DNA from: a virus
Length of the DNA stretch: 64,000 bases
Strand: one strand, 5' to 3'
IMG/VR virus record: IMGVR_UViG_3300029438_000229
Location: 1 to 64,000 of that record
The position numbers and the translations under genes were made by a program. This document shows positions 1-64,000 of the stretch, piece after piece. Below the pieces are notes generated by a model that worked only from the letters and a program-made list of their open reading frames with translations, searched no databases and had not been told where the DNA came from. Numbering within the stretch: the stretch's first letter is position 1; each line of letters begins with the position of its first letter.

Positions 1-139
1 AAAAGGGCGGACCTCCTGTGATTAGGAAGTCCGCCCTTAAAGCGAAACTATGAATTGTTGTACGAAAGATATTTTTCTTTCCGTGTGAATGTTATCTATC
101 GTACATCTTTCATTCTATGCAACTCGCACAACTTGGCAA
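1..139 (-). promoter_or_regulatory. Promoter-leader-terminator cassette, copy A (transcribes leftwards out of the window)
   Basis: Minus strand: -35 TTGCCA (134-139), 16-nt spacer with GCGAG, -10 TAGAAT (112-117). Then TGTACGATAGATAAC, hairpin GAAAGA/TCTTTC (64-81), TCGTACAAC..TTTCGCTTTAAGG. Ends with hairpin GGGCGGACTTCC/GGAGGTCCGCCC (5-36) plus T-run (1-4). Confidence 0.7.
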
Positions 140-487
140 CTGTTCATTTTGCGTGGTGCAGTGTTTTTTCGCTGCGGCGCACAATTGCTTGATGTCAGCG
201 GCGGAGTATCCAAAGTCGAAATACGCCATCGGCAGCTTCTTGTCATCGTGCTGCCACTCGCTGCGCAGAGCAATCCTGTCTTCATCAGCATAAACGAACA
301 TGTCCGGAAATTTCGTTACAATCTCATGTAGCGCATCATCGCCGGTGTCGCTGAAGATATACCTGTCTGTGGCGTTTGCCATCAGTCTTACAATTTGCTG
401 CAAATCATCCGGTGAAAACGAATAAGTCTTGCAAGTGTTTAGACAGTTCGCCAGCAGCGTTTCAGTATCAATTTTCAGACAACACAT
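110..487 (-). CDS. Hypothetical protein (125 aa)
   Basis: ORF with GGAGA 6 nt upstream of the ATG at 487. Own GCGAA-type promoter at 526-553. No family recognised. Confidence 0.6.
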   Translation of the reverse strand: MCCLKIDTETLLANCLNTCKTYSFSPDDLQQIVRLMANATDRYIFSDTGDDALHEIVTKFPDMFVYADEDRIALRSEWQHDDKKLPMAYFDFGYSAADIKQLCAAAKKHCTTQNEQLPSCASCIE

Positions 488-525
488 ATGGATTCTCCTT
501 TCGGTGCTTGGCTTCTACATTTCCA

Positions 526-553
526 AATATACTCATTTCGCACGAATTGACAA
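526..553 (-). promoter_or_regulatory. GCGAA-spacer promoter (short leader)
   Basis: Minus strand TTGTCA-attcgtGCGAAatgag-TATATT with a 16-nt spacer. Confidence 0.6.
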
Positions 554-584
554 CAAAAAAGAGCCCTGCATTTCTGCAAGGCTC
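554..584 (-). terminator. Intrinsic terminator closing the 4899->585 transcription unit
   Basis: Minus strand GAGCCTTGCA-gaaa-TGCAGGGCTC followed by TTTTTTG. Confidence 0.65.
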
Positions 585-1068
585 AAATGGAACGAATCGT
601 GTGTCAGCACAATTCATTCTGATAGCAAGCCATCCTCGTGGAGGATGTCAAAAACCTGCTACCCGTCGCTTCAGGATGACCCTGATTGACTACTCCTCTG
701 CACCGGGAGTGAAGTCCAACGCCGATTCTCAGACAAGAATCACCGATATGGCGTTATACGAGCTCGGCATATCACCTAGGTTATGTATTCCCTGTTGGTG
801 CCCTCGTACTGGCGCAATGAGTGCTCACTGTATAAGTACAGCTTCTTTCTACAGCCAGAAAATTCTGGTGCAGGACGTCCCATTGCCGACTGTCCTGACT
901 TTTGAGATATAGCCTCATATTGCAATCCATCGTTTTGATAGAGCTGGTGTGACCCGATGGTGGATATTCAGTCACGCTCTACGTTGCCGTTAACCCAAGC
1001 AATCTCGGAACACCTTTTTTAGTACCTGTATCGTTCAGGAGGCAAGTGCTGCCTAAGGGGTGGTGCGG
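585..1068 (-). ncRNA. Candidate large structured non-coding RNA or 3' UTR (family unknown)
   Basis: About 480 nt lie between the stop of 1069-1386 and the terminator at 554-584 with no convincing ORF or RBS. There are many local hairpins: CCAGAA/TTCTGG, CAGGAC..GTCCTG, CTGTA..TACAG, nested AACGCC(..GATTCT..AGAATC..)GGCGTT, and CATCCT..AGGATG. Confidence 0.3.
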
Positions 1069-1386
1069 TTAGACGCGACCGAGGCTCTTGCACCCCACGA
1101 TGCGTCCTTCCGCGTCGCGGATAGGCTCATTGGGGATGAAGACATCGGTACGGTCCTTGCACCGTGCGGCGACGAGGCTGCTCACGATGAGCAGAGTGTC
1201 GTCGCGCTGGGCGGGAAGGTTCTGCACCTCGCCGTAGACGGTGGTCGTCAGCGGGATAGTGGTCCCGTTGAAGTCCACCGAGCCAGCATCGGCAGTCGCT
1301 GCGGAGACGCGAGCGACTATGCCGGAAGGCTCGATGGTGATGCCGGCCACGGTCACGCTATGCGGGGTCAAGTTGCGGATGTACAT
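1069..1386 (-). CDS. Hypothetical protein (105 aa)
   Basis: ATG at 1386 is preceded by AGGAGG. The longer ORF-track extension to 1644 has no RBS. Confidence 0.6.
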   Translation of the reverse strand: MYIRNLTPHSVTVAGITIEPSGIVARVSAATADAGSVDFNGTTIPLTTTVYGEVQNLPAQRDDTLLIVSSLVAARCKDRTDVFIPNEPIRDAEGRIVGCKSLGRV

Positions 1387-1463
1387 GTGTGACCTCCTTC
1401 GTTGTCTGCAAAACAAAAAGCAGACAGTTACAAGTTTACGCAACTCGCATAATGCGTCAACAA

Positions 1464-2135
1464 TCACTCGGTATCGGCAACGCCCATATAGAGATGGTAG
1501 GTGGCGTTTGCCGTCTGGCAGACCCAGTGATTGTAGAACGAATTGTACGGCTCGGATGTGACAACATCTTCGTCCGCGTAATAAATAGCAGCCTCGCACC
1601 ACGAAGGACCATCCTTGCGCGGGACGCAGCGCACATCCATGCACATACCATCGGCAAAGGTAACGGACTCGAACTCAATCTCGTCCTGCTTTTTGCCTCC
1701 GTCGGTGTACTGCTTGATTTCGTTCATGCGCTCTTTGCTGATAACAAGGCGCTCAACAAAAACCTTACGAAAATTGGTGAGATTCTCATAGGTGGCGCAG
1801 ATACGCATGATTGCGCTTGCCAGAGAGTGTACGGAACCGATGTCATAGCACAGGGCCGTTTTGTCGAAACAGCCGATACCATGACCCGTCCAGAAACCGC
1901 CCTCAAACAAATGGATGGAGGCGGCGTAGCAAGGACAGGCATCGATTTTGCAAAGCTGGATATCAAGCGTGCAGCCATTGTACATACTATCTACCGCAAC
2001 CCGGCAAATTTCAAAGATTACTTCGGAAGGAACTTTGCCGCTGCCATCCCAATAGGTGGGATTGTAGCGGGAAAGATACATCTCGGCAATCTGCTTTGCG
2101 TTGTTCTCGGTCATACCGATGGATTGTTTAAGCAT
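1464..2135 (-). CDS. Hypothetical protein (223 aa)
   Basis: Long ORF with AAGAGG upstream of the ATG at 2135. Confidence 0.65.
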   Translation of the reverse strand: MLKQSIGMTENNAKQIAEMYLSRYNPTYWDGSGKVPSEVIFEICRVAVDSMYNGCTLDIQLCKIDACPCYAASIHLFEGGFWTGHGIGCFDKTALCYDIGSVHSLASAIMRICATYENLTNFRKVFVERLVISKERMNEIKQYTDGGKKQDEIEFESVTFADGMCMDVRCVPRKDGPSWCEAAIYYADEDVVTSEPYNSFYNHWVCQTANATYHLYMGVADTE

Positions 2136-2184
2136 TCTTTATACCTCTTTTCAGATTGTCAGCACATATTAGATGCCTCTGGCA

Positions 2185-3225
2185 TTACGTGGTCGGGTTG
2201 GTCCACAGAACCTTCTCTCCAGCCCGGATACGCGTGATACAATCGATTGGAAAAACGAAGACATCGAACATATTGGTTCCCTTTTCAACCTGTTTGATGA
2301 GGTTGGGATGCTTGCAAACAAATCGCTGAGTGTCTTCCGGCTTTGCGAAGGCGCTGATACGAGTCACGGAGATTCCTTTCCTGCGCAGTACATCCGCATC
2401 GCGAATAAGGTGGCTGGGACAATCCACTTCGAGATGCTCACCCATTTTCTTGTCGTCAATATAGTCCATGACGAGAGTGACGACTTTATAAGGTTCGACA
2501 GCATCCATCATGCTTTTGCACACATTGGTGATGTCCTTAGGGTCGGCACTGTCGTACTCATAAAACGTAAGGAATAGTTCCGACATCCTATCAATGGCAA
2601 TCAGTCGGGCCATGTAATAAATTCTGGATGCCGTTCCGTTGCTTGCCGTAATGACAGAACTTGTCTCTTCAGCCCAATCCGATGGAGATGACAAATAGTG
2701 AATCACATCGTCATCGTTCAGAGGATACATAGTTCGAATCAGGTTGGAGAACTCATTGCATCGAGTTCCAAAAAGAAAGGCGGAGCAAGCATTGCGGACT
2801 GCTTTATCCACTGTATCCTTATCCTGAAACATTGCGGGGTCTGCCGGAATGTTCTTTCGGAACAGCGGAATACGGATACTGTCCAGTTTCTCGAAGACAT
2901 CCATATCGTCGATGAAATCGCTGCTTTGAAGCAACGCTTTTACGGGTTTGGAGGCCATGTAAATAGTTTTGCTATCCACAATGAAGCCGCCAAATTCCCA
3001 TTTTGCGAATCGTGAAAAGGATGGCTTCTTATTGTCCGACGAATCCCGGTTCTGAACCATAACATAGAGCGATTCAACTTGATGTTCTCTAACCAAAACC
3101 GGATGTTTGAAAAACGAGTAATAGCGGGAAAACACAATGTCACCGCTGCGTTTTGCTCCCTCAAAAAAGGTCATGGTCCAGTTTGAGAGAAAACGAATCA
3201 GTTCCTCAACAGTAAAAGTCAACAT
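2185..3225 (-). CDS. Hypothetical protein (346 aa)
   Basis: Long ORF with AGAGAGG upstream of the ATG at 3225. Confidence 0.7.
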   Translation of the reverse strand: MLTFTVEELIRFLSNWTMTFFEGAKRSGDIVFSRYYSFFKHPVLVREHQVESLYVMVQNRDSSDNKKPSFSRFAKWEFGGFIVDSKTIYMASKPVKALLQSSDFIDDMDVFEKLDSIRIPLFRKNIPADPAMFQDKDTVDKAVRNACSAFLFGTRCNEFSNLIRTMYPLNDDDVIHYLSSPSDWAEETSSVITASNGTASRIYYMARLIAIDRMSELFLTFYEYDSADPKDITNVCKSMMDAVEPYKVVTLVMDYIDDKKMGEHLEVDCPSHLIRDADVLRRKGISVTRISAFAKPEDTQRFVCKHPNLIKQVEKGTNMFDVFVFPIDCITRIRAGEKVLWTNPTT

Positions 3226-3243
3226 AGTTTATACTACCTCTCT

Positions 3244-3549
3244 TTAGATGGTCAGCACAGCAGAATCGAAGTTTTCCAAACAGTCGCAACTCAAGAACTG
3301 CCCTCCACAAATGGGGCACTTCTCAATGTCGCAGCCGTAGTGGTGGTAGTAGCCAATTTTGGCTCCACAATCTCCACAGCGGATATCTTTCTCTTCCGGA
3401 GTACCAACGAACTCTTCGTACCAGTCGCCGGGGTCGCCGACTTTGATGCGCTTGAAAGTTTCCTTGTGTGCGCCTTTAACGACTACGCGCTTATACGAGC
3501 AGCCGTTAGCAGTCAGCATTTCGCGCCCACAACAGTTACATTTTGCCAT
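3244..3549 (-). CDS. Small Cys-rich (zinc-ribbon-like) protein
   Basis: 101 aa with paired Cys motifs (CNCC, CGDC, CPIC, CDC). The start overlaps the stop of the upstream DUF262 gene by 14 nt. Confidence 0.6.
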   Translation of the reverse strand: MAKCNCCGREMLTANGCSYKRVVVKGAHKETFKRIKVGDPGDWYEEFVGTPEEKDIRCGDCGAKIGYYHHYGCDIEKCPICGGQFLSCDCLENFDSAVLTI

Positions 3550-4348
3550 TGTCCGTCTCCCCTTTCAGAAGCTCGCGTGCATGGTCGAGGACTTCCTTTG
3601 CGACAGGCTTACCGCCTTCGTTCAGAGCGAGGAAGACTTCCAGAACCTCTGCACGGGTCGTATTCTGGTCAAGTTCAGCAACACCAATGGAAGCATCCAT
3701 GAACCAGTTTTTATCCAGAACGGAAAGGTCGTTGTAAAATACGCCTTTGTACGGGAATCGGTTCTCGTAAAAAGCAAGCAGGGTCAACATACGCTGCTTG
3801 CCATCGACGATTTCGTAGTAGTTGCCATCGTCGTTTGTGCGATTAAAGGGCAACTGCTTGAAGACGAAACGACCAATTTCGCGTCCTGCGAAGATGCTGT
3901 CCAGCAGTTTCTCTCTGTCCTCCTCATCCCAAACAGAACCGCGCTGATAATCGGGTTTGAAATCAACGCCGAACAGGTAATGGAAGCTGAGTAGAGAGTA
4001 CATGCTACGATTTGAGTAGTGCAGACGGGATAGTGCAGAGTCACGCTTTGCGAAATGCGTGTCTTTGTCGTCATCCAACGGTCGAACACTCGTCCAAGCC
4101 CAGCAAGAATATTCGACATTGTTCTTGGTGGTGACGCGGATGAGATACATTGCGCCATCATCCATCACTTCTTCGACAACACAGTTAGGAAGATGTCCAA
4201 CCTGCACCCTGTCTCCCACAGCAAAATGGTATGTGGGTGTTCCAGAGTTCTTTGCTGCGTTACAGGCTTTCTCGTAAGAGTAGCTATCCTTTACGCGTTC
4301 CTGCGGAGTTTTCTCCCGAGCAATTTCTTTAGTACGGCTTTTTGCCAT
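3536..4348 (-). CDS. DUF262 / ParB-Srx-like nuclease-domain protein
   Basis: Motifs DYQRGSVW....GRFVF....YEIVDGKQR are typical of the DUF262 N-terminal module. GTGAGG lies before the ATG at 4348. Confidence 0.7.
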   Translation of the reverse strand: MAKSRTKEIAREKTPQERVKDSYSYEKACNAAKNSGTPTYHFAVGDRVQVGHLPNCVVEEVMDDGAMYLIRVTTKNNVEYSCWAWTSVRPLDDDKDTHFAKRDSALSRLHYSNRSMYSLLSFHYLFGVDFKPDYQRGSVWDEEDREKLLDSIFAGREIGRFVFKQLPFNRTNDDGNYYEIVDGKQRMLTLLAFYENRFPYKGVFYNDLSVLDKNWFMDASIGVAELDQNTTRAEVLEVFLALNEGGKPVAKEVLDHARELLKGETDNGKM

Positions 4349-4398
4349 GGTAATGCCTCACTTTCTTTTTTGGCGGTCGTTGAGAAACGTCCCAACCG

Positions 4399-4899
4399 TC
4401 AGTTGTTTTCTTTTTCGTGCCTCTCGTCGTCGCGCAGAAGGTCGTTTGCCACTGCTACGGTATCACAGGTGTAGTAGCGTCCGCAGGTGTATTCGCACTG
4501 AGTCAATGTGGCGGAGCAACCGTTGATGCAGCCCATGAAGACATCCTTATTGCCGTTCTCGTCGGTGAAAATGCCGCCGGTCGCGGTGATGCTCTCAACA
4601 TAGGGCAAGCACGGCTCGTCCGTGTCCTCACTCAAGTTCCAGACAATCTCCCAAAAGCTGATGAAGGTGTCATTGTACAAGAAAGAGGGGCGGTTACCGC
4701 TGTCTTTCCGAACCAGTTCTTCAAGGGCATCCCAAGGAACTTCATCTGCAATGAAGATGCCAAATGCGCCACAGGAAAAAACGATTTTTCCAATGTGGCC
4801 GCAGATACGGACATAGTCACCCACATGAAGCTCGTTGTCATTGGCATCGATGAAACCTGTGTCGAAGCCTTTCTGTGCCATTTCATTTGCGTTAGTCAT
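4399..4899 (-). CDS. Hypothetical protein (166 aa)
   Basis: ATG at 4899 is preceded by AAAAGGAG, directly after the terminator of cassette B. The ORF-track extension to 4950 would run through the hairpin. Confidence 0.65.
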   Translation of the reverse strand: MTNANEMAQKGFDTGFIDANDNELHVGDYVRICGHIGKIVFSCGAFGIFIADEVPWDALEELVRKDSGNRPSFLYNDTFISFWEIVWNLSEDTDEPCLPYVESITATGGIFTDENGNKDVFMGCINGCSATLTQCEYTCGRYYTCDTVAVANDLLRDDERHEKENN

Positions 4900-4928
4900 T
4901 TTAATACACTCCTTTTTGAAATTGACGC

Positions 4929-5062
4929 AAAAAAGCGGACCTCCCAACATCGGGAAGTCCGCCTTAAAGCGAAATTGTGAATTGTACGAGCGCAGTCAGC
5001 GCCTTAGTAGAATGGTATCTATCGTACAATCTCAATTATATCCGACTCGCACGAAGATGCAA
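4929..5062 (-). promoter_or_regulatory. Promoter-leader-terminator cassette, copy B
   Basis: -35 TTGCAT (5057-5062), 16-nt spacer with GCGAG, -10 TATAAT (5035-5040). Then ATTGTACGATAGATACC, hairpin GGCGC/GCGCU, TCGTACAATTCACAATTTCGCTTTAAGG. Ends with hairpin GCGGACTTCCC/GGGAGGTCCGC (4935-4962) plus T-run. Confidence 0.75.
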
Positions 5063-5066
5063 ATGT

Positions 5067-5285
5067 TTAATTGCCCTCATGGAAAAATGTATGCGTGAAT
5101 TCCGGATGCCCAGCAAACACCTTCTCAACGACCTGAGGCAAGTCATGGATATCGTCCAGAATGAGCCGTCCTTGTCTATCGCGATACGGTGCCACTGCTG
5201 CGGTTTTCTCTGCAAAATAAGCGTTAAACGCCTCTTCGCTGTCAAATTCCGGCATTAACGCAATTTCCCGGCTGCGGTCCTTCAT
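5067..5285 (-). CDS. Small hypothetical protein (~72 aa)
   Basis: ORF immediately after the stop of 5302-5739. The ATG at 5285 has GAGG upstream. Confidence 0.45.
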   Translation of the reverse strand: MKDRSREIALMPEFDSEEAFNAYFAEKTAAVAPYRDRQGRLILDDIHDLPQVVEKVFAGHPEFTHTFFHEGN

Positions 5286-5301
5286 AATTTGCACCGCCTC
5301 G

Positions 5302-5739
5302 TCAAACGCCGAGAAGCTCGCGTTCTTCGGCAGTCAGTTTATCGAGAACCTTCTGCCTGCGCTTTTCGCGCGATTCCTGCTTGGTGCTGATGATGAAGGT
5401 ATCGGCGTGGTCGCCATTCCGCACAAAGACGGGACGGTCTTTCAGCATATTCCGCATCGCGTCCAAACGCTCTTCCTTTGTCATGTCATACATGCCGGAT
5501 GCGCCGTAAATGGAAATGTTGATTTCATCCTTTTTCGGGGTCTTATCATAGGCGGTGGGGTCTACGGCGGTGAAATAGAGGGTGTAATAGTAGCACCTGT
5601 CGGCGAGCGCCAACGCGATGGTATCGATATTTCCCTCAAAGACACCAAGGTCGGTGATGGAGCGACCCTCGCAGTCACCCTCCGTGGTGACATGCCAGAA
5701 TCCGTAGGCTTTGTCGTAAGGTTTGTTGAATTCAATCAT
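5302..5739 (-). CDS. Hypothetical protein (145 aa)
   Basis: ORF with protein-like composition but no clear SD. Confidence 0.5.
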   Translation of the reverse strand: MIEFNKPYDKAYGFWHVTTEGDCEGRSITDLGVFEGNIDTIALALADRCYYYTLYFTAVDPTAYDKTPKKDEINISIYGASGMYDMTKEERLDAMRNMLKDRPVFVRNGDHADTFIISTKQESREKRRQKVLDKLTAEERELLGV

Positions 5740-5791
5740 TGTAAATCAGGGCAAGGAGACCCGCGACTTTAGGCGTGGGAGGAATTGCCCT

Positions 5792-6512
5792 TCACATCCT
5801 TTCTATTAGATAATTTGTTGCAGGTTCTAATAGCTGCAACTTTTTGAATGAAATACTGTTTGTAACGACAGTGCCATCAAGCTTTCTGAGAGCAAAGCTT
5901 CCTGATGCACGACGACCGGAAACGAAGCACTCTTGCCCCTTGTAGAGAACCTTATCCCAAAGACGATAGCCTTCGACAACATAAGGCATTTGGCTTCTTT
6001 TGCGAATGCTACCTTTTGAGAAGTTTGCTTTATGGGTTTGACGATTGTGATGCCTTATAGCTTTTGTGCGATAGCAAACACTGCATGGTTCAGCAAATGG
6101 ATGCTTGCTGATACAACGGGCATCGTTTACATGGCTTTTCTTGATGTCATTTTTCTCTCGCAGATTCAACCGTAATGTGATTTCCTTCTTGCCCTTTTTC
6201 AACTTCTTTTGGAAGCAGTTTGCCATCCATATCGAAAGCTTCGACAAGACAAATTCCGTTTTTTTGCAAACTTGAAGCAAGTCTTTGAATGTTGCAATAC
6301 AGCTTACACCGGGGATTGCTACAAACAAATCACCAGACAGATGACTTGCAACAGATGCTTTCAAACCACCTTCTGTAATAAAGATAGTCTTTTCATCTTT
6401 TAAAGGTCTGCTCCAAAACAGTGCTGTATTTTTAGCGGAAGAACCGTTAGGATATCCGGCAGATGTTGCCCAACGGTATCGTTGCTGTTTAAGCTCTGAT
6501 GCTTCTTTCCAT
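5792..6512 (-). pseudogene. Chimeric, frameshifted ORF: Toprim N-terminal part fused to an IscB/RRXRR-type RuvC-III + C-terminal part
   Basis: AAGGAGAG-ATG at 6512 opens only a 7-codon frame. The adjacent frame reads ..FWSRPLKDEKTIFITEGGLKASVASHLSGDLFVAIPGV (Toprim). The expected LVEAFDMDG motif is in the -1 frame after an A7 run. From ~6150 the sequence reads KKSHVNDA (RuvC-III-like) plus ..GYRLWDKVLYKGQECFVSGRRASGSFALRKLDG. Confidence 0.5.
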
Positions 6513-6558
6513 TTTTACTCTCCTTGATTTTTGGCTGAAACAACTTGAAATCGCAGTT

Positions 6559-7173
6559 TTAGTTAATATCCCAAATATTCGGGTTATCGTACTTGTTAAA
6601 GAACTGCATAAATTTGTCTTCCGGCATCTGAGCCTCAGCTTTGTCTAGCATATCGCAAATCTCGGTCTGGTTTGTATTCCCATTCAAGACCTTAACATAG
6701 GTAGCACTTCCGGGATTGGCTCCGATAAAATCAGCAATTGCTGTACGGTTGTGTTCGATGGAATTTTTTAGTTCCCACCAACGCCAAGAACGGATGCACT
6801 GAGTCAGCGACATTCCATCCACTGCTTCCCAGTAATCGCCGCTTTTTTCGACGGCACTGTACTCTTCAATAGGATTCATTCCACCATCTTGGAGTGCTTC
6901 ATCAATCATTTCAAGAATCTGGAACGGATAGAGTTTTCCATCAACCTCAACTTCTGCATAATCTAGGTCTTCGTATACCTCAAAGAGAGTGGCTTCTTCG
7001 TCACTATCAAAGGAAAAATCATCATCCTCGACTAATTCCTTCACGAGCTGCGTTTTTCCACTGATGTCAAAGACTTCATGCGTCTGTTTGTTTACTTTGC
7101 AGGGCAAAGTGTGAATACCATCGGAAAAGTGATACTTAACCATTGCATTAACGATATTAGAATTATTAACCAT
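6559..7173 (-). CDS. Acidic hypothetical protein (204 aa)
   Basis: AAGGAGAA upstream of the ATG at 7173. The central part is rich in D/E. Confidence 0.65.
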   Translation of the reverse strand: MVNNSNIVNAMVKYHFSDGIHTLPCKVNKQTHEVFDISGKTQLVKELVEDDDFSFDSDEEATLFEVYEDLDYAEVEVDGKLYPFQILEMIDEALQDGGMNPIEEYSAVEKSGDYWEAVDGMSLTQCIRSWRWWELKNSIEHNRTAIADFIGANPGSATYVKVLNGNTNQTEICDMLDKAEAQMPEDKFMQFFNKYDNPNIWDIN

Positions 7174-7217
7174 TTTGTCTGTTCTCCTTAATTTTTTATT
7201 TTTTTCACCATTGCGTT

Positions 7218-7553
7218 TTAATCAAAAGCGTGAAGAAGCAAATACTCCTTCTTTTTGACTGTGTTTGGATTCATATAATTGCGTGACATCAAAGGAGGAA
7301 TTTCTCGTTCCTCTTGTATAACATCTCCAAACAAAGTCATTTGCCCCGCGATGGGAATATTTTTGTTAGCTTTGCTTCTTTTCTTTCGAAGCCAGATAAT
7401 ATCTGACCTCAGCATATTGAGGACAACGCCATCTGAAACGAAAGATGTTCCATTGCTCCCTTTCAGATATATAGTGTCCCATTTTTTGAAGCACTTTTCG
7501 ATTTCCTTTTGTAACTGATTAAAATCTGTCACATCTGAGTAATCTCTGCGCAT
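7218..7553 (-). CDS. Hypothetical protein (111 aa)
   Basis: ATG at 7553 with GAGGG upstream. The longer ORF-track form overlaps the upstream ORF. Confidence 0.5.
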   Translation of the reverse strand: MRRDYSDVTDFNQLQKEIEKCFKKWDTIYLKGSNGTSFVSDGVVLNMLRSDIIWLRKKRSKANKNIPIAGQMTLFGDVIQEEREIPPLMSRNYMNPNTVKKKEYLLLHAFD

Positions 7554-7557
7554 TTTC

Positions 7558-7836
7558 TTACCCTCTGTATGGGATATTGATAATTTTGAACACCGATTCT
7601 TCTTTTTTTGGCACAGGCGGAAGCGGAATCTGAATATCATCATCTTTTTCTACCTTCTTCGGAGTCATAATAGGAACCATAACATGAGCAGACTTTGCAG
7701 GCTTTACATCGTCTACCCAGTGCGTGACACCGCCAATTTTGGATTGCGCATACAGATAGTCATCAATTCCTTTGTACTCAGGGTCCCAAGTCCACGGAAT
7801 CATTTCAACTCCTTCTTCTTTGGCACTGTTGTACAT
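7558..7836 (-). CDS. Small ORF resembling the C-terminal end of a Toprim/DUF3854-type protein (possible remnant)
   Basis: ..EEGVEMIPWTWDPEYKGIDDYL. The frame stays open upstream to ~7965 (..ENRVVKQSVKDAIAK..) without a start codon. Confidence 0.35.
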   Translation of the reverse strand: MYNSAKEEGVEMIPWTWDPEYKGIDDYLYAQSKIGGVTHWVDDVKPAKSAHVMVPIMTPKKVEKDDDIQIPLPPVPKKEESVFKIINIPYRG

Positions 7837-7879
7837 TTTGGCAATAGCATCTTTGACACTCTGCTTTACGACTCGATTT

Positions 7880-8190
7880 TCACCAGAAGGAGCATTTTTG
7901 TGATATAGCCATAAGCCCTTGGACAGGGATAGGCAGTTCCTCGCGTAATCGAGCCATTAAGGTTTTGCGCATAATGCCCATAAAAGCGGCATCTCGCAGC
8001 GGCTTGCCGCGTTTCTCGCCATCAAGAGATACTTTTCCCTTGTGAAGCGCACCATGGCAAGTAGTACACAAAGTAATAAGATTACTTGGCGCATTCCCGC
8101 CTACCTTACGGCTTTCGAGATGATGTACATGCAGCTTGACAGACTTCTTTGCGGTAGTATGTGCTCCGCAACACTGGCAGCTATAGTTGT
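7880..8190 (-). pseudogene. HNH endonuclease fragment (IscB/RRXRR-like), N-terminally truncated
   Basis: The frame opens right after a stop with no start codon: KRDNYSCQCCG...KLHVHHLESRKVGGNAPSNLITLCTTCHGALH. No RuvC-I/II part is present upstream. Confidence 0.55.
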
Positions 8191-8196
8191 CACGCT

Positions 8197-8469
8197 TTAA
8201 TACATGAGTTCAAAAGTTTCAGGCGAAACGGTGAAAAGGCTGTCTTTCTTGCCCTCCACCAGATATTCGTAGGGCTTGATGCGCAGTACAATCATGCCAA
8301 AGCTGCGAATGATGATGTTGTCGCTGGCGTCGTTACGGACAATGTTATCTGCCTTCCAGCCAATACCGGGATTTTCGGCAATCAGCTTCTTGATGCCCTC
8401 GAAGCTCTGCGCGTTTTCGGGGTCCCACTGGACCGCACGGATGCTGTTCCTTTTGTGATAATTAGCCAT
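8197..8469 (-). CDS. Hypothetical protein (90 aa)
   Basis: AAAAGGAGAA upstream of the ATG at 8469. Confidence 0.6.
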   Translation of the reverse strand: MANYHKRNSIRAVQWDPENAQSFEGIKKLIAENPGIGWKADNIVRNDASDNIIIRSFGMIVLRIKPYEYLVEGKKDSLFTVSPETFELMY

Positions 8470-8491
8470 TGTGATTTCTCCTTTTTTGGTG

Positions 8492-9397
8492 TTATTTATT
8501 TTCGAAAAATGCAAGCATAGCCGTATTAACTGCCTGCGCATACCGCGTTTCAGGATGCCGTGCAGCAAAACTTTCTTTCGCAAAGAGATTGTTTGCGGAA
8601 TGTACCGAATACCTTGTACCCTTCAATTTTAACTGCCAAGCCAGCTGGTTCGTGTCACGTTTATGAGCATCGGTAATGCTTGTGACGAGTAAACACGGAG
8701 GCAGCATCTTGGCGTAAGTCTTAGGTGACAGGCACTCAGCGTAGCTGGTCTTCTTCCAATCCTTTTCGATGAGATAAGGCGCGATAGCGTTCATCTTTCT
8801 GCTGGAAAGGTCAAGAATACCATTCTGCAAGCAGACAGCCTTGAACGTGAGTTTTGCTTCCTGCGGTACATCAAACGGAAGTTCATCTTCGAGATGCTGC
8901 ATGGATACAGGGTTCCAGAGAAGAGCGTATACGAGGCAAGCCAGTGCAGCACCTGCACCGTCACCTACCAGATACATTCTGGACATATCTGCGCCATACC
9001 GTTCTGCACAGCGGTGGATGACAACGAACGCCTTCAAAAGGTCGCCGAGTTGCCCGAACAGATTCGTTTCGGGAACCGGGGTGTATTCCGGAATAAAGGT
9101 CAGATAGCCATGCTCCGCACACCACGTTCCGAAATTCCGGTTCAGGGCACTGCGTCCTGCAACGAAATCGCCGCCGTAGATGTCGATGATGACAGGGAAT
9201 TTCTTGTCGTCTCCTTCTTTGTGCTTCGGAACATACGCAGAGATGGGCAGGCACTCATCACTTCTTTTCGTGATGATGTGATGTGTGACCTGCGTCTCGC
9301 TGCAAACTCCGATTGCGGTGGTATTGGGTTTCGGTTGCTTGCTTATGATTTTCTGCAAGGAGCGCTCCTTGCAAAGTGCGTAACGGTTGATATTCAA
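8492..9397 (-). CDS. Alpha/beta-hydrolase-fold protein, esterase/lipase-like, probably catalytically inactive
   Basis: Paralogue of 9873-10754. The nucleophile elbow reads GDGAG rather than GDSAG. The His position of the paralogue (DHAF) reads KESF. TTG start overlaps the upstream stop, with GGAGG upstream. Confidence 0.7.
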   Translation of the reverse strand: MNINRYALCKERSLQKIISKQPKPNTTAIGVCSETQVTHHIITKRSDECLPISAYVPKHKEGDDKKFPVIIDIYGGDFVAGRSALNRNFGTWCAEHGYLTFIPEYTPVPETNLFGQLGDLLKAFVVIHRCAERYGADMSRMYLVGDGAGAALACLVYALLWNPVSMQHLEDELPFDVPQEAKLTFKAVCLQNGILDLSSRKMNAIAPYLIEKDWKKTSYAECLSPKTYAKMLPPCLLVTSITDAHKRDTNQLAWQLKLKGTRYSVHSANNLFAKESFAARHPETRYAQAVNTAMLAFFENK

Positions 9398-9849
9398 ATT
9401 TCTTCCTCCTCGTTCTCGCCGCAGTCAAAAGGAGAGTCTTTCCAGTCCCTTTCAACGGTAACTCCGTAAGCCTTTTTGTACTGCTCCTCGAATCTCTGCA
9501 GGACTGCATCGTACTGACTCTGCGTCATAACAATATCGAGTCCTAGGTCGTCATCGTCGTTAGAGTTGTCGTAGTGGTACAGCCGCATTTCAAATTGTCT
9601 GCCGAAAACATCCTTGTTCGGATACCAGCATGAATACAAAATTACATAGTCGTCAGCACTTCTTTTGCAGACATTGAGTCCAAACACTTTGTCGATGTCG
9701 AACTGTATGGGAATGAGAATGCTGATATAGTTGGCATCAAATGTCCGCATATCGTATTCGTAGATAACGAAGCGAAGGAACTCATCGAGGTCTTTGATGG
9801 TTACTTGACCCTGTTTCTTCACAGAGTCGATAATTTTTTTGTGTGCCAT
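9394..9849 (-). CDS. Hypothetical protein (151 aa)
   Basis: AAGGAAAAA upstream of the ATG at 9849. Confidence 0.6.
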   Translation of the reverse strand: MAHKKIIDSVKKQGQVTIKDLDEFLRFVIYEYDMRTFDANYISILIPIQFDIDKVFGLNVCKRSADDYVILYSCWYPNKDVFGRQFEMRLYHYDNSNDDDDLGLDIVMTQSQYDAVLQRFEEQYKKAYGVTVERDWKDSPFDCGENEEEEI

Positions 9850-9872
9850 GATTTTTCCTTATCTTATCGTGC

Positions 9873-10754
9873 TTAGCAGTAAAAGAACGCCAGCATCTCA
9901 TCGTTTGCCATCTGCCCCCATGCCGTTTCCGGATGAAGTGCGGCAAAAGCGTGGTCGGCTTCTTTTACATTGCAGAATACGAATTGATGGTACTGGTGGT
10001 TGGTTTTCAGCAGCTTCACATAACGTTTTGTCTGTCCTTTCAGGAAATCTCCTTTTCCGGAACAAAGAAAGCACGGCGGCAGCAGCTTGCAATAGTATTC
10101 GGGACGAATATTGGAAGCGTACTTCTCTTTGCGCCATCCCTTCTGCATGTAGTTGTCCGCCAGCAATCCAACCTGACCTTTGTAAAGGTAGAACATCCCA
10201 CTCTGAAAACCCATGGCAGTCACGCGGAGAGCCTGAACCTTTTGCGGGATATACCTTTCAAGGCGGCGGATGACCGGCTGCATCTCGGCAGGATGGTGTA
10301 GTGAAGCAACGGCCATAGAGGCCAAGAAAGCACCGGCACTGTCTGCGGTAACGAAGAGTTTTTCGATGTTGCCGCCGAACTCTGCCGCTTTCGCTTCAAT
10401 GACTGCGAGCGCATCGAGAATATCCGAGATTTGTCCGAAGATATCCGTTTCGGGAACCAGACGGTAATCGGGGATAAAAACGATATAGCCTCTTCTTGCC
10501 AGTTGGATACCAAGATTCCTGTTCTGTTCTTTGCGGCCGGCAATCAAGCCCCCGCTATGAACATCCAGGATGATGGGTAGTGGTTCTTTGACCTCTCCGA
10601 CTGGTTTGTAGACATCCATAGAAAGTCCTAAACATTTTCGAACCGGGATGGTAACAATATCGACAAGGCCGCTGTTGTGCATATGCGGCTGGCTGCGAAT
10701 GATTTGTTCGACATGGATGCGCTCCTTTACGGAAGCACGAGTAATGATATTCAA
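9873..10754 (-). CDS. Alpha/beta hydrolase (HSL-type esterase/lipase-like)
   Basis: HSGG oxyanion motif, ADSAG nucleophile elbow and a C-terminal DHAF. I chose the TTG start at 10754 (AAAGGAG 9 nt upstream) because the longer form would run through the terminator at 10773-10810. Confidence 0.75.
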   Translation of the reverse strand: MNIITRASVKERIHVEQIIRSQPHMHNSGLVDIVTIPVRKCLGLSMDVYKPVGEVKEPLPIILDVHSGGLIAGRKEQNRNLGIQLARRGYIVFIPDYRLVPETDIFGQISDILDALAVIEAKAAEFGGNIEKLFVTADSAGAFLASMAVASLHHPAEMQPVIRRLERYIPQKVQALRVTAMGFQSGMFYLYKGQVGLLADNYMQKGWRKEKYASNIRPEYYCKLLPPCFLCSGKGDFLKGQTKRYVKLLKTNHQYHQFVFCNVKEADHAFAALHPETAWGQMANDEMLAFFYC

Positions 10755-10772
10755 AAAAATCAACTCCTTTAA

Positions 10773-10810
10773 CAAAAAACGCGGCTGCTGCTCTTCTTGA
10801 ACAGCAGCCG
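10773..10810 (-). terminator. Intrinsic terminator inside an apparent operon
   Basis: Minus strand CGGCTGCTG-ttcaagaagag-CAGCAGCCG followed by CGTTTTTTGTT, immediately followed by the SD of 9873-10754. Confidence 0.65.
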
Positions 10811-10822
10811 TATTTGGTGAAA

Positions 10823-11065
10823 TCAACGGAACTCGAATGTGTATTCGGTCCCGGTAACGGTTGAGACGAAAATGTTCACGCCAATCACGCCGAGGCGCTT
10901 TGTCGTGGCAGTCGTAAAAGAGCGAGCGTTCTCATTTGACCCCACGACAAACCGAAGAGGCTCGCCGTTTACGACATGCAAGGCACCCTTGCAGCCGATA
11001 AGAGACTTGACTCTTTCGTCGTTGCTATTGGTGGCGGTTAAAATACACCCTTCCCGAATTCGCAT
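10823..11065 (-). CDS. Hypothetical protein (80 aa)
   Basis: AAGGAGG upstream of the ATG at 11065. Confidence 0.6.
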   Translation of the reverse strand: MRIREGCILTATNSNDERVKSLIGCKGALHVVNGEPLRFVVGSNENARSFTTATTKRLGVIGVNIFVSTVTGTEYTFEFR

Positions 11066-11092
11066 TTGTAAATTCCTCCTTAATCAGAAATC

Positions 11093-11389
11093 TCAAGCCG
11101 AAGCTTGCGGGTACTGGTCAAGAACATCGTTGAATCGGGAATCTAGGTGCCGGTCATTTTCGTCACGGGCGGGATAACTGAACGCGTTCTCGTCTGCAGC
11201 AGCATCCGTGAATCCGTCCATCATGGTCAGGATACCCTCCATCCAGGCAGCGGCTCTGCCAAACATACCGTTTTCCTGTTCCTTGTTGCGGTGTAGGTAA
11301 TCGGTAAGGCTTTCAAGAGCCATCTTCTGCTGATAGAAGGTATCCCAGTTAATGTCTTTGATAGTGTCGAGGTAAGCGTTATCGTCCAT
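11093..11389 (-). CDS. Hypothetical protein (98 aa)
   Basis: AAGGAG 10 nt upstream of the ATG at 11389. First gene after cassette C. Confidence 0.6.
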   Translation of the reverse strand: MDDNAYLDTIKDINWDTFYQQKMALESLTDYLHRNKEQENGMFGRAAAWMEGILTMMDGFTDAAADENAFSYPARDENDRHLDSRFNDVLDQYPQASA

Positions 11390-11461
11390 TTTGAACAAAC
11401 TCCTTAAAAAATAAATTTACGATGCATACACCGAAAGGCTCCTGCAATCAAATTCCAAAAC

Positions 11462-11589
11462 AAAAAGGCAGGCTCTCCATGTGACTGGAAAGTCTGCCTT
11501 AACGGTTCAGAACTGTGAATGTGTGAATTACCTTTCGGTTGGTATCCATCGTACATTTTTCATTGTATGCGGTTCGCACATTCGCGCAA
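11462..11589 (-). promoter_or_regulatory. Promoter-leader-terminator cassette, copy C (divergent leader)
   Basis: TTGCGC (11584-11589), 16-nt spacer with GCGAA, TACAAT (11562-11567). Then TGTACGATGGATACC and ..ATTCACA... Ends with hairpin GGCAGACTTTCC/GGAGAGCCTGCC (11467-11498) plus T-run. Confidence 0.65.
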
Positions 11590-11615
11590 GGGCTTAAAGG
11601 TGAAATCTGAGAAAA

Positions 11616-12836
11616 TTATTGGACAGTGACAGAAGAATTTACAGCCTCAGACGATGAATCGGTGCTCTCACTCGCGGCTGCATCAGAATTCGCAGCGTTT
11701 TCATCATCAGATGCAGCACCGGACTCGGTTGCTGTATCAGATTCCGGAACAGCGGCAGCGTCCTCAGCAGGTGCGCCGGGCATAGTCGCATACAGACCCG
11801 TCAGACGGACAGGCGCGTCACCGTAGCCAAGATACCCCCAGAAAGTATCAGTGCTGGCTTCATTGATGTACTCGGTGCCCTGCAATACCGGGAACTCATA
11901 GATATCGGTGATAGCCGTGCCCTTCACATCGGCACTGTCAAACTGGTCGCTGCAGGATGCCACAACGGTGCAGTCCTCGTAGTTCCAGACGAGGTAGAAG
12001 GACTTGGTACCGGTCTCTTTGTTGTACTCCGCGTCACGGAACTCATCAAAGGAAGTATACTGCGTGCCGGTCGGGCTGTTCTTCCAATAAAGGCCATTCG
12101 GGGTACCGAATACCGCATAGAGGGCGTTGAACTTCTCCTCGGGCGTGCCGTCAACAGGAAAATCCTTCAGAGCGGAAGGCTTCATCGTCGAATAGAAAAG
12201 GCCATTCTCAAAGGCGTTCCCGATAGTCATGCCGTCAGAAGCAGCCGTGGTGCTGTCCATGACATTCGATACCGGACCACCATTGAAGCCAATCTGGTAG
12301 TAGTTGGCGGATTCCCCATTCTCACCCTCGGTACAGACACAGAAATCCGAGATATCTTTTTCCAGACCTTCTCCGGTCACGGCATCCTCAATACTGTCGA
12401 TGACCGTTTCCCCCGTTTCCAGAACGGACAATTTCAGGTATCCGGAAATCGGCATCTCGTTCAAATCCTTCACGGACACGCTCTTGATTTGTGTAGAGCT
12501 GCCGGATGCAGAGGAATAGAGTCCTGAAACGAATGCGCCATCCTCATAGGTCAGAGGATTTACACCCAAAGGCAACCCATCCGTCCATGTCATATCGGGC
12601 TTATCCAGAGTTCCTACAGCGAACTCTGGAAGATTGTCAAGCAATGACCATGCATTGATGGGCTCTGGCGTAGGTGCAGGAGTCGGTGCCGGTGTGGCAG
12701 TGGGCTGTGCGGCGGCGATAGCCGCTGCCTCAGAAGCCGCTTTCCGGTTCTGAATCTCCTGAGATGCACAGCCGGTAAACATCACTGCGGATGCCATCAT
12801 GACAGCTGCGGCGAATAGAATTTTCTTGTGTTGCAT
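11616..12836 (-). CDS. Secreted lipoprotein, function unknown (406 aa)
   Basis: N-terminal signal with lipobox (..VMFTGCAS), a Pro/Ala/Thr linker and an acidic C-terminal tail. Confidence 0.7.
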   Translation of the reverse strand: MQHKKILFAAAVMMASAVMFTGCASQEIQNRKAASEAAAIAAAQPTATPAPTPAPTPEPINAWSLLDNLPEFAVGTLDKPDMTWTDGLPLGVNPLTYEDGAFVSGLYSSASGSSTQIKSVSVKDLNEMPISGYLKLSVLETGETVIDSIEDAVTGEGLEKDISDFCVCTEGENGESANYYQIGFNGGPVSNVMDSTTAASDGMTIGNAFENGLFYSTMKPSALKDFPVDGTPEEKFNALYAVFGTPNGLYWKNSPTGTQYTSFDEFRDAEYNKETGTKSFYLVWNYEDCTVVASCSDQFDSADVKGTAITDIYEFPVLQGTEYINEASTDTFWGYLGYGDAPVRLTGLYATMPGAPAEDAAAVPESDTATESGAASDDENAANSDAAASESTDSSSEAVNSSVTVQ

Positions 12837-12856
12837 ACTGTTTTTGCACTGTCTTA

Positions 12857-13123
12857 TTATTTAGGCAGTGCTTTGCCTCCTTTTACATATCGTTTGTGCT
12901 GAATATGACCAATGACCGCAAGCCCCAAAAAGCCAACGGCAATGAGCATCGAACTGCCTCCGAGAAGAAACGCGCAATAACCGGCTACATCGCGCCACTG
13001 TGCGGCTTTTGCGAGCGTGCAGATGACGCAGGCAATAAAGCAAAGCCAGCCAAAGAGATAGCCAGCCATTCCGATGGTAGCTATCTTCCCTAATACGGAT
13101 TCTAAAATCTTCAAAGCAACCAC
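12857..13123 (-). CDS. Small membrane protein (about 85-88 aa, start uncertain)
   Basis: Two or three hydrophobic helices. GTG or TTG start after AGGAAGG. Confidence 0.5.
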   Translation of the reverse strand: MVALKILESVLGKIATIGMAGYLFGWLCFIACVICTLAKAAQWRDVAGYCAFLLGGSSMLIAVGFLGLAVIGHIQHKRYVKGGKALPK

Positions 13124-13141
13124 ATCCTTCCTACGAGTTTA

Positions 13142-13169
13142 ATTTTATGCGATTCGCAAGTATTGGCAA
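13142..13169 (-). promoter_or_regulatory. GCGAA-spacer promoter
   Basis: TTGCCA-atacttGCGAAtcgca-TAAAAT with a 16-nt spacer. Confidence 0.6.
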
Positions 13170-13185
13170 CAGGAAAATATCGTTA

Positions 13186-13221
13186 TAAAAAGAAAAAGCT
13201 GCCCAACCGAAGTTGGACAGC
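13186..13221 (-). terminator. Intrinsic terminator
   Basis: GCTGTCCAAC-ttcg-GTTGGGCAGC followed by TTTTTCTTTTT (minus strand). Confidence 0.65.
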
Positions 13222-13238
13222 GAAAATGCTATTGAATT

Positions 13239-13622
13239 TTACTGTTTTTTGTTTTGTTCTGCTCTTCTGCGCTCGCGTTCCTCGTACTCCTTCTTCTGAT
13301 ACTTCAAGCGTTCGTTCAGCAGAAAGGAGTTTTCATCGCGGGTCATGGTGAGTTTGGCTCTGTACACGATATAAATGACGATAAGTGCCAAAATGCCGTA
13401 GGTGAAGATGAGACTCAGAAGATTGCCAACAACCGTTACGATAATAGGCGAAATGAGATGGAGAATACCAATGACGAGCAGGAACATGCCACCAAAGACG
13501 ATGACTCTTGCAGCGGTCTGAACGGCAGGCGGGTAGCCATCAAGAAAAGTGGATATAGTATCGTTGATTTTCGTGAAAATATCATTTCTCTTTTTGCCAT
13601 TGCTATTATTATTTTCAGCCAT
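13239..13622 (-). CDS. Membrane protein (127 aa)
   Basis: AAAAGGAGGG upstream of the ATG. Hydrophobic helices followed by a basic/acidic tail. Confidence 0.65.
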   Translation of the reverse strand: MAENNNSNGKKRNDIFTKINDTISTFLDGYPPAVQTAARVIVFGGMFLLVIGILHLISPIIVTVVGNLLSLIFTYGILALIVIYIVYRAKLTMTRDENSFLLNERLKYQKKEYEERERRRAEQNKKQ

Positions 13623-13728
13623 ACCGGACCCTCCTTTTTATGCCCATTATAGCACGTATTTGAACAAAATGCTATACCTCGCATTATATTGTGGGAGAAC
13701 AGGAAGCACTTTGTTTGTCAGATGACAA

Positions 13729-13759
13729 CAAAAAAAGCCGCCACCCCAAAGGGCAACGG
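13729..13759 (-). terminator. Intrinsic terminator
   Basis: GCCGTTGCCC-tttg-GGGTGGCGGC followed by TTTTTTTG (minus strand). Confidence 0.65.
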
Positions 13760-13777
13760 CTAAGTGTGTTGGTGTGA

Positions 13778-15343
13778 TTAGCGAGGCAGGTTCTTGTCTA
13801 CCACGATTTCGAGGTTGTAGTGAGGCAGTTTCGCAACATCACCCTTCGCAACCTTGAGAGCCGCCTTCATCTTGTCATCAGGCATGGACTGGATAAGGCT
13901 GTTCAGTTCCTCACAGGTGTGGCTGAGCATCGGACCGCGACTGGTGGTGAACATCGTAGCGGAAACCGGCTGGCAACCCTGAGAGACCATACCGTCCCAA
14001 TGCGTGCGCAGTTCAGCAACAGACTTCATGTTAGCAGCAGTGCTCATGAAATCATAGATGTTGCAGTGGTTCTCGTCGATGTATTCAAGGACATCGATGC
14101 GAGTGCGGTTCGCATATACAGGGAACTGGAGCTCGACCTTGTTGCCGGTGTTGTTCATGATACGCTCAGCAAACTGCTTGGCGTACTCCACGAGGGGGCA
14201 GGTCTTGTCTTCCACGACAGGAACAGCATCCTTCACAGCATCGAAGATGGCACGCCAGCCCTCATCGCTCAAATCGATGTTGGACTTGTTTGCGAGGGTG
14301 TTCAGGAACCCACGCGGCAGGTCAGAGATATCGATGGCGATGGTGCCGGTGAACAGGTTGAAGGAAGGATGACGAGCACGGTCCCAGATGGTATCCAACT
14401 GTGCGGTAGCGATAACGCGGTCGCCGAGCTGGATATCCACACCTTGGGTGCTCATATTTCCCTGATAATAGTGCTTCAGGGCGTAACCACCGGTCACTGC
14501 ACGAGTCTGAGTAGCGGCTGCGTTGAGCAGACCGACCTCAACGGAAACAGGGATATCGTGACCATTGTAGTTCACGCTCAGATGATGCGTCCCGGTCACA
14601 GCCTTGTAGCGCTGGAAGATAGGCTTGACGAAAACATCGCAAGTCTTGCCGTTCGCCATCTGATAGTCGGGAATCAGGATACGGGCGGGAGCGGCACCGG
14701 AATCATCGGGCTTGAGGTAGTTGCGATACTTGACGCCGAAATGCTCCGCAATGGAACGGCGCAGCACATTGAGGCTGGAAACCTTGCTCGGAGCGCAGCT
14801 ACCATTCTGGGTCAGCATAGTGCTTGCGGTGCTCTTGTCCATCTCCACATAGATGATGGTGGAGGGAGCGCCGAGAGGCTTGTAAGCATCACGCATGACG
14901 ATGTCGGCAAGAGGGATATCCTGCTGTTCAACAATCTTCATCTTGGTGTCGAAGGGGCCGTCAACGAGGTGGTAGGAATCTTCTTCCGGCTTCTTGGTGG
15001 CGATGAACCACGGATACTTGTTCCGGGTAGCGACCAGCAGGAAGTTGTTGAGACCTACGCCGTGGATGCACAGAGGACCCTCATCGGTGTGACGAGAGCC
15101 AAACTGCAGGCTTTCGCTCACCTCGTTGATGTCCATACCGTTGCCCCAGTCGGCAGTAACCATGCCGATTAGGTCCTTCTCGGAGCCTGGTACGAACGCA
15201 ACCAGAGCGTTTACAGGGCCGGTGCTGTTCGACAGGATGTTGTCCATGGGCTCGCAAGCGGCGCTGTGCATCGGGAGAAACTGGTTGGAAACGGCATTGA
15301 AGTAGTTCTTGGTAATACCAACATTGAGAATATGTGCCTTCAT
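13778..15343 (-). CDS. GHKL (Bergerat-fold) ATPase-like protein, MORC/HATPase_c_3-like N-terminus
   Basis: Ordered motifs E-PMDN-ILSNS (N box), TADWGNGMD (DxGxG) and HGVGLNN (G2). I chose the ATG at 15343 (MKAHILNVG) rather than the ORF-track start at 15469. Confidence 0.6.
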   Translation of the reverse strand: MKAHILNVGITKNYFNAVSNQFLPMHSAACEPMDNILSNSTGPVNALVAFVPGSEKDLIGMVTADWGNGMDINEVSESLQFGSRHTDEGPLCIHGVGLNNFLLVATRNKYPWFIATKKPEEDSYHLVDGPFDTKMKIVEQQDIPLADIVMRDAYKPLGAPSTIIYVEMDKSTASTMLTQNGSCAPSKVSSLNVLRRSIAEHFGVKYRNYLKPDDSGAAPARILIPDYQMANGKTCDVFVKPIFQRYKAVTGTHHLSVNYNGHDIPVSVEVGLLNAAATQTRAVTGGYALKHYYQGNMSTQGVDIQLGDRVIATAQLDTIWDRARHPSFNLFTGTIAIDISDLPRGFLNTLANKSNIDLSDEGWRAIFDAVKDAVPVVEDKTCPLVEYAKQFAERIMNNTGNKVELQFPVYANRTRIDVLEYIDENHCNIYDFMSTAANMKSVAELRTHWDGMVSQGCQPVSATMFTTSRGPMLSHTCEELNSLIQSMPDDKMKAALKVAKGDVAKLPHYNLEIVVDKNLPR

Positions 15344-15710
15344 AGTATACCCCGTATCGTGGGGCCAACGTGCTGCTCTTGAAATCATCTCCACAGCAGG
15401 TAGAGCCCCAAGATAGGGGGTTATTGTTATTTGTTTGTGTGTTTGTCTGTTATTACAGGAAGCAGACAAGCGTAAAAGATTGCTATCGCAAGTATCGCAA
15501 TTACAATCACGATAATTACGGGGACTGGGATTTGTTCGATGAGCGCAAGTATCACGCGTTTTAACAGCAGCTAGAGAAGACGACGTAGCATCTTATGATT
15601 GCTGAAAAAAGCGCTTACTTGCTAAAACATCTTCTTGAAATATGTCATGATAATTCTCCTTTTTTGATTGATATTCGTTTTATGCTAACGCACTTTATCG
15701 TTGTACCCAC

Positions 15711-15776
15711 GGCTGGAACATGTATAAAAGATGCTCTAACGCGGCGTTCGCGGCTGGGATATGTATAAAGGATGCT
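15711..15776. repeat. Two 25-nt imperfect direct repeats in the long leader of the GHKL gene
   Basis: GGCTGGAACATGTATAAAAGATGCT (15711-15735) and GGCTGGGATATGTATAAAGGATGCT (15752-15776). Confidence 0.7.
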
Positions 15777-15933
15777 TTGCTGTATTTGCAGCAAAACAAC
15801 GATTTTCGCATTAACGCAGCGTGTACGTCCCGCTTTTTAGGCAGGAAATCTATTATAATCACCGTATCGTGGTGTACTACGATGCAGGAATGTTCCCGCA
15901 TGACCAAAAACAGATAGTCCGCAAAAACCTCCA

Positions 15934-16083
15934 AAAGAAAAAGGACAGACACCCATGACGAGTGTCTGTCCTTTTCAAGAAAAGAGGATTGTGAATATGG
16001 CTATTGTTGCACTACCTATACAGGTAATGATACTGGTATCTTTGGTACGATTATTATTCTATGCCGTTCGCAAGCGCTGTCAA
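15934..16083 (-). promoter_or_regulatory. Promoter-leader-terminator cassette, copy D (divergent leader)
   Basis: TTGACA (16078-16083), 16-nt spacer with GCGAA, TAGAAT (16056-16061). Then CGTACCAAAGATACC, hairpin TACCT/AGGTA and ..ATTCACAAT... Ends with hairpin GGACAGACAC/GTGTCTGTCC (15943-15971) plus T-run. Confidence 0.65.
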
Positions 16084-16140
16084 CACTAATTTCTGATTTT
16101 TCCAAGCAAAAAGCCAACTGTGTGTCAGATAGTTTTTCTG

Positions 16141-17055
16141 TTATTCGTTGATGTTTTTCTGGTTGTGGTGAAGGGCACCACGGACAAATTGGTTCCAGCG
16201 AGCATGGTACAGGACGAACCCGTCCTCGAACTCCACCGTGATGTTGTTGACACCATGATAAGCAATACAGGTGGCTTTGCTGCCATTTTTCATCGTCATC
16301 GTAGTGCCAACAGATTTCACATAATCGTGCTCATCCTTGCGAGCTGCACTGATAGTACGCATCCGCATTTTGCAGTCGGGACAGCAGGTAGCACCGGATG
16401 CAATAGCCCGCGTCATGGCGCGAACGCTTGTCACGAACTCTTTTTTGCAATCCGGGCATACGAAGATAGCTCTTCTTTCCGAACGAGCGGAAATTTCGCT
16501 GGGAGTGTAATCGTTCTTGTCGCTCCACATAGGAACAACCTTAGGACACTGGGTAGCCAAATCATTGATACCAGAAACAACCTTGCGACCTGCGCAAACA
16601 GGGCAACCTGTGCTGCCATTTTGTACGGTATGAACTACATTGCAGATAGAAGCTTCAAACTCCTGCTTACAATCTGGGCATACGAACCACGCTTTCTTGT
16701 TATTGCCTGCAGATGCTTCGCTGGGGGTGTATGTGTTCTTTGCACTCCACATAGCGAAAATCTTAGGACACTTGGTAGCCAAATCATTGATGCCAGGGAC
16801 GACCTTGATACCTGCACAAACAGGGCAACCGGTATTACCACGCATCAAGGACCTTGCGATATGGAAAGCACGGGCTTCAAACTCCTGCTTACAATCGGGG
16901 CATACGAACCACGCTTTCTTGTTGCTGCCTACAGATACTTCGCTAGGGGTGTATGTGTTCTTGGAACTCCACATAGCGGAAATCTTAGGACACTTGGTAG
17001 CCAAATCGTTGACGCCGGAAATGACATTCTTGGAATTGATAGTGTTAGTATTCAT
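16141..17055 (-). CDS. Protein with three tandem treble-clef zinc-ribbon repeats
   Basis: Three 74-aa repeats of the form INDLATKCPK..MWS.KN.YTPSE.S.....KAWFVCPDCKQEF........G.TGCPVCAG. GAGGAGAAAGAG upstream of the ATG. Confidence 0.75.
   Translation of the reverse strand: MNTNTINSKNVISGVNDLATKCPKISAMWSSKNTYTPSEVSVGSNKKAWFVCPDCKQEFEARAFHIARSLMRGNTGCPVCAGIKVVPGINDLATKCPKIFAMWSAKNTYTPSEASAGNNKKAWFVCPDCKQEFEASICNVVHTVQNGSTGCPVCAGRKVVSGINDLATQCPKVVPMWSDKNDYTPSEISARSERRAIFVCPDCKKEFVTSVRAMTRAIASGATCCPDCKMRMRTISAARKDEHDYVKSVGTTMTMKNGSKATCIAYHGVNNITVEFEDGFVLYHARWNQFVRGALHHNQKNINE
16360..17013 (-). repeat. Three tandem ~222-nt coding repeats
   Basis: DNA-level repeat underlying the three zinc-ribbon modules. 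The first two copies are nearly identical. Confidence 0.75.
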
Positions 17056-17118
17056 GGTAAACTCTCTTTCTCCTCGTATTTTCGAGGCTTGTAATAAATA
17101 AAAATGAGCGACTTGTAG

Positions 17119-17274
17119 TCACAATGTCTTAAACTTATGGCAGCAACGCATCATGGTGCGGATACGAACCAAGTCAATCTCGATTGCCAATGCGTTGATG
17201 GCTTCGAGCAGTGCATAGACAGCCATTGCGGGAATCGCTACAAGTAAAATAATGATGGATTTAATGGCTTTCAT
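17119..17274 (-). CDS. Small membrane protein (51 aa), below the ORF-track cutoff
   Basis: MKAIKSIIILLVAIPAMAVYALL.. with GGAGAAAGAGAG upstream. First ORF after cassette E. Confidence 0.4.
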   Translation of the reverse strand: MKAIKSIIILLVAIPAMAVYALLEAINALAIEIDLVRIRTMMRCCHKFKTL

Positions 17275-17312
17275 TTCAGACTCTCTTTCTCCGCATTTGC
17301 GCGGTCTTGCAA

Positions 17313-17432
17313 CAAAAAAAGACAGGTCACCCGGTTGGTGCCTGTCTGAATTTTGTCAGGTTGTAAATGGTTGGTCGTGGTTTGGTATCTATTGTACAAT
17401 ACTCATTCTATACTGTTCGCAAACGCCGTCAA
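17313..17432 (-). promoter_or_regulatory. Promoter-leader-terminator cassette, copy E (divergent leader)
   Basis: TTGACG (17427-17432), 16-nt spacer with GCGAA, TAGAAT (17405-17410). Then ATTGTACAATAGATACC. Ends with hairpin GACAGGCACC/GGTGACCTGTC (17321-17346) plus T-run. Confidence 0.65.
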
Positions 17433-17443
17433 GACAACATTTC

Positions 17444-17481
17444 AAAAGAAAAAGCCGCCCCACCCTGAGAGGTGGAACGGC
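17444..17481 (-). terminator. Intrinsic terminator after the ligA operon
   Basis: GCCGTTCCACC-tctcag-GGTGGGGCGGC followed by TTTTTCTTTTG (minus strand). Confidence 0.65.
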
Positions 17482-17489
17482 TGATGAGA

Positions 17490-17735
17490 TTAGTGCTTGA
17501 TGTAAAGCGAGGTGTCCCTGAACGGATTCAGGATACCAGGCTTATACTTGGTGCTGACATAATCAGCAATCTGAGTATCCGTCATACCGTTAAGCACATC
17601 GAGCCAGCATTCAGCGTTGATAGCCATGAGTCCGCCCATACCAAGTGCATTGTCGCAGCGTCTCATATCCTCTGCGAACGCCTCATGGTATGCGCAAGGC
17701 TCAGCAGCATGGATAAACCGATTGGTGTCGTACAT
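17490..17735 (-). CDS. Hypothetical protein (81 aa)
   Basis: GAGGTGG upstream of the ATG at 17735, 10 nt after the ligA stop. Confidence 0.55.
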   Translation of the reverse strand: MYDTNRFIHAAEPCAYHEAFAEDMRRCDNALGMGGLMAINAECWLDVLNGMTDTQIADYVSTKYKPGILNPFRDTSLYIKH

Positions 17736-17744
17736 AGTGCCACC

Positions 17745-19814
<2,070 letters not shown>

Positions 19815-19840
19815 TCAGTTCCTTTCAGTGCAGCCGCCAT

Positions 19841-19857
19841 AGTATCTATCATACAAT
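19841..19857 (-). promoter_or_regulatory. Decayed copy of the cassette leader start in front of ligA
   Basis: Minus strand ATTGTATGATAGATACT is preceded by degenerate promoter elements (GCTAA instead of GCGAA). There is no leader terminator. Confidence 0.35.
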
Positions 19858-19930
19858 ACATTTGGCGGCATTAGCAATATCGAACATCAGAAAAAGCAAG
19901 CCACAAAATGTGCTGAGACATGCTTTGCAT

Positions 19931-20320
19931 TTACTTTCTCTTCACCTTATCGTATTTCACGCCGAGAATCTCAGCGGCAGCGTTAAGGGTTTCGAGAGAA
20001 ATATTGTTAAAGTCATTTTGTGCTGCCATATACAGCGCTTTTGTGCATCTGACGGCGTCACAAATATCGTAGATGGTATCCTTGTTTTCGAAAATCAGCA
20101 AATACTGCTCATAGCCGACTGTGGTATCTTCTCGATACTCGACACCGTTGGCATCGAACTCATATAAGCGGTTTGCGGTTCCGGAAGTCGGGATGCATTC
20201 AAAACGGTTGGTATCAGAATCCGTGTGTGTGACCACCATTTTGCGAATCGTCTCGGGATAAGGAACCCCAAAGCGAAACTCGACCATCCAGAGATAATCG
20301 CCTGCCTTAACAGAAAGCAT
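19931..20320 (-). CDS. Hypothetical protein (129 aa)
   Basis: GAAAGGAAG upstream of the ATG. Confidence 0.6.
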   Translation of the reverse strand: MLSVKAGDYLWMVEFRFGVPYPETIRKMVVTHTDSDTNRFECIPTSGTANRLYEFDANGVEYREDTTVGYEQYLLIFENKDTIYDICDAVRCTKALYMAAQNDFNNISLETLNAAAEILGVKYDKVKRK

Positions 20321-20387
20321 TTCAAATCTTCCTTTCAGTGTTAATTTTTATTGTTTATTCGTACCCTTCAAAGCTTCGATGGCAATC

Positions 20388-21173
20388 TCAAATTTTCAGT
20401 TCGAGCGCAACTTTTTCTTCTGCGCTCTTATCGTTCATCCCATCGACGAGAACGTAAATGTCTACGTTCCTTAAAACAAGTCCTTTCGCTTGCCAGTCGG
20501 TTTTTTTGCGAATCTTTTCTGGCAAAAGACGAAGTGCCTGCTTTTTGAGGTTGTCGATTTTTTCTTCTGTTGCGTACATCTCTTGGCTGAAGGTAAATTC
20601 TGCAGTTTGGTATGTTGTAGTCCATGCACGAACCTTTACCGTTACTGTGCTTTCCGAAACGTTGTAGTCTTTAAATGGGATTAAAGACTCACTCAGTTCC
20701 CCAATTCTCGCATTGAAGAAATTGGTTATACGAGCGAGTTCCTTTTGGTAGATTACCTTTGCTTGTCGCACCTGTTCACGGTAGCATTTTACGCAGTCTT
20801 CAACCGTGTAGAAGATGTTTACAGACTCACCCGTGTATCCCCGATAGCCTGTATTATCCATTGGAGCAATTACCTTGGACATAATATGACCGTTCTTTAC
20901 AGGTCGGAAATAAATAGGAGAATAATAAATAATCTTATTCGTCTCCTTGGCATCCGTTACCACCACCGGAGTGGGCTCAATTCCACGAATTGGCTTTTTG
21001 GTCGGGTCTGCGTTTGCTCGATAGTCGCAAATCCAAACCATCTTTCCCGTAATGTTTTCCAGCCCTTCTGCGTAATCAAAATCCGCAAGAGATTTCGTCT
21101 TTTGAGGTCCTAATGCACGGTTATTTCGCCAAAGGGTTACATTGTTATTTTGTAGATATTCTTCGAGTTCCAT
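20388..21173 (-). CDS. Hypothetical protein (261 aa)
   Basis: Long ORF in a visibly AT-richer stretch. AAAGGAAAAAGG lies upstream. Confidence 0.65.
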   Translation of the reverse strand: MELEEYLQNNNVTLWRNNRALGPQKTKSLADFDYAEGLENITGKMVWICDYRANADPTKKPIRGIEPTPVVVTDAKETNKIIYYSPIYFRPVKNGHIMSKVIAPMDNTGYRGYTGESVNIFYTVEDCVKCYREQVRQAKVIYQKELARITNFFNARIGELSESLIPFKDYNVSESTVTVKVRAWTTTYQTAEFTFSQEMYATEEKIDNLKKQALRLLPEKIRKKTDWQAKGLVLRNVDIYVLVDGMNDKSAEEKVALELKI

Positions 21174-21177
21174 TTTT

Positions 21178-21582
21178 TCACCTTTTTCCTTTCAGAGCTT
21201 CGATAACCAATTCTTCGTAGTCCTCGATGGCGTAATAGATTTCAGAAAACCCATTTGCATGACCACGCTCATACGCCTTTTCCCAGACCATTTCTGCCGT
21301 CTCTTGACTGATAAGAACAGAGGAAGCGCTTTTTACATCCATCTGAATAAGGGCAAGAATGTCAACCATGACATCCGAAATAGCTTTGTTGCGGTCTGTC
21401 ACAAGTTTGGTTACTTCATCGTTCCATTGCTGCTGAAGCTGCCGCACCTTCTTTTTATTCCAATCGAGGGAATGTGCGCTGCTGATGATATCACCGGTTT
21501 TAGGACGCTTGGTTTTAGGGGTTATGCGCATATTCCAAGCAGCTTCCATGCGAATCTGAAGATTTTTCCAACTACTGTCCAT
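21178..21582 (-). CDS. Hypothetical protein (134 aa)
   Basis: ATG at 21582 with AAAGGAAA upstream. The ORF-track extension overlaps the upstream gene. Confidence 0.55.
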   Translation of the reverse strand: MDSSWKNLQIRMEAAWNMRITPKTKRPKTGDIISSAHSLDWNKKKVRQLQQQWNDEVTKLVTDRNKAISDVMVDILALIQMDVKSASSVLISQETAEMVWEKAYERGHANGFSEIYYAIEDYEELVIEALKGKR

Positions 21583-21613
21583 GTTTCGTTTCCTTTCTAT
21601 GTGTTTTTTTACA

Positions 21614-21916
21614 TCAGAATTTGAAGTCCTGACACACTTCGATGCTGTTTTTGTCATAGCCGACAGCGTACAGTTCATTGAGCAGCGGCGTATACTCCTC
21701 GACCGTTGCAGGAACGCCTGTCTTCAGATACCCGTAAGACGCATTCACATGCTGCCCATTGTGGACATACGCATCGAAATACAGGTTTGGGTCCTTCAAT
21801 TTGAGTCTTTTGCAAAACTCGAGGGTTCCCGGTATCTTGTCAAGAAACACACAGGTGAGTTCGGAACCGGCTTCTGGATTGAGTTCGTCGGTACAGTTAA
21901 GAAAAGCTACTTTCAT
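21614..21916 (-). CDS. Hypothetical protein (100 aa)
   Basis: AAAAGGAGAA upstream of the ATG at 21916. First gene after cassette F. Confidence 0.6.
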   Translation of the reverse strand: MKVAFLNCTDELNPEAGSELTCVFLDKIPGTLEFCKRLKLKDPNLYFDAYVHNGQHVNASYGYLKTGVPATVEEYTPLLNELYAVGYDKNSIEVCQDFKF

Positions 21917-21939
21917 TTTCGTTCTCCTTTTTTGAGCGC

Positions 21940-22072
21940 AAAAAGGCGGGCCTCCCAAAATCGGGAAGTCCGCCTTAAAGCAAAATTGTGAATTGTACGA
22001 ACGCAGTTAGCGTCTTAGTAGATGGTATCTATCGTACAATTCTTATTTTATTCGGTTCGCATATCGCGTCAA
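21940..22072 (-). promoter_or_regulatory. Promoter-leader-terminator cassette, copy F
   Basis: TTGACG (22067-22072), 16-nt spacer with GCGAA, TAAAAT (22045-22050). Then ATTGTACGATAGATACC, hairpin GACGC/GCGUU, TCGTACAATTCACAATTTTGCTTTAAGG. Ends with hairpin GGCGGACTTCCC/GGGAGGCCCGCC (21945-21974) plus T-run. Confidence 0.75.
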
Positions 22073-22115
22073 CAATTATGTTCAAGGGGCTGAAATTATA
22101 GCGGAAAACGACCGT

Positions 22116-22148
22116 ATAAAAGCGGACCTCCCGCTTCGGAAAGTCCGC
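22116..22148 (-). terminator. Intrinsic terminator with the same stem sequence as the cassette terminators
   Basis: GCGGACTTTCC-gaag-CGGGAGGTCCGC followed by TTTTAT (minus strand), just after the stop of 22170-22811. Confidence 0.65.
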
Positions 22149-22169
22149 TATAGCCGCAATTATCTGATT

Positions 22170-22811
22170 TTACTGAGCCTGGTTATCGGTCGGCTGCTGC
22201 GGTGCAGCGGGCTGCTGAGGCTGAACCGGCGCGGCAGGCTGCTTGGGCTGTGCAGGAGCCTGATAGGTCATGTTGGGGTTCTGGGTCTGTTCCTGAGTCG
22301 GCTGCTGGTACTGAGGCTGAGCCTGAGCAGGATGCGCAGCCTTGTAGGTATCATACTTCTGCTTCATCTGGTCGTAAGAATAGCCATCCTGCGGGATACC
22401 GAAGTACCGGCACTGACCGAATGCCAGAATCATGTTGAAGATGGGGTTCAGGAAGAACAGGCCAATGGTGAAGCCAATCCCCTGCCCAAACGCGACACTC
22501 TGTTTGTACAGGGTTACGATGTTGATGATGACGCCAACGATGACCAGCAGCGTGCCGAGCAGCGGGATGCCGCCAAGTACAGTGCAGACGATGGGGACAA
22601 AGAACAGCCAGCCGTTGCCCCAGAAGATTTTGTACCGGATGTAGCTGTTGTAAAACGGGACGATGGACGCCCATCCGGGTTGACCGGCCTTTTCGAAGAT
22701 TTTCCAGCCAGCCACAATGTTGAGAACGAAGAATGCCAGGATGATGAGCCAAAATCCAGCAAAGATGCTGAGAAGTGCATTGAGGGCCGCCGCCTCTGAA
22801 CCGTAAGACAT
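22170..22811 (-). CDS. Membrane protein with Q/P-rich C-terminal tail (DUF5684-like)
   Basis: Motif GWKIFEKAGQPGWASIVPFYN, several TM helices and a PQQPAAP-type tail. AGGAGGAA upstream of the ATG. Confidence 0.65.
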   Translation of the reverse strand: MSYGSEAAALNALLSIFAGFWLIILAFFVLNIVAGWKIFEKAGQPGWASIVPFYNSYIRYKIFWGNGWLFFVPIVCTVLGGIPLLGTLLVIVGVIINIVTLYKQSVAFGQGIGFTIGLFFLNPIFNMILAFGQCRYFGIPQDGYSYDQMKQKYDTYKAAHPAQAQPQYQQPTQEQTQNPNMTYQAPAQPKQPAAPVQPQQPAAPQQPTDNQAQ

Positions 22812-22856
22812 AATGATTCCTCCTAAAAATACTTTATATTATAAAGCCAATCGGCC

Positions 22857-23198
22857 TTATTCCTTTTCCTGCACGGCTTTGCGTGCCGCTTTTTCTTTCG
22901 ACAGTGCTGCGAGTTTCTTGCCGCTTTCGACCAGGATTGCTCGGCGTTCTTCAGAGATAAACATGGGAGGACGAATTTTTACCCACTTTTTCGGAAATTC
23001 CGCTTCTACGCAATCTTCTTTGTCGATGGTCAGCTTCACCTCATCGGGATGCTCTGTTGCAAGTTTTCGCAACTCGTTCATCCGCGAATAATTTCGCGTA
23101 TAGTACGAGCAGGTTTTCTCTGCATCGCAGAAATTGATGATGGTCTCGCGCTCGTAGGCACCATCGGCGCTTTGAGGCGTTTGGTTGATGGGACGCAT
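22857..23198 (-). CDS. Hypothetical protein (113 aa)
   Basis: ATG at 23198 after GAAAGGAGATG. Confidence 0.55.
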   Translation of the reverse strand: MRPINQTPQSADGAYERETIINFCDAEKTCSYYTRNYSRMNELRKLATEHPDEVKLTIDKEDCVEAEFPKKWVKIRPPMFISEERRAILVESGKKLAALSKEKAARKAVQEKE

Positions 23199-23212
23199 TT
23201 TTTCATCTCCTT

Positions 23213-23428
23213 TCAGTCGAACAACACTGCCTTCTTCGATGGTCCGTCCGGCGTGAGGCTGCACGCATAAGCCCAACGCGGAAGCATAATACGACCGCGA
23301 ACGCTAACAACGGTCATTTCCCGCGCCGTGGCTTGTTCGAATTCCGATGCGTCCAAAGCATTCCGGGTCAGCAGAATGGCGTCGTCCGGCATATCGTTGA
23401 GCATCATTTTCAGTTCTTTAACTGTCAT
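23213..23428 (-). CDS. Hypothetical protein (71 aa)
   Basis: ATG at 23428 after AAAAGGAGA. Confidence 0.5.
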   Translation of the reverse strand: MTVKELKMMLNDMPDDAILLTRNALDASEFEQATAREMTVVSVRGRIMLPRWAYACSLTPDGPSKKAVLFD

Positions 23429-23714
23429 AGATTGTCTCCTTTTGCATGACCTCATCCAGCGCCTCTAGGAACAAGACAGATTCGGTGTTCTGCGTCCCAG
23501 CTGCAACGATACCGGAAATCTCGTTCGGCTCGATGAGGAAAACGCTGTCACCGTCAATGAATCCTTGCGGCCATGGCGCAGCATAATAGGCGTAGGGCAC
23601 GATGTCGGTTGCATAACCGATAATTATATATTTCTGGTCGGCGTCCTGCCGAACCTTAACGATTGTCCCGAGTGAAAACGCGGATTTGAGTGTAGGCGTT
23701 GCTGTAACAGGCAT
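23418..23714 (-). CDS. Hypothetical protein (98 aa), DUF4176-like
   Basis: ATG at 23714. The stretch YIIIGYATDIVPYAYYAAPWPQGFIDGDSVFLIEPNEI resembles DUF4176. The 247-aa ORF-track form spans promoter and terminator and was rejected. Confidence 0.45.
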   Translation of the reverse strand: MPVTATPTLKSAFSLGTIVKVRQDADQKYIIIGYATDIVPYAYYAAPWPQGFIDGDSVFLIEPNEISGIVAAGTQNTESVLFLEALDEVMQKETIYDS

Positions 23715-23757
23715 TTCTCTTTTAATTTTCAATGATGAAAACACCTCCCTAAACACC

Positions 23758-23785
23758 AGTCTATGCGGTTCGCAAGAATGTGCAA
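23758..23785 (-). promoter_or_regulatory. GCGAA-spacer promoter
   Basis: TTGCAC-attcttGCGAAccgca-TAGACT with a 16-nt spacer. Confidence 0.6.
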
Positions 23786-23798
23786 CGAAAAAAGGCAC

Positions 23799-23827
23799 AA
23801 AAAAAGGAGCTGCCCGAAGGCAACTCC
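23799..23827 (-). terminator. Intrinsic terminator
   Basis: GGAGTTGCC-ttcg-GGCAGCTCC followed by TTTTTTT (minus strand). Confidence 0.7.
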
Positions 23828-23862
23828 CTGTCATACATAAATTTGCTGTAGCAAAAGCGAAC

Positions 23863-24366
23863 TCAGCGATTCTGAGCGACCTCGACATTGAAGTCAAACA
23901 GTTCCTTGCTGGTCGAGCACCGGGAAGAAAACTCTCCGTCACGGTTCTGGATGACATCGGATGCCGGGACAGGCTTTCCGAAACCGTCGTCCACAAACAC
24001 AGGATGCTTGCTGTCATCATTGTCAGAACGGGGCGAGAAGCTTGCGGCTGCGAACCAGTCTTCCTCATCGCTGCCCTGCTCGTCATACAGACGGCAGAAC
24101 GGAGCGGGGATTTCGGGCGTCGGAAGCTGGAACATTGCTGCCTGCATTTCCTTGCCGCCATTCTTCACATTTACATCGATAAGGGGGCAAATCGTATCGC
24201 CTGCGCACTCCCACTTGGTATAGGACTGAGCGGCAATTGCGGTATTGCCGTCAGATACCTCAATACCGAGCGAAAGAATGTCTGATTTGAGGCCGAGCTT
24301 TTCCTGAAGCATTTCCGGGGTGAGAGTCAGAAACTGACCGCCGACCGTGTTAATGATAAGGTTCAT
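23863..24366 (-). CDS. Hypothetical protein (167 aa)
   Basis: AAAAGGAGAA upstream of the ATG. Confidence 0.6.
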   Translation of the reverse strand: MNLIINTVGGQFLTLTPEMLQEKLGLKSDILSLGIEVSDGNTAIAAQSYTKWECAGDTICPLIDVNVKNGGKEMQAAMFQLPTPEIPAPFCRLYDEQGSDEEDWFAAASFSPRSDNDDSKHPVFVDDGFGKPVPASDVIQNRDGEFSSRCSTSKELFDFNVEVAQNR

Positions 24367-24389
24367 CGTTCACATTCTCCTTTTTAATT

Positions 24390-24938
24390 TTAGTAAATAT
24401 AGTTCTCGCTTCGAAGCGCTGCCTGAACGGCGCGGATTTCCTTTTCGGTGAGTTGGTAGCTGCCAATCGGCGTGTTCGCGGAACCAAAGTAAGCGGAATC
24501 GAACACCATGCAGGCTTCTCCGTTCTCATTGAGCCGATAGAGGAATGCTTCCTTTGTCCGTGCATCAGTAGGATGGTCTACCAGCGATACGAGAGGAAGA
24601 CCTGTTGTCGAGTTCTTAACCATCTGCCACTCGGATGCGTTCCGGTCACAGTACCCAGCAATGTAGATGTGCGGCTCGGAGATAAGGCGCAGGTCACGCT
24701 TCATCAATTCGAGCAGTGAATTGGCGGGCTTGCAACTGTAAGTATTGGTCAATTCGGCGTTTAGCTCGAAATTGAGCGAAACACAGAAAACACGGTATCC
24801 GCGCTTATCCAAGTCATCGAGCATTGCGGTGCCAGCGCCCGAAGACAGGAACGAAACCATCTTGGTGTCCATGTTTTTAGGCAGGTAAAGCACAGCTGTA
24901 ATGAGGTATTTTTCCGAACGCACCAGATTCTTAAACAT
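24390..24938 (-). CDS. Hypothetical protein (182 aa)
   Basis: ATG at 24938 with GGAGG 10 nt upstream. It abuts the stop of the upstream gene. Confidence 0.6.
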   Translation of the reverse strand: MFKNLVRSEKYLITAVLYLPKNMDTKMVSFLSSGAGTAMLDDLDKRGYRVFCVSLNFELNAELTNTYSCKPANSLLELMKRDLRLISEPHIYIAGYCDRNASEWQMVKNSTTGLPLVSLVDHPTDARTKEAFLYRLNENGEACMVFDSAYFGSANTPIGSYQLTEKEIRAVQAALRSENYIY

Positions 24939-25195
24939 CACGCATCATCCTCCGTCTTGGTAGTCATGCCATGGACTTTGTCGATGGCGGCGGCAATCGT
25001 GTTGTTCTCCAGTTCAGTCATCTGTGTGCAAAGGTAACCCCAGTCGATGGCATCGTGGACCTTGCGGACAAACGCATCGTAGGTGCCAGCAGTTTTCATC
25101 ATTTCGATTTCCGATTCATAGCAGCCGGATTCCTCGAGCAGATGCTGGATGTCATCGATGGGGTTCATTTCGATAGTTGGTACAGTTTTGTTCAT
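24938..25195 (-). CDS. Hypothetical protein (85 aa)
   Basis: AAAGGAG upstream of the ATG. First gene after cassette G. Confidence 0.55.
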   Translation of the reverse strand: MNKTVPTIEMNPIDDIQHLLEESGCYESEIEMMKTAGTYDAFVRKVHDAIDWGYLCTQMTELENNTIAAAIDKVHGMTTKTEDDA

Positions 25196-25226
25196 GATAC
25201 AAACTCCTTTAAGTGTTTTGGATGCG

Positions 25227-25364
25227 AAAAGAGCGGACCTCTCAGAATCGAGAAGTCCGCCCTTTAAGCGAAATTGTGAATGTACGAAAGGCAGAAAGCC
25301 TTTTTGATTTGGAATGGTATCTATCGTACAATACCCATTCTACTTAGTTCGCATATTTTGGCAA
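25227..25364 (-). promoter_or_regulatory. Promoter-leader-terminator cassette, copy G
   Basis: TTGCCA (25359-25364), 16-nt spacer with GCGAA, TAGAAT (25337-25342). Then ATTGTACGATAGATACC, hairpin AAAGGC/GCCTTT, TCGTACATTCACAATTTCGCTTAAAGG. Ends with hairpin GCGGACTTCTC/GAGAGGTCCGC plus TCTTTTCGC. Confidence 0.75.
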
Positions 25365-25474
25365 GTAAAAAATGTTGCTCATTCGAAGGCGAGTGGTGAA
25401 GAGTGTAATTTTAGATGTGGAGAACAGTCCACTCACTCCTTATTCTGTAATGTGTAATTGTAGCGTAGATTTCT

Positions 25475-25516
25475 AAAAAAAGCCGCCCACCAAATTATGT
25501 TGTGGGCGGTTTTTTT
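25475..25516 (-). terminator. Intrinsic terminator (A-run and T-run on both sides)
   Basis: CCGCCCAC-aacataatttg-GTGGGCGG followed by CTTTTTTT (minus strand). Confidence 0.65.
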
Positions 25517-25520
25517 GTTG

Positions 25521-26543
25521 TTAGTTTTCGAAATCTGGATTCTTCCAGACCGTTTTCTTTCCGTAATGGATATCCGAAATGTACTTGAATGGAATCTTAT
25601 CCTGGTTTTTAAGAAGAGCATCGTTTTCCTCTAAAAATTCCTCAATGCGTTCCTCTTCACTACGCGGAGCAATGTTCCATGTATCGAGATATCCATCATA
25701 CATGGCATCCATATTGAAAATACTGTCAACGGGGTACTTGACAGAGTCAATTTCTCCGTTGACGTCCAAGCCAAGGTGGACGTTCTTATAGTTCTTGATG
25801 CTGTCTGTCAAGGATTTGAATTTCCCTTCAGGAGTATCGGGATTGCTGTACTTTTTCACGTACTCTTCCGTCAACTCTTCCACCACAGCCAATGTAATCC
25901 CGTATAGGCGTCCATGCTGCCCGGAATTTGCCTTTTTGATTTTCTCCATCGTCCGTTCAGCCCAGCCGGTGGGATTAGCAAGATAATCCACTACCAGTTC
26001 ATCGGCATTTGTGGATGTCAGGCCAAAGCAAGACCCTTTTCCAATCTCATCGACAATGCTGTCAATAGGGCTGCGATAATTCTTATACCCCTTTATTATG
26101 CGACAGAAAGCGTTCTGTCGTGCTATCTTGTCGTAATGACTGCCCTTGAGAATTTTCTTCTTGTCTTCTTCCGTCACATTCTCTCGGAACATATCGAACA
26201 GCTTCTGTGCCATTTCCTCTATGACAGAATCCGAGGTAAAAGAAGAACGGCAGAAAATCGTTTTGAAGTCACATGTTTCATTGACGGTTTTGGCATTATC
26301 GACAACGAGGCAAAGGAAGCGTATCTCCTGATTGAATGTTACGGGTTTCTTTTCCAAGGTTCCATAAAACCGCTGCCCGTACAAGGCATCTACCTTGTGC
26401 TCGCCATTGGCGAGCGGCACACGAATGAAACGGTAGTAGCGCCCGGACGGTTTTCCGGTATCGGGAATTGTGTTGCCTTCGAACACGGATGCGCCGGATT
26501 TGATAGCCTGCTCAAAATCCTCACGAGTTAAATTGATAGTCAT
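25521..26543 (-). CDS. Hypothetical protein (340 aa), downstream partner of the radical SAM gene
   Basis: ATG at 26543 after GAAAGGAAGAA. No family recognised. Confidence 0.65.
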   Translation of the reverse strand: MTINLTREDFEQAIKSGASVFEGNTIPDTGKPSGRYYRFIRVPLANGEHKVDALYGQRFYGTLEKKPVTFNQEIRFLCLVVDNAKTVNETCDFKTIFCRSSFTSDSVIEEMAQKLFDMFRENVTEEDKKKILKGSHYDKIARQNAFCRIIKGYKNYRSPIDSIVDEIGKGSCFGLTSTNADELVVDYLANPTGWAERTMEKIKKANSGQHGRLYGITLAVVEELTEEYVKKYSNPDTPEGKFKSLTDSIKNYKNVHLGLDVNGEIDSVKYPVDSIFNMDAMYDGYLDTWNIAPRSEEERIEEFLEENDALLKNQDKIPFKYISDIHYGKKTVWKNPDFEN

Positions 26544-26581
26544 AATTTCTTCCTTTCTATTTTTGGGGTATTTATTATTTT

Positions 26582-27334
26582 TCAGCTGTTTTCTTCGATG
26601 CACAATTTGCTGCTACGAATGTTTTCCAACCATTTTTCATCCATAACATTGCCGATGCGATACTTTTTCTGGGATTCGTAGGACCAATCGCAGCCAACGA
26701 CAACATCGCCGACAGTGTTCAAGTACAGTTCTCCCTCGTTGATGTTGATGCCGATTTTGTCGTTACCGGTATAATCAACCACGAGTTCCGGGGTACGAGG
26801 TTCTCTTTTCAAAGACCAGTCGTCGTTGAGGGTTTTTGCACGTCCCTCGTTGAGAAGATACTTTTCGTGAAAGTCTGTCACCATATCATCACGGTTGTAT
26901 TTTAAACCACTGAGGATACTTGCGCTTTCGTCAGAAATCTCTTCGTGGAAGTTATCGCTGCTGATACAAAGGCCGCACAAATATTCGTCCTTTTCATCGC
27001 AGTAATTCCACCATTCGAGACTTGCCAAAGCGAGGTCTTCCATCTTATCGACAGCTTTTCCGTTGGTCACCATATAAAAGCTTCCAACCGAAATGTTTCG
27101 TTCTTTCACGGCTTTCAGGGTATAGCGGATGGCAGGTATGTTCAGAGAAATTTCGCCACCGGTAAAGACAATTGTACCGATGTATCTCCTACCGGAAAAA
27201 CTGTCGAGAAATGCGTTGATGTACTTCTCCTGAATATCTACATTCTCCGCATCACCGCGCAGGCAATGCGCACAGCACATATTGCAGCGCCGGGTGATTT
27301 CGATTACTACATTGTTGGCGTCAGAAATGTACAT
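26582..27334 (-). CDS. Radical SAM domain protein (compact, 250 aa)
   Basis: CxxxCxxC cluster motif (RRCNMCCAHC) near the N-terminus and a GGE-type motif (FTGGEISL). No SPASM-like Cys cluster. Confidence 0.8.
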   Translation of the reverse strand: MYISDANNVVIEITRRCNMCCAHCLRGDAENVDIQEKYINAFLDSFSGRRYIGTIVFTGGEISLNIPAIRYTLKAVKERNISVGSFYMVTNGKAVDKMEDLALASLEWWNYCDEKDEYLCGLCISSDNFHEEISDESASILSGLKYNRDDMVTDFHEKYLLNEGRAKTLNDDWSLKREPRTPELVVDYTGNDKIGININEGELYLNTVGDVVVGCDWSYESQKKYRIGNVMDEKWLENIRSSKLCIEENS

Positions 27335-27361
27335 TTTACCTTTTCTCCTTTCCTCGGATTA

Positions 27362-27673
27362 TCAGTTCCCATCCACAAGACTCTCGTCGTGGTTGACAAC
27401 AGCATCTATCTCCGGAGTTGCGACCTTCAAAAGACCATAACCCGCAAAGAACGAATCAGGAATGTCATACACATCGCCCCAGTCAAAGCAACCGAAGTTG
27501 TCGTCAAGTGCCTTTTTGCCGTCTTCGGTTTTTAGGTAATCCCCGACGGCGCGGCGCACCTGTGTGAGAACATCAGATACCTGTTCATGGTCATACTTGA
27601 ATTGCAAAATGGTCGTTCCTGAGTTGTGCAGACCAAAATACTCTCTGACGGCGATAGTAAAAATCTTTTCCAT
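27362..27673 (-). CDS. Hypothetical protein (103 aa)
   Basis: AAAAGGAGCG upstream of the ATG at 27673. First gene after cassette H. Confidence 0.6.
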   Translation of the reverse strand: MEKIFTIAVREYFGLHNSGTTILQFKYDHEQVSDVLTQVRRAVGDYLKTEDGKKALDDNFGCFDWGDVYDIPDSFFAGYGLLKVATPEIDAVVNHDESLVDGN

Positions 27674-27703
27674 GTTATTACGCTCCTTTTTGTTATTGGA
27701 CAC

Positions 27704-27841
27704 AAAAAAGGCGGGCTTCTCATCTGAGAAGTCCGCCCTTTAAGCGAAATTGTGAATTGTACGAAAGGCATAAAACCCTTTCGATATGGGATGTTATCTA
27801 TCGTACAATACCCATTCTATTCAGTTCGCACATTTTGGCAA
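27704..27841 (-). promoter_or_regulatory. Promoter-leader-terminator cassette, copy H
   Basis: TTGCCA (27836-27841), 16-nt spacer with GCGAA, TAGAAT (27814-27819). Then ATTGTACGATAGATAAC, hairpin GAAAGG/CCTTTC, TCGTACAATTCACAATTTCGCTTAAAGG. Ends with hairpin GGGCGGACTTCTC/GAGAAGCCCGCC (27710-27738) plus TTTTTTG. Confidence 0.75.
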
Positions 27842-27842
27842 G

Positions 27843-27874
27843 AAAAAATCACCACCTACTTGCATAGGCGGCGA
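27843..27874 (-). terminator. Intrinsic terminator abutting the -35 of cassette H
   Basis: CGCCGCCTA-tgcaag-TAGGTGGTG (with G-U pairs) followed by ATTTTTTC (minus strand). Confidence 0.55.
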
Positions 27875-28022
27875 CTGATTTACTTGCTATCGTTTTAGTA
27901 CCTTATTGGGGTTTTCCGTTTCCGAATCAGCCAAGGCGCGTTCCTGAACCCAGTTCGTCCAGAGCGGGACATTTCGTGTACTACTCAAATAGGCTTATAT
28001 GGATTGGATGCTGATTGGATAT

Positions 28023-29171
28023 TTATGGCTTGCAGTATCCACAAGGCGTATATCCCTGTTTGATAAGTTCCTCTCTTGTGCCGGTGTACTTCTCTCTATT
28101 TGCATCGCTTATCTGAGATGCAGAGGAGCAATCAGGGCGGTGGAACTTGCGAGAGTTCGTGTTCAGGATGTATGTCTCGGAAATTGTGTCAGGCTGCTGT
28201 GGTTCTTCCACCTCGGTGCCAGAGACATCAACATCCTTGTGGTATTCCCCATACGAGAAGGTGACTTCCGTACCGTCAGAGGTGCAGTAAATATCACCGA
28301 GTTCGTCCGTTCTGAACACCTCAACTCCCGCGCTGGCCAGCTTTGCGAGGGTTTCGCTGTGCGGGTGTCCGTAGCTGTTGTCCTTGCCGCAGGATATGAC
28401 CGCATAAGTAGGGCTCACAGCATCCAGAAATGCCTGAGAGGTGGAGGTACTGGACCCGTGATGCCCGACCTTTAAGACGGTGGATTCGATGTCTTGTTCG
28501 GATTCGAGTATCTTCTCTTCTGTTTCCTGTTCGGCATCACCGGTGAACAGGAAAGATGTATCTCCGTAGACAATGCGAATTACAATGGAAGTATTGTTCG
28601 TGTCCTCAGGCACGGAATTGACGGCCACAACGGTGACGGTGGCTTCCCCTAGGGTGAATGTATCCCCAACTGCCGGGACGGTAATGCCACCGCCTCTCTC
28701 GTCCGCACGAGCCTTAAAGTTCCGGAATGCCTTGCTGTCATATTCTGTCACAGGACAGAATGTGACATCGGCTGTGTCAGCCTCGAAAGCACCCGAAAGA
28801 CCTCCGATGTGGTCTTCGTGGGCGTGTGTTCCTACGACATAGTCTAAGTGTCCCTCTGTCTCGCGCTGTAATACTGAGTATACAAGGTTCGAGTCATCGG
28901 CATTGCCGCCGTCAATGAGCATCGAGTGCCCATCGCAGGTGACGAGGGCGGAATCTGCCTGCCCGACATCGATAAAGTGGATGGTAAAGCTGCCGCCTTC
29001 CGATACGCCAGCCGTCTCCTGACCGCTTTGTGCGGTAGTTTCTGAGACGACCCCGGATACAGGAAGGCTTCCCGGAGATTCCGGTGTCTGACCGCAGCCT
29101 GTGAATGTCAGTGTGAAGAACGCGGCAATTACCGCTGCAGTTCTCCGAAGAAATTCGTGTTTGGTTTGCAT
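28023..29171 (-). CDS. Secreted ComEC/Rec2-type metallo-beta-lactamase-fold hydrolase with C-terminal Ada-like Zn domain
   Basis: Lipobox signal (FTGCGQ). MBL motifs HFIDVGQADS, HAHEDHIGG and VGHHGS. C-terminal KFHRPDC....CGYC. Confidence 0.85.
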   Translation of the reverse strand: MQTKHEFLRRTAAVIAAFFTLTFTGCGQTPESPGSLPVSGVVSETTAQSGQETAGVSEGGSFTIHFIDVGQADSALVTCDGHSMLIDGGNADDSNLVYSVLQRETEGHLDYVVGTHAHEDHIGGLSGAFEADTADVTFCPVTEYDSKAFRNFKARADERGGGITVPAVGDTFTLGEATVTVVAVNSVPEDTNNTSIVIRIVYGDTSFLFTGDAEQETEEKILESEQDIESTVLKVGHHGSSTSTSQAFLDAVSPTYAVISCGKDNSYGHPHSETLAKLASAGVEVFRTDELGDIYCTSDGTEVTFSYGEYHKDVDVSGTEVEEPQQPDTISETYILNTNSRKFHRPDCSSASQISDANREKYTGTREELIKQGYTPCGYCKP

Positions 29172-29192
29172 GGGTTTTGTCTCCTTTCAAAT

Positions 29193-29310
29193 AAAAAAAG
29201 CGGGCCCATCCCCCGAAAGGGATAAGTCCGCTAAAAACGAAATTGTGAATTGTAAGATATCTGGTATCTATCGTACAATTCTATTCTACCGGTATCGCAA
29301 GAACATGCAA
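29193..29310 (-). promoter_or_regulatory. Promoter-leader-terminator cassette, copy I (short leader)
   Basis: TTGCAT (29305-29310), 16-nt spacer with GCGAT, TAGAAT (29283-29288). Then ATTGTACGATAGATACC..TTACAATTCACAATTTCG. Ends with hairpin GCGGACTTATCCC/GGGATGGGCCCGC (29200-29231) plus T-run. Confidence 0.7.
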
Positions 29311-29313
29311 CAC

Positions 29314-29544
29314 TCAAACCGTATCCGAAACCTCATGACACAGCATCCTGTCCGCATAAATACAGCAGAGAACCAAGCCAAGGCTCGCAACGCAGCCGAA
29401 CGCGACATGTTTCGGGGAAAGAAGGAGCCATTCGATGTCGTTCATTACTTTCACCCAAAACAAAACGCCCATCATAGCAATGATGAGCGGAATAAAGACA
29501 GTTCCTGTGTAATGCAGGAATTTTCGGATTTTTCTTTTTTGCAT
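29314..29544 (-). CDS. Small membrane protein (76 aa)
   Basis: ATG at 29544 just after the sortase stop. Two hydrophobic helices. Confidence 0.4.
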   Translation of the reverse strand: MQKRKIRKFLHYTGTVFIPLIIAMMGVLFWVKVMNDIEWLLLSPKHVAFGCVASLGLVLCCIYADRMLCHEVSDTV

Positions 29545-29563
29545 CCTAAAACTACATCTCCAA

Positions 29564-30328
29564 TCATGCTTGCAAAACAGCCTGAACCACATATCTCTGA
29601 TTCGTTGGGCTGTAATACCCAAACGGATAGCAGGTATACATGATAAGTTTATCGATTCCGTCTGTGAAATTAACGAGGACAGTGCCGTCATCCGCAATCA
29701 CGGTGCTCGCGTCCGAGGACACATAACCGGGCATTGCTAGGGTGACGGAATACACATATTCCCCGTAATCGGTGTCTACCACAAAGTCATCTCCTATGCT
29801 GACATATTGCAGCAGAGAAAACACGCTGTCGTTATGAGAGCAAAGCAGATGCCCTCCGGTCACACCGACTTGGTAAGAACCCGGATACTGATATACCCCG
29901 CCGCGTTGATTCAAAAGACTCTGGTCATCGCCCCAGATAAGAGAAGCGTTCAGGCCAATCGCGTCACAGGTAATCGTGCCGTAGGCTTGACCCCAGGCAG
30001 CAGGTACAACATCGCCCCAGACAGAGGTCGCTGCACTAACAGGTTCAGGCGTCGGTTCAGGAGTCGGACCCGGGGAGGGTTCGGGTTGCGGTGTAGGAGA
30101 CGGTTCAAAAGGCGCAGCGGGTTCCGGGCCTGGTTCCGGTATGCCGGATAGGTCCGAGATTTGCTGTTCTTCTTCTGCTGTTTCTTGCGTCGCAGATTCA
30201 GAGGTATTGAGAGAGGATTCGGATTGTGCTGATTCGGCAGGCAGAGGTTCCGCTTGCCATGAACAGCCTGCAACACTGGTCAGCACAGCCAATGTTGCAA
30301 CGAGTATCAGTGCTTTGGTTCGCCGCAT
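29564..30328 (-). CDS. Sortase-family transpeptidase
   Basis: N-terminal signal/anchor and a Pro-rich linker. His motif GGHLLCSHND, LIMYTCYP (TLxTC-like Cys) and a C-terminal NQRYVV Arg. ATG at 30328 with AAAGGA upstream. Confidence 0.7.
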   Translation of the reverse strand: MRRTKALILVATLAVLTSVAGCSWQAEPLPAESAQSESSLNTSESATQETAEEEQQISDLSGIPEPGPEPAAPFEPSPTPQPEPSPGPTPEPTPEPVSAATSVWGDVVPAAWGQAYGTITCDAIGLNASLIWGDDQSLLNQRGGVYQYPGSYQVGVTGGHLLCSHNDSVFSLLQYVSIGDDFVVDTDYGEYVYSVTLAMPGYVSSDASTVIADDGTVLVNFTDGIDKLIMYTCYPFGYYSPTNQRYVVQAVLQA

Positions 30329-30375
30329 TTGAGTTTGTCCTTTCTTAAACAAAAAAATATATAAAAAAGCTGCCC

Positions 30376-31041
30376 TCAGTTCTTGTCGAACCGGGGCAGC
30401 CTTTTAGCAACGGACAGAATCAGCCATTTTTGTGTGCTTTCCGAAAGAATTTGTGGCTTACACTCCTTCACCTTTCGGATTCCGCATGTACTCATGCCGT
30501 CATAATAGAGCAGGACACCAATATCTTCTGGTATCTCTCCTTTGACCTTCTTATATAACTCAGTGGGCATCGCATAGTAGTTGCAATGCCCGACGAAATT
30601 GTGCCCGTGTGCCGAGTGAAAATCGCTCACAGAAATCTTGATTTCCACACAAGTGATGACGGCATCGAGCGTATACAGATGATTCGTCTTGTGGAAGTGG
30701 CACCATTGCTCGGAACAGTGCTCCCTGCAAAAATCCGGCGATGAAATATTCTTGACGCAGGTTGCTGCTTTCGCCTTTTCCTGTATCACAGCAGGTGCAA
30801 CATCCGTATCCGTTTCGATGAGCGAGGCCAGTTTGCAGGTCCCATATTTGGTTTCGGAGGTAAAGCATTCCTGAACCCTGACGAAATCGACCAATCCGGA
30901 TTTGACAGACCCGCATTCTACCGGCACTTCTATGGCATCGAACCCTTGACGAAACGAATCCACCCGATACCCGCCGTAGCTGGAAGGATGCCACGCATGA
31001 AGCGCGGCTTCAATATCGCGGGTCAGCTGAGTTTTCGCCAT
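30376..31041 (-). CDS. MmcB-like PD-(D/E)xK-fold protein
   Basis: ..GLVDFVRV.. and VEIKISVSDFHS..HCNYYAMPTELY..IPEDIGVLLY resemble the MmcB/DUF1052 core. Confidence 0.55.
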   Translation of the reverse strand: MAKTQLTRDIEAALHAWHPSSYGGYRVDSFRQGFDAIEVPVECGSVKSGLVDFVRVQECFTSETKYGTCKLASLIETDTDVAPAVIQEKAKAATCVKNISSPDFCREHCSEQWCHFHKTNHLYTLDAVITCVEIKISVSDFHSAHGHNFVGHCNYYAMPTELYKKVKGEIPEDIGVLLYYDGMSTCGIRKVKECKPQILSESTQKWLILSVAKRLPRFDKN

Positions 31042-31047
31042 CAGGTA

Positions 31048-31167
31048 TCACCGGAAAATCTGCTGACCAATCTCTACCATCTTACGGCGTTTGCGGTGCA
31101 GCGAAACAAGCTGGTACACAGCGACGGCAAATGCCGCAGCGGAAAGTAATTTCAGAATCTTTTTCAT
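31048..31167 (-). CDS. Small membrane protein (39 aa), below the ORF-track cutoff
   Basis: MKKILKLLSAAAFAVAVYQLV.. preceded by AAGGAGGA. Confidence 0.4.
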   Translation of the reverse strand: MKKILKLLSAAAFAVAVYQLVSLHRKRRKMVEIGQQIFR

Positions 31168-31206
31168 AGTGGTCCTCCTTCGTTATTTTTGCAGTTTTGT
31201 ACTTTT

Positions 31207-31713
31207 CTATTGTTCGGCGGTATATTGCCGCAGCATAAGTTCCTGTACCGTCATGACCGTAAACCCTTCCTTTTCCGCCTCATTGAGGGCTTCGTAGTAG
31301 TCGTCTACATACAGAGCCTGCGCAGCATTCAGACCGGCAGCTTGGGTCAGAAGTTTCATGACGGAGGTCTTCCGTTCTGGGGTGGCAGTCCCGATGACAT
31401 CGAGGAACTGTCCCGGATAGTGCATTTCAAGCCACTGCTTTTTATACGGTAGGGTCATACTGTCCTGCACACGGGTGATGCAGTATTTCGGGACACCGTC
31501 GCAGCTCTCGAGGAAATGCTGGACAAGCGTATTGGCTTCCCCAATTTCGTCGAATACCCTATACCCGCCCCGGTTCTCAGCCTCATACCGCAGTAGCCGT
31601 GCCCTGTGTGCATCAGCAGTCGCGTCGAGTTTCTGTTCCCGATAATGGATGAGAAGGGTATCGTCGAAATCGAAGAACATCATACGAATTTTAGAGAAAT
31701 TCACTAATATCAC
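31207..31713 (-). CDS. HAD-superfamily hydrolase-like protein (start uncertain)
   Basis: Motif I FFDFDDTLL near the N-terminus and YVDD near the C-terminus. Confidence 0.5.
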   Translation of the reverse strand: MILVNFSKIRMMFFDFDDTLLIHYREQKLDATADAHRARLLRYEAENRGGYRVFDEIGEANTLVQHFLESCDGVPKYCITRVQDSMTLPYKKQWLEMHYPGQFLDVIGTATPERKTSVMKLLTQAAGLNAAQALYVDDYYEALNEAEKEGFTVMTVQELMLRQYTAEQ

Positions 31714-31719
31714 CCTTCC

Positions 31720-32010
31720 TCAATTTCTCGCCGATGCAATTTCGTGTCGAACGACCTCGGCTTCGGTATAGAACTCATCGGTGTAGTCATTATCGTTCGT
31801 CTCCTGATAGACCTTGTGCCGGTACGGCGCGGAGCCTTCCTGCTCGATGAAAATGCGCCAGCCGCCGGAGGAGAAGCAGACAAAGAGAATCGTGCCGTCA
31901 TCTAAATAAAGCCGGACTCCGGCAACATCGAAACACCCGATTTCATCCTCGAAGTATCGAGAATTTTCGATACAAACGATATCATCGCTATAGCCGTAAA
32001 TCTTGACCAT
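31720..32010 (-). CDS. Hypothetical protein (96 aa)
   Basis: AAGGGGG upstream of the ATG. Confidence 0.55.
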   Translation of the reverse strand: MVKIYGYSDDIVCIENSRYFEDEIGCFDVAGVRLYLDDGTILFVCFSSGGWRIFIEQEGSAPYRHKVYQETNDNDYTDEFYTEAEVVRHEIASARN

Positions 32011-32026
32011 TCTTTTACCGCCCCCT

Positions 32027-32485
32027 TTACTCGATTACAAAATCCTTTGTAGCATCCTCTGCCTCACTGTACCGGCTCGCATTGTGCCGAGCAGCCTGCA
32101 AGAGAACATCACGCTCGGCATCGAGCGCCGCCTGCATTGAAGTCTGCTGTACCTGCTTGGCATGGGATGTGCGAGTGTTCTTGTACTGCGGATACTCTGC
32201 GACGATTTTATCCATCAAAGCCCAGCGCTCTTTGTCGGAAAGTGCGTTCAGGTTGATGTTATCGCGGCGCAGCCGTTCAATCGCATAGTCTAAATACGCG
32301 AATTCATCCGCAGACGGGATAGCTTCTATATAGTCCCGCATCGTGGCGGGAGGGCCGTTGTAGGTCGCCATGGCTTCATTGTACAGCGTTTCTGCAACCT
32401 CTGACCCGTACCACTTATCCGGCTCATAGCCATGATTCCGGTACACTTCCGCTACCCATAAAGGGAACGCTTCGCTGTAGGTCAT
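32027..32485 (-). CDS. Hypothetical protein (152 aa)
   Basis: GAAGGAGGG upstream of the ATG at 32485. Confidence 0.6.
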   Translation of the reverse strand: MTYSEAFPLWVAEVYRNHGYEPDKWYGSEVAETLYNEAMATYNGPPATMRDYIEAIPSADEFAYLDYAIERLRRDNINLNALSDKERWALMDKIVAEYPQYKNTRTSHAKQVQQTSMQAALDAERDVLLQAARHNASRYSEAEDATKDFVIE

Positions 32486-32499
32486 ATAGTCCCTCCTTC

Positions 32500-35238
32500 T
32501 CAAAAATCCCCGAACGAGAGCTGACGGCTCTGTGAGACCGGGATATTGGTTTTTGGCTTTGACGAGTGCTTAACTTCCCCGTACTTGGTGAGATTCCGGC
32601 ATTTATATCCGTAGCCCTTCTGTGCGGCAGAAATCGACTTGTATCCGTATCCGCTTGCATCGTCCAGCACCTGGTCCTTGTCGTTCAGATTGACGACAAT
32701 ATACCGCACATCGTTGGGCTTAGAGAGCCGGGACGAACGAATAACGGTATAGGGGATGCGCTTATCGAATTGAGGCTTTTCTTCTTCCGGGTCCGGTTCG
32801 GGCTTTGCGACCTTCTCCTCTTCCGGCATTTCAAGCTGGACATCGACCCCTGCCTTAACGAGGGATTCGAGCGTAGAGGCAAGGGTCTCGTACCGCGTAT
32901 TCTCCACGGTATTCGTATCCTGCTTCTTCCGCTCCTTCCAGACCTTCAACAGCTGACGTTCGCTGAAATTGATGATAAGACCACGGTCTTTGAGCATCTT
33001 ACGAACAACATAGGTAGAAAGAGAAGCGTAGTTCGCATATTCGCCGATATGGTGCTTGATATCCACCTCGGTCTTGGACATAGCTGCTTCGAAATCCCTG
33101 TGATTGTCGAGCCAATCCTCAATAACGCTGAGCAGTTCCTTCTTGGACATGGATTCCTCTGCCAGCTGCTTGTTTTTCCGGACATAATCCTCACAGGCAG
33201 CGAGAATCGAATCGTAGCCGTTCATGGCGCTGTTATCGATGATTTGACGGTTTGCAGCATCCACAATGATGTACTGCTCACCACGGCGGATGATAGAGAT
33301 ACCTTCATCAGCCGTCTTCTTTTCTTCCTTGACATTGCCGCCGACATCGAATTCCGGCAGAGAATCATCGGTCATGATTTGCTCGATGATGGTATCGAGG
33401 TCCTGCGTATAGTCCTTGGAAATCGTATAGCTTTCTGCCTTGGCAAAGACCTGCTTCGTGATACAGGTGATTACCGCGTCCAGGAACTTGTCAGGGTCCG
33501 GAATCTCGATTTCATACATCATGTTATCGCGGATATTCCAGACAACACCCTGCTTTAACCCGGTTGCCAGCATATAGCAGGCACATTGCAGGAAATGCTT
33601 GTGCGCGAGCGAAGACACGAATTTCAGCAAATAGACCTTGTTGTCCTTCACGACATCCGCCATGCCGCTGATAACAAGTTTCTTCTTCGCCTTGGTATCT
33701 ACCACGGCAGTCAACTCACAGCGTTCCTGTACGGACTCGTCGGGAGTGAACACCATAGACAAGCGCTTGTTCAGGTCGGTTTCCTGCGCTCTCGTAATAA
33801 AGGGCAACTCAACCTGCTTCACATACCGGTCCTGACTCGTCATCAGCATCGTCAGGAACAGGACCTTCTCCTCCACGGATTTCCAGCTGGAAGGCAGCGC
33901 CACCTTCTTGTCGTTATGCAGGTACATGTAGAAGGCAATCGCACTGTCGATATCGTAATAATCGAAGAAGTTCGCCTGCTGGTAGATGCCGATGCAGGGA
34001 GCCAAATCAATCATCGCATCCGAATGCTTGATTTCGATTTCATGTACATCCTTATGGAAGACCGGCGTCGTATTGATAAGCTGGTAGCAGTGCTCCACAT
34101 CCTCATCGAACTTGAAATCGAACATCTCAGAGATATCGAACTTTGTATTGAACTCCTGATTTATCTTGACGGGAGTCATCAGAGTCTTATCGCTGACCAG
34201 CCCAAATCTGTCCTCTTTTTTCGGAGGCTCTACAAAGATGACCTCATCCTTACCGCGACTCGCCGCAACGCAGAAAAGGTTTCTCAGAATCTCATACCGC
34301 GCCATAGGCTGAAATACACGAGAGCACCAGTAGGATTCCGTGAAATCAAAGACAACACAGATGGGGCGCTCCATGCCTTTACTGCCGTCAAAGGTCGTAA
34401 AGATACCAACGTCTGCACCGGGTGCTACATGCTTTTCGCCATCAGGTTCCTTGATGCTGGCATATACATGGTTCTTGTCATAGAGGTTGCCGGGTCTTGC
34501 TTCAAGTTCATTCAGAACCTTTACCATAGACCCCGTTCTGGCACCGAGACACAGGACATCCTTCGGGTTCTTGGTATCCAGATAGTCTATCACCTGCTCA
34601 CGGGACATGGTCGATACCTTACAGTTCTTGTTCACGCCGTTGATATCCTTGCCCCAGATGTTTCCGAGCCGCTGTGCGAGGTCATGGGACAGGCGGAAAC
34701 ATTGCGTGAAATTGACCTGTGTGTGCTTGCCTAAGAACTTATGGATGAACGACCAGATATCCAGCGAGGTCTGGTCATAGATTTTCTGCTTCATGTCCCC
34801 AACCGCGATGATTTGAAGGCCTGGGTTCGATTCCTTGATGTATTCGAGCATCTTCGAGATTTCCTCGTTGATGTCCTGATACTCGTCGATGATAAGCACA
34901 TCAAAGTGCCCGACAGGAACGCGCTTCCTCAAGACCATCCCAATCTGCTCGCCCTGTCCGACATTCTTGATGCCGCGCCGGTACAGGATTTTCGAGGCAA
35001 ATCCATGATAGTTCTGGACCGTGACATTATCGTTTAGAATCTTTTCCTGCGCATCGAGTTTCAAAAGCCGGTTATAGGTCAGGTACAGAATCTCCTTAGA
35101 GGAATCAAACTCGTTGCACAAAACATTGATGGTGGACGTCTTACCGCTTCCGATACAGGCATCGCACAACACGTTTTTCCCGTCAAGCGCCAGCCGTACA
35201 AGGTCCTGCTGTTCGCTGGACAAGTCATTGAGCGTCAT
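32500..35238 (-). CDS. SF1 (UvrD/Rep-like) helicase with ~500-aa C-terminal extension
   Basis: Walker A CIGSGKTST, motif II VLIIDEYQD, TFDGSKGMERPICVV and VAASRGKDE. ATG at 35238 after GGAGGGA. The C-terminal extension carries two similar short modules (..YIIVDAANRQIIDNSAMNGYDS.. and ..YIVVNLNDKDQVLDDASGYGYKS..). Confidence 0.85.
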   Translation of the reverse strand: MTLNDLSSEQQDLVRLALDGKNVLCDACIGSGKTSTINVLCNEFDSSKEILYLTYNRLLKLDAQEKILNDNVTVQNYHGFASKILYRRGIKNVGQGEQIGMVLRKRVPVGHFDVLIIDEYQDINEEISKMLEYIKESNPGLQIIAVGDMKQKIYDQTSLDIWSFIHKFLGKHTQVNFTQCFRLSHDLAQRLGNIWGKDINGVNKNCKVSTMSREQVIDYLDTKNPKDVLCLGARTGSMVKVLNELEARPGNLYDKNHVYASIKEPDGEKHVAPGADVGIFTTFDGSKGMERPICVVFDFTESYWCSRVFQPMARYEILRNLFCVAASRGKDEVIFVEPPKKEDRFGLVSDKTLMTPVKINQEFNTKFDISEMFDFKFDEDVEHCYQLINTTPVFHKDVHEIEIKHSDAMIDLAPCIGIYQQANFFDYYDIDSAIAFYMYLHNDKKVALPSSWKSVEEKVLFLTMLMTSQDRYVKQVELPFITRAQETDLNKRLSMVFTPDESVQERCELTAVVDTKAKKKLVISGMADVVKDNKVYLLKFVSSLAHKHFLQCACYMLATGLKQGVVWNIRDNMMYEIEIPDPDKFLDAVITCITKQVFAKAESYTISKDYTQDLDTIIEQIMTDDSLPEFDVGGNVKEEKKTADEGISIIRRGEQYIIVDAANRQIIDNSAMNGYDSILAACEDYVRKNKQLAEESMSKKELLSVIEDWLDNHRDFEAAMSKTEVDIKHHIGEYANYASLSTYVVRKMLKDRGLIINFSERQLLKVWKERKKQDTNTVENTRYETLASTLESLVKAGVDVQLEMPEEEKVAKPEPDPEEEKPQFDKRIPYTVIRSSRLSKPNDVRYIVVNLNDKDQVLDDASGYGYKSISAAQKGYGYKCRNLTKYGEVKHSSKPKTNIPVSQSRQLSFGDF

Positions 35239-35270
35239 TGTAATCCCTCCGAATAGTAGATTGGCAGGCA

Positions 35271-35310
35271 ACAAAAAGACCCTGACAGCTATCACAACAG
35301 CCATCAGGGT
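35271..35310 (-). terminator. Leader terminator between promoter 35334-35361 and the helicase gene
   Basis: ACCCTGATGGCTGT-tgtgat-AGCTGTCAGGGT followed by CTTTTTGTT (minus strand). Confidence 0.55.
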
Positions 35311-35333
35311 ACATTTTTTAGTCTATAATTTAG

Positions 35334-35361
35334 ATTGTATGCAGTTCGCACAAATGTGCAA
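35334..35361 (-). promoter_or_regulatory. GCGAA-spacer promoter
   Basis: TTGCAC-atttgtGCGAActgca-TACAAT with a 16-nt spacer. Confidence 0.65.
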
Positions 35362-35456
35362 GGGGCTGTTGATAAAAATCGCTGTTTGTATATTTTATTT
35401 TATGTGCTAACCGCTAGCAGAAAGGGGATTAGAGGAGCATGGGTGATGTAGTGTCC

Positions 35457-35885
35457 CTATACCAACTCGATAGATTCCGCCTCGATACGATGCCATTTAT
35501 CGGTGCTTGCATCGTATTCCAGCACATCTTTTCCGACCATTTCCCCGTTTTCGATATACTCTAAAATGTGTCGGACCCGCATTTGCGGATTATCGTTCCT
35601 CGCGTGCCACAACGCGATATCCTTGTTGTCGATGACGAACGCATGTTTATAGCTGACAAAGGGGCTACCGAGAGGCTGCGTTTGTCTACTTGCCTCGTAG
35701 TATGATTTCACATAGCCATCACGGGAAGTGTTGCGAATAGCGCGGGCACCTTCCTTGTCGCCTTGCTCGTCCAAGGTTTGTGCAATTTCGTCCACACACC
35801 GACAAAAATGCGTGGGGTCTTGACTGTATTTGGCAAAAATCAGTTTTCTGATTAACCGCATTGTGTCTTGCTGCGTCACAAGCAT
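35457..35885 (-). CDS. Hypothetical protein (142 aa)
   Basis: ATG at 35885 after GAAGGGAG, which is short spacing. Confidence 0.5.
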   Translation of the reverse strand: MLVTQQDTMRLIRKLIFAKYSQDPTHFCRCVDEIAQTLDEQGDKEGARAIRNTSRDGYVKSYYEASRQTQPLGSPFVSYKHAFVIDNKDIALWHARNDNPQMRVRHILEYIENGEMVGKDVLEYDASTDKWHRIEAESIELV

Positions 35886-35892
35886 GCTCCCT

Positions 35893-36228
35893 TCACTTTT
35901 CTGTCGAAACCAAAAAGATTTTCTTAGAGAAAGTTCCCTTCTCTGCTGCTTTCTGGCTCCGTACCTGTTCAATTTCTCGTTTGGAAACAGCGCAAGTCTT
36001 GCCCATAGCGTACATGACCTCCATCACATCTGCCATTTCTTCCGCGCAGTCAAGAGCACTCCGCTCCTTGGCAGTGTAGGCTTCCAGCAATTCGGCGACC
36101 TCTTCCTGCAGTTTGTTCATCAGAGCGTCCTCGTACTCTTTGTCAGACAGCGTGCGCGTAACACAGGTCTCCCCGTTCTTCTCAATGATAGCCGGGATAT
36201 TATCTCGGACAAGTTTCTGGTACATCAT
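35893..36228 (-). CDS. MazG-like all-alpha NTP pyrophosphohydrolase
   Basis: KLVRDNIPAIIEKNG...KLQEEVAELLE...EEMADVMEV...KAAEKGTFSKKIFL. GGAAGGAG upstream of the ATG at 36228. Confidence 0.8.
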   Translation of the reverse strand: MMYQKLVRDNIPAIIEKNGETCVTRTLSDKEYEDALMNKLQEEVAELLEAYTAKERSALDCAEEMADVMEVMYAMGKTCAVSKREIEQVRSQKAAEKGTFSKKIFLVSTEK

Positions 36229-36232
36229 GGCT

Positions 36233-36649
36233 TTATGCTCCTTCCAATTTACAGTGCCGCAGCGGTATGCGCAGCTCACGACAGGTGTTTTCGATTTCTC
36301 GTTCGTTTTCGGCTCCATCAAACACTACACATCCTTTTTGCTGCTGTTTGGCGAGGTATGTGGACAAATCATCGTTTGTGACGGGAATGAAAGAGTATCC
36401 CCGCTCGCTGGCGTACATAGCCGCCAAAGCAGCCATCTTCTTACCAGATTCTGCTGCAATGACGACCTTTTCCCGTTTTGCCAGCATCTTATCGATGCAC
36501 TCTGACATTTGCTTGCGGGACTTCGTCATCGATAACGGCGTTCCCGCAACTCCGCAAAAGAACCAATCCTTTTCGCAGATTTTGTCCTCACACTCTTGGC
36601 ATTTTAGGTAGACGACATTGCCGTTTGTATACGGACAATAATTCCCCAT
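36233..36649 (-). CDS. Hypothetical protein with N-terminal Cys cluster (138 aa)
   Basis: CPYT..CQEC..C motifs. ATG at 36649. Confidence 0.5.
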   Translation of the reverse strand: MGNYCPYTNGNVVYLKCQECEDKICEKDWFFCGVAGTPLSMTKSRKQMSECIDKMLAKREKVVIAAESGKKMAALAAMYASERGYSFIPVTNDDLSTYLAKQQQKGCVVFDGAENEREIENTCRELRIPLRHCKLEGA

Positions 36650-36651
36650 GC

Positions 36652-36870
36652 TCAAACCTTTTTGAAATATTTCTCGACAAACTCATCCGGCAGTGTAATG
36701 TGCATCTTATCTGGTCCGGTGAATTCCTTGAAACTCTGCTCGCCGCCGCACCATTCCAAGCGCCAGATGGTCCCGCGCTTTACCCGATATGGAATTTTCT
36801 TGCCATCTGGACCAATAGCATCAAGCCATACATCGAACGGCTTGACGCATTTATAGTTTGTATTGTACAT
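36652..36870 (-). CDS. Hypothetical protein (72 aa)
   Basis: GAGGGG upstream of the ATG. Confidence 0.5.
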   Translation of the reverse strand: MYNTNYKCVKPFDVWLDAIGPDGKKIPYRVKRGTIWRLEWCGGEQSFKEFTGPDKMHITLPDEFVEKYFKKV

Positions 36871-36879
36871 ACTGACCCC

Positions 36880-37344
36880 TCACTTTTTGGGCAGTACCCA
36901 AATCTCAACGTTCACATTCCAAGCGTTGGCAGCTTCCTCGATAAGGTTCAGCACTGTCACCCAGTTTCCGCCTGCCAACCCGCAGCCGAGACCGTAAGGA
37001 ACGCGGAAAGTTGCGTCAGGGTGTTCTTTCATTGCTCTGAAAAGAGCCGTTCCCAGCGCCGCGTAGTTCGTCTGACGCTTATCTCTGCCGAAACTCAATT
37101 GCCCGAACAGGTTAGCAACATACAGCTGCGGGGCGACCTGAACCACCTGAAAGTCACCGAGTTTCTTTGGACTGCAAACTTTCACATATTCGTCGAACAC
37201 GACGGGCCACTTATCCCGAATCTGTCTGGCAAGACCCGCACCCATTGCGGCACGACAGTTCACCTGATGGCAGATGATAGTATTCTCGTTACGAGTCGGC
37301 GGTGTTAAGATATTGCCCTCAATAAGGTTGACACTCATAGTCAT
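36880..37344 (-). CDS. Macrodomain protein (DarG/TARG1-like ADP-ribose hydrolase-like)
   Basis: IICHQVNCRAAMGAGLARQIRDKWP...YGLGCGLAGG. ATGA start/stop overlap with the upstream gene. Confidence 0.7.
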   Translation of the reverse strand: MTMSVNLIEGNILTPPTRNENTIICHQVNCRAAMGAGLARQIRDKWPVVFDEYVKVCSPKKLGDFQVVQVAPQLYVANLFGQLSFGRDKRQTNYAALGTALFRAMKEHPDATFRVPYGLGCGLAGGNWVTVLNLIEEAANAWNVNVEIWVLPKK

Positions 37345-37961
37345 TCACCAATGTCTAAGATTTCGTATTTTCTCGCTGCAAACCCCAGCAGCTCATTGTA
37401 AATGCGAGTCGCGATTTCAAAAAACTCGGTATCGCAGATTTCTTTTCTGCGCAGGAAACGGTTGTCCTTCTGCATTTCCGCAGCGGTATTTGTTACGATA
37501 GCCCAGATGCAGCTGTTAATGACAACGGGTGGCACAATGTCGTCTGCCCAATTCTCAACCGCATATTCGCTGACCGCATATTGCGTGTCATACACCCCAT
37601 CGTTAAGTTTCGCGCTATAAAACTTTGCCTGTCTCTCGCCCATGATGGAGTTTGTGATGCTCCGGGCAGTCTGGATATCTTTGCCCTCCACATTGCAGAT
37701 TTCAGGACCAAAGAAGCCTTTCGTCTTGTTGCTGAGAAGGACAAGCTGCATTGCCAATGCCGTAGCGCACTTGGAGAATTTCTTGGCATAAGTATCCGGT
37801 ATCTCAACAGGAATATATTCAGCCGCAGGACCCTGCAGATAGTATTTCTGTGTATTTTTTTTGTCGTGCGAACTCTCGAACAAAATCGAGGGCAACGCAA
37901 CCATAATTGCTTCATTTACATTTGCTTTAACAGTTCGTAAAACTGCGATATTTGCCAGCAT
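37341..37961 (-). CDS. Hypothetical protein (206 aa)
   Basis: GGAGGG upstream of the ATG. Confidence 0.55.
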   Translation of the reverse strand: MLANIAVLRTVKANVNEAIMVALPSILFESSHDKKNTQKYYLQGPAAEYIPVEIPDTYAKKFSKCATALAMQLVLLSNKTKGFFGPEICNVEGKDIQTARSITNSIMGERQAKFYSAKLNDGVYDTQYAVSEYAVENWADDIVPPVVINSCIWAIVTNTAAEMQKDNRFLRRKEICDTEFFEIATRIYNELLGFAARKYEILDIGE

Positions 37962-37981
37962 TCTTTTACCCTCCTCGCTTT

Positions 37982-38398
37982 TTACTGAGCCTGATATTTT
38001 GCGATAATTCGCCTTGCTTCCCTTTTCGGTACGCCGAACAGAGATACAGCAATTCGACTCAGTTTGTCTTTCTGTGTAGTGTCTGTCAGGACCACAATGC
38101 GATGCATATCATGGATATCAGTAGCGACAACCACCTGAGCAAACCCGATTTTATCTTCAACGAACAGTCGCTTTAATTCTTTTGCAAACTCTTCCTTGCT
38201 CAGTTTAAGCATATAATCACTGTTGATGAACATGTCGAGTGGGAAAATATGCTCGTTATCGAACTCCTTCGGATGCGCATTTGCAAGGTCGAGTTCCGGG
38301 CGGAACATGGTTTTATCATGCACCAAGCCATAAATAATACCGGCTGCTTCGCCACTTTTGCAATCAATTACAAATTGCCCTCGCTGTGCATCAGCCAT
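37982..38398 (-). CDS. Hypothetical protein (138 aa)
   Basis: ATG at 38398 after GGAGGGGA. Confidence 0.55.
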   Translation of the reverse strand: MADAQRGQFVIDCKSGEAAGIIYGLVHDKTMFRPELDLANAHPKEFDNEHIFPLDMFINSDYMLKLSKEEFAKELKRLFVEDKIGFAQVVVATDIHDMHRIVVLTDTTQKDKLSRIAVSLFGVPKREARRIIAKYQAQ

Positions 38399-38834
38399 AA
38401 GTTGTCCCCTCCGCAAGTTTTTCGTATATATTCTGTGTGCGTGTGTTGTTTTCGTCTTTGTGCATGAGCACGACATTTGCCATGCTTGTATAATAGCTGG
38501 CATCACTGTTACCTTCTACGGTAAATTTTATGTTCTGCCCGTTATCGACTACCTCGTAGCTGATGAGTTTACCCGTGACCCACTGATTATTGTACCGGAA
38601 GTATATGTAGTTGTATTCCGTGGCGGCTGTCTCGGGCGTCATGTTTATATCCGAACCAGCCGTCTCAGTAGTCTCTGGGGTTGCCATATGAATGATTTGC
38701 GCAGGCAAGTCCTTGATGCCGTCCATGGTCTTGTCTGCCACCTCACTGCATCCCTCGAACGCTACAGAAATGGTTGCGACAGCAAGAAGGAAGAGCGTTT
38801 TGTGGATGAACGAGAGAAATCGCTTCATAGACAT
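38391..38834 (-). CDS. Putative lipoprotein (147 aa)
   Basis: Signal peptide with a FEGC lipobox-like site. Confidence 0.5.
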   Translation of the reverse strand: MSMKRFLSFIHKTLFLLAVATISVAFEGCSEVADKTMDGIKDLPAQIIHMATPETTETAGSDINMTPETAATEYNYIYFRYNNQWVTGKLISYEVVDNGQNIKFTVEGNSDASYYTSMANVVLMHKDENNTRTQNIYEKLAEGTTYG

Positions 38835-38887
38835 GCCCCTGAAATATCTTCGATGATACGGAATGTTTTGCTTGTTTTGATACTTGC

Positions 38888-38936
38888 ATTATACCATGAA
38901 GTTGTATTGAATACAACGATGAACGCTATATGTTCA
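38888..38936 (-). promoter_or_regulatory. Consensus-type promoter without the GCGAA spacer motif, with upstream inverted repeat
   Basis: TTGTAT-17 nt-TATAAT (38888-38916) and inverted repeat TGAAC-atatagc-GTTCA (38920-36). Confidence 0.5.
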
Positions 38937-38975
38937 CGGATTAGATACATTTTTAGCAAAGCAAAAAACGCCCGC

Positions 38976-39012
38976 AAAAAGAAAAGACCCGCCTGTTAGC
39001 CGCAGGCAGGTC
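38976..39012 (-). terminator. Intrinsic terminator
   Basis: GACCTGCCTG-cggctaa-CAGGCGGGTC followed by TTTTCTTTTT (minus strand). Confidence 0.65.
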
Positions 39013-39199
39013 TTTCTTCGCAGTGAGCGTTTAAGGTCGGCTCAGGACCCTATTCGTCTCTACCGAAGCAACGTCATCAACGCTGTTCAGTATGTTTTAT
39101 TGTATGCCAGTCGCACGGGTCGTCAACTATGTTTTGCAGCGACACAGCAAAAAAGGAGTCTCACCCGCTGATGCAGGCAAGACTCCTAATTGGCTCAGC

Positions 39200-39520
39200 T
39201 TAATCTTCGAGGTCGAAGCTATACCCTTTCTTGTCCATTGTCACGAAGCCATTGCGGGTCTGACATATGCTGTCACCGAAATAAGCTTCGAGGGTCATGC
39301 CGGTGTCCTCGCCATCCAGCCACTGCGGGCGCATATAGGCCGCAAGGTCATACAATACGCCGACTGCGTAGGCAATCAGTTCATCGCTGTTCATCGCTTC
39401 GTTGACCGCATCGTCATCGGCCTCGACAGGGATACCGATGGAGGCGGTAATGGTGTCCGGTGTGTTGTCGTCTAAGTGACGAGTAGCGGTGAGCTCAAAT
39501 TTTAGGATGTTAGTTTCCAT
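39200..39520 (-). CDS. Acidic hypothetical protein (106 aa)
   Basis: ATG at 39520 after AAAGGAGAA. The ORF-track extension to 39847 crosses promoter and terminator. Confidence 0.55.
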   Translation of the reverse strand: METNILKFELTATRHLDDNTPDTITASIGIPVEADDDAVNEAMNSDELIAYAVGVLYDLAAYMRPQWLDGEDTGMTLEAYFGDSICQTRNGFVTMDKKGYSFDLED

Positions 39521-39563
39521 AATATGTTCTCCTTTGTATTGATGTGTGCTTGCTACACTTTCA

Positions 39564-39591
39564 ATTCTAGGCCGTTCGCATAGCTGGTCAA
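39564..39591 (-). promoter_or_regulatory. GCGAA-spacer promoter
   Basis: TTGACC-agctatGCGAAcggcc-TAGAAT with a 16-nt spacer. Confidence 0.65.
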
Positions 39592-39607
39592 CTGCCCAAT
39601 CATCCTG

Positions 39608-39628
39608 AAATCCGACTAGGTCGGATTT
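39608..39628. repeat. Near-perfect 21-nt palindrome just upstream of the promoter
   Basis: AAATCCGAC-TAG-GTCGGATTT. Confidence 0.7.
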
Positions 39629-39650
39629 TCCGAAAATTTCTTTTGGAAAC

Positions 39651-39688
39651 AAAAAAATAGCCCGCACAGAACTGAATCTGTACGGGCT
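39651..39688 (-). terminator. Intrinsic terminator
   Basis: AGCCCGTACAG-attcagtt-CTGTGCGGGCT followed by ATTTTTTTG (minus strand). Confidence 0.65.
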
Positions 39689-39692
39689 GGTA

Positions 39693-40157
39693 TTAGTCAT
39701 GAGGATGTTCGTGGCAGGGTTCAGGCGGCATACCATGCGGGTCAGGCTCAGGGAAGCGGCCATGGTCCCCGATGATTTCCGAAGTACGGATACCGTTCGC
39801 TTTCCGACATGCCTCGATGGTCTTAGAAAGCACTTCCTTGACATCACGCGGATTCTTGATGCGGCGGATGTCGATTTCCGGTGTCATAGCATCCGTAGAG
39901 CAGAGATGGATGCTGCCGACACGGCAAAGGCGCTCATAAAAGTTCTGCTTGAACGCGATGTCCCGGACGCGGTACAGCTGAATCTCATCCTCGCGCAGGT
40001 TAAAGCAGCCACGCTGGATGATGAGTTTGGTCTCGGTCAGGGTGTACTTTGTAAATGACAGTGGCAGAGAAAAGATGGTGTGGCGTTTGCGGTCGGTCCA
40101 GAGAATCTTCTCCTTGTCCAAGTCGATGCCGAACTCGCCGTTTTTGAGGGTGGACAT
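39693..40157 (-). CDS. Bacterial PH-domain (bPH_2/YdbT-like) protein
   Basis: ..KYTLTETKLIIQRG.....EIQLYRVRDIAFKQNFYERLCRVGSIHL.. AAAGGAG upstream of the ATG. Confidence 0.6.
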   Translation of the reverse strand: MSTLKNGEFGIDLDKEKILWTDRKRHTIFSLPLSFTKYTLTETKLIIQRGCFNLREDEIQLYRVRDIAFKQNFYERLCRVGSIHLCSTDAMTPEIDIRRIKNPRDVKEVLSKTIEACRKANGIRTSEIIGDHGRFPEPDPHGMPPEPCHEHPHD

Positions 40158-40316
40158 GGTATGGCTCCTTTCGTTATGGGATTTGTTTGGGTTGTTGGTA
40201 TTTATTAGTTGGTACTGAGATGATTTGAATTATTAACATTATACCATTTGTTTTTGCAATTTTCAATTGTACAAGAGATGGCACAAGGAATTTTCGTTTG
40301 TTCTTATGTTTTTTAT

Positions 40317-41054
40317 TTACATGTTATCTTTATTATCAAAATAATCTGTCACCTTTTTCAAGCTCTCTATACTGGCTACGGTAGAATAAATTTTGTATCC
40401 ATAAGTTTTGTAATCTTGTGGAGCCGGATAGTCAAGCTGTATAAAATTTCCAACTCCTTCGAAAATTGCATAGCAAATAATAGGAATCCCAATTTCAATC
40501 AGCATGTGTTTGTTATCAATTATCTTTCCAGATGCGTTTGAAATCGTCAGTTTGAAATCGTATCCACTTGTTGTATTTTCATGCAAAATTTTATTTCTTA
40601 GATAGTAACATTTTTCCCCAGTAAATCCGTTGTCTGCGAGTGCTTTTCCATCCGGACCACCATTCTCTATTACATATTCATCAAACCATTTTTCATATCG
40701 ATTTCTTACCTCAGTTTTGCCAAAATGGGCATATGCGATTGCTCCACATGTATCGGGCAACGTAAGTGCCAGCTGTAATGCTGCCCCATAAAGACCGAAT
40801 TCCAAGCATAGATGTGCTTCCTTTGCTTTGGCGGCAATCGTATAATAAGTGTACCCATCCGGGCAGTCCAAGCCTGTAATACGCTCTTGACTTTTCAGTT
40901 CATTATAAAACGCATATTCGTTTGGTGCGAAGGGTCCATTTTTGTTTTCGCAGTACATTTCATGATTAACTCTTTGTAACTTTTCGTAGTATTCCGTACA
41001 TATCACGAAGATTCCATCTTTTGTCAATCCCATCCTTTTATCTTTCCCGTCCAT
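40317..41054 (-). CDS. HEPN/DUF4145-like protein (possible Abi-type effector)
   Basis: 245 aa in a visibly AT-rich stretch. Carries an Rx4H motif in the context YYLRNKILHEN. Confidence 0.45.
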   Translation of the reverse strand: MDGKDKRMGLTKDGIFVICTEYYEKLQRVNHEMYCENKNGPFAPNEYAFYNELKSQERITGLDCPDGYTYYTIAAKAKEAHLCLEFGLYGAALQLALTLPDTCGAIAYAHFGKTEVRNRYEKWFDEYVIENGGPDGKALADNGFTGEKCYYLRNKILHENTTSGYDFKLTISNASGKIIDNKHMLIEIGIPIICYAIFEGVGNFIQLDYPAPQDYKTYGYKIYSTVASIESLKKVTDYFDNKDNM

Positions 41055-41081
41055 CTTAGAACCCCCTATCTATATTAAACC

Positions 41082-41178
41082 AAAAACCTCCCACCGCAGT
41101 CAGCATGCTACTGATTACGATGGGAGGCTCAAACCTTTTGTGATAGTCTTATTATACCACGCTTCGTGAATTACTCAA
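41082..41178 (-). promoter_or_regulatory. Promoter plus leader terminator in front of the HEPN-like gene
   Basis: TTGAGT-aattcaCGAAGcgtgg-TATAAT (41151-41178, 16-nt spacer). Then hairpin CCTCCCA...TGGGAGG plus TTTTTGG (41082-41127), then the start codon. Confidence 0.5.
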
Positions 41179-41381
41179 GACCAATCTCAATAATTCAGTC
41201 AATATCCAAGTTGTCAAATTCTTTGTGAGGACGAAGATGCTCTGGACGGATGTATTGGGGTTGGTTCAGGACATCTGTCTCGGCGTTGAGTGCTGATAAG
41301 GACTGCTATAGTTTTTGGGGTGATGGTGGTTACGATGTCATGGTGAGCGCTTGTTACGGTTTTGTTCGTTACTGTGGCATA

Positions 41382-41501
41382 TCAATCGTCGTCATCATCA
41401 TTCTTATCATAGCCACTGCACTCTTCACGATGTTCGCAAAAATCGCAACAGCAATCATCTGTAAACTCACCGGTTTCCCAGCATAAGTCGGTAGGATACA
41501 T
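41382..41501 (-). CDS. Small Cys/Asp-rich protein (39 aa), below the ORF-track cutoff
   Basis: GAAAGGAGG upstream of the ATG. Sequence MYPTDLCWETGEFTDDCCCDFCEHREECSGYDKNDDDDD. Confidence 0.35.
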   Translation of the reverse strand: MYPTDLCWETGEFTDDCCCDFCEHREECSGYDKNDDDDD

Positions 41502-41756
41502 TACAAGACCTCCTTTCACATATCTCTAATTTTTCTCTTCTGATTTGCTCACAAGTTTTTTCGCGACAGATATTCTTCCAATTTTAGATAATCCATAGTT
41601 ATTATACACCATTTCTGTCCTTTTCAAAATGGTTTAGTATATTCTTAGCTTTCTCCTTCACCTTCCTCATATATTCTTCCATATACACCCAGTCAGGCTG
41701 ACCGGTCTTGTCTATGGGAAGCATAATTCTTGCAACATAAAAACAACATCGGTATG

Positions 41757-42893
41757 TCAATTATCCGACTTCACCGCATTGCACTTTTTGCACAGCATCT
41801 GCAGGTTGTTGTCGGTGGTATGCCCGCCCTTGCTCCAAGGAATGATGTGGTCGCCTTCCATATCCTTAAAGGCGTACTCGGTGTTGATGCCATTTGCAAC
41901 GCACAAGGGACACTTGTGACCTTGCCGCTCATAGGCGCGGAGTTTCTGCGACTCAGTGAATGCGCGAAGGGACAGGTGCTTCTCATCGCGCCAAGTACGG
42001 TCAGAGAGGATAAACGGGATGATGCCTGCCTTCTTGGTTACGTCATCATCCAGCACGAGTTTCTTGATGTCAGCTTCCAGAGCGTTGCTGTTGTACTGCT
42101 TTGCATGATACTTGTTGTAGAGCAGTCCCCATGCCTGTGCATCCGTAATTCCCTTCCGTTTCGTCGGGAACAACATCTTCGCCCAGTTGATGACAGACTG
42201 GAAGTAAAGCCAGAGGTCATTGGCATCCTCGTCATGCTGGTGAACCGCCATGTACATCTGCCCGGATTCCAGACCGTCACGGTCAGCAATCCATGCCAGT
42301 GCTTTTTCCAGCAACTCCTGCCGAATCGGGTTGCCTTTCAGGTATCCGTCCGCCATCTTCGCAGCAACGCAGTTGCGTTTCGAAAAGTAGTTTTTGGCAT
42401 CAGCCAGCCACGGTCCTGTGTATGTAGCGTTCAGAAGCTCCTGCGGAGTCAGAACTTCGCCAGCAATGTTAATGCGCTTGAACCATTCCAATTTCTCGGC
42501 TTCAGTGCCTTCGCAGACATAGACCGTCAGCTCATAGTCCAGAATTGCCTGCTTTTCCTCGTTGGTCAAGTTTTGGAAGAACTTGTCGTTGCCATTGATT
42601 TTGATAGGAAAATCCTTGTTAATGTACTGGGCAATAGAGACGGTACGCTGCTGCCCATCAAGAACCTCGTATGTGTCAGCCCCGGTCTTAGACCAGTACA
42701 TGACATTCAGCGGAAATCCGTTCATTACGGAATCGATGACGGCTGCACGCTGCTTCTCCCCGTAAATAAACTCACGCTGGAAGGATGGGCGAATCGTAAG
42801 ACGGTCATTGTAGCCAAAGACACCGCCATCGCCATTATCCTTGTAGTTTTCGACAAGGTCAGATACCTTGATTTTCGTTTCTGTGATTTTCAT
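41757..42893 (-). CDS. DUF262 (ParB-like) + HNH nuclease, GmrSD-like type IV restriction-type architecture
   Basis: N-terminal FQREFIYGEKQR...YEVLDGQQR. C-terminal HNH DHIIPWSKGGHTTDNNLQMLCKKCN. ATGA overlap with the upstream gene. Confidence 0.85.
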   Translation of the reverse strand: MKITETKIKVSDLVENYKDNGDGGVFGYNDRLTIRPSFQREFIYGEKQRAAVIDSVMNGFPLNVMYWSKTGADTYEVLDGQQRTVSIAQYINKDFPIKINGNDKFFQNLTNEEKQAILDYELTVYVCEGTEAEKLEWFKRINIAGEVLTPQELLNATYTGPWLADAKNYFSKRNCVAAKMADGYLKGNPIRQELLEKALAWIADRDGLESGQMYMAVHQHDEDANDLWLYFQSVINWAKMLFPTKRKGITDAQAWGLLYNKYHAKQYNSNALEADIKKLVLDDDVTKKAGIIPFILSDRTWRDEKHLSLRAFTESQKLRAYERQGHKCPLCVANGINTEYAFKDMEGDHIIPWSKGGHTTDNNLQMLCKKCNAVKSDN

Positions 42894-43648
42894 AGTTGTT
42901 TACGACCTTTCTTCTTTTGAGGCGTACACTCTTTTTTAATCTGCTTACGGAGCTTAGCCTCTTGTTGCTCTCGTAATTTCCGTAATGCATCTGACGGTGC
43001 AGCTGTATCCGGTTTTACATCGCCGCCATCCTGATACCACCCGGCAGAATCATGCATTATATCGACGATATATGTTTGACACTCCCCGCCGATACTTTGT
43101 TCTGCGTGATATTGGAATACATCGATGTTCTCAAGAAGGCACCCACGAGTTAATGAAATAGCGTTAGCGAGCGAAAGATTCTTATAGTCGATTCCGGAAT
43201 TCATTATGGCGTGTGCAACATCAGTAATACCGTTATATGAGGCTCCATAAGAGCCAATTTCTGTTGATAAAACAATAGATGATTTGGCAGTGTCGATAGT
43301 GTAAGTACAAGCCATTCTCCCAAATTCTAAATACCCACTAATCTTAAATATTGTGCAGCCGTTACCATTGACGCGGAAGTATTCATTCAATATTTTTAAC
43401 GGCAAATCATCAATGGTGGCTTGCTTCCCATATTTTTTACGTATATCATATAAGAATTGCATTACGGTCAGGTTTTCTCTTACTTTTGCATCGCCACAAT
43501 GGCTTACAACGATACGATTTGGAAAAGGTACTATTTTTTCGGCAGTGTCATCGTATTGAACATGCCCTTTACCATCCCTGCGAGTAGTGCGCGTATCAGC
43601 GCAGACAACAATGCCTTCAGGAACAATAGTATGTATAATCAGTGACAT
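42890..43648 (-). CDS. Proteasome-beta/HslV-like Ntn-hydrolase-fold protein
   Basis: MSLIIH-TIVPEGIVVCADTRTT..., EKIVPF.NRIVVSHCGDA, ..YGASYNG... and ..SIGGECQTYIVD follow the order of proteasome beta-subunit motifs. The start lies 1 nt after the methyltransferase stop. Confidence 0.55.
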   Translation of the reverse strand: MSLIIHTIVPEGIVVCADTRTTRRDGKGHVQYDDTAEKIVPFPNRIVVSHCGDAKVRENLTVMQFLYDIRKKYGKQATIDDLPLKILNEYFRVNGNGCTIFKISGYLEFGRMACTYTIDTAKSSIVLSTEIGSYGASYNGITDVAHAIMNSGIDYKNLSLANAISLTRGCLLENIDVFQYHAEQSIGGECQTYIVDIMHDSAGWYQDGGDVKPDTAAPSDALRKLREQQEAKLRKQIKKECTPQKKKGRKQL

Positions 43649-43649
43649 A

Positions 43650-44693
43650 TCACGCCTCGGCTTTCTTTTGAATGAAAATCCGCTGATAAACCGAATGTAA
43701 GTATTTTCCGTGCTTACTAACACTGTAATCGCATTTACCTTTACCCGGAATTTTTGGGGACATTTTATCTCTCAATGCGCCGGACCCAGAAGGCGAAACT
43801 CCGTCAGTCTTCAAAAATGTGTATTCGCCGTCAGGATAATACACTTCAATTCGGCAAGGCGTATCATCGAACATGGAACCACCAACAATCTCAAACTCAT
43901 CCGGGTTATACTTATCCAGAAATGTGATAGGTACGCCCATAACACCCTTGTAATCCACCGGGATATCCGCAACCCTGTCTACATTGATGGCATCGTAGTT
44001 ATCGTAGTGGGGGTAGCGCTCCTCCGCATCCGGCAAAGGATTCCCGTCATCGTCATAGTACCGCTGCCAGAGAATCAGCTTTTCGTGGCGCTTCTGGATA
44101 TCGAGGTTGGTATACCACAATTTATTCCCGAATTTTTTGATTGTCCCGTCAGGTTGTACGAATTCTTTTACAGAAGAATATCCAAGCCAGACTTCATTGT
44201 TCTTTAGCATCGGGAAAATTTCTTTGTAAGTAATCCAGTTGAGGTCTCCGATGATAACAAATTGCTTGCCATGCTCGCGTAAACACTGGACATAAGCCCT
44301 TGCAAGGGAAAAGGGCGGATTCGTTACCACAATATCGCTCTCATCCAGCAAGTCGAGACATTCCTTGTTTCGGAAATCGCCGTTACCTTCCAGCGGGGTC
44401 TTAACTCCGACTTCCACATTGTTGTCGTCCCCACCCTCGTATTCCATCTTGTAGGTGGGCTCGGTGCGGTCGTAGTGTGTGGAAATCAGCTTCTTTAAGC
44501 CGAGCTCAGCGAAGTTCAGGTGGAAATACCGCCAGAAAGCAGACCAAGTGGGGTCGTCACAGTTACAGAATACAACCTTGCCCGCAAAATGCTTTTTGTA
44601 GTGCCGCAGTTCCTCCGCGACATCCTCGATTCTGGTATAGAACTCGTCGTTCTTAGCGTCTTTCGCTTTATGCAAATTATCGTTCTTTGCCAT
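43650..44693 (-). CDS. N6-adenine DNA methyltransferase (EcoRI-methylase-like family)
   Basis: N-terminal KNDEFYT and catalytic VVTNPPF. GGAGGA upstream of the ATG at 44693. Confidence 0.85.
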   Translation of the reverse strand: MAKNDNLHKAKDAKNDEFYTRIEDVAEELRHYKKHFAGKVVFCNCDDPTWSAFWRYFHLNFAELGLKKLISTHYDRTEPTYKMEYEGGDDNNVEVGVKTPLEGNGDFRNKECLDLLDESDIVVTNPPFSLARAYVQCLREHGKQFVIIGDLNWITYKEIFPMLKNNEVWLGYSSVKEFVQPDGTIKKFGNKLWYTNLDIQKRHEKLILWQRYYDDDGNPLPDAEERYPHYDNYDAINVDRVADIPVDYKGVMGVPITFLDKYNPDEFEIVGGSMFDDTPCRIEVYYPDGEYTFLKTDGVSPSGSGALRDKMSPKIPGKGKCDYSVSKHGKYLHSVYQRIFIQKKAEA

Positions 44694-44706
44694 CTCCGTA
44701 TCCTCC

Positions 44707-44740
44707 AAAAACAAAACCCCCGATGCCGTAACATCGGAGG
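44707..44740 (-). terminator. Intrinsic terminator directly upstream of the methyltransferase SD
   Basis: CCTCCGATG-ttacgg-CATCGGGGG followed by TTTTGTTTTT (minus strand). Confidence 0.65.
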
Positions 44741-44752
44741 CGTAAAAATCAA

Positions 44753-46066
44753 TTATTTATCGTTAAGAATCGCCAGCAACTCATCGAGGCTGGTCACATA
44801 CTGGTATTTTCTCGCCATCTCACCAGGCACTGGAATCAACTCGCTCATGTAATAAAGAACCTGCACTCCGTTGCTGGTGCATTCGTTATACTTGTCGGTA
44901 TCCCGCTGCTTTCGTGCCTCGAAATCCCCGTCATCGCTGCCGTAGGGGTAAAAGTGCTGCACACCCTGACACTCGATGGCGATGTTCTTGCCTGGCAGGA
45001 AGAAATCCAGACGCTTCTTCCCCATCCACGGAAACATCTTTTCCCGCTGATACTCGATACCGTTGCATTTGAGCATCATGAGCACATCGTTTTCGAGGTA
45101 GGACTTCTCGCGCAGGAAATCTTCCGTATTTCGGTAGATTACCGGCTTGGCAGTCTGACTGATAGCTTTGTTGGGGTTCAGTTTCTTGTAATGCACGGTC
45201 GTCGGTCGGACATAGACGACCTTGCCGCTTTGCAGATGCCGGAAATGTCCGCAACGCTCAGATTGGAGCACGCAGAACCCGGCAAACGCCCGTTTCCCAG
45301 CACCGTCATTCACATAGACGACGATGCCCTTTTTGAGGTCCACGATAGTCTGCTTGGAGGTATTCAGGCATTCTCTGACATCCTTGACCGTTTCCTGCTC
45401 CCCGTTCGCGTGTACGATGCGCTGCTCGACCTTCCGACTCAAACGCCGCCGTTTCCAAAGGCATATCGTGTGCAGCCAGATTTGCAGTATCAGCGCCGCT
45501 GAGCTTGGAGCCGTCACGGTGTTCCGTTCATGTAGGGAATCGCGCTCGGTTCGCAGCCACCGTTCCAGCATGTTGCCAGACTCGTTCAGAACGGAAAGGT
45601 AGCCGTATACCCCATTCCGGGTGTTCACTGCCATCATCAGCCCGTCCACGCCGAATTCCTTCTCTGCCCTTTTCAGCTCGACAAATACCGCCATTTCCCG
45701 CATCCGCCAGTTGTCGGTAGGCATGACCATAGCACAGGTATTCTCGCCCTCAAAGCCTACGAGAATCGGGCATAGGAAAGTTGTGTCAGCCCTTCTGTGG
45801 ACAATGATATATAATGACGCACCGTAGGTATCATCTACCTTGATAGCGTACTCATCGTAGGGCTCAAGCCCATACTCGCCGCGATTCAATCGAAAGTCAC
45901 CGATGACCGATTCGTTGTCGGTCGTGAGTTTCGCAATGGTAGGCAGCTGCAGGATACGAGTAAGACCCTTGACGACCTTATAGCATTCTGCGCTCTTCCC
46001 TTGCATTTGGTACTTGTCATGCGTCAAGTAGAATTCGCGTTGCCATTCGGCGCTATTATTATTCAT
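44753..46066 (-). CDS. Protein with C-terminal DUF559/Vsr-like PD-(D/E)xK endonuclease domain
   Basis: C-terminal ..KKRLDFFLPGKNIAIECQGVQHFYP....RKQRDTDKYNEC..NGVQVLYY. The N-terminal ~330 aa are unrecognised. Confidence 0.6.
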   Translation of the reverse strand: MNNNSAEWQREFYLTHDKYQMQGKSAECYKVVKGLTRILQLPTIAKLTTDNESVIGDFRLNRGEYGLEPYDEYAIKVDDTYGASLYIIVHRRADTTFLCPILVGFEGENTCAMVMPTDNWRMREMAVFVELKRAEKEFGVDGLMMAVNTRNGVYGYLSVLNESGNMLERWLRTERDSLHERNTVTAPSSAALILQIWLHTICLWKRRRLSRKVEQRIVHANGEQETVKDVRECLNTSKQTIVDLKKGIVVYVNDGAGKRAFAGFCVLQSERCGHFRHLQSGKVVYVRPTTVHYKKLNPNKAISQTAKPVIYRNTEDFLREKSYLENDVLMMLKCNGIEYQREKMFPWMGKKRLDFFLPGKNIAIECQGVQHFYPYGSDDGDFEARKQRDTDKYNECTSNGVQVLYYMSELIPVPGEMARKYQYVTSLDELLAILNDK

Positions 46067-46089
46067 GTAAAATCCTCGCTCCCGGCTAC

Positions 46090-47202
46090 TTAGTGCCGAG
46101 AATCTGTAGGTATGTTATTTTCTGAATCAAGTGCTTTTAGCATCTGTTCAGCTAATGCCACCGAAAGCAGCGGCGGGACCGCGTTGCCGATTTCTAAGCG
46201 TTTCAGGCAATCCGAGCCGTAGAACTGATAGCTGTCAGGAAAACTCTGCAACCGTGCTCCTTCACGTATCGTAAGTGCCCTCGAATCTCTCGGATGGATG
46301 CATCTTGATGAGGACGGACAGGCAAAGTTCCGTGTGATGGTAGTGGCGGGTTTCTCCCACCAGAGTTTCGCGTAGGTGTTCTTGAACCCGCTCTTTGGTC
46401 TGAGTTCTTCCGGCAAATCATCTTTGCCTTGCCCATCTTTGAGCGCCGCCATGATTCTGCGAAGATGGGCGCTGTTGTTCGGGGCTTTATGCTCCGTGAG
46501 CGTAGCGGATTCACTCTGCCGGACCCATTGAAGGAATGTATTGCCGGGAGGAGCGGCATACACGGTGCTTTCCTCCCCGCACGAGAGCGCAGGCAGGTCT
46601 TTAAGTGCATCTTGCAGCGTCACATACGGTAGTAGTCCTTCTCCGTGGGTAGGTTCCGGGTATTGAAAGTCATTCTCGCCCAAGAACCCAACCAGAATGA
46701 CCCGTTCCCGCAGCTGCGGTACACCGTAGTCTACGGCATTGAGGATTTTGTATTGGAGGCTGTACCCAATATCCTCGAATTCTTTGCGGACATGCTCAAA
46801 CAGGGCTCCTTTATCCATGCTCAGAATGCCTTTGACATTCTCGAACAAGAAGGCTCTCGGATGCAGGATACAGAGAACGCGCTTGTATTCCATGAAAAGA
46901 TTTGCCCGCGCATCCATTTGGCGTTTACCAAGCGTGGAGTACGACTGACACGGCGGACCACCGACCACGACATCCACTGTACGGTTTCCTATCGCTTGAC
47001 GGAGGATATCTTCAGACAGGTCTTTGATGTCGCCCTGCAGCATATTGACCGAAGGGTGGTTTAGGGTATATGCTTTCGCAATATCCTTTTGCATCTCGTT
47101 CGCCAAGATGATTTCAAAGCGGTCGTTTCTTGAAAACCCGTAACTCAATCCGCCTACACCTGCGAACAGGTCAACGACGGTGTATTTTCTTGTCTCTGGC
47201 AT
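46090..47202 (-). CDS. DNA (cytosine-5) methyltransferase
   Basis: Motifs DLFAGVGG, GGPPCQSYS, ENVKG, QLRERV and GNAVPP. ATG at 47202. Confidence 0.92.
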   Translation of the reverse strand: MPETRKYTVVDLFAGVGGLSYGFSRNDRFEIILANEMQKDIAKAYTLNHPSVNMLQGDIKDLSEDILRQAIGNRTVDVVVGGPPCQSYSTLGKRQMDARANLFMEYKRVLCILHPRAFLFENVKGILSMDKGALFEHVRKEFEDIGYSLQYKILNAVDYGVPQLRERVILVGFLGENDFQYPEPTHGEGLLPYVTLQDALKDLPALSCGEESTVYAAPPGNTFLQWVRQSESATLTEHKAPNNSAHLRRIMAALKDGQGKDDLPEELRPKSGFKNTYAKLWWEKPATTITRNFACPSSSRCIHPRDSRALTIREGARLQSFPDSYQFYGSDCLKRLEIGNAVPPLLSVALAEQMLKALDSENNIPTDSRH

Positions 47203-47235
47203 GATGACTCCAATAAAAAATCCGGCACGAATCAC

Positions 47236-48213
47236 TCATGCCGGACAATGACTTTCTTGCTCTTCAATTTTGCTCAAGATACGGTACAGTTCCGTTCCCA
47301 CGACTCTTGCAAGTTCGCAAGGCACTGCATTACCGATTTGCTTATACTTGCTCGTCAGATTCCCGCAAAAAACCATATCTTTCGGGAATGTCTGGATAGC
47401 AGCTGCTTCTTTATAGGACAAGCGCCTTGTACTGCCTTTCTCCCCGAACTGCCAATGGTCTTTGCCGACCTTCACCATGTCTGGTGACCCGGGCCAGAGA
47501 GGCACTTGCTTTGCCATAGCGGGAATTGTGAACGATACGCTGTCCCATCCGCGTTTCCGGTTCCGGGACATGTAGCGCGAGGAGTAGGCTTCTTTGCAAA
47601 TTTCATCTTCTGCCGCCGGTGCTAAACTCTCTAACGCCTGTCGGATACTGATACGGTCAGGAAAAGGTGTAGGAACCTTGAACTTTACGCCATACCTCTC
47701 AGCAAGGTCTTTTCGGATGCCCACAAGGAGGATTCGCTGTCTATCTTCCGGGACATGATAGTCCGCAGCATTGACAAGGTTGATAGACACTACATATCCC
47801 TTGCTCTCGAAATCCGCGATGATAGCGTCCTTGATTTTCCCGCCACCAAGCGTCAGCAAGCCTTTGACGTTCTCGGCGAGGAACAACTTTGGCTGCTTCT
47901 TTTCGACCAGCTTGACGCAATGCCGGTAGAGCACATTCCGGCTATCGTCGATTTTCCTTGGTCCCGACAGGCTGAAACCCTGGCACGGGAATCCAAAGGA
48001 AGCAATATCGCAATCTGGGATGGTATCGTAGTCCACTTTGCCGATGTCGCCTTCTACCACCGTGGCATTGCTCCACAGCCTATGTGTCTCACAGGCATCA
48101 TGGTTGAAGTCGTTCGCCCATACCGGGCGAAACCCGGCTTGCTCTAAGCCGATATCGAGTCCCCCTGCACCGGAAAACAGAGAGACATGCGTGTATACTT
48201 TGTTCTTATTCAT
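47236..48213 (-). CDS. DNA (cytosine-5) methyltransferase (second copy)
   Basis: Motifs SLFSGAGGLDIG, FGFPCQGFS, ENVKGL, RQRILLVG and GNAVP. ATG at 48213. Confidence 0.92.
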   Translation of the reverse strand: MNKNKVYTHVSLFSGAGGLDIGLEQAGFRPVWANDFNHDACETHRLWSNATVVEGDIGKVDYDTIPDCDIASFGFPCQGFSLSGPRKIDDSRNVLYRHCVKLVEKKQPKLFLAENVKGLLTLGGGKIKDAIIADFESKGYVVSINLVNAADYHVPEDRQRILLVGIRKDLAERYGVKFKVPTPFPDRISIRQALESLAPAAEDEICKEAYSSRYMSRNRKRGWDSVSFTIPAMAKQVPLWPGSPDMVKVGKDHWQFGEKGSTRRLSYKEAAAIQTFPKDMVFCGNLTSKYKQIGNAVPCELARVVGTELYRILSKIEEQESHCPA

Positions 48214-48255
48214 TTTGGCCCTATAAAAAATGAGCGATAAATGCGCGGAATGCAC

Positions 48256-48295
48256 AAAAAACACACGCGCTCATTTATCGAATGCACGCGTGTGT
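48256..48295 (-). terminator. Intrinsic terminator between two methyltransferase genes
   Basis: ACACACGCG-17-nt loop-CGCGTGTGT followed by TTTTTTG (minus strand). Confidence 0.6.
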
Positions 48296-48343
48296 TTAAG
48301 ATGCTTTTTGTTGGTCTTTGTGCGAAAACAAATAGCGGTATCT

Positions 48344-49201
48344 TCAACGGCTTTGCGCCGCATCGGCGATTCGCTCTTTTGCAACATCAAAAAAATCGGC
48401 ATCCTTTTCGATGCCGATAAAGTTTCTATTCGTATTCATTGCCGCCACGCCGGTCGAGCCGCTGCCCATGCAGAAATCGAGGACCGTATCGCCCTCGTTT
48501 GTGTAGCTTTTTATAAGCCACTCACACAACGCCACGGGTTTCTGTGTGCCGTGCGCTGCGCATTTCTGCTTATCTGTGGCAAAGGTCAAAACGCTCGTAG
48601 GAAATCTCTCAGTGCTGTCGTAGCTTTTTGCCTTGTATTTGCCGTAATCCTCAGTCATCTTGGAGTTCCGCTTATGCTCCGCCGTTGAGACTTTTCTTGG
48701 ATGCCCTGAGGTCTTCTGTGGGTTGTAGGTTGGCAGCTTCTTGTAAAAGACCAGGATGTCTTCATGCGCCCTTAGCGGCATCCGGTTCGCGTTGAGGAAT
48801 CCTACCGGAGATGTCTTCTGCCAGATGAGGTTGTATCGCCACGGAATGGTCTTGCCATCCATCAGGGTCTTGGTGTACGCTCCCGCCGAAAATAGAATCA
48901 CTGCGCCGTTCTCTGTCAGGATTCTATCCAGCTGCTTCCAAATCCCCTGCTGTTTATTTTCAGTCCAGATAGACATAGCATCAGCATAGGAAATCCCCGC
49001 CTTGTAGCAGGAAAGAAGAAACTCTGTCAGGCTTAGTCGCTTCCCGTCCTTCATGATGAAATCCTCAAACGGCAATACCGTATCCCAAGCCTGATGTGTG
49101 ATACCGTAGGGCGGGTCCGCTAAGACAAGGTTCACGGAATGTGCCGGAATTTCGTTCAGTTTCTCGCAGCAGTCTCCCTGCATCAGCGTAACGGTGCTCA
49201 T
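48344..49201 (-). CDS. N4/N6 DNA methyltransferase (beta class)
   Basis: LADPPYG near the N-terminus and the AdoMet motif DFCMGSGSTG near the C-terminus. ATGA overlap with the upstream gene. Confidence 0.85.
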   Translation of the reverse strand: MSTVTLMQGDCCEKLNEIPAHSVNLVLADPPYGITHQAWDTVLPFEDFIMKDGKRLSLTEFLLSCYKAGISYADAMSIWTENKQQGIWKQLDRILTENGAVILFSAGAYTKTLMDGKTIPWRYNLIWQKTSPVGFLNANRMPLRAHEDILVFYKKLPTYNPQKTSGHPRKVSTAEHKRNSKMTEDYGKYKAKSYDSTERFPTSVLTFATDKQKCAAHGTQKPVALCEWLIKSYTNEGDTVLDFCMGSGSTGVAAMNTNRNFIGIEKDADFFDVAKERIADAAQSR

Positions 49202-49686
49202 GCTTTACCTCGGAACAGTTCCTTCAAGGCATCCAGCTGGTCAGCCTGAACCCTGCCGTCTCGGATGATGGTGAAGAATCCGCCATCATCGAGCAAAGCC
49301 CGGTCCTGCTGCCCGTACATCGTCACGATGCCCATGTGCCGGCCTTTGAGGTAGTTCAGCATATCCTTTTCCGGGAACTCTTCCCGGAACCGCCACGAAC
49401 AGATACTGAACGGAGCGTACTTATTGATGAAATCCTCGCTGTCACTGTGAAATGCCTCGTCCCGATTCTGGTATCTGTGATGCCGTGCCGTAGTCGCAAG
49501 GATATCTACCCCGTGGACTGTGGGTGCATCGGTATCGACCAGAGGCCCGAACACGACCAATTCCTGTACCTGAAACACAAAAGGTCTTTCCGCCTCGCTC
49601 TTATTGATGAGAATCGCTCGCTCAATCGCTTCCAAGCATCGCTTCTGTGCGAGCGCTCGTGAATATTGCCGCTTCTTTTCCGCCAT
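49198..49686 (-). CDS. Hypothetical protein (162 aa), weak nucleotidyltransferase-like motif
   Basis: GGAGGA upstream of the ATG. The motif is ..VFGPLVDTDAPTVHGVDI... Confidence 0.5.
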   Translation of the reverse strand: MAEKKRQYSRALAQKRCLEAIERAILINKSEAERPFVFQVQELVVFGPLVDTDAPTVHGVDILATTARHHRYQNRDEAFHSDSEDFINKYAPFSICSWRFREEFPEKDMLNYLKGRHMGIVTMYGQQDRALLDDGGFFTIIRDGRVQADQLDALKELFRGKA

Positions 49687-49699
49687 GATTTCCTCCGCA

Positions 49700-49741
49700 A
49701 AACAAAAAAGCCCCGCGCAGACATTTCATCCACGCGGGGCT
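49700..49741 (-). terminator. Intrinsic terminator
   Basis: GCCCCGCG-tggatgaaatgtct-GCGCGGGGC followed by TTTTTTG (minus strand). Confidence 0.65.
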
Positions 49742-49759
49742 AGAACAAACTATGAGTTT

Positions 49760-49882
49760 TTAGAAAACTGCTGCCGTCTGCAAAACGACCGGCACCACCG
49801 TACCGAGCACCAGAGTCAAGGTCATCATGACTGCCATGACAAGAGAAGCAGCCTTCTGGGCTTTCTTTCGATTCCGCATCAT
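49760..49882 (-). CDS. Small membrane protein (40 aa), below the ORF-track cutoff
   Basis: MMRNRKKAQKAASLVMAVMMTLTLVLG.. with AAGAGG upstream. Confidence 0.35.
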   Translation of the reverse strand: MMRNRKKAQKAASLVMAVMMTLTLVLGTVVPVVLQTAAVF

Positions 49883-49896
49883 TGTACCTCTTTTCG

Positions 49897-49986
49897 AGAA
49901 AAATCAAGCCGCAGAGAACAAATCCCTGCGGCTTATACTAAATCACTTTATATTCTCCATTGTATCCAATTCGCACGAATGTGCAA
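49897..49986 (-). promoter_or_regulatory. GCGAA-spacer promoter plus leader terminator
   Basis: TTGCAC-attcgtGCGAAttgga-TACAAT (49959-49986). Then hairpin AAGCCGCAG..CTGCGGCTT plus GATTTTTC (49897-49934). Confidence 0.6.
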
Positions 49987-50202
49987 CTGCCAAGCGACGA
50001 ACACGAAAATTTTCAGTCACCGGGCTTGCCGCCTTCCTTTCTGCAGCCCGTTAGCAACCTACCGAGCGGCAGTAGCTAAATTCCCGGCGCGACGCCTATC
50101 CCAAACTGCTTCGTCCAGAACGGAAACAAGGCGAACCCCTTCCTGTGCCATTCGCCCTTGTATCCTTATGTACTTTTTTGTATCTTTTTGTTGTTTTTCC
50201 TA

Positions 50203-50268
50203 TTGCAATTCCACCAGCGTTCCCGTATAATAGTTACAGAATGATACACAAAGCTACAAAATGATACA
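50203..50268 (+). promoter_or_regulatory. Plus-strand consensus promoter with two operator-like direct repeats
   Basis: TTGCAA-17 nt-TATAAT (50203-50231). Then ACAGAATGATACA (50236-48) and ACAAAATGATACA (50256-68) with 20-nt periodicity, then AAAGGAG and the ATG at 50287. Confidence 0.65.
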
Positions 50269-50286
50269 TGCGAAAGGAGTCGCTAT

Positions 50287-52164
50287 ATGTTCTCTGTCAA
50301 GCTGAACGCCCCTGTCCTGCTTCGCAAGCAGCTGCCGGTGATTGCCAAGGCATTGCATGTTGATGAGAAGGTCCTTGACGATTTTCTATCCGTTTCGGCT
50401 TTCTATGGCGTTAAAGATGGCAAAGGAACAATTGTCCCTATAAAGAAAACGGATACCGTTGTCCATATCGATTATAAGGCATATGATAGCTACTATTTTG
50501 TTGTCGAAGCTATCCTGCAATACGCTAAAGACATCGATGCCTCTGTTACTCTACCTGTCATCACTGAAATCGAACTCGGTACAGATGTTTTCAAAAAGAT
50601 GGCTCCTGACCAGCTTTCAGATATTGTATATCTGGCAAAACTGCTCCGCGACAGCAACGGCCGCATTCCAAGGCTAAAAGAGTTGAATGCGCCGTACATT
50701 CTTGTTGCCAGCGAGTGCGCACACCTGTGCAAAAAGGTGGAGTGCCTTGAAGACAACGCACACATGCCGTCCCCCTCCAAAGACTTAGACGGACATGTAT
50801 ATGCTTCCTTGCATGATATCGGTTATTCGATTCTTGACGGCTGGCTGAACAAGGATGACAGTTCCGAGTATAATGATAAGGAGAATGCGGGATATGACCC
50901 CGATAAGCTGGCGGCGCTCGTCAAGAAAGCCATCGGTACGCGGACACAGGAGCAGTTTTCCCAGACATCGCATCTCGGCCGCGTATATGTGAACCGTCTT
51001 GCGAACGGCAAAACACAGTCTCAGCCTACCGAGGTTACCTTGAAGAAAATCGCCAAGGCAACGGATGCCGTGACAGAAAACGAGCTTCGTCAGGCATGCG
51101 GTTATGAGCCGCTTCCGGGTGAGGATGTCGTGGAGTCTAAGAAACGCATCGAAACCGTGGACGACTACACATGGATTCACGAGAACGTCAATTATTTCCT
51201 TGAATTCTTGAAAGCGCAGATTCCGATGGCGTTGCCGCTGTATAATCTCGTCATCCTCGAGAATCAGTACATGAGCATCCACAAGGACGGCTATGACCTT
51301 TTCGGTATTCATCGCTGCTCGGCTCCCGTCGAGTATTCTGAGGACGGTATTGTTGCGAATGTCATTTACCCCGTTACTTTCGATTTGACAAATTTTCAGC
51401 GTGGCATCCGCCTTTCTGTGGCCGTCGGGCTCTTGGGTCATTACAGCAAAAACAATGAGCTGTACATTACCGACTACATCACCGATGTCGATGCACTGTA
51501 CAAGTATGCACCCTTCTTGCGCAAGGCTATCGACAAAGTAGGAGAGAATTTCAGGGAAAGCGGTGTAGATATTCAAGACTTCCCTGTTTTTTACTATACT
51601 ATAAACCTGAAGAAGGCATTTACAGCAAAGCATGTCTTTGCGAAAATGGAGAAGTTCCTGACCAGTCTTGTGAAAGTTCGTGTGGATGCACTCGGATTCT
51701 ATGCTGACAACCTGAGCGACGAGACCTTCATCAAGTTCCTTAAAAACCATAAGAAGGTCATGACGAACGAGTACGCCGACAACGAAATCAAGGATTTCTA
51801 CGAGAATGTTGTTGTACGGCATGGCGACATCGAGGACTTCTTTGCGGAGAACTCGGACTATAACAGTAAAGCCGCTATCGTCGCCTATGTCATCCAGAAT
51901 GAGGCTTCGGACGATACCCCCCGCCGTCTGGTAGACGGATTCACCTTTGACGATGACGACAAGGAAGATAGACCCTGTGTTGCCGCCTCGAAGCGGAAAA
52001 TCGAAGCATGGCAGAAAGAGCATCCCGGTAATGGCTTTAACCTGAAAGTGTTCTCTGACACTCTGAAAAAGTATGCCGATGAGTTGGGCTTAGAGTTCGG
52101 TGACGTATACTACTATCTGGTTGTCGAGGATGACAAGGCTGACGAGATGGGCGTTCGCGTCTAA
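50287..52164 (+). CDS. Large protein with internal XRE-type helix-turn-helix (625 aa); the only sizeable plus-strand gene
   Basis: AAAGGAG upstream of the ATG. HTH-like segment ..KKAIGTRTQEQFSQTSHLGRVYVNRLANGKTQ..TLKKIAKA. Terminator at 52205-52244. Confidence 0.75.
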   Translation: MFSVKLNAPVLLRKQLPVIAKALHVDEKVLDDFLSVSAFYGVKDGKGTIVPIKKTDTVVHIDYKAYDSYYFVVEAILQYAKDIDASVTLPVITEIELGTDVFKKMAPDQLSDIVYLAKLLRDSNGRIPRLKELNAPYILVASECAHLCKKVECLEDNAHMPSPSKDLDGHVYASLHDIGYSILDGWLNKDDSSEYNDKENAGYDPDKLAALVKKAIGTRTQEQFSQTSHLGRVYVNRLANGKTQSQPTEVTLKKIAKATDAVTENELRQACGYEPLPGEDVVESKKRIETVDDYTWIHENVNYFLEFLKAQIPMALPLYNLVILENQYMSIHKDGYDLFGIHRCSAPVEYSEDGIVANVIYPVTFDLTNFQRGIRLSVAVGLLGHYSKNNELYITDYITDVDALYKYAPFLRKAIDKVGENFRESGVDIQDFPVFYYTINLKKAFTAKHVFAKMEKFLTSLVKVRVDALGFYADNLSDETFIKFLKNHKKVMTNEYADNEIKDFYENVVVRHGDIEDFFAENSDYNSKAAIVAYVIQNEASDDTPRRLVDGFTFDDDDKEDRPCVAASKRKIEAWQKEHPGNGFNLKVFSDTLKKYADELGLEFGDVYYYLVVEDDKADEMGVRV

Positions 52165-52204
52165 TACTTAACCTATAGCCTCTGACTATCCCAGACAAAA
52201 AATA

Positions 52205-52244
52205 ATGCTGCTACCCGTTAGCTGGGCGGCAGCATTTTTGTTTT
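52205..52244 (+). terminator. Intrinsic terminator of the plus-strand gene
   Basis: ATGCTGCTACCC-gttagc-TGGGCGGCAGCAT followed by TTTTGTTTT. Confidence 0.7.
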
Positions 52245-52482
52245 CCGTTCTGAACATGCATTATCCCGCACTGGCATCCGCACCGGGGGCCTTTCTGCTG
52301 GGGTTCCGGTGAGTACCCTGCTTGCTGGCGGCAGGCGGCAAGTAGTGCCGGTGCTCTGTGGGCCCTGCGAAAATTCGGGCAAAAAGAAAACGAGAACTGC
52401 GCCATTAGCGGAGTCCTCGCAAAAGATAATTCTTTTTGATTACAGGGTTAGTATACCTCGAGCCGCACGGATGTGCAAGAGG

Positions 52483-53235
52483 TCATTTGCGATTCTTTTG
52501 GGCAGGTTTCTGGCATCCTAAGCGCATCGCCTTGCAGTAAATAGCAGTGCCTGTTCGGTTCAGGGTTTTCTGCAGGGATTCGCTCGCACCTTCCACGGGA
52601 AAGCGTTCCCGGAGCACCTTTTCCTCATCAGCCGTCCAGGTCGAGCGTTTCTGGCACACAAGGCCCATGATGCTCGTATGGTTCAAGACAGAAGCGCGGC
52701 TGCGGTTGAGGTCTTTCAAAAGAGCCTCGCTTGCACCTTCCCAAGGATATCTCTCAATGAGAATATCCTCCTCTTCCTCGGTCCACCGGTGTTTATTTTC
52801 GCATCGGAGCCCCAATACGTTAGCCTTGATACCGATAAGATAGGCACTGCGCTGAAACAGTTGCACCAGTTCCTGGCTTGCTCCCTCTTTCGGGTATCGT
52901 TCAGCCAGAATCTTCAACTCCTCCTCGGTCCAATAATGCCGAGTGCCTTTTATGCCGAGCAGACGAGCCTTTCTGTTAATGGTCGCGGCGCTTCTGCAGA
53001 GCAGTTTCTGGAGGTCTTTGCTGGCACCCTCGTTCGGATACCGCTCTCTCAGAATCTCGATGTCCTCGTCAGTGAATCTCTTTCGTTTCACATTGCGAAG
53101 CCCAACTTGCTGGGCCTTGAAACGAATCGCTTGCTTTGTGCGACCTAAAGTCTTTACGAGCGAATCACTTGCGCCCTCCTTCGGATACCGCTGATTTAAA
53201 ATCGTTAATTCTTCTGCTGTCCATGGTTTTTCCAT
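52483..53235 (-). CDS. Protein made of five tandem SANT/Myb-like helix-turn-helix repeats
   Basis: Five ~49-aa repeats of the form WT.EE..IL.ERYP.EGAS..L...L.R....I..KA..LG. AAGAGGTG upstream of the ATG. Confidence 0.75.
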   Translation of the reverse strand: MEKPWTAEELTILNQRYPKEGASDSLVKTLGRTKQAIRFKAQQVGLRNVKRKRFTDEDIEILRERYPNEGASKDLQKLLCRSAATINRKARLLGIKGTRHYWTEEELKILAERYPKEGASQELVQLFQRSAYLIGIKANVLGLRCENKHRWTEEEEDILIERYPWEGASEALLKDLNRSRASVLNHTSIMGLVCQKRSTWTADEEKVLRERFPVEGASESLQKTLNRTGTAIYCKAMRLGCQKPAQKNRK

Positions 53236-53265
53236 GATTTTACACCTCTTTCGTTCGTTGGCAAC

Positions 53266-53396
53266 AAAAAAAGAGCAGACGCACCACTGGGGTGAATCTG
53301 CTCTTCTTCGTCAGAATGTGAATTGTACGGAAGTCGTTTATTATGCTGCTATCTATCGTACAATTATAAGTGTATGCTATTCGCACAGCCTGGCAA
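53266..53396 (-). promoter_or_regulatory. Promoter-leader-terminator cassette, copy J
   Basis: TTGCCA (53391-96), 16-nt spacer with GCGAA, TACACT (53369-74). Then ATTGTACGATAGATAGC...CCGTACAATTCACATTC. Ends with hairpin AGAGCAGA..TCTGCTCT (53272-53304) plus T-run. Confidence 0.7.
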
Positions 53397-53400
53397 GAGG

Positions 53401-53426
53401 AAACTGTGCTCAGAACGAAAATGGCG
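53401..53426. repeat. Copy 1 of a ~36-nt repeat containing the CAGAACGAAAAT core
   Basis: TGGCAAGAGGAAACTGTGCTCAGAACGAAAATGGCG, which starts inside the -35 of cassette J. Copy 2 is at 53717-53743. Confidence 0.7.
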
Positions 53427-53561
53427 CTGGCTGCGCTGCATCATTTAGTTGTCGTATATCGGTATGCCGATATAGTGCGGGCGTGCCCATTTTTTTGAGC
53501 GTGGCGAAGAAAACTCTCAGTATTGTGTACGAGTTGCAACTCCTACCAGTTTTGTGTCCTT

Positions 53562-53615
53562 GCACATTTTCCCAACGAGTTTTTGCTGAAATCCGCACTT
53601 TTTCCAGCGAGTTTT
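53562..53615. repeat. Two ~22-nt direct repeats
   Basis: GCACATTTTCCCAACGAGTTTT (53562-84) and GCACTTTTTCCAGCGAGTTTT (53595-615). Confidence 0.65.
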
Positions 53616-53716
53616 CGGTTGTATTCCATGTTTTTCTGTGGATGAGCCTATTGAGAGAAATTTTCTGCACCACTTTTTTAAAAAATCGCATGTCGTTGAC
53701 ACAACCCAGGCAAGGG

Positions 53717-53743
53717 CAAACTGTGTTCAGAACGAAAATAGCG
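53717..53743. repeat. Copy 2 of the ~36-nt repeat
   Basis: AGGCAAGGGCAAACTGTGTTCAGAACGAAAATAGCG. Confidence 0.7.
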
Positions 53744-53908
53744 AGACCCACGCTTTGTGCGCATCTTGTGTATGGATTGCAACAAGCCGATGCAACCCCA
53801 ATAATAGCAAGCTCCGGGAGCAATACAGCCCCCGGAGCTTATTTGATGTCACCTTTTAAAAAAGATTATTTAGATTGTGCGGCAGACACCTTGAACAAAA
53901 CCAGCCTG

Positions 53909-53970
53909 TCGGAACAATGCATCGGAACAATGTCGATTTGGTTTTGATATTGTTCCGCATATCGTTCCGA
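53909..53970. repeat. Composite inverted repeat built from four CGGAACAAT-type half-sites
   Basis: TCGGAACAATG twice in tandem (53909-19 and 53922-32) faces ATTGTTCCG (53949-57) and ATCGTTCCGA (53961-70). Confidence 0.7.
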
Positions 53971-53984
53971 GCCTATCCCCCACA

Positions 53985-54025
53985 AACAAAAAAGCCCTGC
54001 ACACACCAAAGCAGCATGTGCAGGG
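53985..54025 (-). terminator. Intrinsic terminator
   Basis: CCCTGCACA-tgctgctttgg-TGTGTGCAGGG followed by CTTTTTTGTTTG (minus strand). Confidence 0.65.
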
Positions 54026-54033
54026 TCATTCTT

Positions 54034-54666
54034 TTATCCGAGAGGCCTCTCCAACACTTCAAGGATGTAGGTGAAGAAATAGAACGCGAGGTTTCCGATT
54101 TTATCGGAGTCGTGCTCGACATTTGCCATGATACGGCTCAAAGACCCGTTTTTCAGGGACTTCATGGCAGCATAGACGAGCAGATAGATGTTTACATAGG
54201 TCATCTGCTCCTTGGGCTTGTAGCCCTCGAACGCTTTCAGCTGGCACTCTCTGGAAATCTTCTGAGCCAGCGAATACCAGCTGCGCAGATAAAACTGTCC
54301 TCCCTCTTGGTTCATCTCCTGCTGTACTCGGACCTGATATTTCGGATAGTTGTTGTTGACGACCTCGGCGAACTCCGTATCCTTGAACTTATTCTGGTGA
54401 TAATACAGCCACAGAGTCGAGTTTGCCAAGTCCATGCATGCTGCAGCCAGAAGCTGCGCCTTGTCATCTTCCAGCGGCACAGTATGCGTCACAGACTCCT
54501 CTAAAGGCTTGCCGTTGAACAAGTCTACATGCTTATAGGAATCCTTGTCAGCCTTAACTGTTGTATCGATGAATTCCTTAAAATCCTCGACCAGTGCCAC
54601 ATACGCCTGATACTGAATATCTTCAGTAGAATCCTGAGTATCTTCAACGAAATTTTGCTCGTTCAT
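54034..54666 (-). CDS. Hypothetical protein (210 aa)
   Basis: GAAAGGAAAG upstream of the ATG. Confidence 0.6.
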   Translation of the reverse strand: MNEQNFVEDTQDSTEDIQYQAYVALVEDFKEFIDTTVKADKDSYKHVDLFNGKPLEESVTHTVPLEDDKAQLLAAACMDLANSTLWLYYHQNKFKDTEFAEVVNNNYPKYQVRVQQEMNQEGGQFYLRSWYSLAQKISRECQLKAFEGYKPKEQMTYVNIYLLVYAAMKSLKNGSLSRIMANVEHDSDKIGNLAFYFFTYILEVLERPLG

Positions 54667-54728
54667 AGTCTTTCCTTTCTCTGTTCGGCAGTCGTTTTCA
54701 GCGGTAATATCGCTTGCCTGTATACTTC

Positions 54729-54756
54729 ATAGTACGCAATTCGCACGAATGGGCAA
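54729..54756 (-). promoter_or_regulatory. GCGAA-spacer promoter
   Basis: TTGCCC-attcgtGCGAAttgcg-TACTAT with a 16-nt spacer. Confidence 0.6.
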
Positions 54757-54770
54757 CAATTTTTGCGAAA

Positions 54771-54800
54771 TAAAAAGGCAGGCTCCGGAAAGAACCTGCC
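54771..54800 (-). terminator. Intrinsic terminator
   Basis: GGCAGGTTC-tttcc-GGAGCCTGCC followed by TTTTTATTT (minus strand). Confidence 0.6.
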
Positions 54801-54807
54801 TATCGCA

Positions 54808-56973
54808 TTAAAGATTAAAGATGCCCAGCCAGCGCCGAAACTTGATGCCGAACAATTCCTGTGCCTGCTCGTAGTTCATGATAAGCTGGTTGCCGCCAGA
54901 AATCTCTGCTTCGAGGGAGTTCGGCAGCTCGTCTGCAATGTATTTCAGTTCGTACCAGGGTCCATCCTGCGGGTAGGTATAAATGAGCCGGTTCTGCTTC
55001 TTATCCACCCGGAACTTGCTCGGGTCTGCCTGCCATGCCAGTTCGATTTTCTCAATCGCAGCACGGCCAATGCTCTCATCACCCATGTAGTCGTTGTAAT
55101 ACAGGATGCGCACATAGTCCGGCAAATCGATTCCGCAAGCCTCGAAGATATCTGCAATGACACTGGACGAAGCGTGGAAGATATCCGGGAAGTATTCCTT
55201 GCCATTCGCATTTTCACGCATTTCCGTCGTCATCTCATCGATGCTAACAAGCATTCGGCGGACATACTCCCCATAGAACGCGGTAGTCAGCTCCGACATA
55301 CTCTCATTCACACGCTTCGAGTTCTTGGCACCGCGCTCGTTGTCGATTTTAGCACCGATTCGACAGATGATAGCGCGTTTCGAGAGGTCTTTCGTCAACG
55401 AAGTGATTTTATTGGATGTGATAGATACAGCAGGATAGTTCACGAGCCTATCAGAGATTCCCCATTCATCGTTCTTGATTACCCGTTCTGAATGGTTCTG
55501 GAACTGGGTCTTGGCGAGGTCGTCGATGTTCAGCGGCAGTCCCTCACATACTCGTTTGAGGCCATCGATTCTTGTGGCTGTAAAATCCTCCGTTGTGTTC
55601 ATCTTGACGGTCTCGCCGCACATGAGTTTGACAAGAAATTTTATAAAGGTCGTCTTGCCGCCGTTTGAGTCGCCGTATATAACGCCATACATCGGGAACA
55701 GTTTGGTGTCGTAATTGTTCCTTGATGCAAAATACCGTAGATACGCCATGAACGGAGTAGCCAGATACCAGGTCATGTACTTAAAGTAGTCTTTCTTAGC
55801 CTGCTCGACATCGCCGTAAAAGTAGTCCATGCCTGAGAAGAACTTCTGGATGCTCTTGATGTTCTTTGCCACCTCGCTGAGATTCGGATTGAGGTCGATA
55901 TTCTCGTCGTTGAAGGTCATGGTCCCTGCATCATAGTCGATATGCAGTTTCGGAAGCTGCTTAACAGCCTCAGCTGCTACACGCCGAACCTCGGTATATC
56001 GTTTCGTAAAAACACGCATCGGTTCCGCTGCCACCACAATACGATTCGCCTGTACCGGCATCTTAGGCATAATCGGCTTGACGAGCTCCTGCATCTTCTT
56101 GACATCGGCGACTATTTCGTATTCTACCTCGTCCTCAGGTTGCGCCTGTTCCAAAAAGATAAGCTTCTGCTTTTCAATGGATTGGAAGACGGGCACTTCT
56201 TTGATGTTCTCTTTCAGATAATCTTCCTGATTCATGGTGTTCACGACTGCCTTATACGAAACGTTGTCGGAGCAGGTCTCCTTGAAGGTCTCGAACAGAG
56301 CCTTATAATGCGAAAATGCCGCCTCGTCATCGAAGCAAACGATATTCTCTCGCTGGATGCCGCAAAACGCCGATGCCGACATATTCGCACTGCCAGTGAT
56401 GACTCGGACCCGCTTACGGTCAGCGCTCTCCAAGATGAAGATTTTCTCGTGCGATTTCGTGTCCCGCGATACATACAGTTGTAAGGACCCGTCATCGAGG
56501 CGGTTCGCAAGGATTCCTGCCGACTTAGACTTAGCGAGCTGCTGCACGCTGTCGATTTGCACCGACATGATGGCAGCGATGTCGGTGGCGATGATTTTCT
56601 CGCATCCGAACACGACTTCCGCATACGAGAACTTGTTGATGACCTTATTCACGAACTCGATTCCGGACGAAAAAGTGATAGCATAGAGTCTGTCGAACCC
56701 GTCAAACAACTCTTCCCAATTCGTTTCGACCGTATCGGCATATATCGCCTTCACAACACTCAGCGCCTGCGTGGAGATGCTCGCCTTTGCCTTCGTGGTA
56801 TTGTTCGCCACGAGTTTGAATGGTTTATCCGTCTGCCCTTCACTGTCCCCTGTATCTTCACCGGGGTCCAAGAGTTCTTCCGGGCCTTCTTCGGTATATT
56901 CGGGGCTTTCCGATGCCATCATGTCCATGAGCGACATCTGATTTTCCAAGTCGTTTGCTTTCCTTCGTGCCAT
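54808..56973 (-). CDS. PLD-family (NgoFVII/BfiI-like) nuclease domain fused to a P-loop NTPase (SF3/D5-like)
   Basis: HxK..(x)n..GSxN motif SHEKIFILESADRKRVRVITGSANMS. Walker A YGDSNGGKTTF and Walker B-like LPLNIDDL. AGGAAGGA upstream of the ATG. Confidence 0.75.
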   Translation of the reverse strand: MARRKANDLENQMSLMDMMASESPEYTEEGPEELLDPGEDTGDSEGQTDKPFKLVANNTTKAKASISTQALSVVKAIYADTVETNWEELFDGFDRLYAITFSSGIEFVNKVINKFSYAEVVFGCEKIIATDIAAIMSVQIDSVQQLAKSKSAGILANRLDDGSLQLYVSRDTKSHEKIFILESADRKRVRVITGSANMSASAFCGIQRENIVCFDDEAAFSHYKALFETFKETCSDNVSYKAVVNTMNQEDYLKENIKEVPVFQSIEKQKLIFLEQAQPEDEVEYEIVADVKKMQELVKPIMPKMPVQANRIVVAAEPMRVFTKRYTEVRRVAAEAVKQLPKLHIDYDAGTMTFNDENIDLNPNLSEVAKNIKSIQKFFSGMDYFYGDVEQAKKDYFKYMTWYLATPFMAYLRYFASRNNYDTKLFPMYGVIYGDSNGGKTTFIKFLVKLMCGETVKMNTTEDFTATRIDGLKRVCEGLPLNIDDLAKTQFQNHSERVIKNDEWGISDRLVNYPAVSITSNKITSLTKDLSKRAIICRIGAKIDNERGAKNSKRVNESMSELTTAFYGEYVRRMLVSIDEMTTEMRENANGKEYFPDIFHASSSVIADIFEACGIDLPDYVRILYYNDYMGDESIGRAAIEKIELAWQADPSKFRVDKKQNRLIYTYPQDGPWYELKYIADELPNSLEAEISGGNQLIMNYEQAQELFGIKFRRWLGIFNL

Positions 56974-57314
56974 TTTGTGTCTATCCTTCCTAAACAGATT
57001 TGGGTCATTTCTTTTGGTCGGGTATATAAGCGAGCAGTTACGTTTTTAGCAACTAATCATTCATGTTTTTTTGCTTTTTCGGTTAAATCTGATTTTAGGT
57101 ATTCCTAGTTTCATTCTACCACTTTAGCTGTCCCATTGTTCGGACTTCAAACTACTCGGTGCAAGTTTTATCCGCCTCAGCCGGATTTTATTCGTCTTTT
57201 CTTGTATCCTCTTCGCGTTTCGTTTAATTTCGTGTTGTTCCGTGAATACCAAAAACAGCAGCCATATTTATTGCAAATACATCCTTGCATCGCTCTTTTT
57301 GTTCTCCAATTCCC

Positions 57315-57342
57315 ATTGTATGCAATTCGCACGGCTGTGCAA
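57315..57342 (-). promoter_or_regulatory. GCGAA-spacer promoter with a ~340-nt leader
   Basis: TTGCAC-agccgtGCGAAttgca-TACAAT with a 16-nt spacer. Confidence 0.65.
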
Positions 57343-57347
57343 CTGCC

Positions 57348-57398
57348 CGTAGAATATCAAATTGCCGGAAATCATACCGCAGAATATCAAACTGCTGG
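57348..57398. repeat. Two 21-nt direct repeats immediately upstream of the -35
   Basis: CGTAGAATATCAAATTGCCGG (57348-68) and CGCAGAATATCAAACTGCTGG (57378-98), with a 30-nt period. Confidence 0.7.
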
Positions 57399-57436
57399 TA
57401 AAATCAGCTTGCTATTCCCTCAGATTTCTGTATTTA

Positions 57437-57473
57437 CAAAATATAAAGCCGTCCACCAGAAAAGGTGAACGGC
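57437..57473 (-). terminator. Intrinsic terminator
   Basis: GCCGTTCACC-ttttct-GGTGGACGGC followed by TTTATATTTTG (minus strand). Confidence 0.6.
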
Positions 57474-57490
57474 ATGTATTTTGTAGGGGG

Positions 57491-57700
57491 TTATGCTTGA
57501 ACTGCTTCTGCTTTCTTTCCGTTGTACAAGGCGGCGACCATATCGACCGCCTCATCCATCGAGCGACACTGGTAGCTGATGACAGTGCCGTTTCCGACCA
57601 ACATGTTCCCGCTACGCCAGAATGCCTTGGAGTCTGTTGTGTAAATGATGCTGCTTTCCACGCGCAGTTCTACGCCGCTGTTCGTCATGACCGTTTCCAT
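57491..57700 (-). CDS. Small protein, paralogue 1 of 3 (69 aa)
   Basis: GGGAGG upstream of the ATG. Shares the pattern ..SGV.L......I.ASD...Y...G.....G..ISY.C.S.DEA...V..LY.G with the next two ORFs. Confidence 0.55.
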   Translation of the reverse strand: METVMTNSGVELRVESSIIYTTDSKAFWRSGNMLVGNGTVISYQCRSMDEAVDMVAALYNGKKAEAVQA

Positions 57701-57711
57701 AGTGTACCTCC

Positions 57712-57903
57712 CTAAAACCTTCTACCGCCGTACAGCCCCACGACCGTACCCAGCGCTTCGTCTTTCGATTGGCAGTTGTAGCTGATGATTTTGCCGCTGC
57801 AGGTCAGCATCCTGCCGCAGAGGTTGTAGGTCTTGCCGTCCGATGCAATCAGGAGATTACCGCAGCAATTCACCGTCACGCCTGATTTCGTATACACTAC
57901 CAT
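57712..57903 (-). CDS. Small protein, paralogue 2 of 3 (63 aa)
   Basis: I chose the ATG at 57903 (MVVYTKSGVTV..) by alignment with the paralogues. Confidence 0.45.
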   Translation of the reverse strand: MVVYTKSGVTVNCCGNLLIASDGKTYNLCGRMLTCSGKIISYNCQSKDEALGTVVGLYGGRRF

Positions 57904-58142
57904 GCTCTTACCGCCTTTATTGGTTTTGTTTGTCTTGCGCTGTTTCCCTTTAGCCCGCCGTACTTTGCCAAGACGAGGCACAGGGCGTCTCGAATAGTCT
58001 CGGCATGCCCATAGACATGCCCATCGTCACCAATGACTTTTGCCCCTTGCAGCCAGTAGGATGTATCGTCCGAGGCAAAGACCGTGTTGCCATTGAGGAC
58101 CAGCGTTACGCCTGATGCAGTTTCGATTTTTGCTATGCTCAT
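57897..58142 (-). CDS. Small protein, paralogue 3 of 3 (81 aa)
   Basis: MSIAKIETASGVTLVLNGNTVFASDDTSYWLQG... Confidence 0.5.
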   Translation of the reverse strand: MSIAKIETASGVTLVLNGNTVFASDDTSYWLQGAKVIGDDGHVYGHAETIRDALCLVLAKYGGLKGNSARQTKPIKAVRAW

Positions 58143-58276
58143 ATTCGTTCTGCCGCTTTCCTGTGCCGTTCTTCGATTTTGTACTGTTTGTCAGTAGTAT
58201 TATTATTAACTGCGCGAGCATGTTCAATAGATTCAATGCAGGCTTTTTCTGCATCTTCTCGTGAATAAAGTGGCAT
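58139..58276 (-). CDS. Small protein (45 aa), below the ORF-track cutoff
   Basis: AAAGGAGGAA upstream of the ATG. ATGA overlap with the downstream paralogue gene. Confidence 0.45.
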   Translation of the reverse strand: MPLYSREDAEKACIESIEHARAVNNNTTDKQYKIEERHRKAAERI

Positions 58277-58304
58277 AGCTGTTTCCTCCTTTCAATTTGT
58301 TCTC

Positions 58305-58649
58305 TTATCTTCCGTGCGCTGCATACCAAGCATAGAAACCATCGTATTGTTCACATCCCGGTCTGCCTTCGCTTAGGCTTGACGGAGCCTGCAGATGGCT
58401 GTGTCGTCCCGCGTTTAAGCCGTTACCGTAGGCTTTTTTCACTGCTTCTTTGCGTTTTTCAGAAAATTCTCGCTCTTCTCGTTCGTTTTCTTGGAATGCT
58501 TCTGCAAACGCCTTGTACAAGTCGTAGGTCTCTTTGTCGGGGTTAAACGGTGCGGTTCTGTAGTATTCTGTTACGAACCACTTCTTACCGTCGATGCTAG
58601 TCAGATAAAATCTGGTATTTGGAATCGGAATACTTCCCATCATAGTCAT
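58305..58649 (-). CDS. Hypothetical protein (114 aa)
   Basis: ATGA overlap with the upstream interrupted ORF. Confidence 0.5.
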   Translation of the reverse strand: MTMMGSIPIPNTRFYLTSIDGKKWFVTEYYRTAPFNPDKETYDLYKAFAEAFQENEREEREFSEKRKEAVKKAYGNGLNAGRHSHLQAPSSLSEGRPGCEQYDGFYAWYAAHGR

Positions 58650-59014
58650 TCACACATCAGCCATTCGTTTAATTCATGGAGAATTTCATCCGCATCTCGA
58701 AAACCACCTGACCCGTGATATTGGTTCTGTTCCCGCTCATCCTCCAACGTTTTTACCGTGGCGAGCAGCTTATCTTCTCTGCCTTTCGCTTCGCCTCTGG
58801 CAAAAGCTGCTTTTTCAGCTTCGCCAATGCGCTGGTATCTGCTCTTTCGTTCCTTTTCGATATAAAGCAGGCCATTGGCTACTGCATCAAGGAACGCTTA
58901 CATCTCAGGTTCCGGGATAGGTTCTTGGCTTTCTCTGCTTTTGGATATACAGCAAAAGCCCTCATCGTCGTAATGGATGAAATAGGGAGAGTTCGGGACC
59001 TGTTGTACTCGCAT
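58646..59014 (-). pseudogene. ORF interrupted by one in-frame TAA (38 + 83 codons)
   Basis: GGAAGGAGGAAG upstream of the ATG at 59014. TAA at 58898-58900. The same frame stays open to a TGA that overlaps the next start. The downstream part has no start codon of its own. Confidence 0.4.
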
Positions 59015-59133
59015 AGGGCACTTCCTCCTTCCGTCTCAAAGACAATTTGCCGGGACTGTTTCCCGTTGCCCGCTGCTCGCCGCGTGGAGGCTGTCTTTTG
59101 GAACAGCTGCGCGGACAAAACCGCGCTTTTGAG

Positions 59134-60828
59134 TTACATCTCTGCATTGAACAGATTGCGGAGCTTATAGGTAATATCCTCGCTGTTACCGACGATAGCT
59201 GCCGCCTCGTTGATGGAAGCGAGCTCCGAAAGACTATCCGCTGCGTAGTTGTAGCTGATGGTGTAAATGGGGATATCCATACCGGCAATGATGTTCTTCG
59301 TATCGGAGAAGTCATATCCGGTATTGTTGTCACCGTCCGTGAGCACAAAGATGATGGGCGTGCAATTCCCACCCAGTTCCTGAGATTTCTGGTAGATGCG
59401 GTCCATTGCCACACAAAGACCGTTGTACATCGCTGTGCTGCCGTTTGCATCGAGGGAGTTCACAGCACCCTTGTACAGGGTTTTCTGGGTCAGGGAGAAC
59501 TGGTCGATGGGCAGGTATTCCCTGACATCCGAATCAAAGCCAATAATGCCAATATAGTTGTCGTCATTGATATACTGGATGGTGTTTATCATCGCGGTTT
59601 TCAGGGCATTCAGGGGTTCGCCGCGCATCGAGCCTGAAGTATCGACAACGAACTCCGCCACGATAGGAATACCGGAATCTTTCTCTTCTTTCCAGACACT
59701 TTGAGCCTGTGCGATGGTGTTGCCGTCATATACCTTGCCAGTATAAGCATAGTCATCGAGGCCATTGAACCCGTCCTTCGTTGCCTCGGCCTGGTTCTGA
59801 GCGCAGAAGGAAACGAAGGCAGCAATAACTTCCTTCTTCTCCGCAGAGACATTCCCGATGGAATACAGAGGATTATCGTGCCGGACACCGAACGGGATGA
59901 ACTCGTAGTTGCGCTGTAATGTCGGGTCATTCTGGTAGGACTGATACTCCATCACGACACCGTCCACGATGCCCTTGTCTGCCGACTGGACCATCTGCTG
60001 GGTCGTGAAGGATACGAGCGGCACGTTCGCCTGAAATTTCTGGAAATTCTCAACAGCAGCCGTATCGACAATCGTGTCGCTGCCGCTGCTTGCAAGGGCC
60101 GCAAGAAGGAAGTTGAGACCCGTTGCACTCGTATAAGGGTTCGAGTATCCCATCATGAGTTTGCCATCGATGGTTGCGTTCAGAACGGAAGAAACAGACG
60201 CTTCACCGTATTCAGAGCGGAGCATATCCCCTGTCTTCTTCGATACGAGAATACCCGCCACATTGCCGGCCAGACGGTCAGCCTCAACGGTCAACTCTAC
60301 GCCCTCGTTCTTCACCAGTTCGCCAAAGAGCGTGTTTGAAGGTGTATAGCACTCAGGCTGATACTTTCCCGTCGAGATGTACTCAGCTGCCGTACCGGAC
60401 GGAACGGAGCGCAGAGAGACGCTCATAGTCTTGTCTCCGGAAGTCTTATTGTGCTGGGCGTTGAACTTCTTTGCCATGCTGGTCAGGAAAGAATCAGAAC
60501 CGGATTCTGCTGCTTTCTCGCCGGAAGAGAAGATTTCAATGTTGACATCACCGTTCCCCTCTACCACAAACGGGTAGGAGGAGTCGATATCCGGCAACTC
60601 ATCTTTTGCATCCAGAAATTCGGACACATCGAGCTGCTGCGGATTGACGGATACTTCCTGTACCCCGATGCGTTTCATTTTTCCGCTCAAATCCGCATAC
60701 GCCTGTTCTGTCGTCATGGTATTGGTGCTGATATTCGAGTCCCGCATCACCGTCTGGGAGAACACCGCCAATACTACGCCGACGACCGCCAAGGTCGCCA
60801 CTATCGGGAACACACCTTTTCTTGCCAT
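59134..60828 (-). CDS. Membrane-anchored extracellular protein with C-terminal von Willebrand factor A domain
   Basis: N-terminal TM helix. MIDAS VVDTSGSM....FVLTDGDNN. GGAGG 9 nt upstream of the ATG at 60828. Confidence 0.8.
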   Translation of the reverse strand: MARKGVFPIVATLAVVGVVLAVFSQTVMRDSNISTNTMTTEQAYADLSGKMKRIGVQEVSVNPQQLDVSEFLDAKDELPDIDSSYPFVVEGNGDVNIEIFSSGEKAAESGSDSFLTSMAKKFNAQHNKTSGDKTMSVSLRSVPSGTAAEYISTGKYQPECYTPSNTLFGELVKNEGVELTVEADRLAGNVAGILVSKKTGDMLRSEYGEASVSSVLNATIDGKLMMGYSNPYTSATGLNFLLAALASSGSDTIVDTAAVENFQKFQANVPLVSFTTQQMVQSADKGIVDGVVMEYQSYQNDPTLQRNYEFIPFGVRHDNPLYSIGNVSAEKKEVIAAFVSFCAQNQAEATKDGFNGLDDYAYTGKVYDGNTIAQAQSVWKEEKDSGIPIVAEFVVDTSGSMRGEPLNALKTAMINTIQYINDDNYIGIIGFDSDVREYLPIDQFSLTQKTLYKGAVNSLDANGSTAMYNGLCVAMDRIYQKSQELGGNCTPIIFVLTDGDNNTGYDFSDTKNIIAGMDIPIYTISYNYAADSLSELASINEAAAIVGNSEDITYKLRNLFNAEM

Positions 60829-60830
60829 GG

Positions 60831-61631
60831 TCAATTACCTCCATTCAAAGTGTCATATCGTTTCAAAGCCTCTCGGCTGATTTCCTCGTCCTGTTCAAGG
60901 TCTTGATTCGTCTTAGTGATGACATCATCGAGTCTTGACATTGCCAGGACCACATCGGTATCCCACGGATTCTGTGCTGAGCGCTGATTGAGTGCATAGG
61001 CAAGAGAATCTAAGCGCAGGATAAGACGCTCATTATCATGGACCACATTGTTTATCGTCTTGATGATACCGGCGTATATCTCCTGCTTCTTTTTAGCGGT
61101 ATCGGTATCTCCGAACGAGATAATGCCTTGTTGGAAAGCTTTGTATTCTGTCTCATCGAACATCGATGCCGAGCGGATAGCGTCATCCAGCCGGTCATAG
61201 AATATTCGTTCTGCCGATGCCAACAGCGTTAGGCACTTCGCCTGCTCTCCAGAAGTCTTGCTGTCCTGTGTCATGCTGTATGCTACCGCCATCTTCTGCC
61301 CGAACCGCATGACCTGATACAGCATCTGGTCGGCATTGTCTGAGAACACGGCTTTCGTTTTTACGGTCGCGTTAATTTTCTCCGCATAGACTTCTTCTCG
61401 GTTTTCTGGCTTATCTTGCGCAGGCTTTTCCGATTCCCGCCGCTTCTCCCTGTATCTGAATACAAAGTACCCGCACAGGAGCAAAAACAGCACTGGTGCC
61501 GCGTATTTTGCCAGAAGCACAAAGAACAGCGGTGCGCCGTGCATATACTCAATCGCATAGTAGGTATGGATATACGCCTCGACCATATACACGGCAGCTG
61601 CTGCTATGATAAGTACGCATATACAAAACAT
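60831..61631 (-). CDS. Membrane protein with helical cytoplasmic domain (266 aa)
   Basis: Two N-terminal TM helices followed by a helical region. Confidence 0.6.
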   Translation of the reverse strand: MFCICVLIIAAAAVYMVEAYIHTYYAIEYMHGAPLFFVLLAKYAAPVLFLLLCGYFVFRYREKRRESEKPAQDKPENREEVYAEKINATVKTKAVFSDNADQMLYQVMRFGQKMAVAYSMTQDSKTSGEQAKCLTLLASAERIFYDRLDDAIRSASMFDETEYKAFQQGIISFGDTDTAKKKQEIYAGIIKTINNVVHDNERLILRLDSLAYALNQRSAQNPWDTDVVLAMSRLDDVITKTNQDLEQDEEISREALKRYDTLNGGN

Positions 61632-61640
61632 CTCTGCCCC

Positions 61641-62522
61641 TCACCCTTTCTTCCGCAGACAATCCTCACATACGGTTCGGAAACAGTCTGCGGATGGTCT
61701 CTCGTGTTTCGGAAGCGGCTTTACCGCCTGTATATGAAGTTTCGCGCCTTGTTCCGGAGTCCTGCCGCAGACAACACACCGAAACCTGTCACGCTGCAAG
61801 ACTTCGTACTTGATTTGCGAGGATGCCTGCCTCCGCTCGTTTTCCCGCTGCTGACGTTCCCGTTCGTGTGCCTTAGCGAGTCTTACGAATTCCTTAGCTT
61901 CTGCCATCGAATAGGTCTTAGACTCCTCCATCGGTCGGCCCTTATGCGTGACATACTGCTTCACCGCAATAAAAGTCGTCTCTATCACGGGAGTGCCGAA
62001 CACCGCTGCATTGACCAGCTTCTTCTCATAGTGCTTATACAGCCAGAAAGGGATTCTTCTTCCGCAATCATCGTCCTTCTCGGTCCAGTTGGGGATGCTT
62101 TTGAGCTCTTCCTTATATGCCGCAAACTGAATCACATTCGACTGCGCCCATCCGAAAACCTCTTCAAACTGGGGAATCTTTTTCCGAACAGTGCTCATGA
62201 ACAGCTTATCGAGGGAAGCCCCCTTGAACTCTTCAAGGGATTCGAGCGGGTATTCGAGACGAATTTCTTCGTCCACATCATAGAACTCATATCCCTGATT
62301 GATTTCCTCAACGCCCGCCAGAATCTCGCTGGTATTGCGCACATCTTTTTTGGCGGCAGAGACGACGAGAAGCCATATACCGGCCAAAACAGCCAATGCG
62401 ACAACAATTACCACGGCAATCGTCACCGGCGACATTACTGCTATCTGGTCCTCTACCCAAAACGAAAACTCTTCCGGCATATCAATCAGCCAGTCTATGA
62501 AATGCATCGGTTTACCGTACAT
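61641..62522 (-). CDS. Membrane protein with C-terminal degenerate HNH/zinc-ribbon motif (293 aa)
   Basis: GGAGG upstream of the ATG. One TM helix. C-terminal RFRCVVCGR....LHIQAVKPL......CEDC. Confidence 0.6.
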   Translation of the reverse strand: MYGKPMHFIDWLIDMPEEFSFWVEDQIAVMSPVTIAVVIVVALAVLAGIWLLVVSAAKKDVRNTSEILAGVEEINQGYEFYDVDEEIRLEYPLESLEEFKGASLDKLFMSTVRKKIPQFEEVFGWAQSNVIQFAAYKEELKSIPNWTEKDDDCGRRIPFWLYKHYEKKLVNAAVFGTPVIETTFIAVKQYVTHKGRPMEESKTYSMAEAKEFVRLAKAHERERQQRENERRQASSQIKYEVLQRDRFRCVVCGRTPEQGAKLHIQAVKPLPKHERPSADCFRTVCEDCLRKKG

Positions 62523-62615
62523 CTATGATTCCTCCATAATTCCAGACGGCGTCTGGAAAATCTCTTTCTTACAATTTCTGTGCGGACAATACCGCTATGA
62601 CTGCCCTTGATTTTC

Positions 62616-62643
62616 ATTATCTTCAATTCGCACAAATCGGCAA
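62616..62643 (-). promoter_or_regulatory. GCGAA-spacer promoter
   Basis: TTGCCG-atttgtGCGAAttgaa-GATAAT with a 16-nt spacer. Confidence 0.6.
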
Positions 62644-62654
62644 CTTTTTCGCGC

Positions 62655-62692
62655 AAAAACAAAAAAAGCAGCCATCCGTGATGGATGACTGC
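62655..62692 (-). terminator. Intrinsic terminator
   Basis: GCAGTCATCC-atcac-GGATGGCTGC followed by TTTTTTTG (minus strand). Confidence 0.65.
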
Positions 62693-62868
62693 AAAAAATA
62701 TCGGTGAATTTCGGAAAAATGTTGCAAACGGCCTTGCAAACCCCCAGAAAAATGTCGCAGCGCTTAGAAATGTGCCTGGTCAATGTTGTTTTTCGTTAGA
62801 GTACGGAGATGACAGAAGAACGCTCGTGTCGAGCACATAATATTTTTCTGAGATTCGCACCTATCGTT

Positions 62869-63096
62869 TCAGGTGTTTTCTCGGATGGCATCGAGGATGT
62901 CCTTCTTTGTGCCGCGCACCGAACAGCCATTATCCTCAAAGGCCGCAAACAGCGTTTGCACGAATTTCTCGTTCTCATCTTTCGAGATATCTGGCATCCA
63001 GAAAGAGTAGTCATCATCGCCGTATTTGAAGACGATGCCTTCAATTTTCGGGTTCTTGCTCATAGTGTCCCCCTTTTTTCCGTTCTGAGCATTCAT
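62869..63096 (-). CDS. Hypothetical protein (75 aa)
   Basis: ATGA overlap with the upstream gene. Confidence 0.5.
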   Translation of the reverse strand: MNAQNGKKGDTMSKNPKIEGIVFKYGDDDYSFWMPDISKDENEKFVQTLFAAFEDNGCSVRGTKKDILDAIRENT

Positions 63097-63509
63097 TTAG
63101 CACATAGGCTCGCAGCCAGCACCCCAACAGCGATAATACCGGTCACGAACAGAAGCATACAGGCGAACATTACGCCGAAAGAAAGCGTGAGGTATGAGAT
63201 TTGTTCGACCATGCTCAGCAGATGAATTTTGTCCGTTAATTTGTCAATTTCATCTACATCCGCCAACTGCTTTTGACGCTCTCCCTCCATGACCAATGCC
63301 TCATAAGCACCGCCAAAACTGAATTCATCGTCCGACAGCGGCTTTCTCCTGGTCTGCATCATGCGGTTTATCAGTTTTTCTTCGAGTTCTGCTTCCTTTG
63401 CGCATTTTTCCGCGTCTTTCTCATCCAGCATCTTGCCCGACACCTTGTAGCAAATGAACGATGCAATGCAAAGCAGCGCTGCAATGACAAGCGAAAAAGT
63501 GAAAATCAT
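63093..63509 (-). CDS. Membrane protein (138 aa)
   Basis: TM helices at both ends. ATGA overlaps on both sides. Confidence 0.55.
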   Translation of the reverse strand: MIFTFSLVIAALLCIASFICYKVSGKMLDEKDAEKCAKEAELEEKLINRMMQTRRKPLSDDEFSFGGAYEALVMEGERQKQLADVDEIDKLTDKIHLLSMVEQISYLTLSFGVMFACMLLFVTGIIAVGVLAASLCAK

Positions 63510-63937
63510 GATTCTACCTCAAGAGGAAGCTGCTCAAACGGCAGCGTCAAGTAGTCGTACAGGGATTCGGCGGTAGGCATGTCGTAGCGCATCCGGCGAC
63601 CATCTTCGAGGTCGAACCAGATGCATTTGCGGACATCCTCATACAGCCACCAGTCAATGGTGTCTGCCTTGTCGTCCAGTTCTTCTTTGAGGATGCGGAG
63701 CAATGCAGCAAGATACAGATTGTCAGCATAGAACACTACTGCCGAGTCGCAGATTTTGCCGAGCGCATGGTCAAATTCCGAAATTTTCCGGTCTTGCTCG
63801 TCAACTACCCCCACCTGAAGGAGGGGGCTTGTAGTCCCGCAGGACTCCAATTTTTTTCCCACTCGACGGACTGTTAGGCACGGTTGCTGTCCGTGCGACC
63901 GAGTACAATGGGCGTTCACCGCTGTTGCAGGCGGCAT
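63506..63937 (-). CDS. Hypothetical protein, start uncertain
   Basis: The C-terminal ~100 aa look protein-like. The N-terminal ~45 codons do not, and there is no clear SD. Confidence 0.35.
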   Translation of the reverse strand: MPPATAVNAHCTRSHGQQPCLTVRRVGKKLESCGTTSPLLQVGVVDEQDRKISEFDHALGKICDSAVVFYADNLYLAALLRILKEELDDKADTIDWWLYEDVRKCIWFDLEDGRRMRYDMPTAESLYDYLTLPFEQLPLEVES

Positions 63938-64000
63938 AGCTGTGGTGAGAATTGGATTATGCGGGATACAGTCCCAATAACCCTACATTGCGAATGTTTA

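Follow-up and report, generated by a model that had tools for sequence, protein, structure and literature searches.

A repeated leader RNA with an intrinsic terminator: a candidate transcription attenuator before the gene cassettes of a putative large mobile element

The island and its repeated cassettes

The window (the whole 64,000-nucleotide stretch of viral DNA analyzed here) codes for an NAD-dependent DNA ligase, a radical SAM protein, a metallo-beta-lactamase-fold lipoprotein, a sortase, two esterases, a UvrD-like helicase, two proteins with the GmrSD N-terminal domain, one of which also has an HNH nuclease domain, a separate HNH homing-type endonuclease, a PLD-type nuclease and four DNA methyltransferases in a row; the remaining genes mostly belong to no recognized family. 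The minus strand at 41757-49201 holds a GmrSD/HNH nuclease, an EcoRI-like adenine methylase, an HNH protein, two C5 cytosine methylases and an N4/N6 methylase, and an AcrVA2-like gene lies about 5 kb past the window's right end (4980-5867 of related locus L236). Contigs with exact copies of window proteins span 144-301 kb and feature the AcrVA2-like gene, an IS605 TnpB, a DUF4314 protein and an N6 methylase as neighbors; one window protein recurs in 1669 blocks of the collection. Judging by its gene content, the region looks like part of a large mobile element, an island devoted to anti-defense or establishment. The related contigs are entered in IMG/VR as viruses, and the available stretches showed no conjugation genes. 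A megablast search with 13 kb against phage and plasmid collections returned no close DNA relatives, and tblastn with the 934-aa helicase recovered only distant matches from Actinobacterial plasmids. The gap after the gene for a VWA-domain protein (59134-60834) holds an HDV-like self-cleaving ribozyme (59038-59107, minus strand; RF02682, HDV-F-prausnitzii; 57.2 bits versus a gathering score of 44), which hints at Faecalibacterium or a relative as the host.

The cassettes of this region are independent transcription units. The repeating unit comprises the terminator of the previous cassette, a promoter, a leader with its own terminator and then 1-4 genes (e.g., 27875-27704, 25509-25227, 22149-21940 and 17482-17314), and the leader is present between promoter and genes in at least 10 cassettes. 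The promoters belong to a class with an imperfect dyad, TTGCAC-N4-GTGCGAA, between the -35 and -10 elements, with at least 25 copies in the window (e.g., 27814-27841, 35334-35361, 49959-49986, 57315-57342 and 62616-62643, all on the minus strand). This class also precedes genes without any leader, and TGCGAA is equally present there. By eye, promoters both with and without a leader show TGTA at about +1.

Searching the window with the 5' motif of the leader (TGTACGATAGATANCA) at up to three mismatches gave 15 matches versus 1.15 expected, the good ones all on the minus strand, and a covariance model recognizes eight copies (A, B, C, F, G, H, I and J). The preliminary description of this DNA had named A, B and F-J, to which the more divergent C, D and E have to be added:

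1..107, minus strand: leader A (71.3 bits with the covariance model; the last U-tract bases probably cut by the window end)
4928-5030, minus strand: leader B (covariance model)
11461..11557, minus strand: leader C (49.3 bits; divergent, GAUGGAUACC, without a canonical P1 3' arm)
15933..16051, minus strand: leader D (via the 5' motif; divergent CGUACCAAAGAUACCA, with terminator; missed by the covariance model)
17314..17400, minus strand: leader E (via the 5' motif; UUGUACAAUAGAUACCA, with terminator; missed by the covariance model)
21939..22040, minus strand: leader F (102.9 bits)
25226..25332, minus strand: leader G (75.4 bits)
27704..27809, minus strand: leader H (82.8 bits)
29193..29279, minus strand: leader I (48.7 bits; minimal form with P1 and GAUA/UAUC, no P3)
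53268..53364, minus strand: leader J (67.1 bits; P1 present, no clear P3)

Four further leaders lie within the next 10 kb past the window's left end (11507-11609, 14768-14869, 17038-17141 and 20201-20299 of related locus L240), the last directly before an N6 methylase gene and beside a DUF4314 gene. A degenerate 5' motif (UUGUAUGAUAGAUACUA) is found at 19843-19855 on the minus strand without a promoter of the family or a terminator. The start of this motif has a complement, UACAAUG, that overlaps the start codon (ATG) of the gene for the NAD-dependent ligase (17745-19808); the motif may be a relic or a translational variant.

Three other leaders, unrelated to the one described here, also carry terminators behind the same promoter class:

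35361 to 35310-35273, minus strand: terminator-bearing leader before the UvrD-like helicase gene
49986-49704, minus strand: terminator-bearing leader with three hairpins, before the four-methylase operon
39126 to 39016-38976, minus strand: terminator-bearing leader before the gene at 37982-38506

Terminators in such unrelated leaders could instead reflect a general antitermination mechanism coupled to the promoter. Among the roughly 68 window ORFs scanned, no match to the ANTAR, CAT_RBD, PRD, Q or NusG families was detected. Clustering the ORFs of related loci for regulators recovered only Mor-like triple-HTH proteins, which match Pfam Mor at 1e-9 and 2.7e-14 and occur in 14-15 related loci:

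L144, from 5888, plus strand: triple-HTH protein, 175 aa
L151, offset 7241, reverse-complement strand: triple-HTH protein, 184 aa

These are plausible candidate activators acting on the TTGCAC-N4-GTGCGAA dyad, which they would fit better than RNA. The sole long plus-strand ORF of the window (50287-52164, 625 aa) has an HTH_3 domain at residues 220-267; being divergently oriented, it would be well placed as the region's master regulator.

Anatomy and conservation of the leader

Read 5' to 3' on the minus strand, the leader region displays five successive parts. First, there is a sigma-70-like promoter, TTGnnn-N-(T/G)TGCGAA-N5-TAnAAT. Second, 4-5 bases after the promoter, comes a near-invariant 5' segment, (A)UUGUACGAUAGAUAMCA. 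Third, a three-way junction is formed by the closing stem P1, the short hairpin P2, which uses the GAUAGAUA segment, and the hairpin P3, which is variable in sequence and abuts P1. Fourth, the variable stretch is followed by (U)CGUACAAUUCACAAUUYYGC, which includes the conserved linker UUCACAAUUYYGC. Fifth, after a short variable stretch, a GC-rich hairpin with U5-8, i.e., an intrinsic terminator, lies about 100 nt from the start. The Shine-Dalgarno sequence and start codon of the gene lie 3' of the terminator.

In copy B, the plus strand at 4981-5030 reads ATTGTACGA...TCGTACAAT, with ATTGTACGA at 4981-4989 and its reverse complement at 5022-5030, just as the closing stem had first been drawn. 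The minus-strand transcript is AUUGUACGA-UAGAUACCAUUCUACUAAG-GGCGC-UGACU-GCGCU-CGUACAAU, with the following features:

5035..5062, minus strand: promoter TTGCAT-N-GTGCGAG-N5-TATAAT, of the element's promoter class (404 matches versus 25 in shuffled sequence, over 1.03 Mb of related DNA)
5022..5030, minus strand: P1 5' arm AUUGUACGA, at or beside the predicted transcript start (P1 96% paired)
5008..5021, minus strand: P2 hairpin UAGA-UACCAU-UCUA (RNAfold; P2 73-77% paired in the alignments), its 5' arm being part of the invariant GAUAGAUA
4990..5003, minus strand: variable hairpin P3, GGCGC-UGACU-GCGC(U) (RNAfold, covariance alignments, RNAalifold)
4981..4989, minus strand: P1 3' arm UCGUACAAU
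4969..4980, minus strand: linker UCACAAU and candidate antiterminator 5' arm UUCGC (4969-4973)
4929..4963, minus strand: intrinsic terminator GGCGGACUUCCC-GAUGU-UGGGAGGUCCGC-U6 (93% paired, 11/14 pairs co-varying in the alignments), its first bases GCGGA (4958-4962) being also the candidate antiterminator 3' arm
4399..4899, minus strand: first gene of cassette B, 166 aa, no Pfam family

The preliminary description had covered P1 and P3 and missed P2, the intrinsic terminator found in every copy and the pairing between linker and terminator.

RNAfold recovered the three-way junction in most of 111 unique cores. P1 pairs UUGUACG(A) with (U)CGUACAA, and P2 takes the form UAGAU-A[ACU]C-AUCUA or UAGA-UACCAU-UCUA, being replaced in a second leader type by CGAUA...UAUCG. 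The 3' end of P3 abuts the P1 3' arm, and the J2/3 strand varies widely (CUAAG, CAAAG, CUGAG, CUUCA, UAG and others). Altogether three leader architectures occur. The closing stem is present in all the copies for which it had been claimed, including I and J, which lack the inner hairpin also ascribed to them; copy I pairs GAUA with UAUC instead. Type-1 leaders contain UAGAU...AUUCUACUAAG, a motif absent from type-2 and type-3 leaders. We take this motif to resemble a circular permutation of the Lachnospiraceae Cas12a repeat AAUUUCUACUAAGUGUAGAU, which may be coincidence. In a natural variant at position 2158 (plus strand) of related locus L219, the promoter is followed immediately by the P1 3' arm, the linker and the terminator, the 5' arm, P2 and P3 being deleted.

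The assignment of the leader to the minus strand is based on context, not folding energy: the genes on both sides of 4981-5030 lie on the same strand as the leader, and an attempt to choose the strand by energy failed, both strands folding equally well with equal minimum free energies for sense and antisense. This equality is also what one might expect if the structure acted in single-stranded DNA, as a priming site or single-strand origin on the transferred strand of a conjugative element. The gene content, reminiscent of a leading or anti-defense region, and the suspected action of EGeRS1 of pLS20 as ssDNA or RNA (PMC8708921) point the same way. Nevertheless, we consider this the least probable of the readings, as the leader always lies on the coding strand between a promoter of the double-stranded type and a U-tract terminator, the available stretches show no conjugation genes and the viral listing of the related contigs is against it.

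Relatives were collected by a gapped pattern requiring both the 5' motif and TTCACAATT, which retrieved at least 115 stretches in IMG/VR contigs of 17-389 kb; from these loci and the window we harvested 174 unique leaders among the matches listed. Since such a pattern could itself create apparent conservation, two less biased collections were made. In the first, anchored on the 404 promoter-class matches, 159 of 253 unique downstream sequences have the 5' motif. The second was anchored on only the 3' half of the leader in metagenome contigs: 71 of the 73 unique matches with a terminator have the 5' motif, 65 of the 73 match the 5' pattern GTACGATAGATANC exactly, and the two exceptions are chance matches from non-gut samples. 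The near-invariance of GUACGAUAGAUA is real and not an artifact of the search. The contigs carrying leaders are mostly labeled human gut. A genome scan with a 15-base pattern, which is too short for this purpose, gave 119 chance matches out of 120, the only real one being in a Clostridiales MAG (L111).

Covariation in the junction and the terminator

All the inner hairpins reported earlier (B, F, G, H and A) are found as written, as are the double changes between B (G5002-C4990) and F (A22013-U22001) and between H (GAAAGG/CCUUUC) and A (GAAAGA/UCUUUC). For a wider sample, a covariance model comprising P1, P2, P3 and the terminator was derived from 42 diverse leaders, and two independently gathered sets, one viral (113 distinct rows) and one from metagenomes (112 distinct rows), were aligned to it:

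All cells paired: viral 90.0%, metagenome 90.0%
Cells paired in shuffles: viral 79.3%, metagenome 82.6%
Cells paired with slid partners: at most 46% in both sets
Shuffles reaching the covariation score: viral 0/500, metagenome 0/500
P1 paired: viral 96.2%, metagenome 96.6%
P2 paired: viral 77%, metagenome 73%
P3 paired: viral 90.5%, metagenome 94.6%
P3 pairs changed on both sides: viral 5/5, metagenome 5/5
Terminator paired: viral 92.8%, metagenome 92.8%
Terminator pairs co-varying: viral 11/14, metagenome 11/14

These alignments were fitted to the covariance model and hence lean towards the modeled structure. RNAalifold on the same alignment predicts P3 and the terminator unprompted, and three observations are independent of the alignment. 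First, the variable region folds better than shuffled sequence (mean z = -1.8, with 72% of regions below -1). Second, 71 of the 84 unique cores have a hairpin of 4 bp or more directly beside the P1 3' arm, with 39 different arm pairs. Third, the P1 arms lie 28-39 nt apart, and 14 nt apart in copy I.

Both sets score above their shuffles in covariation, and the claim that selection acts on pairing rather than sequence holds for P3. It does not extend to P1, which is near-invariant and shows essentially no covariation of its own, with zero double changes in the metagenome set; a stem that almost never varies can offer no covariation for or against itself. P1 is supported indirectly, by the variable distance between its arms (14-39 nt) with P3 always abutting. 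The lower score of P2 stems from its differing register between leader types.

The preliminary description had also offered a DNA-level alternative, in which the two P1 arms are operator half-sites. Half-sites must keep their helical phase, to which the variable arm spacing is unsuited, and both the covariation of P3 and the fixed position of the leader between promoter and terminator argue further against the idea. It may be grouped with a broader DNA-level reading, in which TACGAT (+5 to +10) would serve as a -10-like pause element and a Q-like or Mor-like protein on the TGCGAA dyad would render the polymerase terminator-resistant. Its attractions are an invariant initial transcribed sequence with a TAnnnT hexamer, the conserved promoter dyad, a terminator within 100 nt, as in lambda PR'-tR', the other terminator-bearing leaders behind the same promoter class and the triple-HTH proteins of related loci that match Pfam Mor. 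Yet it leaves the P3 covariation, the variable arm spacing and the pairing of linker with terminator unexplained; TGCGAA is just as frequent before genes without a leader, the cassette-end terminators would be overridden, and the Phage_antitermQ match is not significant (13.6 bits, E = 0.065). We therefore hold a DNA-level mechanism to be distinctly unlikely.

Attenuation and its relation to known systems

The leader has the generic makeup of an intrinsic-terminator attenuator, a GC-rich hairpin and U-run between promoter and start codon. Among the matches listed, 168 of the 174 unique leaders end with a hairpin and U-run 97-110 nt from the start, and the predicted terminators are strong (-17 to -28 kcal/mol, U5-8). 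At a fixed distance after UUCACAA, the linker segment UYYGC is complementary over 5 bp to GCRGA, the first five bases of the terminator 5' arm. Perfect complementarity, with G-U counted, is seen in 54 of the 74 unique linker/terminator combinations, as against 7.6 with shuffled linkers. UUCG(C/U) co-occurs 17 times with GCGGA and once with GCAGA, in which single case the terminator is mismatched too, and UCUG occurs with both GCGGA and GCAGA, as pairing allows. In a structure-free MAFFT alignment the four UYYGC/GCRGA pairs are 78% paired, a figure lowered by about 17 sequences that are out of register, and one position co-varies (U-A 22, C-G 18, U-G 9), with 1/500 shuffles reaching the score. 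For transcripts cut before the terminator 3' arm, RNAfold yields the UYYGC/GCRGA hairpin, and for the full leader it yields the terminator. This pairing is a candidate antiterminator that we consider likely, and it makes a switch plausible.

Several other routes to regulation were tried and rejected. The promoter's GUGCGAA could pair with the linker UUCGC, but this match does not co-vary with the UCUGC class. A leader peptide would have to use a UUG-started frame that runs through copy B and stops early in F, and this frame is not conserved. For a trans-acting antisense or small RNA, no complement of the 5' motif or of UUCACAAUU was found outside the leaders.

Taken together, these features suggest a cis-regulatory, factor-dependent transcription attenuator repeated before many cassettes of one mobile element, a reading that we rate at about an even chance. 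Transcription would start a few bases before or at AUUGUACGA, and the nascent RNA would fold into the 5'-terminal three-way junction of P1, P2 and P3, followed by the conserved single-stranded linker UUCACAAUU. Either the small UYYGC/GCRGA hairpin would then form, permitting read-through, or the terminator would, using the same GCRGA and stopping transcription. A trans-acting factor, most likely a protein of the element or host, would recognize the invariant GUACGAUAGAUA and/or the linker and set the outcome for all cassettes at once. Such a factor is invoked because a 5-bp antiterminator alone cannot beat a GC-rich terminator of 10-12 bp, and with terminators this strong the cassettes would be silent without relief. 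A single regulator fits the sharing of one leader by many cassettes, and a local, non-processive switch would suffice as every cassette comes with an end terminator, a promoter and a leader of its own; processive antitermination is disfavored because it would override the cassette-end terminators. We state the anatomy, the conservation, the covariation of P3 and the terminator and the linker-terminator complementarity as observed, and we infer the start and stop at the predicted sites, the alternation of the two structures and the factor. The more specific proposal that one RNA-binding factor or host-derived signal reads GUACGAUAGAUA/UUCACAAUU, opening or closing at least 15 anti-defense and establishment cassettes at the level of termination, is unlikely as it stands.

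The junction might instead work without a regulator, as a cis-acting RNA antiterminator that binds its own polymerase, perhaps over a short range, in the manner of HK022 put, EAR, conAn2 or canT. A structured RNA directly between promoter and terminator and an invariant sequence, as expected of a polymerase-binding surface, would both accord with this, and no element-encoded protein would yet be available after entry into a new cell. There is precedent in conAn2, which alone is active on nearby terminators and fades with distance (PMC8191782), and in canT, a cis-acting RNA of a conjugative element (PMC11658703). However, constitutive read-through would make the adjacent terminator pointless and would not need the linker-terminator complementarity, the succession of cassette-end terminators and new promoters argues against processive read-through, and the known examples, of 70 to 600 nt, are unrelated in sequence, with no Rfam match for the leader. 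This makes the regulator-free reading fairly unlikely.

A shade less probable again is a leader that does not switch at all, with a 5' stem that blocks 5' exonucleases and a leaky terminator that lowers the output of possibly toxic genes. P1 does begin right at the predicted 5' terminus, no sensor was found, and the plasticity of P3 and the junction, with three architectures and P3 missing in I and J, would be tolerable in a fixed dampener or stabilizer. Against this, it fails to explain why GUACGAUAGAUA and UUCACAAUU are near-invariant beside freely varying flanks or why the linker-terminator pairing is conserved, and the terminators, at -17 to -28 kcal/mol, are strong.

Small-molecule riboswitches classically have a three-way junction ahead of a hairpin and a terminator that exclude each other, and the many copies in one regulon would fit them too; the junction would here be the aptamer for a metabolite or signaling nucleotide and the antiterminator/terminator the expression platform. 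Ligand binding aside, the general pattern of such riboswitches is contradicted by the variable J2/3, the shifting register of P2 between leader types and the dispensability of P3. The invariant bases form one P1/P2 strand and the linker, not a pocket, with the junction, loops and P3 free to vary, which fits a macromolecule better than a small ligand. Rfam 15 at gathering thresholds returned no leader match in the whole window, its sole match being the HDV-like ribozyme. We accordingly regard a riboswitch as very unlikely.

Known attenuators were compared with the leader in turn. At E values up to 10, the best Rfam match of leader B was the T-box (13.8 bits, E = 0.47, threshold 93); a T-box leader, which has a specifier loop and a conserved antiterminator bulge, was rejected on this score and on length, about 100 nt versus about 200 nt or more. 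ANTAR targets comprise two tandem hairpins with hexaloops that begin with A and have G as their fourth base; the second hairpin overlaps the terminator. An ANTAR-regulated leader was set aside, as the antiterminator loops here are of 4-12 nt, the hexaloops are mostly UUUAAG and also UUGAAG, and the window ORFs have no ANTAR match. RAT is a hairpin of about 29 nt that overlaps the terminator and works with a CAT-PRD protein. The RAT/BglG-SacY type was likewise rejected for want of a CAT_RBD or PRD match in the window ORFs, which cover part of the element. The Firmicutes protein attenuators (RAT with BglG/SacY/LicT, ANTAR, PyrR, TRAP) still share with the leader a small hairpin that overlaps the terminator 5' arm, is too weak without a stabilizing protein and places several operons under one factor; unlike the leader, they have no upstream 5'-terminal junction with an invariant strand.

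Like the leader, HK022 put, EAR, conAn2 and Tn916 canT are structured RNAs early in a phage or conjugative transcript that act on downstream terminators in an orientation-specific manner. They differ in being processive or acting over hundreds of bases and in numbering 1-2 per element (PMC8191782, PMC11658703), whereas the leader has at least 10 copies, each with its own promoter and with adjacent and end terminators per cassette, and has no similarity to them in sequence or size. With lambda PR'-qut-tR' the leader shares a conserved element in the promoter spacer, an initial transcribed sequence with a -10-like hexamer and a nearby downstream terminator that yields a short RNA unless a factor acts. 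In contrast, lambda Q needs no RNA structure, while the helices of the leader RNA are under selection, and no Q homolog was found.

The closest concept is that of EGeRS1 and EGeRS2 of the Bacillus conjugative plasmids pLS20 and p576. EGeRS1 is a highly structured, GC-rich element of 420-750 bp that blocks read-through and has no recognizable promoter, and EGeRS2 is a sigma-A promoter with repeated operator motifs (dual TTATCCC) for the element's repressor, the ribbon-helix-helix protein Reg576 (PMC8708921, PMC6294495). As with EGeRS, the leader is a conserved module before many small mosaic anti-restriction or establishment operons in one region of a mobile element. It differs in having no sequence relation and in combining, within about 100 nt, a normal promoter, a small three-way junction and a canonical terminator; as far as known, the mechanisms are different too. 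The counterpart of the EGeRS2 operator would be the TGCGAA dyad. The p576 type of EGeRS2 was itself rejected, as TTATCCC occurs 8 times in the window and never in the promoters of the family. The leader is therefore a terminator-based leader, but a new motif, present in many copies and tied to the cargo cassettes of a mobile element.

The means so far known by which mobile elements time their anti-defense genes after entry into a cell are single-strand promoters in Gram-negative plasmids and repressor-controlled promoters in Bacillus plasmids. The leader looks like an undescribed on/off switch common to much of the element's likely anti-defense gene set, and it would add an RNA-level layer in the form of a terminator switch copied before many cassettes. 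If one factor does read all the copies, it would represent a new family of antiterminator (or terminator-promoting) proteins along with a new RNA motif. Being small, sharply defined and highly repeated, the leader is amenable to tests with reporters and a good bait for its partner. Elements bearing it are very common in human gut metagenomes, and it would be useful as a marker by which to find such cassettes, whose products are mostly proteins of unknown function.

Follow-up and report, generated by a model that had tools for sequence, protein, structure and literature searches.

A recurrent promoter, leader RNA and terminator unit as a candidate antitermination-gated attenuator in gut Clostridia phages

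Ten intergenic regions in a stretch of viral DNA of 64,000 nucleotides (IMG/VR record IMGVR_UViG_3300029438_000229, positions 1 to 64,000; hereafter the window) carry copies of a five-part unit composed of a sigma-A-type promoter with TGCGA in its spacer, a leader, a helix that encloses one or two hairpins, a single-stranded block and a terminator. We tentatively read this unit, at a confidence somewhat short of an even chance, as a portable antitermination-gated attenuator cassette of a clade of large, uncultivated phages that infect gut Clostridia. Judged by sequence comparison, the leader is an undescribed RNA family: against Rfam 15, no family reached its gathering threshold over the whole window, and one unit run in E-value mode gave a best E of about 0.9 at 18-19 bits, as compared to gathering thresholds of 44-50.

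Organisation of the repeated unit

The ten regions had been singled out by the original prediction, and all of them were found on the minus strand and could be aligned over their whole length. They are given below with the scores of a covariance model built from 41 copies (window and relatives) and run with filters off.

1..139, minus strand: canonical unit, 81.3 bits; its downstream gene lies outside the window
4929..5062, minus strand: canonical unit before gene 4399-4899, 100.9 bits
11462..11589, minus strand: canonical unit with divergent interior, before gene 11093-11389, 60.6 bits
15938..16083, minus strand: canonical unit, divergent, with CGTACCAAAGATACCA as block A, 45.3 bits
17313..17432, minus strand: canonical unit almost without interior hairpins, before gene 17119-17274, 35.8 bits
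21940..22072, minus strand: canonical unit before gene 21614-21916, 104.5 bits
25227..25364, minus strand: canonical unit before gene 24938-25195, 86.9 bits
27704..27841, minus strand: focal unit of promoter, leader RNA and intrinsic terminator, read directly in the sequence, before gene 27362-27673, 92.9 bits, E 1.3e-14
29193..29310, minus strand: canonical unit in minimal form (helix P1 and one hairpin), before MBL lipoprotein gene 28023-29171, 63 bits
53266..53396, minus strand: canonical unit before repeat protein gene 52483-53235, 70.1 bits

The covariance model recovered exactly these ten units in the window (35.8-104.5 bits, E 1e-16 to 2.5e-4), the next match, at E 0.012, being an antisense shadow, and the same model detected 212 copies across 822 kb of sequence from related gut viral contigs and a single MAG of the Clostridiales. 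The order of parts is the one that had been claimed: -35, a 16-nt spacer, -10, ATTGTACGATAGATAMC, a variable hairpin, TCGTACAATTCACAAT..., a GC hairpin with its U-run, then SD and start codon. The full string TCGTACAATTCACAATTTCGCTTTAAGG that had been given as conserved is shared by only some 6 of the ten copies, whereas TT[CT]A[CT]AAT is the general constant. The parts of the focal unit are placed as follows.

27814..27841, minus strand: promoter with -35 TTGCCA (27836-27841), TGCGAA (27825-27830), -10 TAGAAT (27814-27819) and a spacer of 16 nt; 10/12 consensus matches; logo over 132 copies
27792..27809, minus strand: block A, ATTGTACGATAGATAACA, at the 5' end of the predicted transcript and 7 nt from the -10; it holds the 5' strand of helix P1 and the -10-like hexamer TACGAT
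27763..27782, minus strand: variable hairpin P3, GAAAGG / CCTTTC (folds and covariation)
27756..27764, minus strand: 3' strand of P1, TCGTACAAT, which includes TACAAT (folds and covariation test)
27749..27756, minus strand: block B, TTCACAAT, conserved and single-stranded, with the -10-like hexamer CACAAT (alignment of copies)
27704..27738, minus strand: intrinsic terminator GGGCGGACTTCTC-AGAT-GAGAAGCCCGCC followed by T6, -19.3 kcal/mol, with covariation

Terminator stems are uniformly very strong (mean 14.2 +/- 1.8 bp, -21.6 kcal/mol, U5-7), and compensatory changes were found in 9 of 11 stem pairs. Those of B. subtilis typically measure 9 +/- 2 bp (PMC10325885). The same conserved stem, GCGGACTTTCC / GGAGGTCCGC, also forms a stand-alone terminator at the end of gene 22170-22811 (22118..22149, minus strand), and the order terminator, promoter, leader, terminator repeats along the entire window. 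In 126 of 155 units an SD and an open frame lie at most 80 nt behind the terminator, with a median of 28 nt after the U-run. Since the SD and start codon follow the U-run at about 28 nt, leaving no space for another promoter, the cassette genes can be expressed only by read-through. The genes downstream of the units are unrelated to one another. The prediction that the units are promoter-proximal leaders closed by strong intrinsic terminators is supported, and the more general proposal, that termination would be overridden by a dedicated mechanism, stands.

The promoter motif TTG-N8-TGCGA-N6-TANANT occurs 21 times in the 64-kb window as compared to 0.48 expected, always on the minus strand. 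TGCGA, which the search pattern itself demanded, is thus in all 21 of these phage-type promoters, 11 of which lack the canonical leader. In 93 related loci there are 198 distinct phage-type promoters; 133 of them have the canonical leader and 131 of these 133 have a terminator within 130 nt, it being noted that these loci were chosen for containing units. A perfect palindrome, ATTCG-TG-CGAAT, is found in 13/65 promoters without the canonical leader versus 0/133 with it in the related loci, and this palindromic spacer resembles the operator of a dimeric regulator. Three further units with the same promoter and an unrelated leader hairpin and U-run had been proposed. Two of them are indeed of this kind, whereas the third (41082-41178) has an ordinary promoter without TGCGA; a fourth region, at 38976..39126, comes in addition to these three. 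The promoters outside the ten units are listed here.

526..553, minus strand: phage-type promoter without leader, SD and ORF directly after (promoter motif)
1433..1460, minus strand: phage-type promoter from which leader and cassette are deleted, with a scar that links +8 of one leader and the 3' arm of a terminator from another unit (seen against L080 and L052)
13142..13169, minus strand: phage-type promoter without leader (promoter motif)
23758..23785, minus strand: phage-type promoter without leader (promoter motif)
35273..35361, minus strand: phage-type promoter with an unrelated leader hairpin and U-run, before a UvrD-like helicase gene
38976..39126, minus strand: phage-type promoter (39099-39126), then a structured non-coding RNA candidate of ~123 nt ending in terminator 38976-39016
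39564..39591, minus strand: phage-type promoter without leader (promoter motif)
41082..41178, minus strand: ordinary extended -10 promoter, TGGTATAAT, with leader hairpin and U-run, not phage-type (sequence and terminator fold)
49899..49986, minus strand: phage-type promoter with palindromic spacer ATTCGTGCGAAT and an unrelated hairpin and U-run (promoter motif, terminator fold and palindrome count)
54729..54756, minus strand: phage-type promoter without leader, its spacer a perfect palindrome, ATTCG-TG-CGAAT (promoter motif)
57315..57342, minus strand: phage-type promoter followed by ~340 nt without convincing ORF, upstream of a PLD-nuclease gene (promoter motif)
62616..62643, minus strand: phage-type promoter without leader (promoter motif)

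Some other readings of these sequences were considered and rejected. TGCGAAC could not serve as an ECF-type -35 with CGAT as -10, the 20-nt spacing being unsuitable, and TACAAT as part of an antisense promoter, read from the strand opposite P1, was attributed to chance (21 consensus matches versus 19.3 expected). That AATTGT...GATAACA resembles lacO1, and that the arms of P1 recall a split operator of the LacI type, was judged coincidental because the half-sites lie 17-45 bp apart.

Structure and conservation of the leader RNA

The leader is folded, measures about 60 nt and starts at its 5' end with the near-invariant TGTACGATAGATAMCA. Two of its segments, ATTGTACGA and TCGTACAAT, are reverse complements and pair as helix P1, which closes the variable region, so that the 5' domain consists of P1 around P2 and the covarying P3. 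The three helices were tested by means of named structures and single-sequence folds; RNAalifold on the raw MAFFT alignment found the terminator only, because the variable region misaligns. Within the canonical subfamily, pairing holds in 93.9% of cells, and changes on both sides are seen in 3 of 4 P3 pairs and in one P1 pair. P3 exists in at least 8 unrelated yet always complementary stem sequences. P1 and P2 are near-invariant in this subfamily and therefore receive little support from covariation. Folding gives a mean z-score of -2.1, and in 145/155 copies the 5' block takes part in pairing, sometimes in a shifted register; in divergent copies the same 5' block pairs with another downstream segment. 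The leader is thus constrained as RNA.

Its architecture is loose. In the folds, unit 29193-29310 has only P1 and one hairpin and unit 17313-17432 is nearly unstructured, while P3 or P2 is absent from some copies and the register of P1 shifts. Block B is located 31-57 nt from the start of the unit and is separated from the terminator by a linker of 3-19 nt. The distance from the -10 to block A, as measured on ungapped logos, is constant in more than 90% of 147 copies, which suggests that promoter proximity matters for the leader. Each conserved block contains one -10-like hexamer in which NANNAT is maintained while positions 3 and 4 vary, and the first hexamer of the 5' block keeps NANNAT in 7 of 10 sequence variants (TACGAT, TACAAT, TATAAT, TATGAT, CATGAT, AACGAT and TAGCAT). 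The early-transcribed hexamer that had been pointed out, TACGAT, is indeed present at a fixed position, about +6 to +11, and would fit a sigma-dependent promoter-proximal pause.

No alternative antiterminator pairing appeared in the folds, where the minimum-energy fold holds leader and terminator together. A search of the window for a trans antisense partner of TTCACAATT matched the units alone, and pairing of the unit with the ~123-nt RNA candidate (38976-39098) was no better than with shuffles (z +0.8 to +1.3).

Possible routes past the terminator

In our preferred reading, host RNA polymerase would by default halt at the terminator, releasing an RNA of about 100 nt and leaving the cassette silent. 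A freshly initiated polymerase with sigma still bound would pause at the -10-like hexamers of block A (about +6 to +11) and/or block B, which would place the pause about 20 nt behind P1. During this pause the nascent leader would fold at the RNA exit channel and the polymerase would become terminator-resistant and proceed into the cassette genes. The leader may act alone, in the manner of put, EAR and canT, or together with a phage or host protein reading blocks A and B, in the manner of conAn1/conAn2 and N-nut. The entire module would move with accessory gene cassettes and act as a recombination joint. Since the leader offers no alternative antiterminator helix and its spacing to the terminator is variable, control would be exerted on the polymerase and not through hairpin competition. 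The loose architecture would be unusual for an RNA that docks by its shape, and recognition of linear motifs is therefore favoured. Against this reading it should be said that processive antitermination would also override operon-end terminators, to no obvious purpose, and that the four promoters with unrelated leader terminators would need another solution or a leader-blind factor. Stems of about 15 bp resisted conAn, the sole processive antitermination system tested for stem length.

In phage HK022 the put RNA needs no phage protein: it acts in cis and binds the zinc-binding domain of polymerase beta'. putL is an RNA of about 70 nt with two stems, located just downstream of PL and followed by terminators, and its embedded NANNAT is thought to cause a sigma-dependent pause, which lies 21 nt behind stem II (PMC9378689). 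Like putL and putR, our units place a short structured RNA (~50-70 nt, two stem-loops) directly after an early promoter, with terminators downstream that precede the early genes, more than one copy per genome and an embedded NANNAT, a pause about 20 nt behind the structure being documented for putL and predicted here (PMC9378689). The likeness is one of layout only, with no sequence or covariance-model similarity; the closing helix of our units encloses the hairpins, their architecture is variable and the terminator follows 3-19 nt on. There are 2 put sites per genome, in an E. coli host, as compared to at least 10 units per 64 kb in a Clostridia-type Firmicute host.

Among Gram-positive mobile elements, cis-acting RNA antiterminators are represented by conAn2, canT and EAR (PMC11658703). 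In conAn1/conAn2 (pLS20), canT (Tn916) and EAR (B. subtilis eps), the hosts are likewise Firmicutes and a leader RNA in cis lets polymerase pass intrinsic terminators (PMC11658703), the insulating role of terminators being a further likeness. They differ from our units in being single-copy and mostly long (canT activity requires 341-452 nt), in heading one long operon and in lacking any sequence relation. The lambda N/nut system, too, has several sites per genome at which a leader RNA element near the early promoters precedes terminators; our units, however, have no general boxA (CGCTCTTA-like) and no conserved boxB-like loop, about half of the copies carrying a vaguely boxA-like CGCTTTAA, and no small arginine-rich N-like protein was found.

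A more specific proposal, which we regard as unlikely, sees in the leader a novel RNA that would by itself carry Firmicute polymerase past terminators, as put does outside the Gram-positives. Bundled with a promoter and a terminator of its own, it would form a portable 'licensed promoter'. Only polymerases initiated at the promoter of the cassette (sigma retained, NANNAT pause, leader docked) would then pass the terminator, and those coming from upstream would stop. If this were true, every accessory cassette would bring along the means of its own expression and insulation, and phages could shuffle it freely among themselves.

The original prediction had mapped the unit onto lambda PR'-qut-tR', and this mapping is partly supported, as an option among several but not the one that fits best: a leader ending in an intrinsic terminator and a -10-like hexamer are present, whereas the spacer element is not a Q-site specific to leader promoters and Q does not need a leader RNA structure. 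With PR'-qut-tR' (and also Q21 and Q82) the unit shares a constitutive-looking promoter, an early-transcribed -10-like hexamer and genes dependent on read-through; the terminated lambda transcript, 6S RNA, is 194 nt long versus the ~100 nt predicted here, and Q serves a single late operon as opposed to many small ones. In such a Q-like scheme, a phage protein would bind the spacer TGCGAA and load onto a sigma-paused polymerase at TACGAT, the arrangement being multiplied over many operons. The conserved spacer element, a NANNAT hexamer (-10-like in 7/10 variants) at a fixed distance from the -10 (about +6 to +11) and a terminator ~100 nt downstream all agree with it; so does the invariance of the 5' block when its RNA partner changes, pointing to a constraint beyond base pairing, possibly at the DNA level, and a promoter-reading factor would cope with the four unrelated leader terminators. 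We nevertheless consider this unlikely, as TGCGA recurs in each of the 21 phage-type promoters, including the 11 that lack the canonical leader, the perfect palindrome is confined to promoters without that leader (13/65 versus 0/133), and one of the unrelated leader terminators sits behind the ordinary promoter without TGCGA. The conserved RNA structure of the leader would be unneeded by Q, and neither the closing helix nor the second conserved block would have a role. In Pfam and PHROG scans of ~70 window proteins, which represent only a portion of a genome of at least 100 kb, there was no hit to a Q-family (Antiterm, Phage_antitermQ, Phage_antiter_Q), sigma or NusG-like protein, and phmmer with RpoD, RpoE and NusG found none at E <= 1 in 8,751 ORFs from 178 related loci (1.59 Mb, biased to unit-rich regions).

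The unit could also do without any override. As a constitutive attenuator or insulator, it would be a strong promoter throttled by a terminator of fixed efficiency, keeping possibly toxic accessory genes low, an account to which we give a low probability. With a terminator upstream of the promoter, in the four-part layout that recurs window-wide, the module would insulate neighbouring cassettes; the leader would be retained for stabilisation of the 5' end, since P1, which begins at or near the predicted 5' end, sequesters the terminus, and as a ~130-bp repeat driving cassette shuffling. The joints of gained and lost cassettes do fall on promoters or units, a deletion within a unit has left one of the window promoters as its scar, and PeSL motifs are a precedent for repeated promoter/stem-loop motifs bounding indels (PMC4122927). 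The terminators are, however, uniformly very strong (14.2 +/- 1.8 bp, U5-7) and not graded as tuning predicts, two conserved blocks and a covarying hairpin exceed what 5' stabilisation needs, and recombination leaves the compensatory substitutions unexplained. If instead the ~100-nt terminated RNAs were themselves the product, as a family of trans-acting sRNAs that use TTCACAAT(YY) as seed or that titrate, sponge- or decoy-like, an RNA-binding or defence protein of the host, the genes would live on leak-through. This would suit the sRNA-like layout (5' structured domain, conserved unpaired stretch, strong terminator with U-tail), the many copies behind strong promoters and terminators that would make the short RNA the dominant product; it is improbable in our view, given that no complementary target was found in the 64-kb window, that the downstream genes are mutually unrelated and that 126/155 units have an SD-bearing gene within ~28 nt without a promoter of its own, so that the unit must at least also act in cis.

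A reading at the DNA level takes the invariant GTACGATAGATAMCA at +4 to +18 as a phage repressor site that would silence ten promoters, with incidental RNA hairpins, on the model of the stoperators of mycobacteriophage L5 and of the conserved inverted repeats behind phiC31 early promoters. Block A keeps its fixed position over the start site and stays invariant when its RNA partner changes, the promoters already hold an operator-like element and an Xre-type HTH protein is divergently encoded at 50287-52164, but block A is not palindromic, and the covarying P3, block B and the obligatory terminator are left unexplained. As a full account this is very unlikely, albeit compatible with the antitermination-gated attenuator, with which it can coexist. 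Least probable of all is a ligand-sensing riboswitch in which a three-way junction would bind a metabolite and toggle between terminator and antiterminator. Riboswitches commonly place a terminator behind a three-way junction, yet here mutually exclusive antiterminator pairing is absent, spacing to the terminator is variable and no Rfam match was obtained, and the junction itself is not conserved (P3 or P2 missing, P1 register shifts), which disfavours this idea.

Cassette exchange and biological meaning

Breakpoints of cassette gains and losses between related phages lie at units or promoters. Merely MITE-like insertion had been raised as a possibility, and the units do not appear to be MITE-like: relatives differ by whole gene cassettes that share a promoter, one junction has TGT microhomology, and the ends of the unit are the promoter and the U-run. 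In T4-type phages, the PeSL (promoter-early stem-loop) is a repeated early promoter with a terminator-like stem-loop that flanks variable ORFs, and indels between close relatives break at the motif (PMC4122927). The analogy with our units, a repeated promoter/stem-loop composite beside variable accessory ORFs with indels bounded by the motif, is functional and not one of homology; PeSL is a short terminator/promoter composite of phages with Gram-negative hosts, and the abstract describing it mentions neither a transcribed, structured leader nor a terminator between a promoter and its own gene (PMC4122927).

Neither the unit nor a 6-kb stretch matched GenBank phages or PLSDB plasmids (megablast and blastn), and tblastn of the helicase against phages gave no match. 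The GTDB matches were a 224-kb contig belonging to one Clostridiales MAG and a further, small contig, and exact-protein matches were to metagenome contigs only.

As a textbook paradigm, antitermination in phages rests almost entirely on the lambdoid phages of E. coli. To our knowledge no dedicated antitermination system has been described for Firmicute phages, and a literature search for one found none. An element of about 100 nt that exists in hundreds of copies, the natural variation of which maps its constrained parts, would offer a tractable entry point. The unit may serve as an annotation marker for the starts of transcription units in these phage genomes and as a small portable promoter/leader/terminator module for synthetic biology in Clostridia. 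As a regulatory RNA tied to cassette shuffling, it would extend the PeSL idea beyond T4-type phages, and it would explain how a widespread clade of uncultivated gut phages of 100-390 kb times the expression of its accessory and probably anti-defence genes.

Layout of the ten units

The ten regions first proposed to share one layout do align with each other over their full length on the minus strand. The promoter of the representative unit at 27704-27841 (-) consists of TTGCCA, a 16-nt spacer and TAGAAT; GTACGATAGATAACA begins 7 nt past the -10 and is followed by a hairpin, by TCGTACAATTCACAATTTCG and by a terminator, GGGCGGACTTCTC-AGAT-GAGAAGCCCGCC with six T residues, 30 nt past which come the AGGAG and ATG of gene 27362-27673. 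The pattern TTG-N8-TGCGA-N6-TANANT matched 21 times in the window against 0.48 expected, always on the minus strand, and although TGCGA was a required part of the pattern searched, this 21-fold excess is real all the same. In an independent consensus scan the unit promoters ranked top, with 10-11 of 12 matches. A covariance model, R1, trained on 41 copies and run on the window with filters off, recovered exactly the ten units (35.8-104.5 bits, E ≤ 2.5e-4), the next match (E 0.012) being the antisense shadow of the first one; no Rfam family matches the unit.

Four details of the original prediction were revised. The long form of the conserved 3' string is limited to about six copies, and what is kept in general is TT[CT]A[CT]AAT (block B); 41082-41178, listed as a further phage-type promoter unit, has an ordinary promoter, TGGTATAAT. 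The conserved terminator stem is also found without the rest of the unit at 22118-22149, and promoter 39099-39126, absent from that list, has a promoter-proximal terminator behind it. Two non-coding stretches adjoin phage-type promoters:

38976-39098 (-): about 123 nt behind promoter 39099-39126, predicted fold very stable (-51.4 kcal/mol), terminator at its end; a candidate phage small RNA that reaches the threshold of no Rfam family and is not especially complementary to the leader units
56974-57314 (-): about 340 nt between promoter 57315-57342 and PLD-nuclease gene 54808-56973, lacking a convincing ORF and unmatched in Rfam even with the cut-off relaxed to E ≤ 1

The leader terminator is real, since its stem shows compensatory changes at 9 of 11 pairs. 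Over 155 distinct units it averages 14.2 bp and -21.6 kcal/mol, whereas a typical B. subtilis terminator has a shorter stem, of 9 ± 2 bp (PMC10325885). A Shine-Dalgarno sequence and an open frame lie within 80 nt past the U-run in 126 of these units, at a median of 28 nt, which leaves no space for a second promoter; from this arrangement, the downstream genes are predicted to depend on read-through. The genes behind the ten units are mutually unrelated. Three products encoded in the window deserve mention:

28023-29171 (-): MBL-fold protein whose signal peptide (…FTLTFTGCGQ) is of the lipoprotein type, with a faint Anti-Pycsar_Apyc1 match in precomputed annotation; 13 metagenome contigs, in some cases 0.2-1 Mb long, encode an identical protein
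52483-53235 (-), behind a canonical unit: basic 250-aa protein in which a stretch of about 50 aa (W-T-x-E-E-L-x-I-L-x-x-R-Y-P-x-E-G-A-S…) is repeated four or five times in tandem, without Pfam match but matching PHROG 323, 'transcriptional regulator, D5-like'
3244-3549 (-): 101-aa protein without family match, its 11 cysteines arranged in CxxC pairs; named in the original prediction as a candidate factor

Fold and constraint of the leader RNA

A helix, P1, in which ATTGTACGA pairs with its reverse complement TCGTACAAT, encloses a variable region. Inside P1 lie a small hairpin, P2, formed by the conserved GATAGATA (TAGAT-ACC-ATCTA or register variants), and usually a second one, P3, for which at least eight unrelated stems were found, always complementary (GCGC/GCGT, GAAAGG/CCTTTC, AGCACA/TGTGCT, GGCA/TGCC, TCCGAA/TTCGGA, AGGC/GCCT, GCC/GGC and CATTACCT/AGGTAGTG). 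When 34 sequences of the canonical subfamily were aligned, 93.9% of cells paired, no slid register came near this value, and both sides changed at three of four P3 pairs and at one P1 pair; the P1 core and P2 are almost invariant and thus carry little information for or against pairing. Leaders deprived of their terminator are more stable than shuffles (mean z of -2.1), and 145 of 155 copies have the 5' block in a paired state. P3 stem diversity, both-side changes and folding z are evidence that the leader is constrained at the RNA level.

In related metagenomic viral loci of the L005/L035 type, GTATAATAGAT has its pairing partner, ATCTGTTATAC, 3' of TTYACAAT, and in L075 the partner of ATGTGAA is the TTCACAT block itself. 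Divergent copies therefore keep the 5' block with other partners, which argues that the closing helix is general and that the 5' block is constrained beyond pairing. Unit 29193-29310 is minimal, with P1 and one hairpin, and unit 17313-17432 is almost without structure. In minimum-energy folds of the units we detected no alternative pairing competing with the terminator, leader and terminator being present together in every one. In one relative, at L059:5350-5392 (+), a perfect 17-bp inverted repeat (AAGTGAACTACTCGGCAATTCAATTGCCGAGTAGTTCAC) stands in place of the promoter of a canonical unit, resulting in a promoterless leader.

The distance from the -10 to the 5' conserved block (block A) is constant, ungapped logos exceeding 90% across 147 copies; for block B the spacing varies, with 31-57 nt separating it from the start of the unit and 3-19 nt from the terminator stem downstream. 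In the first hexamer of block A (TACGAT, TACAAT, TATAAT, TATGAT, CATGAT, AACGAT, TAGCAT) positions 3 and 4 drift and positions 1, 2, 5 and 6 are kept, giving NANNAT, with TGCGAT, TACCAA and TAACAG as exceptions. The block B hexamer reads CACAAT, TACAAT, CATAAT, TATAAT, CACAGT or CATATT.

Relatives and cassette gain and loss

The window is an accessory region of a large phage, probably expressed early. Nearly all genes are on the minus strand, in a repeating order of genes, terminator, promoter, optional leader-terminator and genes. Most small proteins gave no family match in Pfam and PHROG, with which about 70 proteins were scanned; the recognizable products, with two further features, are:

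DNA processing: NAD-dependent DNA ligase, UvrD-like helicase, several DNA methyltransferases, HNH endonucleases
Also: GmrSD_N-domain protein, PLD nuclease
Others: MBL-fold lipoprotein, sortase, radical-SAM protein, two esterases
Plus strand: Xre-type HTH protein
41757-49686 (-): dense run of genes for DNA methyltransferases (C5 and others), with HNH or homing-endonuclease genes in between; the entire 10.7-kb block 39533-50248 is missing from relative L040
59038-59107 (-): self-cleaving, HDV-like ribozyme (RF02682, F. prausnitzii type; 57.2 bits, gathering score 44), the sole Rfam match in the whole window, adjoining the 3' side of VWA-domain gene 59134-60834

Nothing similar to the window sequence was found among GenBank phages and PLSDB plasmids. 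An exact leader 14-mer matched 117 IMG/VR loci, the majority being real relatives carried by gut viral contigs of 35-390 kb, and R1 detected 212 copies in 95 sources totalling 822 kb. The only real matches in GTDB genomes were a 'Clostridiales bacterium' MAG, one 224-kb contig of which carries at least 12 copies, and one small Clostridiales contig.

When related loci were compared with the window by megablast, cassette gains and losses broke at or beside promoters or units, which argues against a simple MITE-like insertion of the unit alone. The 'leaderless' promoter 1433-1460 (-) is a deletion scar (1415-1460), in which a TGT microhomology links leader position +8 with the terminator 3' arm of the next unit; the same site carries a full leader and an extra 1.3-3.3-kb cassette in L080:2350-5760 and L052:2040-3480. 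Truncated units also occur (L058:4204, L211). PeSL promoter/stem-loop composites of T4-type phages likewise mark cassette breakpoints (PMC4122927).

Proposed override of the terminator

The units fit an attenuator whose strong terminator would have to be overridden. Given the variable leader-to-terminator spacing and the lack of a competing helix, such an override would need to work on the polymerase. The scheme that fits best, and which we favour tentatively, is a cis-acting leader RNA aided by promoter-proximal sigma-dependent pausing; the RNA would act alone, as do put, EAR and canT, or with a protein reading blocks A and B, as in conAn and N-nut. HK022 putL has an embedded NANNAT, thought to cause a sigma-dependent pause that aids folding, and in addition a pause 21 nt behind stem II (PMC9378689). 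By the geometry of the units, a polymerase in sigma-dependent pause about 12 nt past CACAAT would stand about 20 nt behind P1, at the terminator foot. Several points count against this scheme: the Pfam and PHROG scans revealed no antitermination factor; phmmer with RpoD, RpoE and NusG found nothing over 1.59 Mb of related loci; the loose leader architecture suggests linear-motif recognition and hence a protein partner; and conAn is resisted by long stems of the kind seen here (PMC10325885).

DNA-loaded antitermination resembling that by Q, as the original prediction had it, draws on the invariance and fixed position of the 5' block and on the existence of four unrelated leader terminators, but the RNA-level constraint on the leader speaks against it, as does the spacer element, which is not tied to leader/terminator promoters; we regard it as unlikely. 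The idea that this element is a Q-binding site linked to the terminator is not supported, TGCGA being common to promoters with and without leader and the perfect palindrome ATTCG-TG-CGAAT occurring in 13 of 65 promoters without canonical leader versus 0 of 133 with one. It looks like an operator or half-operator of a dimeric regulator. Two such palindromic promoters lie in the window:

49959-49986 (-): faces the divergent Xre-type HTH gene 50287-52164 (+)
54729-54756 (-)

The former arrangement hints at a repressor with its operator, and perhaps at a lysis-lysogeny switch. Among the other readings of the unit, a constitutive attenuator or insulator cassette is similarly unlikely, a trans-acting sRNA is improbable, and an operator at +4 to +18, compatible with the favoured leader-RNA scheme, is more doubtful still; a riboswitch seems very improbable.

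Our literature search found no comparable system for phages of Gram-positive bacteria. HK022 put shares the layout and the embedded NANNAT with the units, and lambda PR'-qut-tR', to which they had been likened, shares the short terminated transcript predicted for them. RNA-based antitermination is represented in Firmicute mobile elements by conAn, canT and EAR (PMC11658703), and PeSL is a similarly repeated, recombinogenic regulatory cassette (PMC4122927). Judged by sequence, the unit belongs to none of these. The units form an undescribed and very abundant family of leader RNAs with terminators, multiplied as a portable cassette.

Follow-up and report, generated by a model that had tools for sequence, protein, structure and literature searches.

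A predicted proteasome-fold protein is interchangeable cargo between the genes of a putative Type II restriction-modification pair

Introduction

Genes embedded in Hma, BREX, DISARM and Type I restriction-modification (R-M) loci are often defence systems, and more than half of them have no clear function (bioRxiv 10.1101/2024.01.29.577857). The prrC gene is nested in the Type IC locus EcoprrI and is switched on when T4 Stp inhibits the enzyme (PMC12707154, PMC2610378). The only established proteolysis of a restriction subunit is ClpXP-mediated restriction alleviation in Type IA and IB systems (PMC12707154).

Proteasome homologs that work outside the canonical complex have been described. BPH is a stand-alone homolog without an ATPase partner and is inert on standard substrates; serine nucleophiles, a rare exception, are documented for CodW, one Anbu and the non-betaproteobacterial BPH (PMC5777263).

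Here we describe a locus in which a gene for a proteasome-like protein (X) lies between the genes of a DNA methylase (M) and a nuclease (R). It is found in a stretch of 64,000 nucleotides (positions 1 to 64,000 of IMG/VR virus record IMGVR_UViG_3300029438_000229), which we refer to as the window. The original prediction, made from these letters alone, held that no described restriction or anti-restriction module is known to insert a proteasome-like protease between a methylase and such a nuclease, and no description of such a gene in an R-M operon was found in the literature.

Results

Three packed genes on the minus strand

M, X and R are tightly packed open reading frames on the minus strand, with coordinates and junctions exactly as first predicted. 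M (43650..44693) is predicted to encode an EcoRI-family N6-adenine DNA methyltransferase of 347 residues with an NPPF catalytic motif; its start, MAKNDNLHK, is common to the homologs. X (42890..43648) is a low-GC gene for a putative proteasome-beta-like Ntn hydrolase of 252 residues. R (41757..42893) is the conserved anchor of the locus, encoding a 378-residue protein that combines a ParB-like DUF262 domain with a CxxC...CxxC HNH nuclease domain. A single base separates the stop codon of M (TGA, 43652-43650) from the ATG of X at 43648 (TGAtATG, 43646..43652), and the stop of X overlaps the start of R in an ATGA (42890..42893). Shine-Dalgarno-like sequences precede M (GGAGG) and X (GAGG).

Upstream of M, a scan found a terminator-like, G+C-rich hairpin on the minus strand (44716..44741), with an 11-pair stem containing 6 GC pairs and the T-run TTTGTTTTTG. 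The hairpin closes an upstream gene of 437 residues. A terminator-like element, as predicted ahead of the cassette, is therefore present; the accompanying claim of a promoter-free gap is correct but trivial, since the hairpin and the start of M are just 22 nt apart.

A second low-GC gene lies downstream of R on the same strand (40317..41054; 245 residues, GC3 0.34), and its only match is PHROG 18591. A homolog with 81% identity sits downstream of R in locus L061, and L001 does not conserve the gene at the corresponding position. The gene may mark a further variable cargo site, and its inclusion in the system is tentative. The window also holds a battery of orphan-looking methylases.

The flanking genes form a predicted Type II pair

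M matches the EcoRI_methylase model of Pfam (PF13651, 6e-104) and the PADLOC model MTase_II (3e-101). R matches PF03235 (GmrSD_N, 1e-20) and PF01844 (HNH, 6e-12), with PF01844/PF14279 HNH at the C-terminus, and aligns end to end with the PADLOC model REase_II PDLC03418 (1.9e-131). It contains the invariant DGQQR motif at residues 79-83, a DH...N...N motif and two CxxC pairs. Adjacent but separate methylase and nuclease genes with intact catalytic motifs in both are the mark of a Type II system.

A census covered 80 loci with close R homologs, of which 67 were evaluable (R identity 66-99%). The methylase lies upstream of R in 65 of these 67. The R family is large, with more than 7987 clusters (90% identity) at E<=1e-20. 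Two-gene versions consisting of M and R without X occur on the Dietzia plasmid pI, where the pair adjoins Shedu and Abi genes, and in four further loci (L018, L020, L101 and L106). Judged by sequence, the locus is a mobile Type II R-M pair of a predicted EcoRI-family m6A methylase and a predicted DUF262+HNH endonuclease.

R had been predicted to be a modification-dependent (Type IV) nuclease of the GmrSD/BrxU type. It does share with these enzymes the N-terminal ParB-like DUF262 domain (DGQQR; PF03235) and a C-terminal His-Me-finger nuclease. However, the C-terminus of R is a classical HNH domain (PF01844) with two CxxC pairs and not DUF1524, the protein has 378 residues compared with about 580, and it is paired with a cognate methylase instead of acting alone. 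By fold, R resembles BrxU weakly (E 0.018), in a comparison based on a model of low confidence (pLDDT 63). As R aligns along its whole length with a Type II REase model and has a methylase alongside, and given that M-R pairs exist, we reject the assignment to the GmrSD/BrxU type.

The methylase-nuclease junction is a hypervariable cargo slot

We counted the slot between M and R as filled if it contained a gene of at least 90 residues. This was the case in 63 of the 67 evaluable loci, and the occupants belong to about 20 unrelated families. X is found in two of the 67 (L043 and L044) and in L105 outside this set, and thus in 3 of 80 loci. Pfam searches with other cargos identified CAP12-PCTIR_TIR (1.5e-22), TIR_2 (1e-18), HEPN (1e-4) and DUF4145 (6e-4), and PADLOC yielded the models PDC-S35 (2.7e-24) and PDC-S66 (2.4e-38), the latter together with ThsB (6.6e-24). 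X therefore occupies a nested position that elsewhere holds known defence genes.

The cargos share further features. Among the loci listed, their ends range from 4 nt inside the start of R to about 25 nt ahead of it, and the end of X falls in this range, so that close abutment to R characterises the slot in general and is not peculiar to X. The GC3 of the 11 cargos tested, including X (0.35), is 0.25-0.39, compared with 0.60-0.67 for R. R is 92-98% identical across 50-odd loci carrying other cargos, and its length and termini do not change between loci that carry X, those with any of about 20 other cargos and those with an empty slot.

The diversity of the occupants, their low GC, their abutment to R and the mismatch between X and R identities (see below) indicate that the M|R junction is a hypervariable cargo slot, of which X is one interchangeable embedded cargo. 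A dedicated methylase-protease-nuclease module, as first proposed, is poorly supported, given some 20 families that abut R equally.

Cassettes are exchanged by recombination

Comparison of the window with L001 reveals the extent of the exchanged segment. The upstream genes and the core of M are 92-95% identical (95% for the M core) and R is 98% identical, while the 3' end of M has no similarity and X is only 60% identical. The boundaries are abrupt. The variable 3' end of M (43650..43868, minus strand; residues about 276-347) has a low GC3 of 0.41, compared with 0.60 for the M core, and is flanked by the conserved motifs QFEIVG and Y.RI.I. In L022, a 49-residue leftover of a donor M C-terminus is located directly upstream of X. 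These features show that cassettes consisting of a donor M 3' end and one low-GC gene are swapped by recombination between the M core and the 5' end of R. In the window, the M 3' end was exchanged together with X.

Pairwise identities of X and R are incongruent (60/98, 65/77, 50/37 and 55/39%). Co-evolution of the two proteins is further called into question by the identity of R, which exceeds 92% with any cargo, by an X paralog outside the slot and by X relatives outside R-M loci.

X belongs to a family with varied contexts

X falls into 51 clusters overall, compared with the more than 7987 of R, and its clade comprises 529 cluster representatives without a family model. No model in PADLOC, Pfam, NCBIfam or PHROG covers X or matches it directly, and searches of GTDB representative genomes, phage records and plasmid records did not recover it. 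The predicted co-occurrence of the three genes was confirmed, as at least five diverged lineages of X show the M-X-R arrangement.

X abuts or overlaps the start of R in all R-M contexts seen. Its position directly upstream of R would also fit a role directed at R. In L013 the gene order is hsdS-X-integrase-hsdR-like, and in L004 X is placed between a ZnF-DUF7487-MTase unit and a ZnF-DUF7487 unit. L036 carries an X paralog downstream of R, outside the slot, and other relatives are found with no R-M genes nearby. Close copies occur on contigs classed as viral by IMG/VR and in conjugative-element-like contexts; one relative is encoded on a phage-like contig with a giant RNA polymerase gene. Since the remote relatives reside in ordinary chromosomal or conjugative-element contexts, the X superfamily is not specific to defence.

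X is predicted to adopt a proteasome-beta fold

The AF2 model of X is of high confidence (pLDDT 91.9, pTM 0.88) and displays the four-layer alpha-beta-beta-alpha Ntn fold of MEROPS T1. A Foldseek search against the PDB returned 377 matches at E<=1e-3. The best are 20S beta subunits (E about 1e-9, target-normalised TM 0.67-0.75), and Anbu matches at 1.4e-8. The best match in BFVD is a phage 'proteasome beta type-2 subunit' (8e-12). At the sequence level, 19 of 36 X homologs weakly match PF00227 (best 6.9e-6), and X of the window has no match to this model at E<=0.01. The modelled fold and the conserved catalytic positions confirm the predicted relation to proteasome-beta/HslV-type Ntn hydrolases, and we assign X as a homolog of the proteasome-beta type on the basis of the model.

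X consists of a single predicted catalytic domain of 250 residues with a basic C-terminal helix (residues 221-241), besides which no sensor module is obvious. No HTH was found in X, which therefore does not resemble an R-M controller (C) protein, a small HTH protein encoded upstream of R. Loci L023-25 carry a separate, divergent HTH gene. There is no ATPase gene within the M-X-R operon or among the conserved neighbours of X loci, and no alpha-subunit gene near X.

Ser2 is the probable nucleophile

Alignment with the mature beta5 subunit of P. falciparum places Ser2, Asp18, Arg20, Lys38 and Gly52 of X at the positions of Thr1, Asp17, Arg19, Lys33 and Gly47. Of 158 X relatives, 149 have Ser and 4 have Thr as residue 2, and 148 have Asp at position 18. 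Ser2 is kept in 35 of 36 close homologs, and M1, D18, K38, G187 and G188 do not vary in alignment A1. The spacing of the nucleophile to the equivalents of Asp17 and Lys33 agrees with MEROPS T1. Nearly all relatives start with MS at profile position 1. Removal of Met1 would thus expose Ser2 as the N-terminal nucleophile, acting with Asp18 and Lys38.

It had been proposed that a propeptide, MSLIIH, precedes a catalytic Thr. No propeptide is present, and the Thr in question, Thr7, is substituted in 4 of 36 close homologs and varies freely across the wider family; the position of the nucleophile is that of Ser2. The equivalents of the 20S residues Ser129, Asp166 and Ser169 are not conserved in X, being Tyr or variable, Glu or variable, and Ile, respectively. 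Where the 20S auxiliary residues differ, the X family conserves a nearly invariant Gln184 as well as Gly187-Gly188.

Discussion

We propose that X works on its own as a co-expressed anti-phage effector or sensor-effector peptidase, and we give this reading about an even chance. It is suggested by the identifiable occupants of the same slot, namely TIR, CAP12/Pycsar-type TIR, HEPN, DUF4145, PDC-S35 and PDC-S66. During infection, X would cut a phage protein or an essential host protein. Nesting in an addictive R-M operon would provide it with expression, mobility and shelter from deletion, and methylation and restriction would proceed with no need for X. Several considerations count against a defence peptidase: guilt by embedding is a statistical argument only; BPH, likewise encoded without an ATPase partner, is inert on standard substrates; X shows no obvious sensor module; its superfamily is not specific to defence; and its constant place directly before R in R-M contexts also suits a role directed at R.

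A more far-reaching version can be put forward tentatively. X may found the first family of proteasome-fold anti-phage immunity, an ATPase-free, propeptide-less N-terminal-serine peptidase that, nested in an R-M operon, is either a direct effector or a PrrC-like guardian set off by inhibition of the restriction enzyme. The M|R junction would then amount to a natural collection of some 20 or more exchangeable defence cassettes, which are mostly unannotated.

Could X depend on its R-M partners? Like PrrC, it might be kept latent by binding to R or M and be freed as a protease once a phage anti-restriction protein inhibits the R-M enzyme, aborting infection. The position of X is exactly analogous to that of prrC in EcoprrI, its abutment or overlap with the R start in every R-M context favours co-translation, and it also lies just upstream of the restriction gene in the Type I-like and DUF7487 loci. 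We nevertheless consider such a guardian unlikely. X alleles swap freely among R backgrounds that are 37-98% identical, which speaks against a specific contact between X and R unless the contact surface is highly conserved. TIR and HEPN occupants of the slot correspond to single-gene candidates (PDC-S35, PDC-S66) for which no R-M partner is required, and X itself occurs outside the slot in L036 and, in its relatives, with no R-M nearby.

There is a similarly small chance that X is a hitch-hiker that serves the mobile element in some way other than defence, such as an anti-defence protease that breaks down immune proteins of the host or a factor that works on host proteins in the course of transfer; counter-selection of deletions between M and R would keep it in place. 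Against this possibility, the slot-mates that can be identified are effectors of the defence type and not known anti-defence genes. Its appeal lies in the close X copies on viral contigs and in conjugative-element-like contexts, in the relative that accompanies a giant RNA polymerase gene, and in the orphan-looking methylases of the window, a typical feature of elements that escape host restriction. It has been proposed, though not demonstrated, that mobile elements degrade REases (PMC12707154).

In the original prediction, X was suggested to activate, destroy or time the DUF262-HNH nuclease, which would amount to a built-in restriction alleviation that eases establishment in a new host. An establishment problem does exist, given that the element is mobile; the genes are coupled by TGAnATG and ATGA junctions in the window, their order is kept in five diverged X lineages, and ClpXP proteolysis of HsdR is established in Type IA and IB systems (PMC12707154). 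This model is nonetheless improbable. The length and termini of R are unchanged with X, with other cargos or with none, so that no X-specific propeptide or degron is visible. X is also rare, in 3 of 80 slots and 51 clusters against more than 7987 for R, the two proteins do not co-diverge, and tight packing against R is general to the slot. That X is a catalytically inert pseudo-protease using the proteasome fold only as a scaffold is highly implausible: although the 20S Ser129, Asp166 and Ser169 equivalents are not conserved, X of the window falls below every Pfam threshold and BPH is inert in vitro (PMC5777263), Ser/Thr2 is near-universal and has a fixed spacing to Asp18 and Lys38 in more than 150 proteins that are otherwise 20-30% alike, and Ser-to-Thr interchange at residue 2 is the signature of a retained nucleophile.

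If the preferred reading of X as an anti-phage peptidase is true, a proteasome-superfamily protease joins the candidate bacterial immune effectors. As a single-domain protein of 250 residues with a defined predicted catalytic residue, X is easily tested. A hypervariable cargo slot would be exposed within a Type II R-M pair that is very common in the gut microbiome. The slot alternates known effectors (TIR, HEPN) with a dozen unannotated families and thereby offers a compact shortlist of defence candidates. Guilt by embedding would be widened from Hma, BREX, DISARM and Type I to two-gene Type II systems. Were X instead a regulator of R, the locus would be the first example of an R-M system that encodes a protease to control restriction.

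Comparison with known systems

X resembles proteasome beta subunits (MEROPS T1, PF00227) in its modelled fold, its putative N-terminal nucleophile, the equivalents of Asp17, Arg19, Lys33 and Gly47, and a Gly-Gly in the C-terminal loop. It differs in having Ser instead of Thr, in the missing propeptide and in the extra basic C-terminal helix. The auxiliary residues Ser129, Asp166 and Ser169 of the 20S enzyme are not conserved, Gln184 being nearly invariant instead, the similarity is sub-threshold for Pfam, and neither an alpha subunit nor an ATPase is encoded nearby.

With HslV/CodW, BPH and Anbu, X shares the lack of a propeptide, so that Met removal would expose the nucleophile in X as well, and with BPH an operon that contains no partner ATPase (PMC5777263). 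However, a sequence search of the PDB with the X-family profile (E<=10) retrieves no HslV, BPH or Anbu chain. In the Foldseek ranking, Anbu comes after the 20S beta subunits, and the top 50 contain neither HslV nor BPH. Ser is the rule in the X family (149/158), and X is found in R-M or mobile-element contexts, not in stress or heat-shock operons.

Connectase (MJ0548) is a monomeric proteasome homolog that functions as a sequence-specific protein ligase. Like X, it is a single-gene proteasome-fold enzyme with no ring partner or ATPase. It is archaeal and uses Thr, and its added C-terminal domain is unrelated to the tail of X. Two X homologs match PF09894 faintly (E 0.067), which is not significant.

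The closest precedent for control of the nuclease by X is restriction alleviation by ClpXP. There, however, the protease is a housekeeping AAA+ enzyme of the host, not encoded by the R-M system, and it targets the translocating HsdR of Type I.

Embedded genes, including prrC, provide the closest parallel to the locus as a whole. In both, a variable gene is nested between modification and restriction genes, and the alternative occupants are known or candidate defence genes, two of which match the PADLOC candidate-defence models PDC-S35 and PDC-S66 here. X itself matches no PADLOC model, and the comparison with PrrC concerns gene position. The census of Payne et al. covers Hma, BREX, DISARM and Type I systems (bioRxiv 10.1101/2024.01.29.577857), whereas the host of the embedded gene described here is a two-gene Type II R-M pair.

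Organization of the operon and its neighbourhood

The region 41757-44693 is filled by three open reading frames, all on the minus strand. The first gene encodes M (43650-44693, 347 aa), an EcoRI-family m6A methylase that matches PF13651 (6e-104) and the PADLOC model MTase_II (3e-101), with a GGAGG motif before its ATG. It is followed by X (42890-43648, 252 aa), which lies between M and the nuclease R (41757-42893, 378 aa). R combines a ParB-like DUF262/GmrSD_N domain (1e-20) containing a DGQQR motif with a classical HNH domain (6e-12) containing two CxxC pairs. The stop codon of M and the start of X form the junction TGAtATG, while the stop of X overlaps the start of R in an ATGA. The preceding gene ends in a hairpin resembling a terminator (44741-44716) and a T-run, 22 nt 5' of M. 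On rechecking the reading frames and junctions, all coordinates of the original prediction were correct.

The window contains few PHROG matches, no tRNA genes were found in it, and a run of methylases lies upstream of the cassette. The segment 46090-49201 (-) encodes, one after the other, two C5-cytosine methylases (PF00145) plus an N6/N4 methylase (PF01555), and no nuclease gene was recognized among them. Mobile elements that evade host restriction typically carry a battery of this kind. A gene for a 437-aa protein (44753-46066, -) without a Pfam match separates M from the Dcm methylases. Its C-terminal ~130 residues match PHROG homing/HNH-endonuclease families (1.7e-18) and, by their motifs (RLDFFLP...IAIECQG), read like a Vsr/DUF559-type nuclease domain. 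The protein is 93% conserved along with M-R in loci L001-3 and is found in about one fifth of related loci. Directly after R, a 52-aa ORF (41602-41760, -; …LPIDKTGQPDWVYMEEYMRKV…) resembles what would be left of the C-terminus of some other R-M-type protein. The stretch following R (41323-41752) measures ~430 nt, and ~200 nt take its place in L001. Further genes on the minus strand encode a 721-aa PLD-family, NgoFVII-like nuclease (54808-56973), an NAD-dependent DNA ligase with a BRCT domain (17745-19808) and a 934-aa UvrD-like helicase (32500-35304). In the IMG/VR locus L016, too, the UvrD-like helicase gene lies ahead of the cassette.

X has a proteasome-type fold

In direct searches, X matched no Pfam, PHROGs, NCBIfam or PADLOC model. 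Its homologs at E<=1e-3 number 51 among 5.8 billion clustered proteins, and none carries a label beyond 'hypothetical protein'. PF00227 (Proteasome) is matched weakly by 19 of 36 aligned homologs (best 6.9e-6). The AlphaFold2 model built on the homolog alignment has a pLDDT of 91.9 and a pTM of 0.88. A Foldseek search of the PDB with this model returned 377 chains at E<=1e-3, with 20S beta subunits on top (~1e-9) and Anbu at 1.4e-8. The best match in the viral library comes from a gut phage and is labelled 'proteasome beta type-2 subunit' (8e-12, TM 0.70/0.80). The Ntn-hydrolase fold, for which fold prediction had been set as the test, is therefore present in X.

Searches of PDB sequences with X (phmmer) and with the profile of the 36-homolog alignment yielded proteasome-beta matches that were sub-threshold and ranked below spurious FEM1C ankyrin matches. 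The X-family profile reached beta subunits weakly and found no HslV, BPH or Anbu chains among the PDB sequences. Aligning the profile by hhalign with individual sequences of HslV and of the T. acidophilum beta subunit had no discriminating power (probability ~0.1). Searching phage and plasmid records by tblastn (1e-3) found no X, nor did a narrow pattern scan of GTDB representative genomes derived from the homolog alignment.

The catalytic register is given by the alignment of the X homolog P0041 to mature P. falciparum beta5 (5fmg_L; phmmer E 0.0017), which places query residue 5 on chain residue 4. Ser2 is thereby equivalent to Thr1, Asp18 to Asp17, Arg20 to Arg19, Lys38 to Lys33 and Gly52 to Gly47, and Gly187-Gly188 of the X family align with the glycine pair in the C-terminal loop of the beta5 active site. 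M1, D18, K38, G187 and G188 are invariant in the 36-sequence alignment, and all but one of the sequences have S2. The original prediction of an MSLIIH propeptide followed by a catalytic Thr fails on two counts: it is Ser2 that aligns to Thr1, and 4/36 homologs have Ala, Ile or Met in place of Thr7.

The profile detects 529 relatives among 1.84 billion cluster representatives at E<=1e-3 (176 at <=1e-10, 41 at <=1e-30), and nearly all alignments begin at their own residue 1. Of the 158 full-length relatives, 149 have Ser and 4 have Thr at residue 2, and 148 have Asp at position 18. A Met preceding Ser is cleaved by methionine aminopeptidase. The exchange of Ser and Thr directly after the initiator Met, at a fixed spacing to the Asp and Lys, points to an N-terminal nucleophile exposed by this enzyme. 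We infer that Met1 is removed and that Ser2 acts as the nucleophile of X. Equivalents of Ser129, Asp166 and Ser169 in the beta5 alignment are unconserved in the X family, where Gln184 is almost invariant. X thus has the T1-type peptidase fold with conserved nucleophile, Asp and Lys positions. Judged from its sequence, it resembles a T1-family peptidase in its working yet lacks some features of that family, and we would class it as a family of its own in the proteasome superfamily.

M and R probably form a Type II system

R had been ascribed the architecture of GmrSD/BrxU-type, modification-dependent (Type IV) enzymes. The likeness in DUF262 and the His-Me finger holds, but several features speak against membership. 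The PADLOC Type II REase model PDLC03418 spans R end to end (1.9e-131). GmrSD and BrxU contain a DUF1524 nuclease, whereas R contains a PF01844 HNH domain instead. R also adjoins a methylase, and an upstream methylase is found in 65 of 67 evaluable loci. Because an m6A methylase combined with a nuclease attacking modified DNA would be self-defeating, the economical reading is that M-R constitutes a classical Type II R-M system, in which methylation would block cleavage.

M-R pairs that do not contain X, which also count against membership among the Type IV enzymes, are found on the Dietzia plasmid pI and in loci L018, L020, L101 and L106. On the plasmid, M and R are spaced by 3 nt, with Shedu and Abi genes beside them. 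When phage and plasmid records were searched with the cassette by blastn, distant matches to M and R were all that appeared, the Dietzia plasmid among them. The R family comprises >7987 clusters at E<=1e-20, compared to 51 clusters for X. The structural model of R is poor (pLDDT 63, and less than 50 in the middle domain), and its fold search gave only domain-level ParB-like and HNH matches.

X recurs in R-M operons

Co-occurrence of the three genes elsewhere, on which the proposed module depended, was confirmed. The order M-X-R recurs in L001-3, which belong to the same element family as the window, in L007-9, where the surroundings are conjugative, Fusicatenibacter-like and include TopB, and on two IMG/VR contigs (L016, L017). 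Additional small ORFs are present in L022 (M-165aa-49aa-X-R), while in L023-25 a divergent HTH gene is followed by M-86aa-X-R. Contigs that IMG/VR classes as viral carry near-identical cassettes, as do metagenome contigs reaching 371 kb in length.

Other contexts are more varied. X is flanked in L013 by a Type I hsdS and by an integrase and an HsdR-like helicase, and lies amid GIY-YIG, Eco57I-like and ResIII genes in L010. X is also encoded in L012, a phage-like contig carrying a giant RNA polymerase gene. In L004, X has a zinc-finger DUF7487 protein of ~580 aa on either side (region 4237-8455). The first of the two contains a methyltransferase domain, and this segment matches PADLOC mad2 (1.4e-9) and MTase_II (6e-6). 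The two genes may be an uncharacterised R-M-like pair in the same order as M-X-R. More distant relatives reside in a conjugative element and in a Bacillus-type chromosomal neighbourhood (ylbD/E/F). Family searches with the neighbours of X in L010, L012, L026, L029 and L030 were uninformative.

In L036, an X-family paralog (5550-6347; 36% identity, starting MSLIIHF…) is encoded ~900 nt downstream of R, outside the M|R junction. A 500-aa ORF (1987-3489) replaces the EcoRI-family M upstream of R in this locus; it has no match among PDB sequences.

X moves as a cassette

Comparison of the window with L001 reveals a mosaic. The upstream genes and the core of M are 92-95% identical and R is 98% identical, while the 3' end of M is dissimilar and X shares only 60% of its residues (52-73% of its nucleotides). 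Identity changes abruptly at both edges of the exchanged part. GC content at third codon positions (GC3) in the window is 0.35 for X and 0.41 for the 3' end of M; the M core has 0.60, R has 0.64 and the neighbouring genes have 0.56-0.68. In L022, a 49-aa ORF (4840-4989; …CPKQFEIVG…YSRIFVRR…) between the intact M and X is the remnant of a foreign M C-terminus, a scar of cassette insertion. X/R identities are incongruent across loci (60/98, 65/77, 50/37 and 55/39), and between distant loci X has kept more identity than its partner R. Taken together, the mosaic, the foreign GC3, the remnant and the incongruence indicate, at the level of sequence, that X travels with the 3' end of the donor M between R-M backgrounds.

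As the source of the 60% identity of X next to the 98% of R, cassette exchange is preferred over diversifying selection because of the abrupt boundaries, the foreign GC3 and the stronger conservation of X than of R between distant loci. A functional tie between X and the co-swapped M segment is an unnecessary assumption, as the segment is a non-conserved stretch between two recombination anchors. In L032-L111, the M core is 62-96% identical to that of the window (43650-44693) where R is 92-98% identical. M alleles are mosaic like the cargo, and R is the conserved anchor.

The position between M and R is a hypervariable cargo slot

For a census of the position between M and R, 80 metagenome loci with R relatives 66-99% identical, mostly from the human gut, were fetched; 67 had enough upstream sequence to be evaluated. 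The slot is occupied by at least one ORF of >=90 aa in 63 of these 67 loci, and the ORFs cluster into ~20 mutually unrelated families. X fills it in L043 and L044, as well as in L105, which is not among the 67. M and R are adjacent in L106, one of the 67, and in L101, uncounted for its short upstream sequence. The Type II R-M pair therefore has a recombinationally exchanged cargo position, and X is one cargo of ~20.

The larger cargo families, named by the matches of their representatives, include a CAP12/Pycsar-type TIR protein (13 loci; Pfam 1.5e-22, PADLOC PDC-S35 2.7e-24) and a classical TIR protein (9 loci; TIR_2 1e-18, PDC-S66 2.4e-38, ThsB 6.6e-24). A DUF4145 and zinc ribbon protein (6e-4) occupies five loci and also L019, and a HEPN protein (1e-4) three. 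Several other families are without annotation: at least 12 have no Pfam or PADLOC match (L033, L040, L051, L066, L079, L080, L092), among the unannotated cargos a 163-aa membrane protein (6 loci), a 338-346-aa protein (4 loci) and proteins of 275 and 288 aa. By the logic of embedding, these are candidate defence genes. In the loci listed, cargo genes end between 4 nt inside and ~25 nt before the start of R. GC3 is 0.25-0.39 in all 11 cargos tested, compared to 0.60-0.67 in R. Close abutment on R, foreign base composition and the exchange of alleles thus characterise the slot in general, not X in particular.

Downstream of R, a gene for a 245-aa protein (40317-41054, -) has a GC3 of 0.34 and matches PHROG 18591 only. 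The gene is not conserved at the corresponding site of L001, and L061 encodes an 81% homolog on the downstream side of R. R may thus be followed by another variable position for cargo.

Possible roles of X

Genes embedded in Hma loci gave confirmed defence systems, and those embedded in BREX, DISARM and Type I R-M loci gave candidates, a principle termed 'guilt by embedding' (bioRxiv 10.1101/2024.01.29.577857). Based on this logic and on the TIR and HEPN slot-mates, our favoured reading, held with about even confidence, is that X is a defence effector or sensor-effector, like these slot-mates, nested as cargo in the R-M operon. Nesting in an addictive operon would give X expression, mobility and protection from deletion.

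A specific and attractive, if unlikely, variant is that X guards the R-M enzyme, as does PrrC, which resides within EcoprrI and is switched on by the inhibition of the enzyme through T4 Stp (PMC12707154; PMC2610378). It is similarly improbable that X is a passenger with a non-defence or anti-defence role. The original proposal that the protease controls the nuclease has a precedent in ClpXP and HsdR (PMC12707154), but we regard it as quite doubtful. The cargos are interchangeable, R has an identical sequence whether or not X is present, and the histories of X and R are incongruent, all of which weakens this proposal. An inert scaffold is very improbable.

Comparison with known systems

Defence genes embedded in R-M loci, as well as proteasome homologs in bacteria and phages, are known already. 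A literature search for proteasome or Ntn proteins with R-M, anti-phage or defence systems found nothing relevant within the incomplete searchable coverage. The placement of the X family inside R-M operons appears to be new, as does the hypervariable cargo slot in a Type II M/DUF262-HNH pair. The predicted Ser-nucleophile family with the proteasome fold (529 cluster representatives), which is without a family model or literature, likewise appears new. HslV and BPH are without a propeptide, as is X. Ser nucleophiles were reported earlier as exceptions in CodW, one Anbu and some BPH proteins (PMC5777263), whereas in the X family Ser is the rule.
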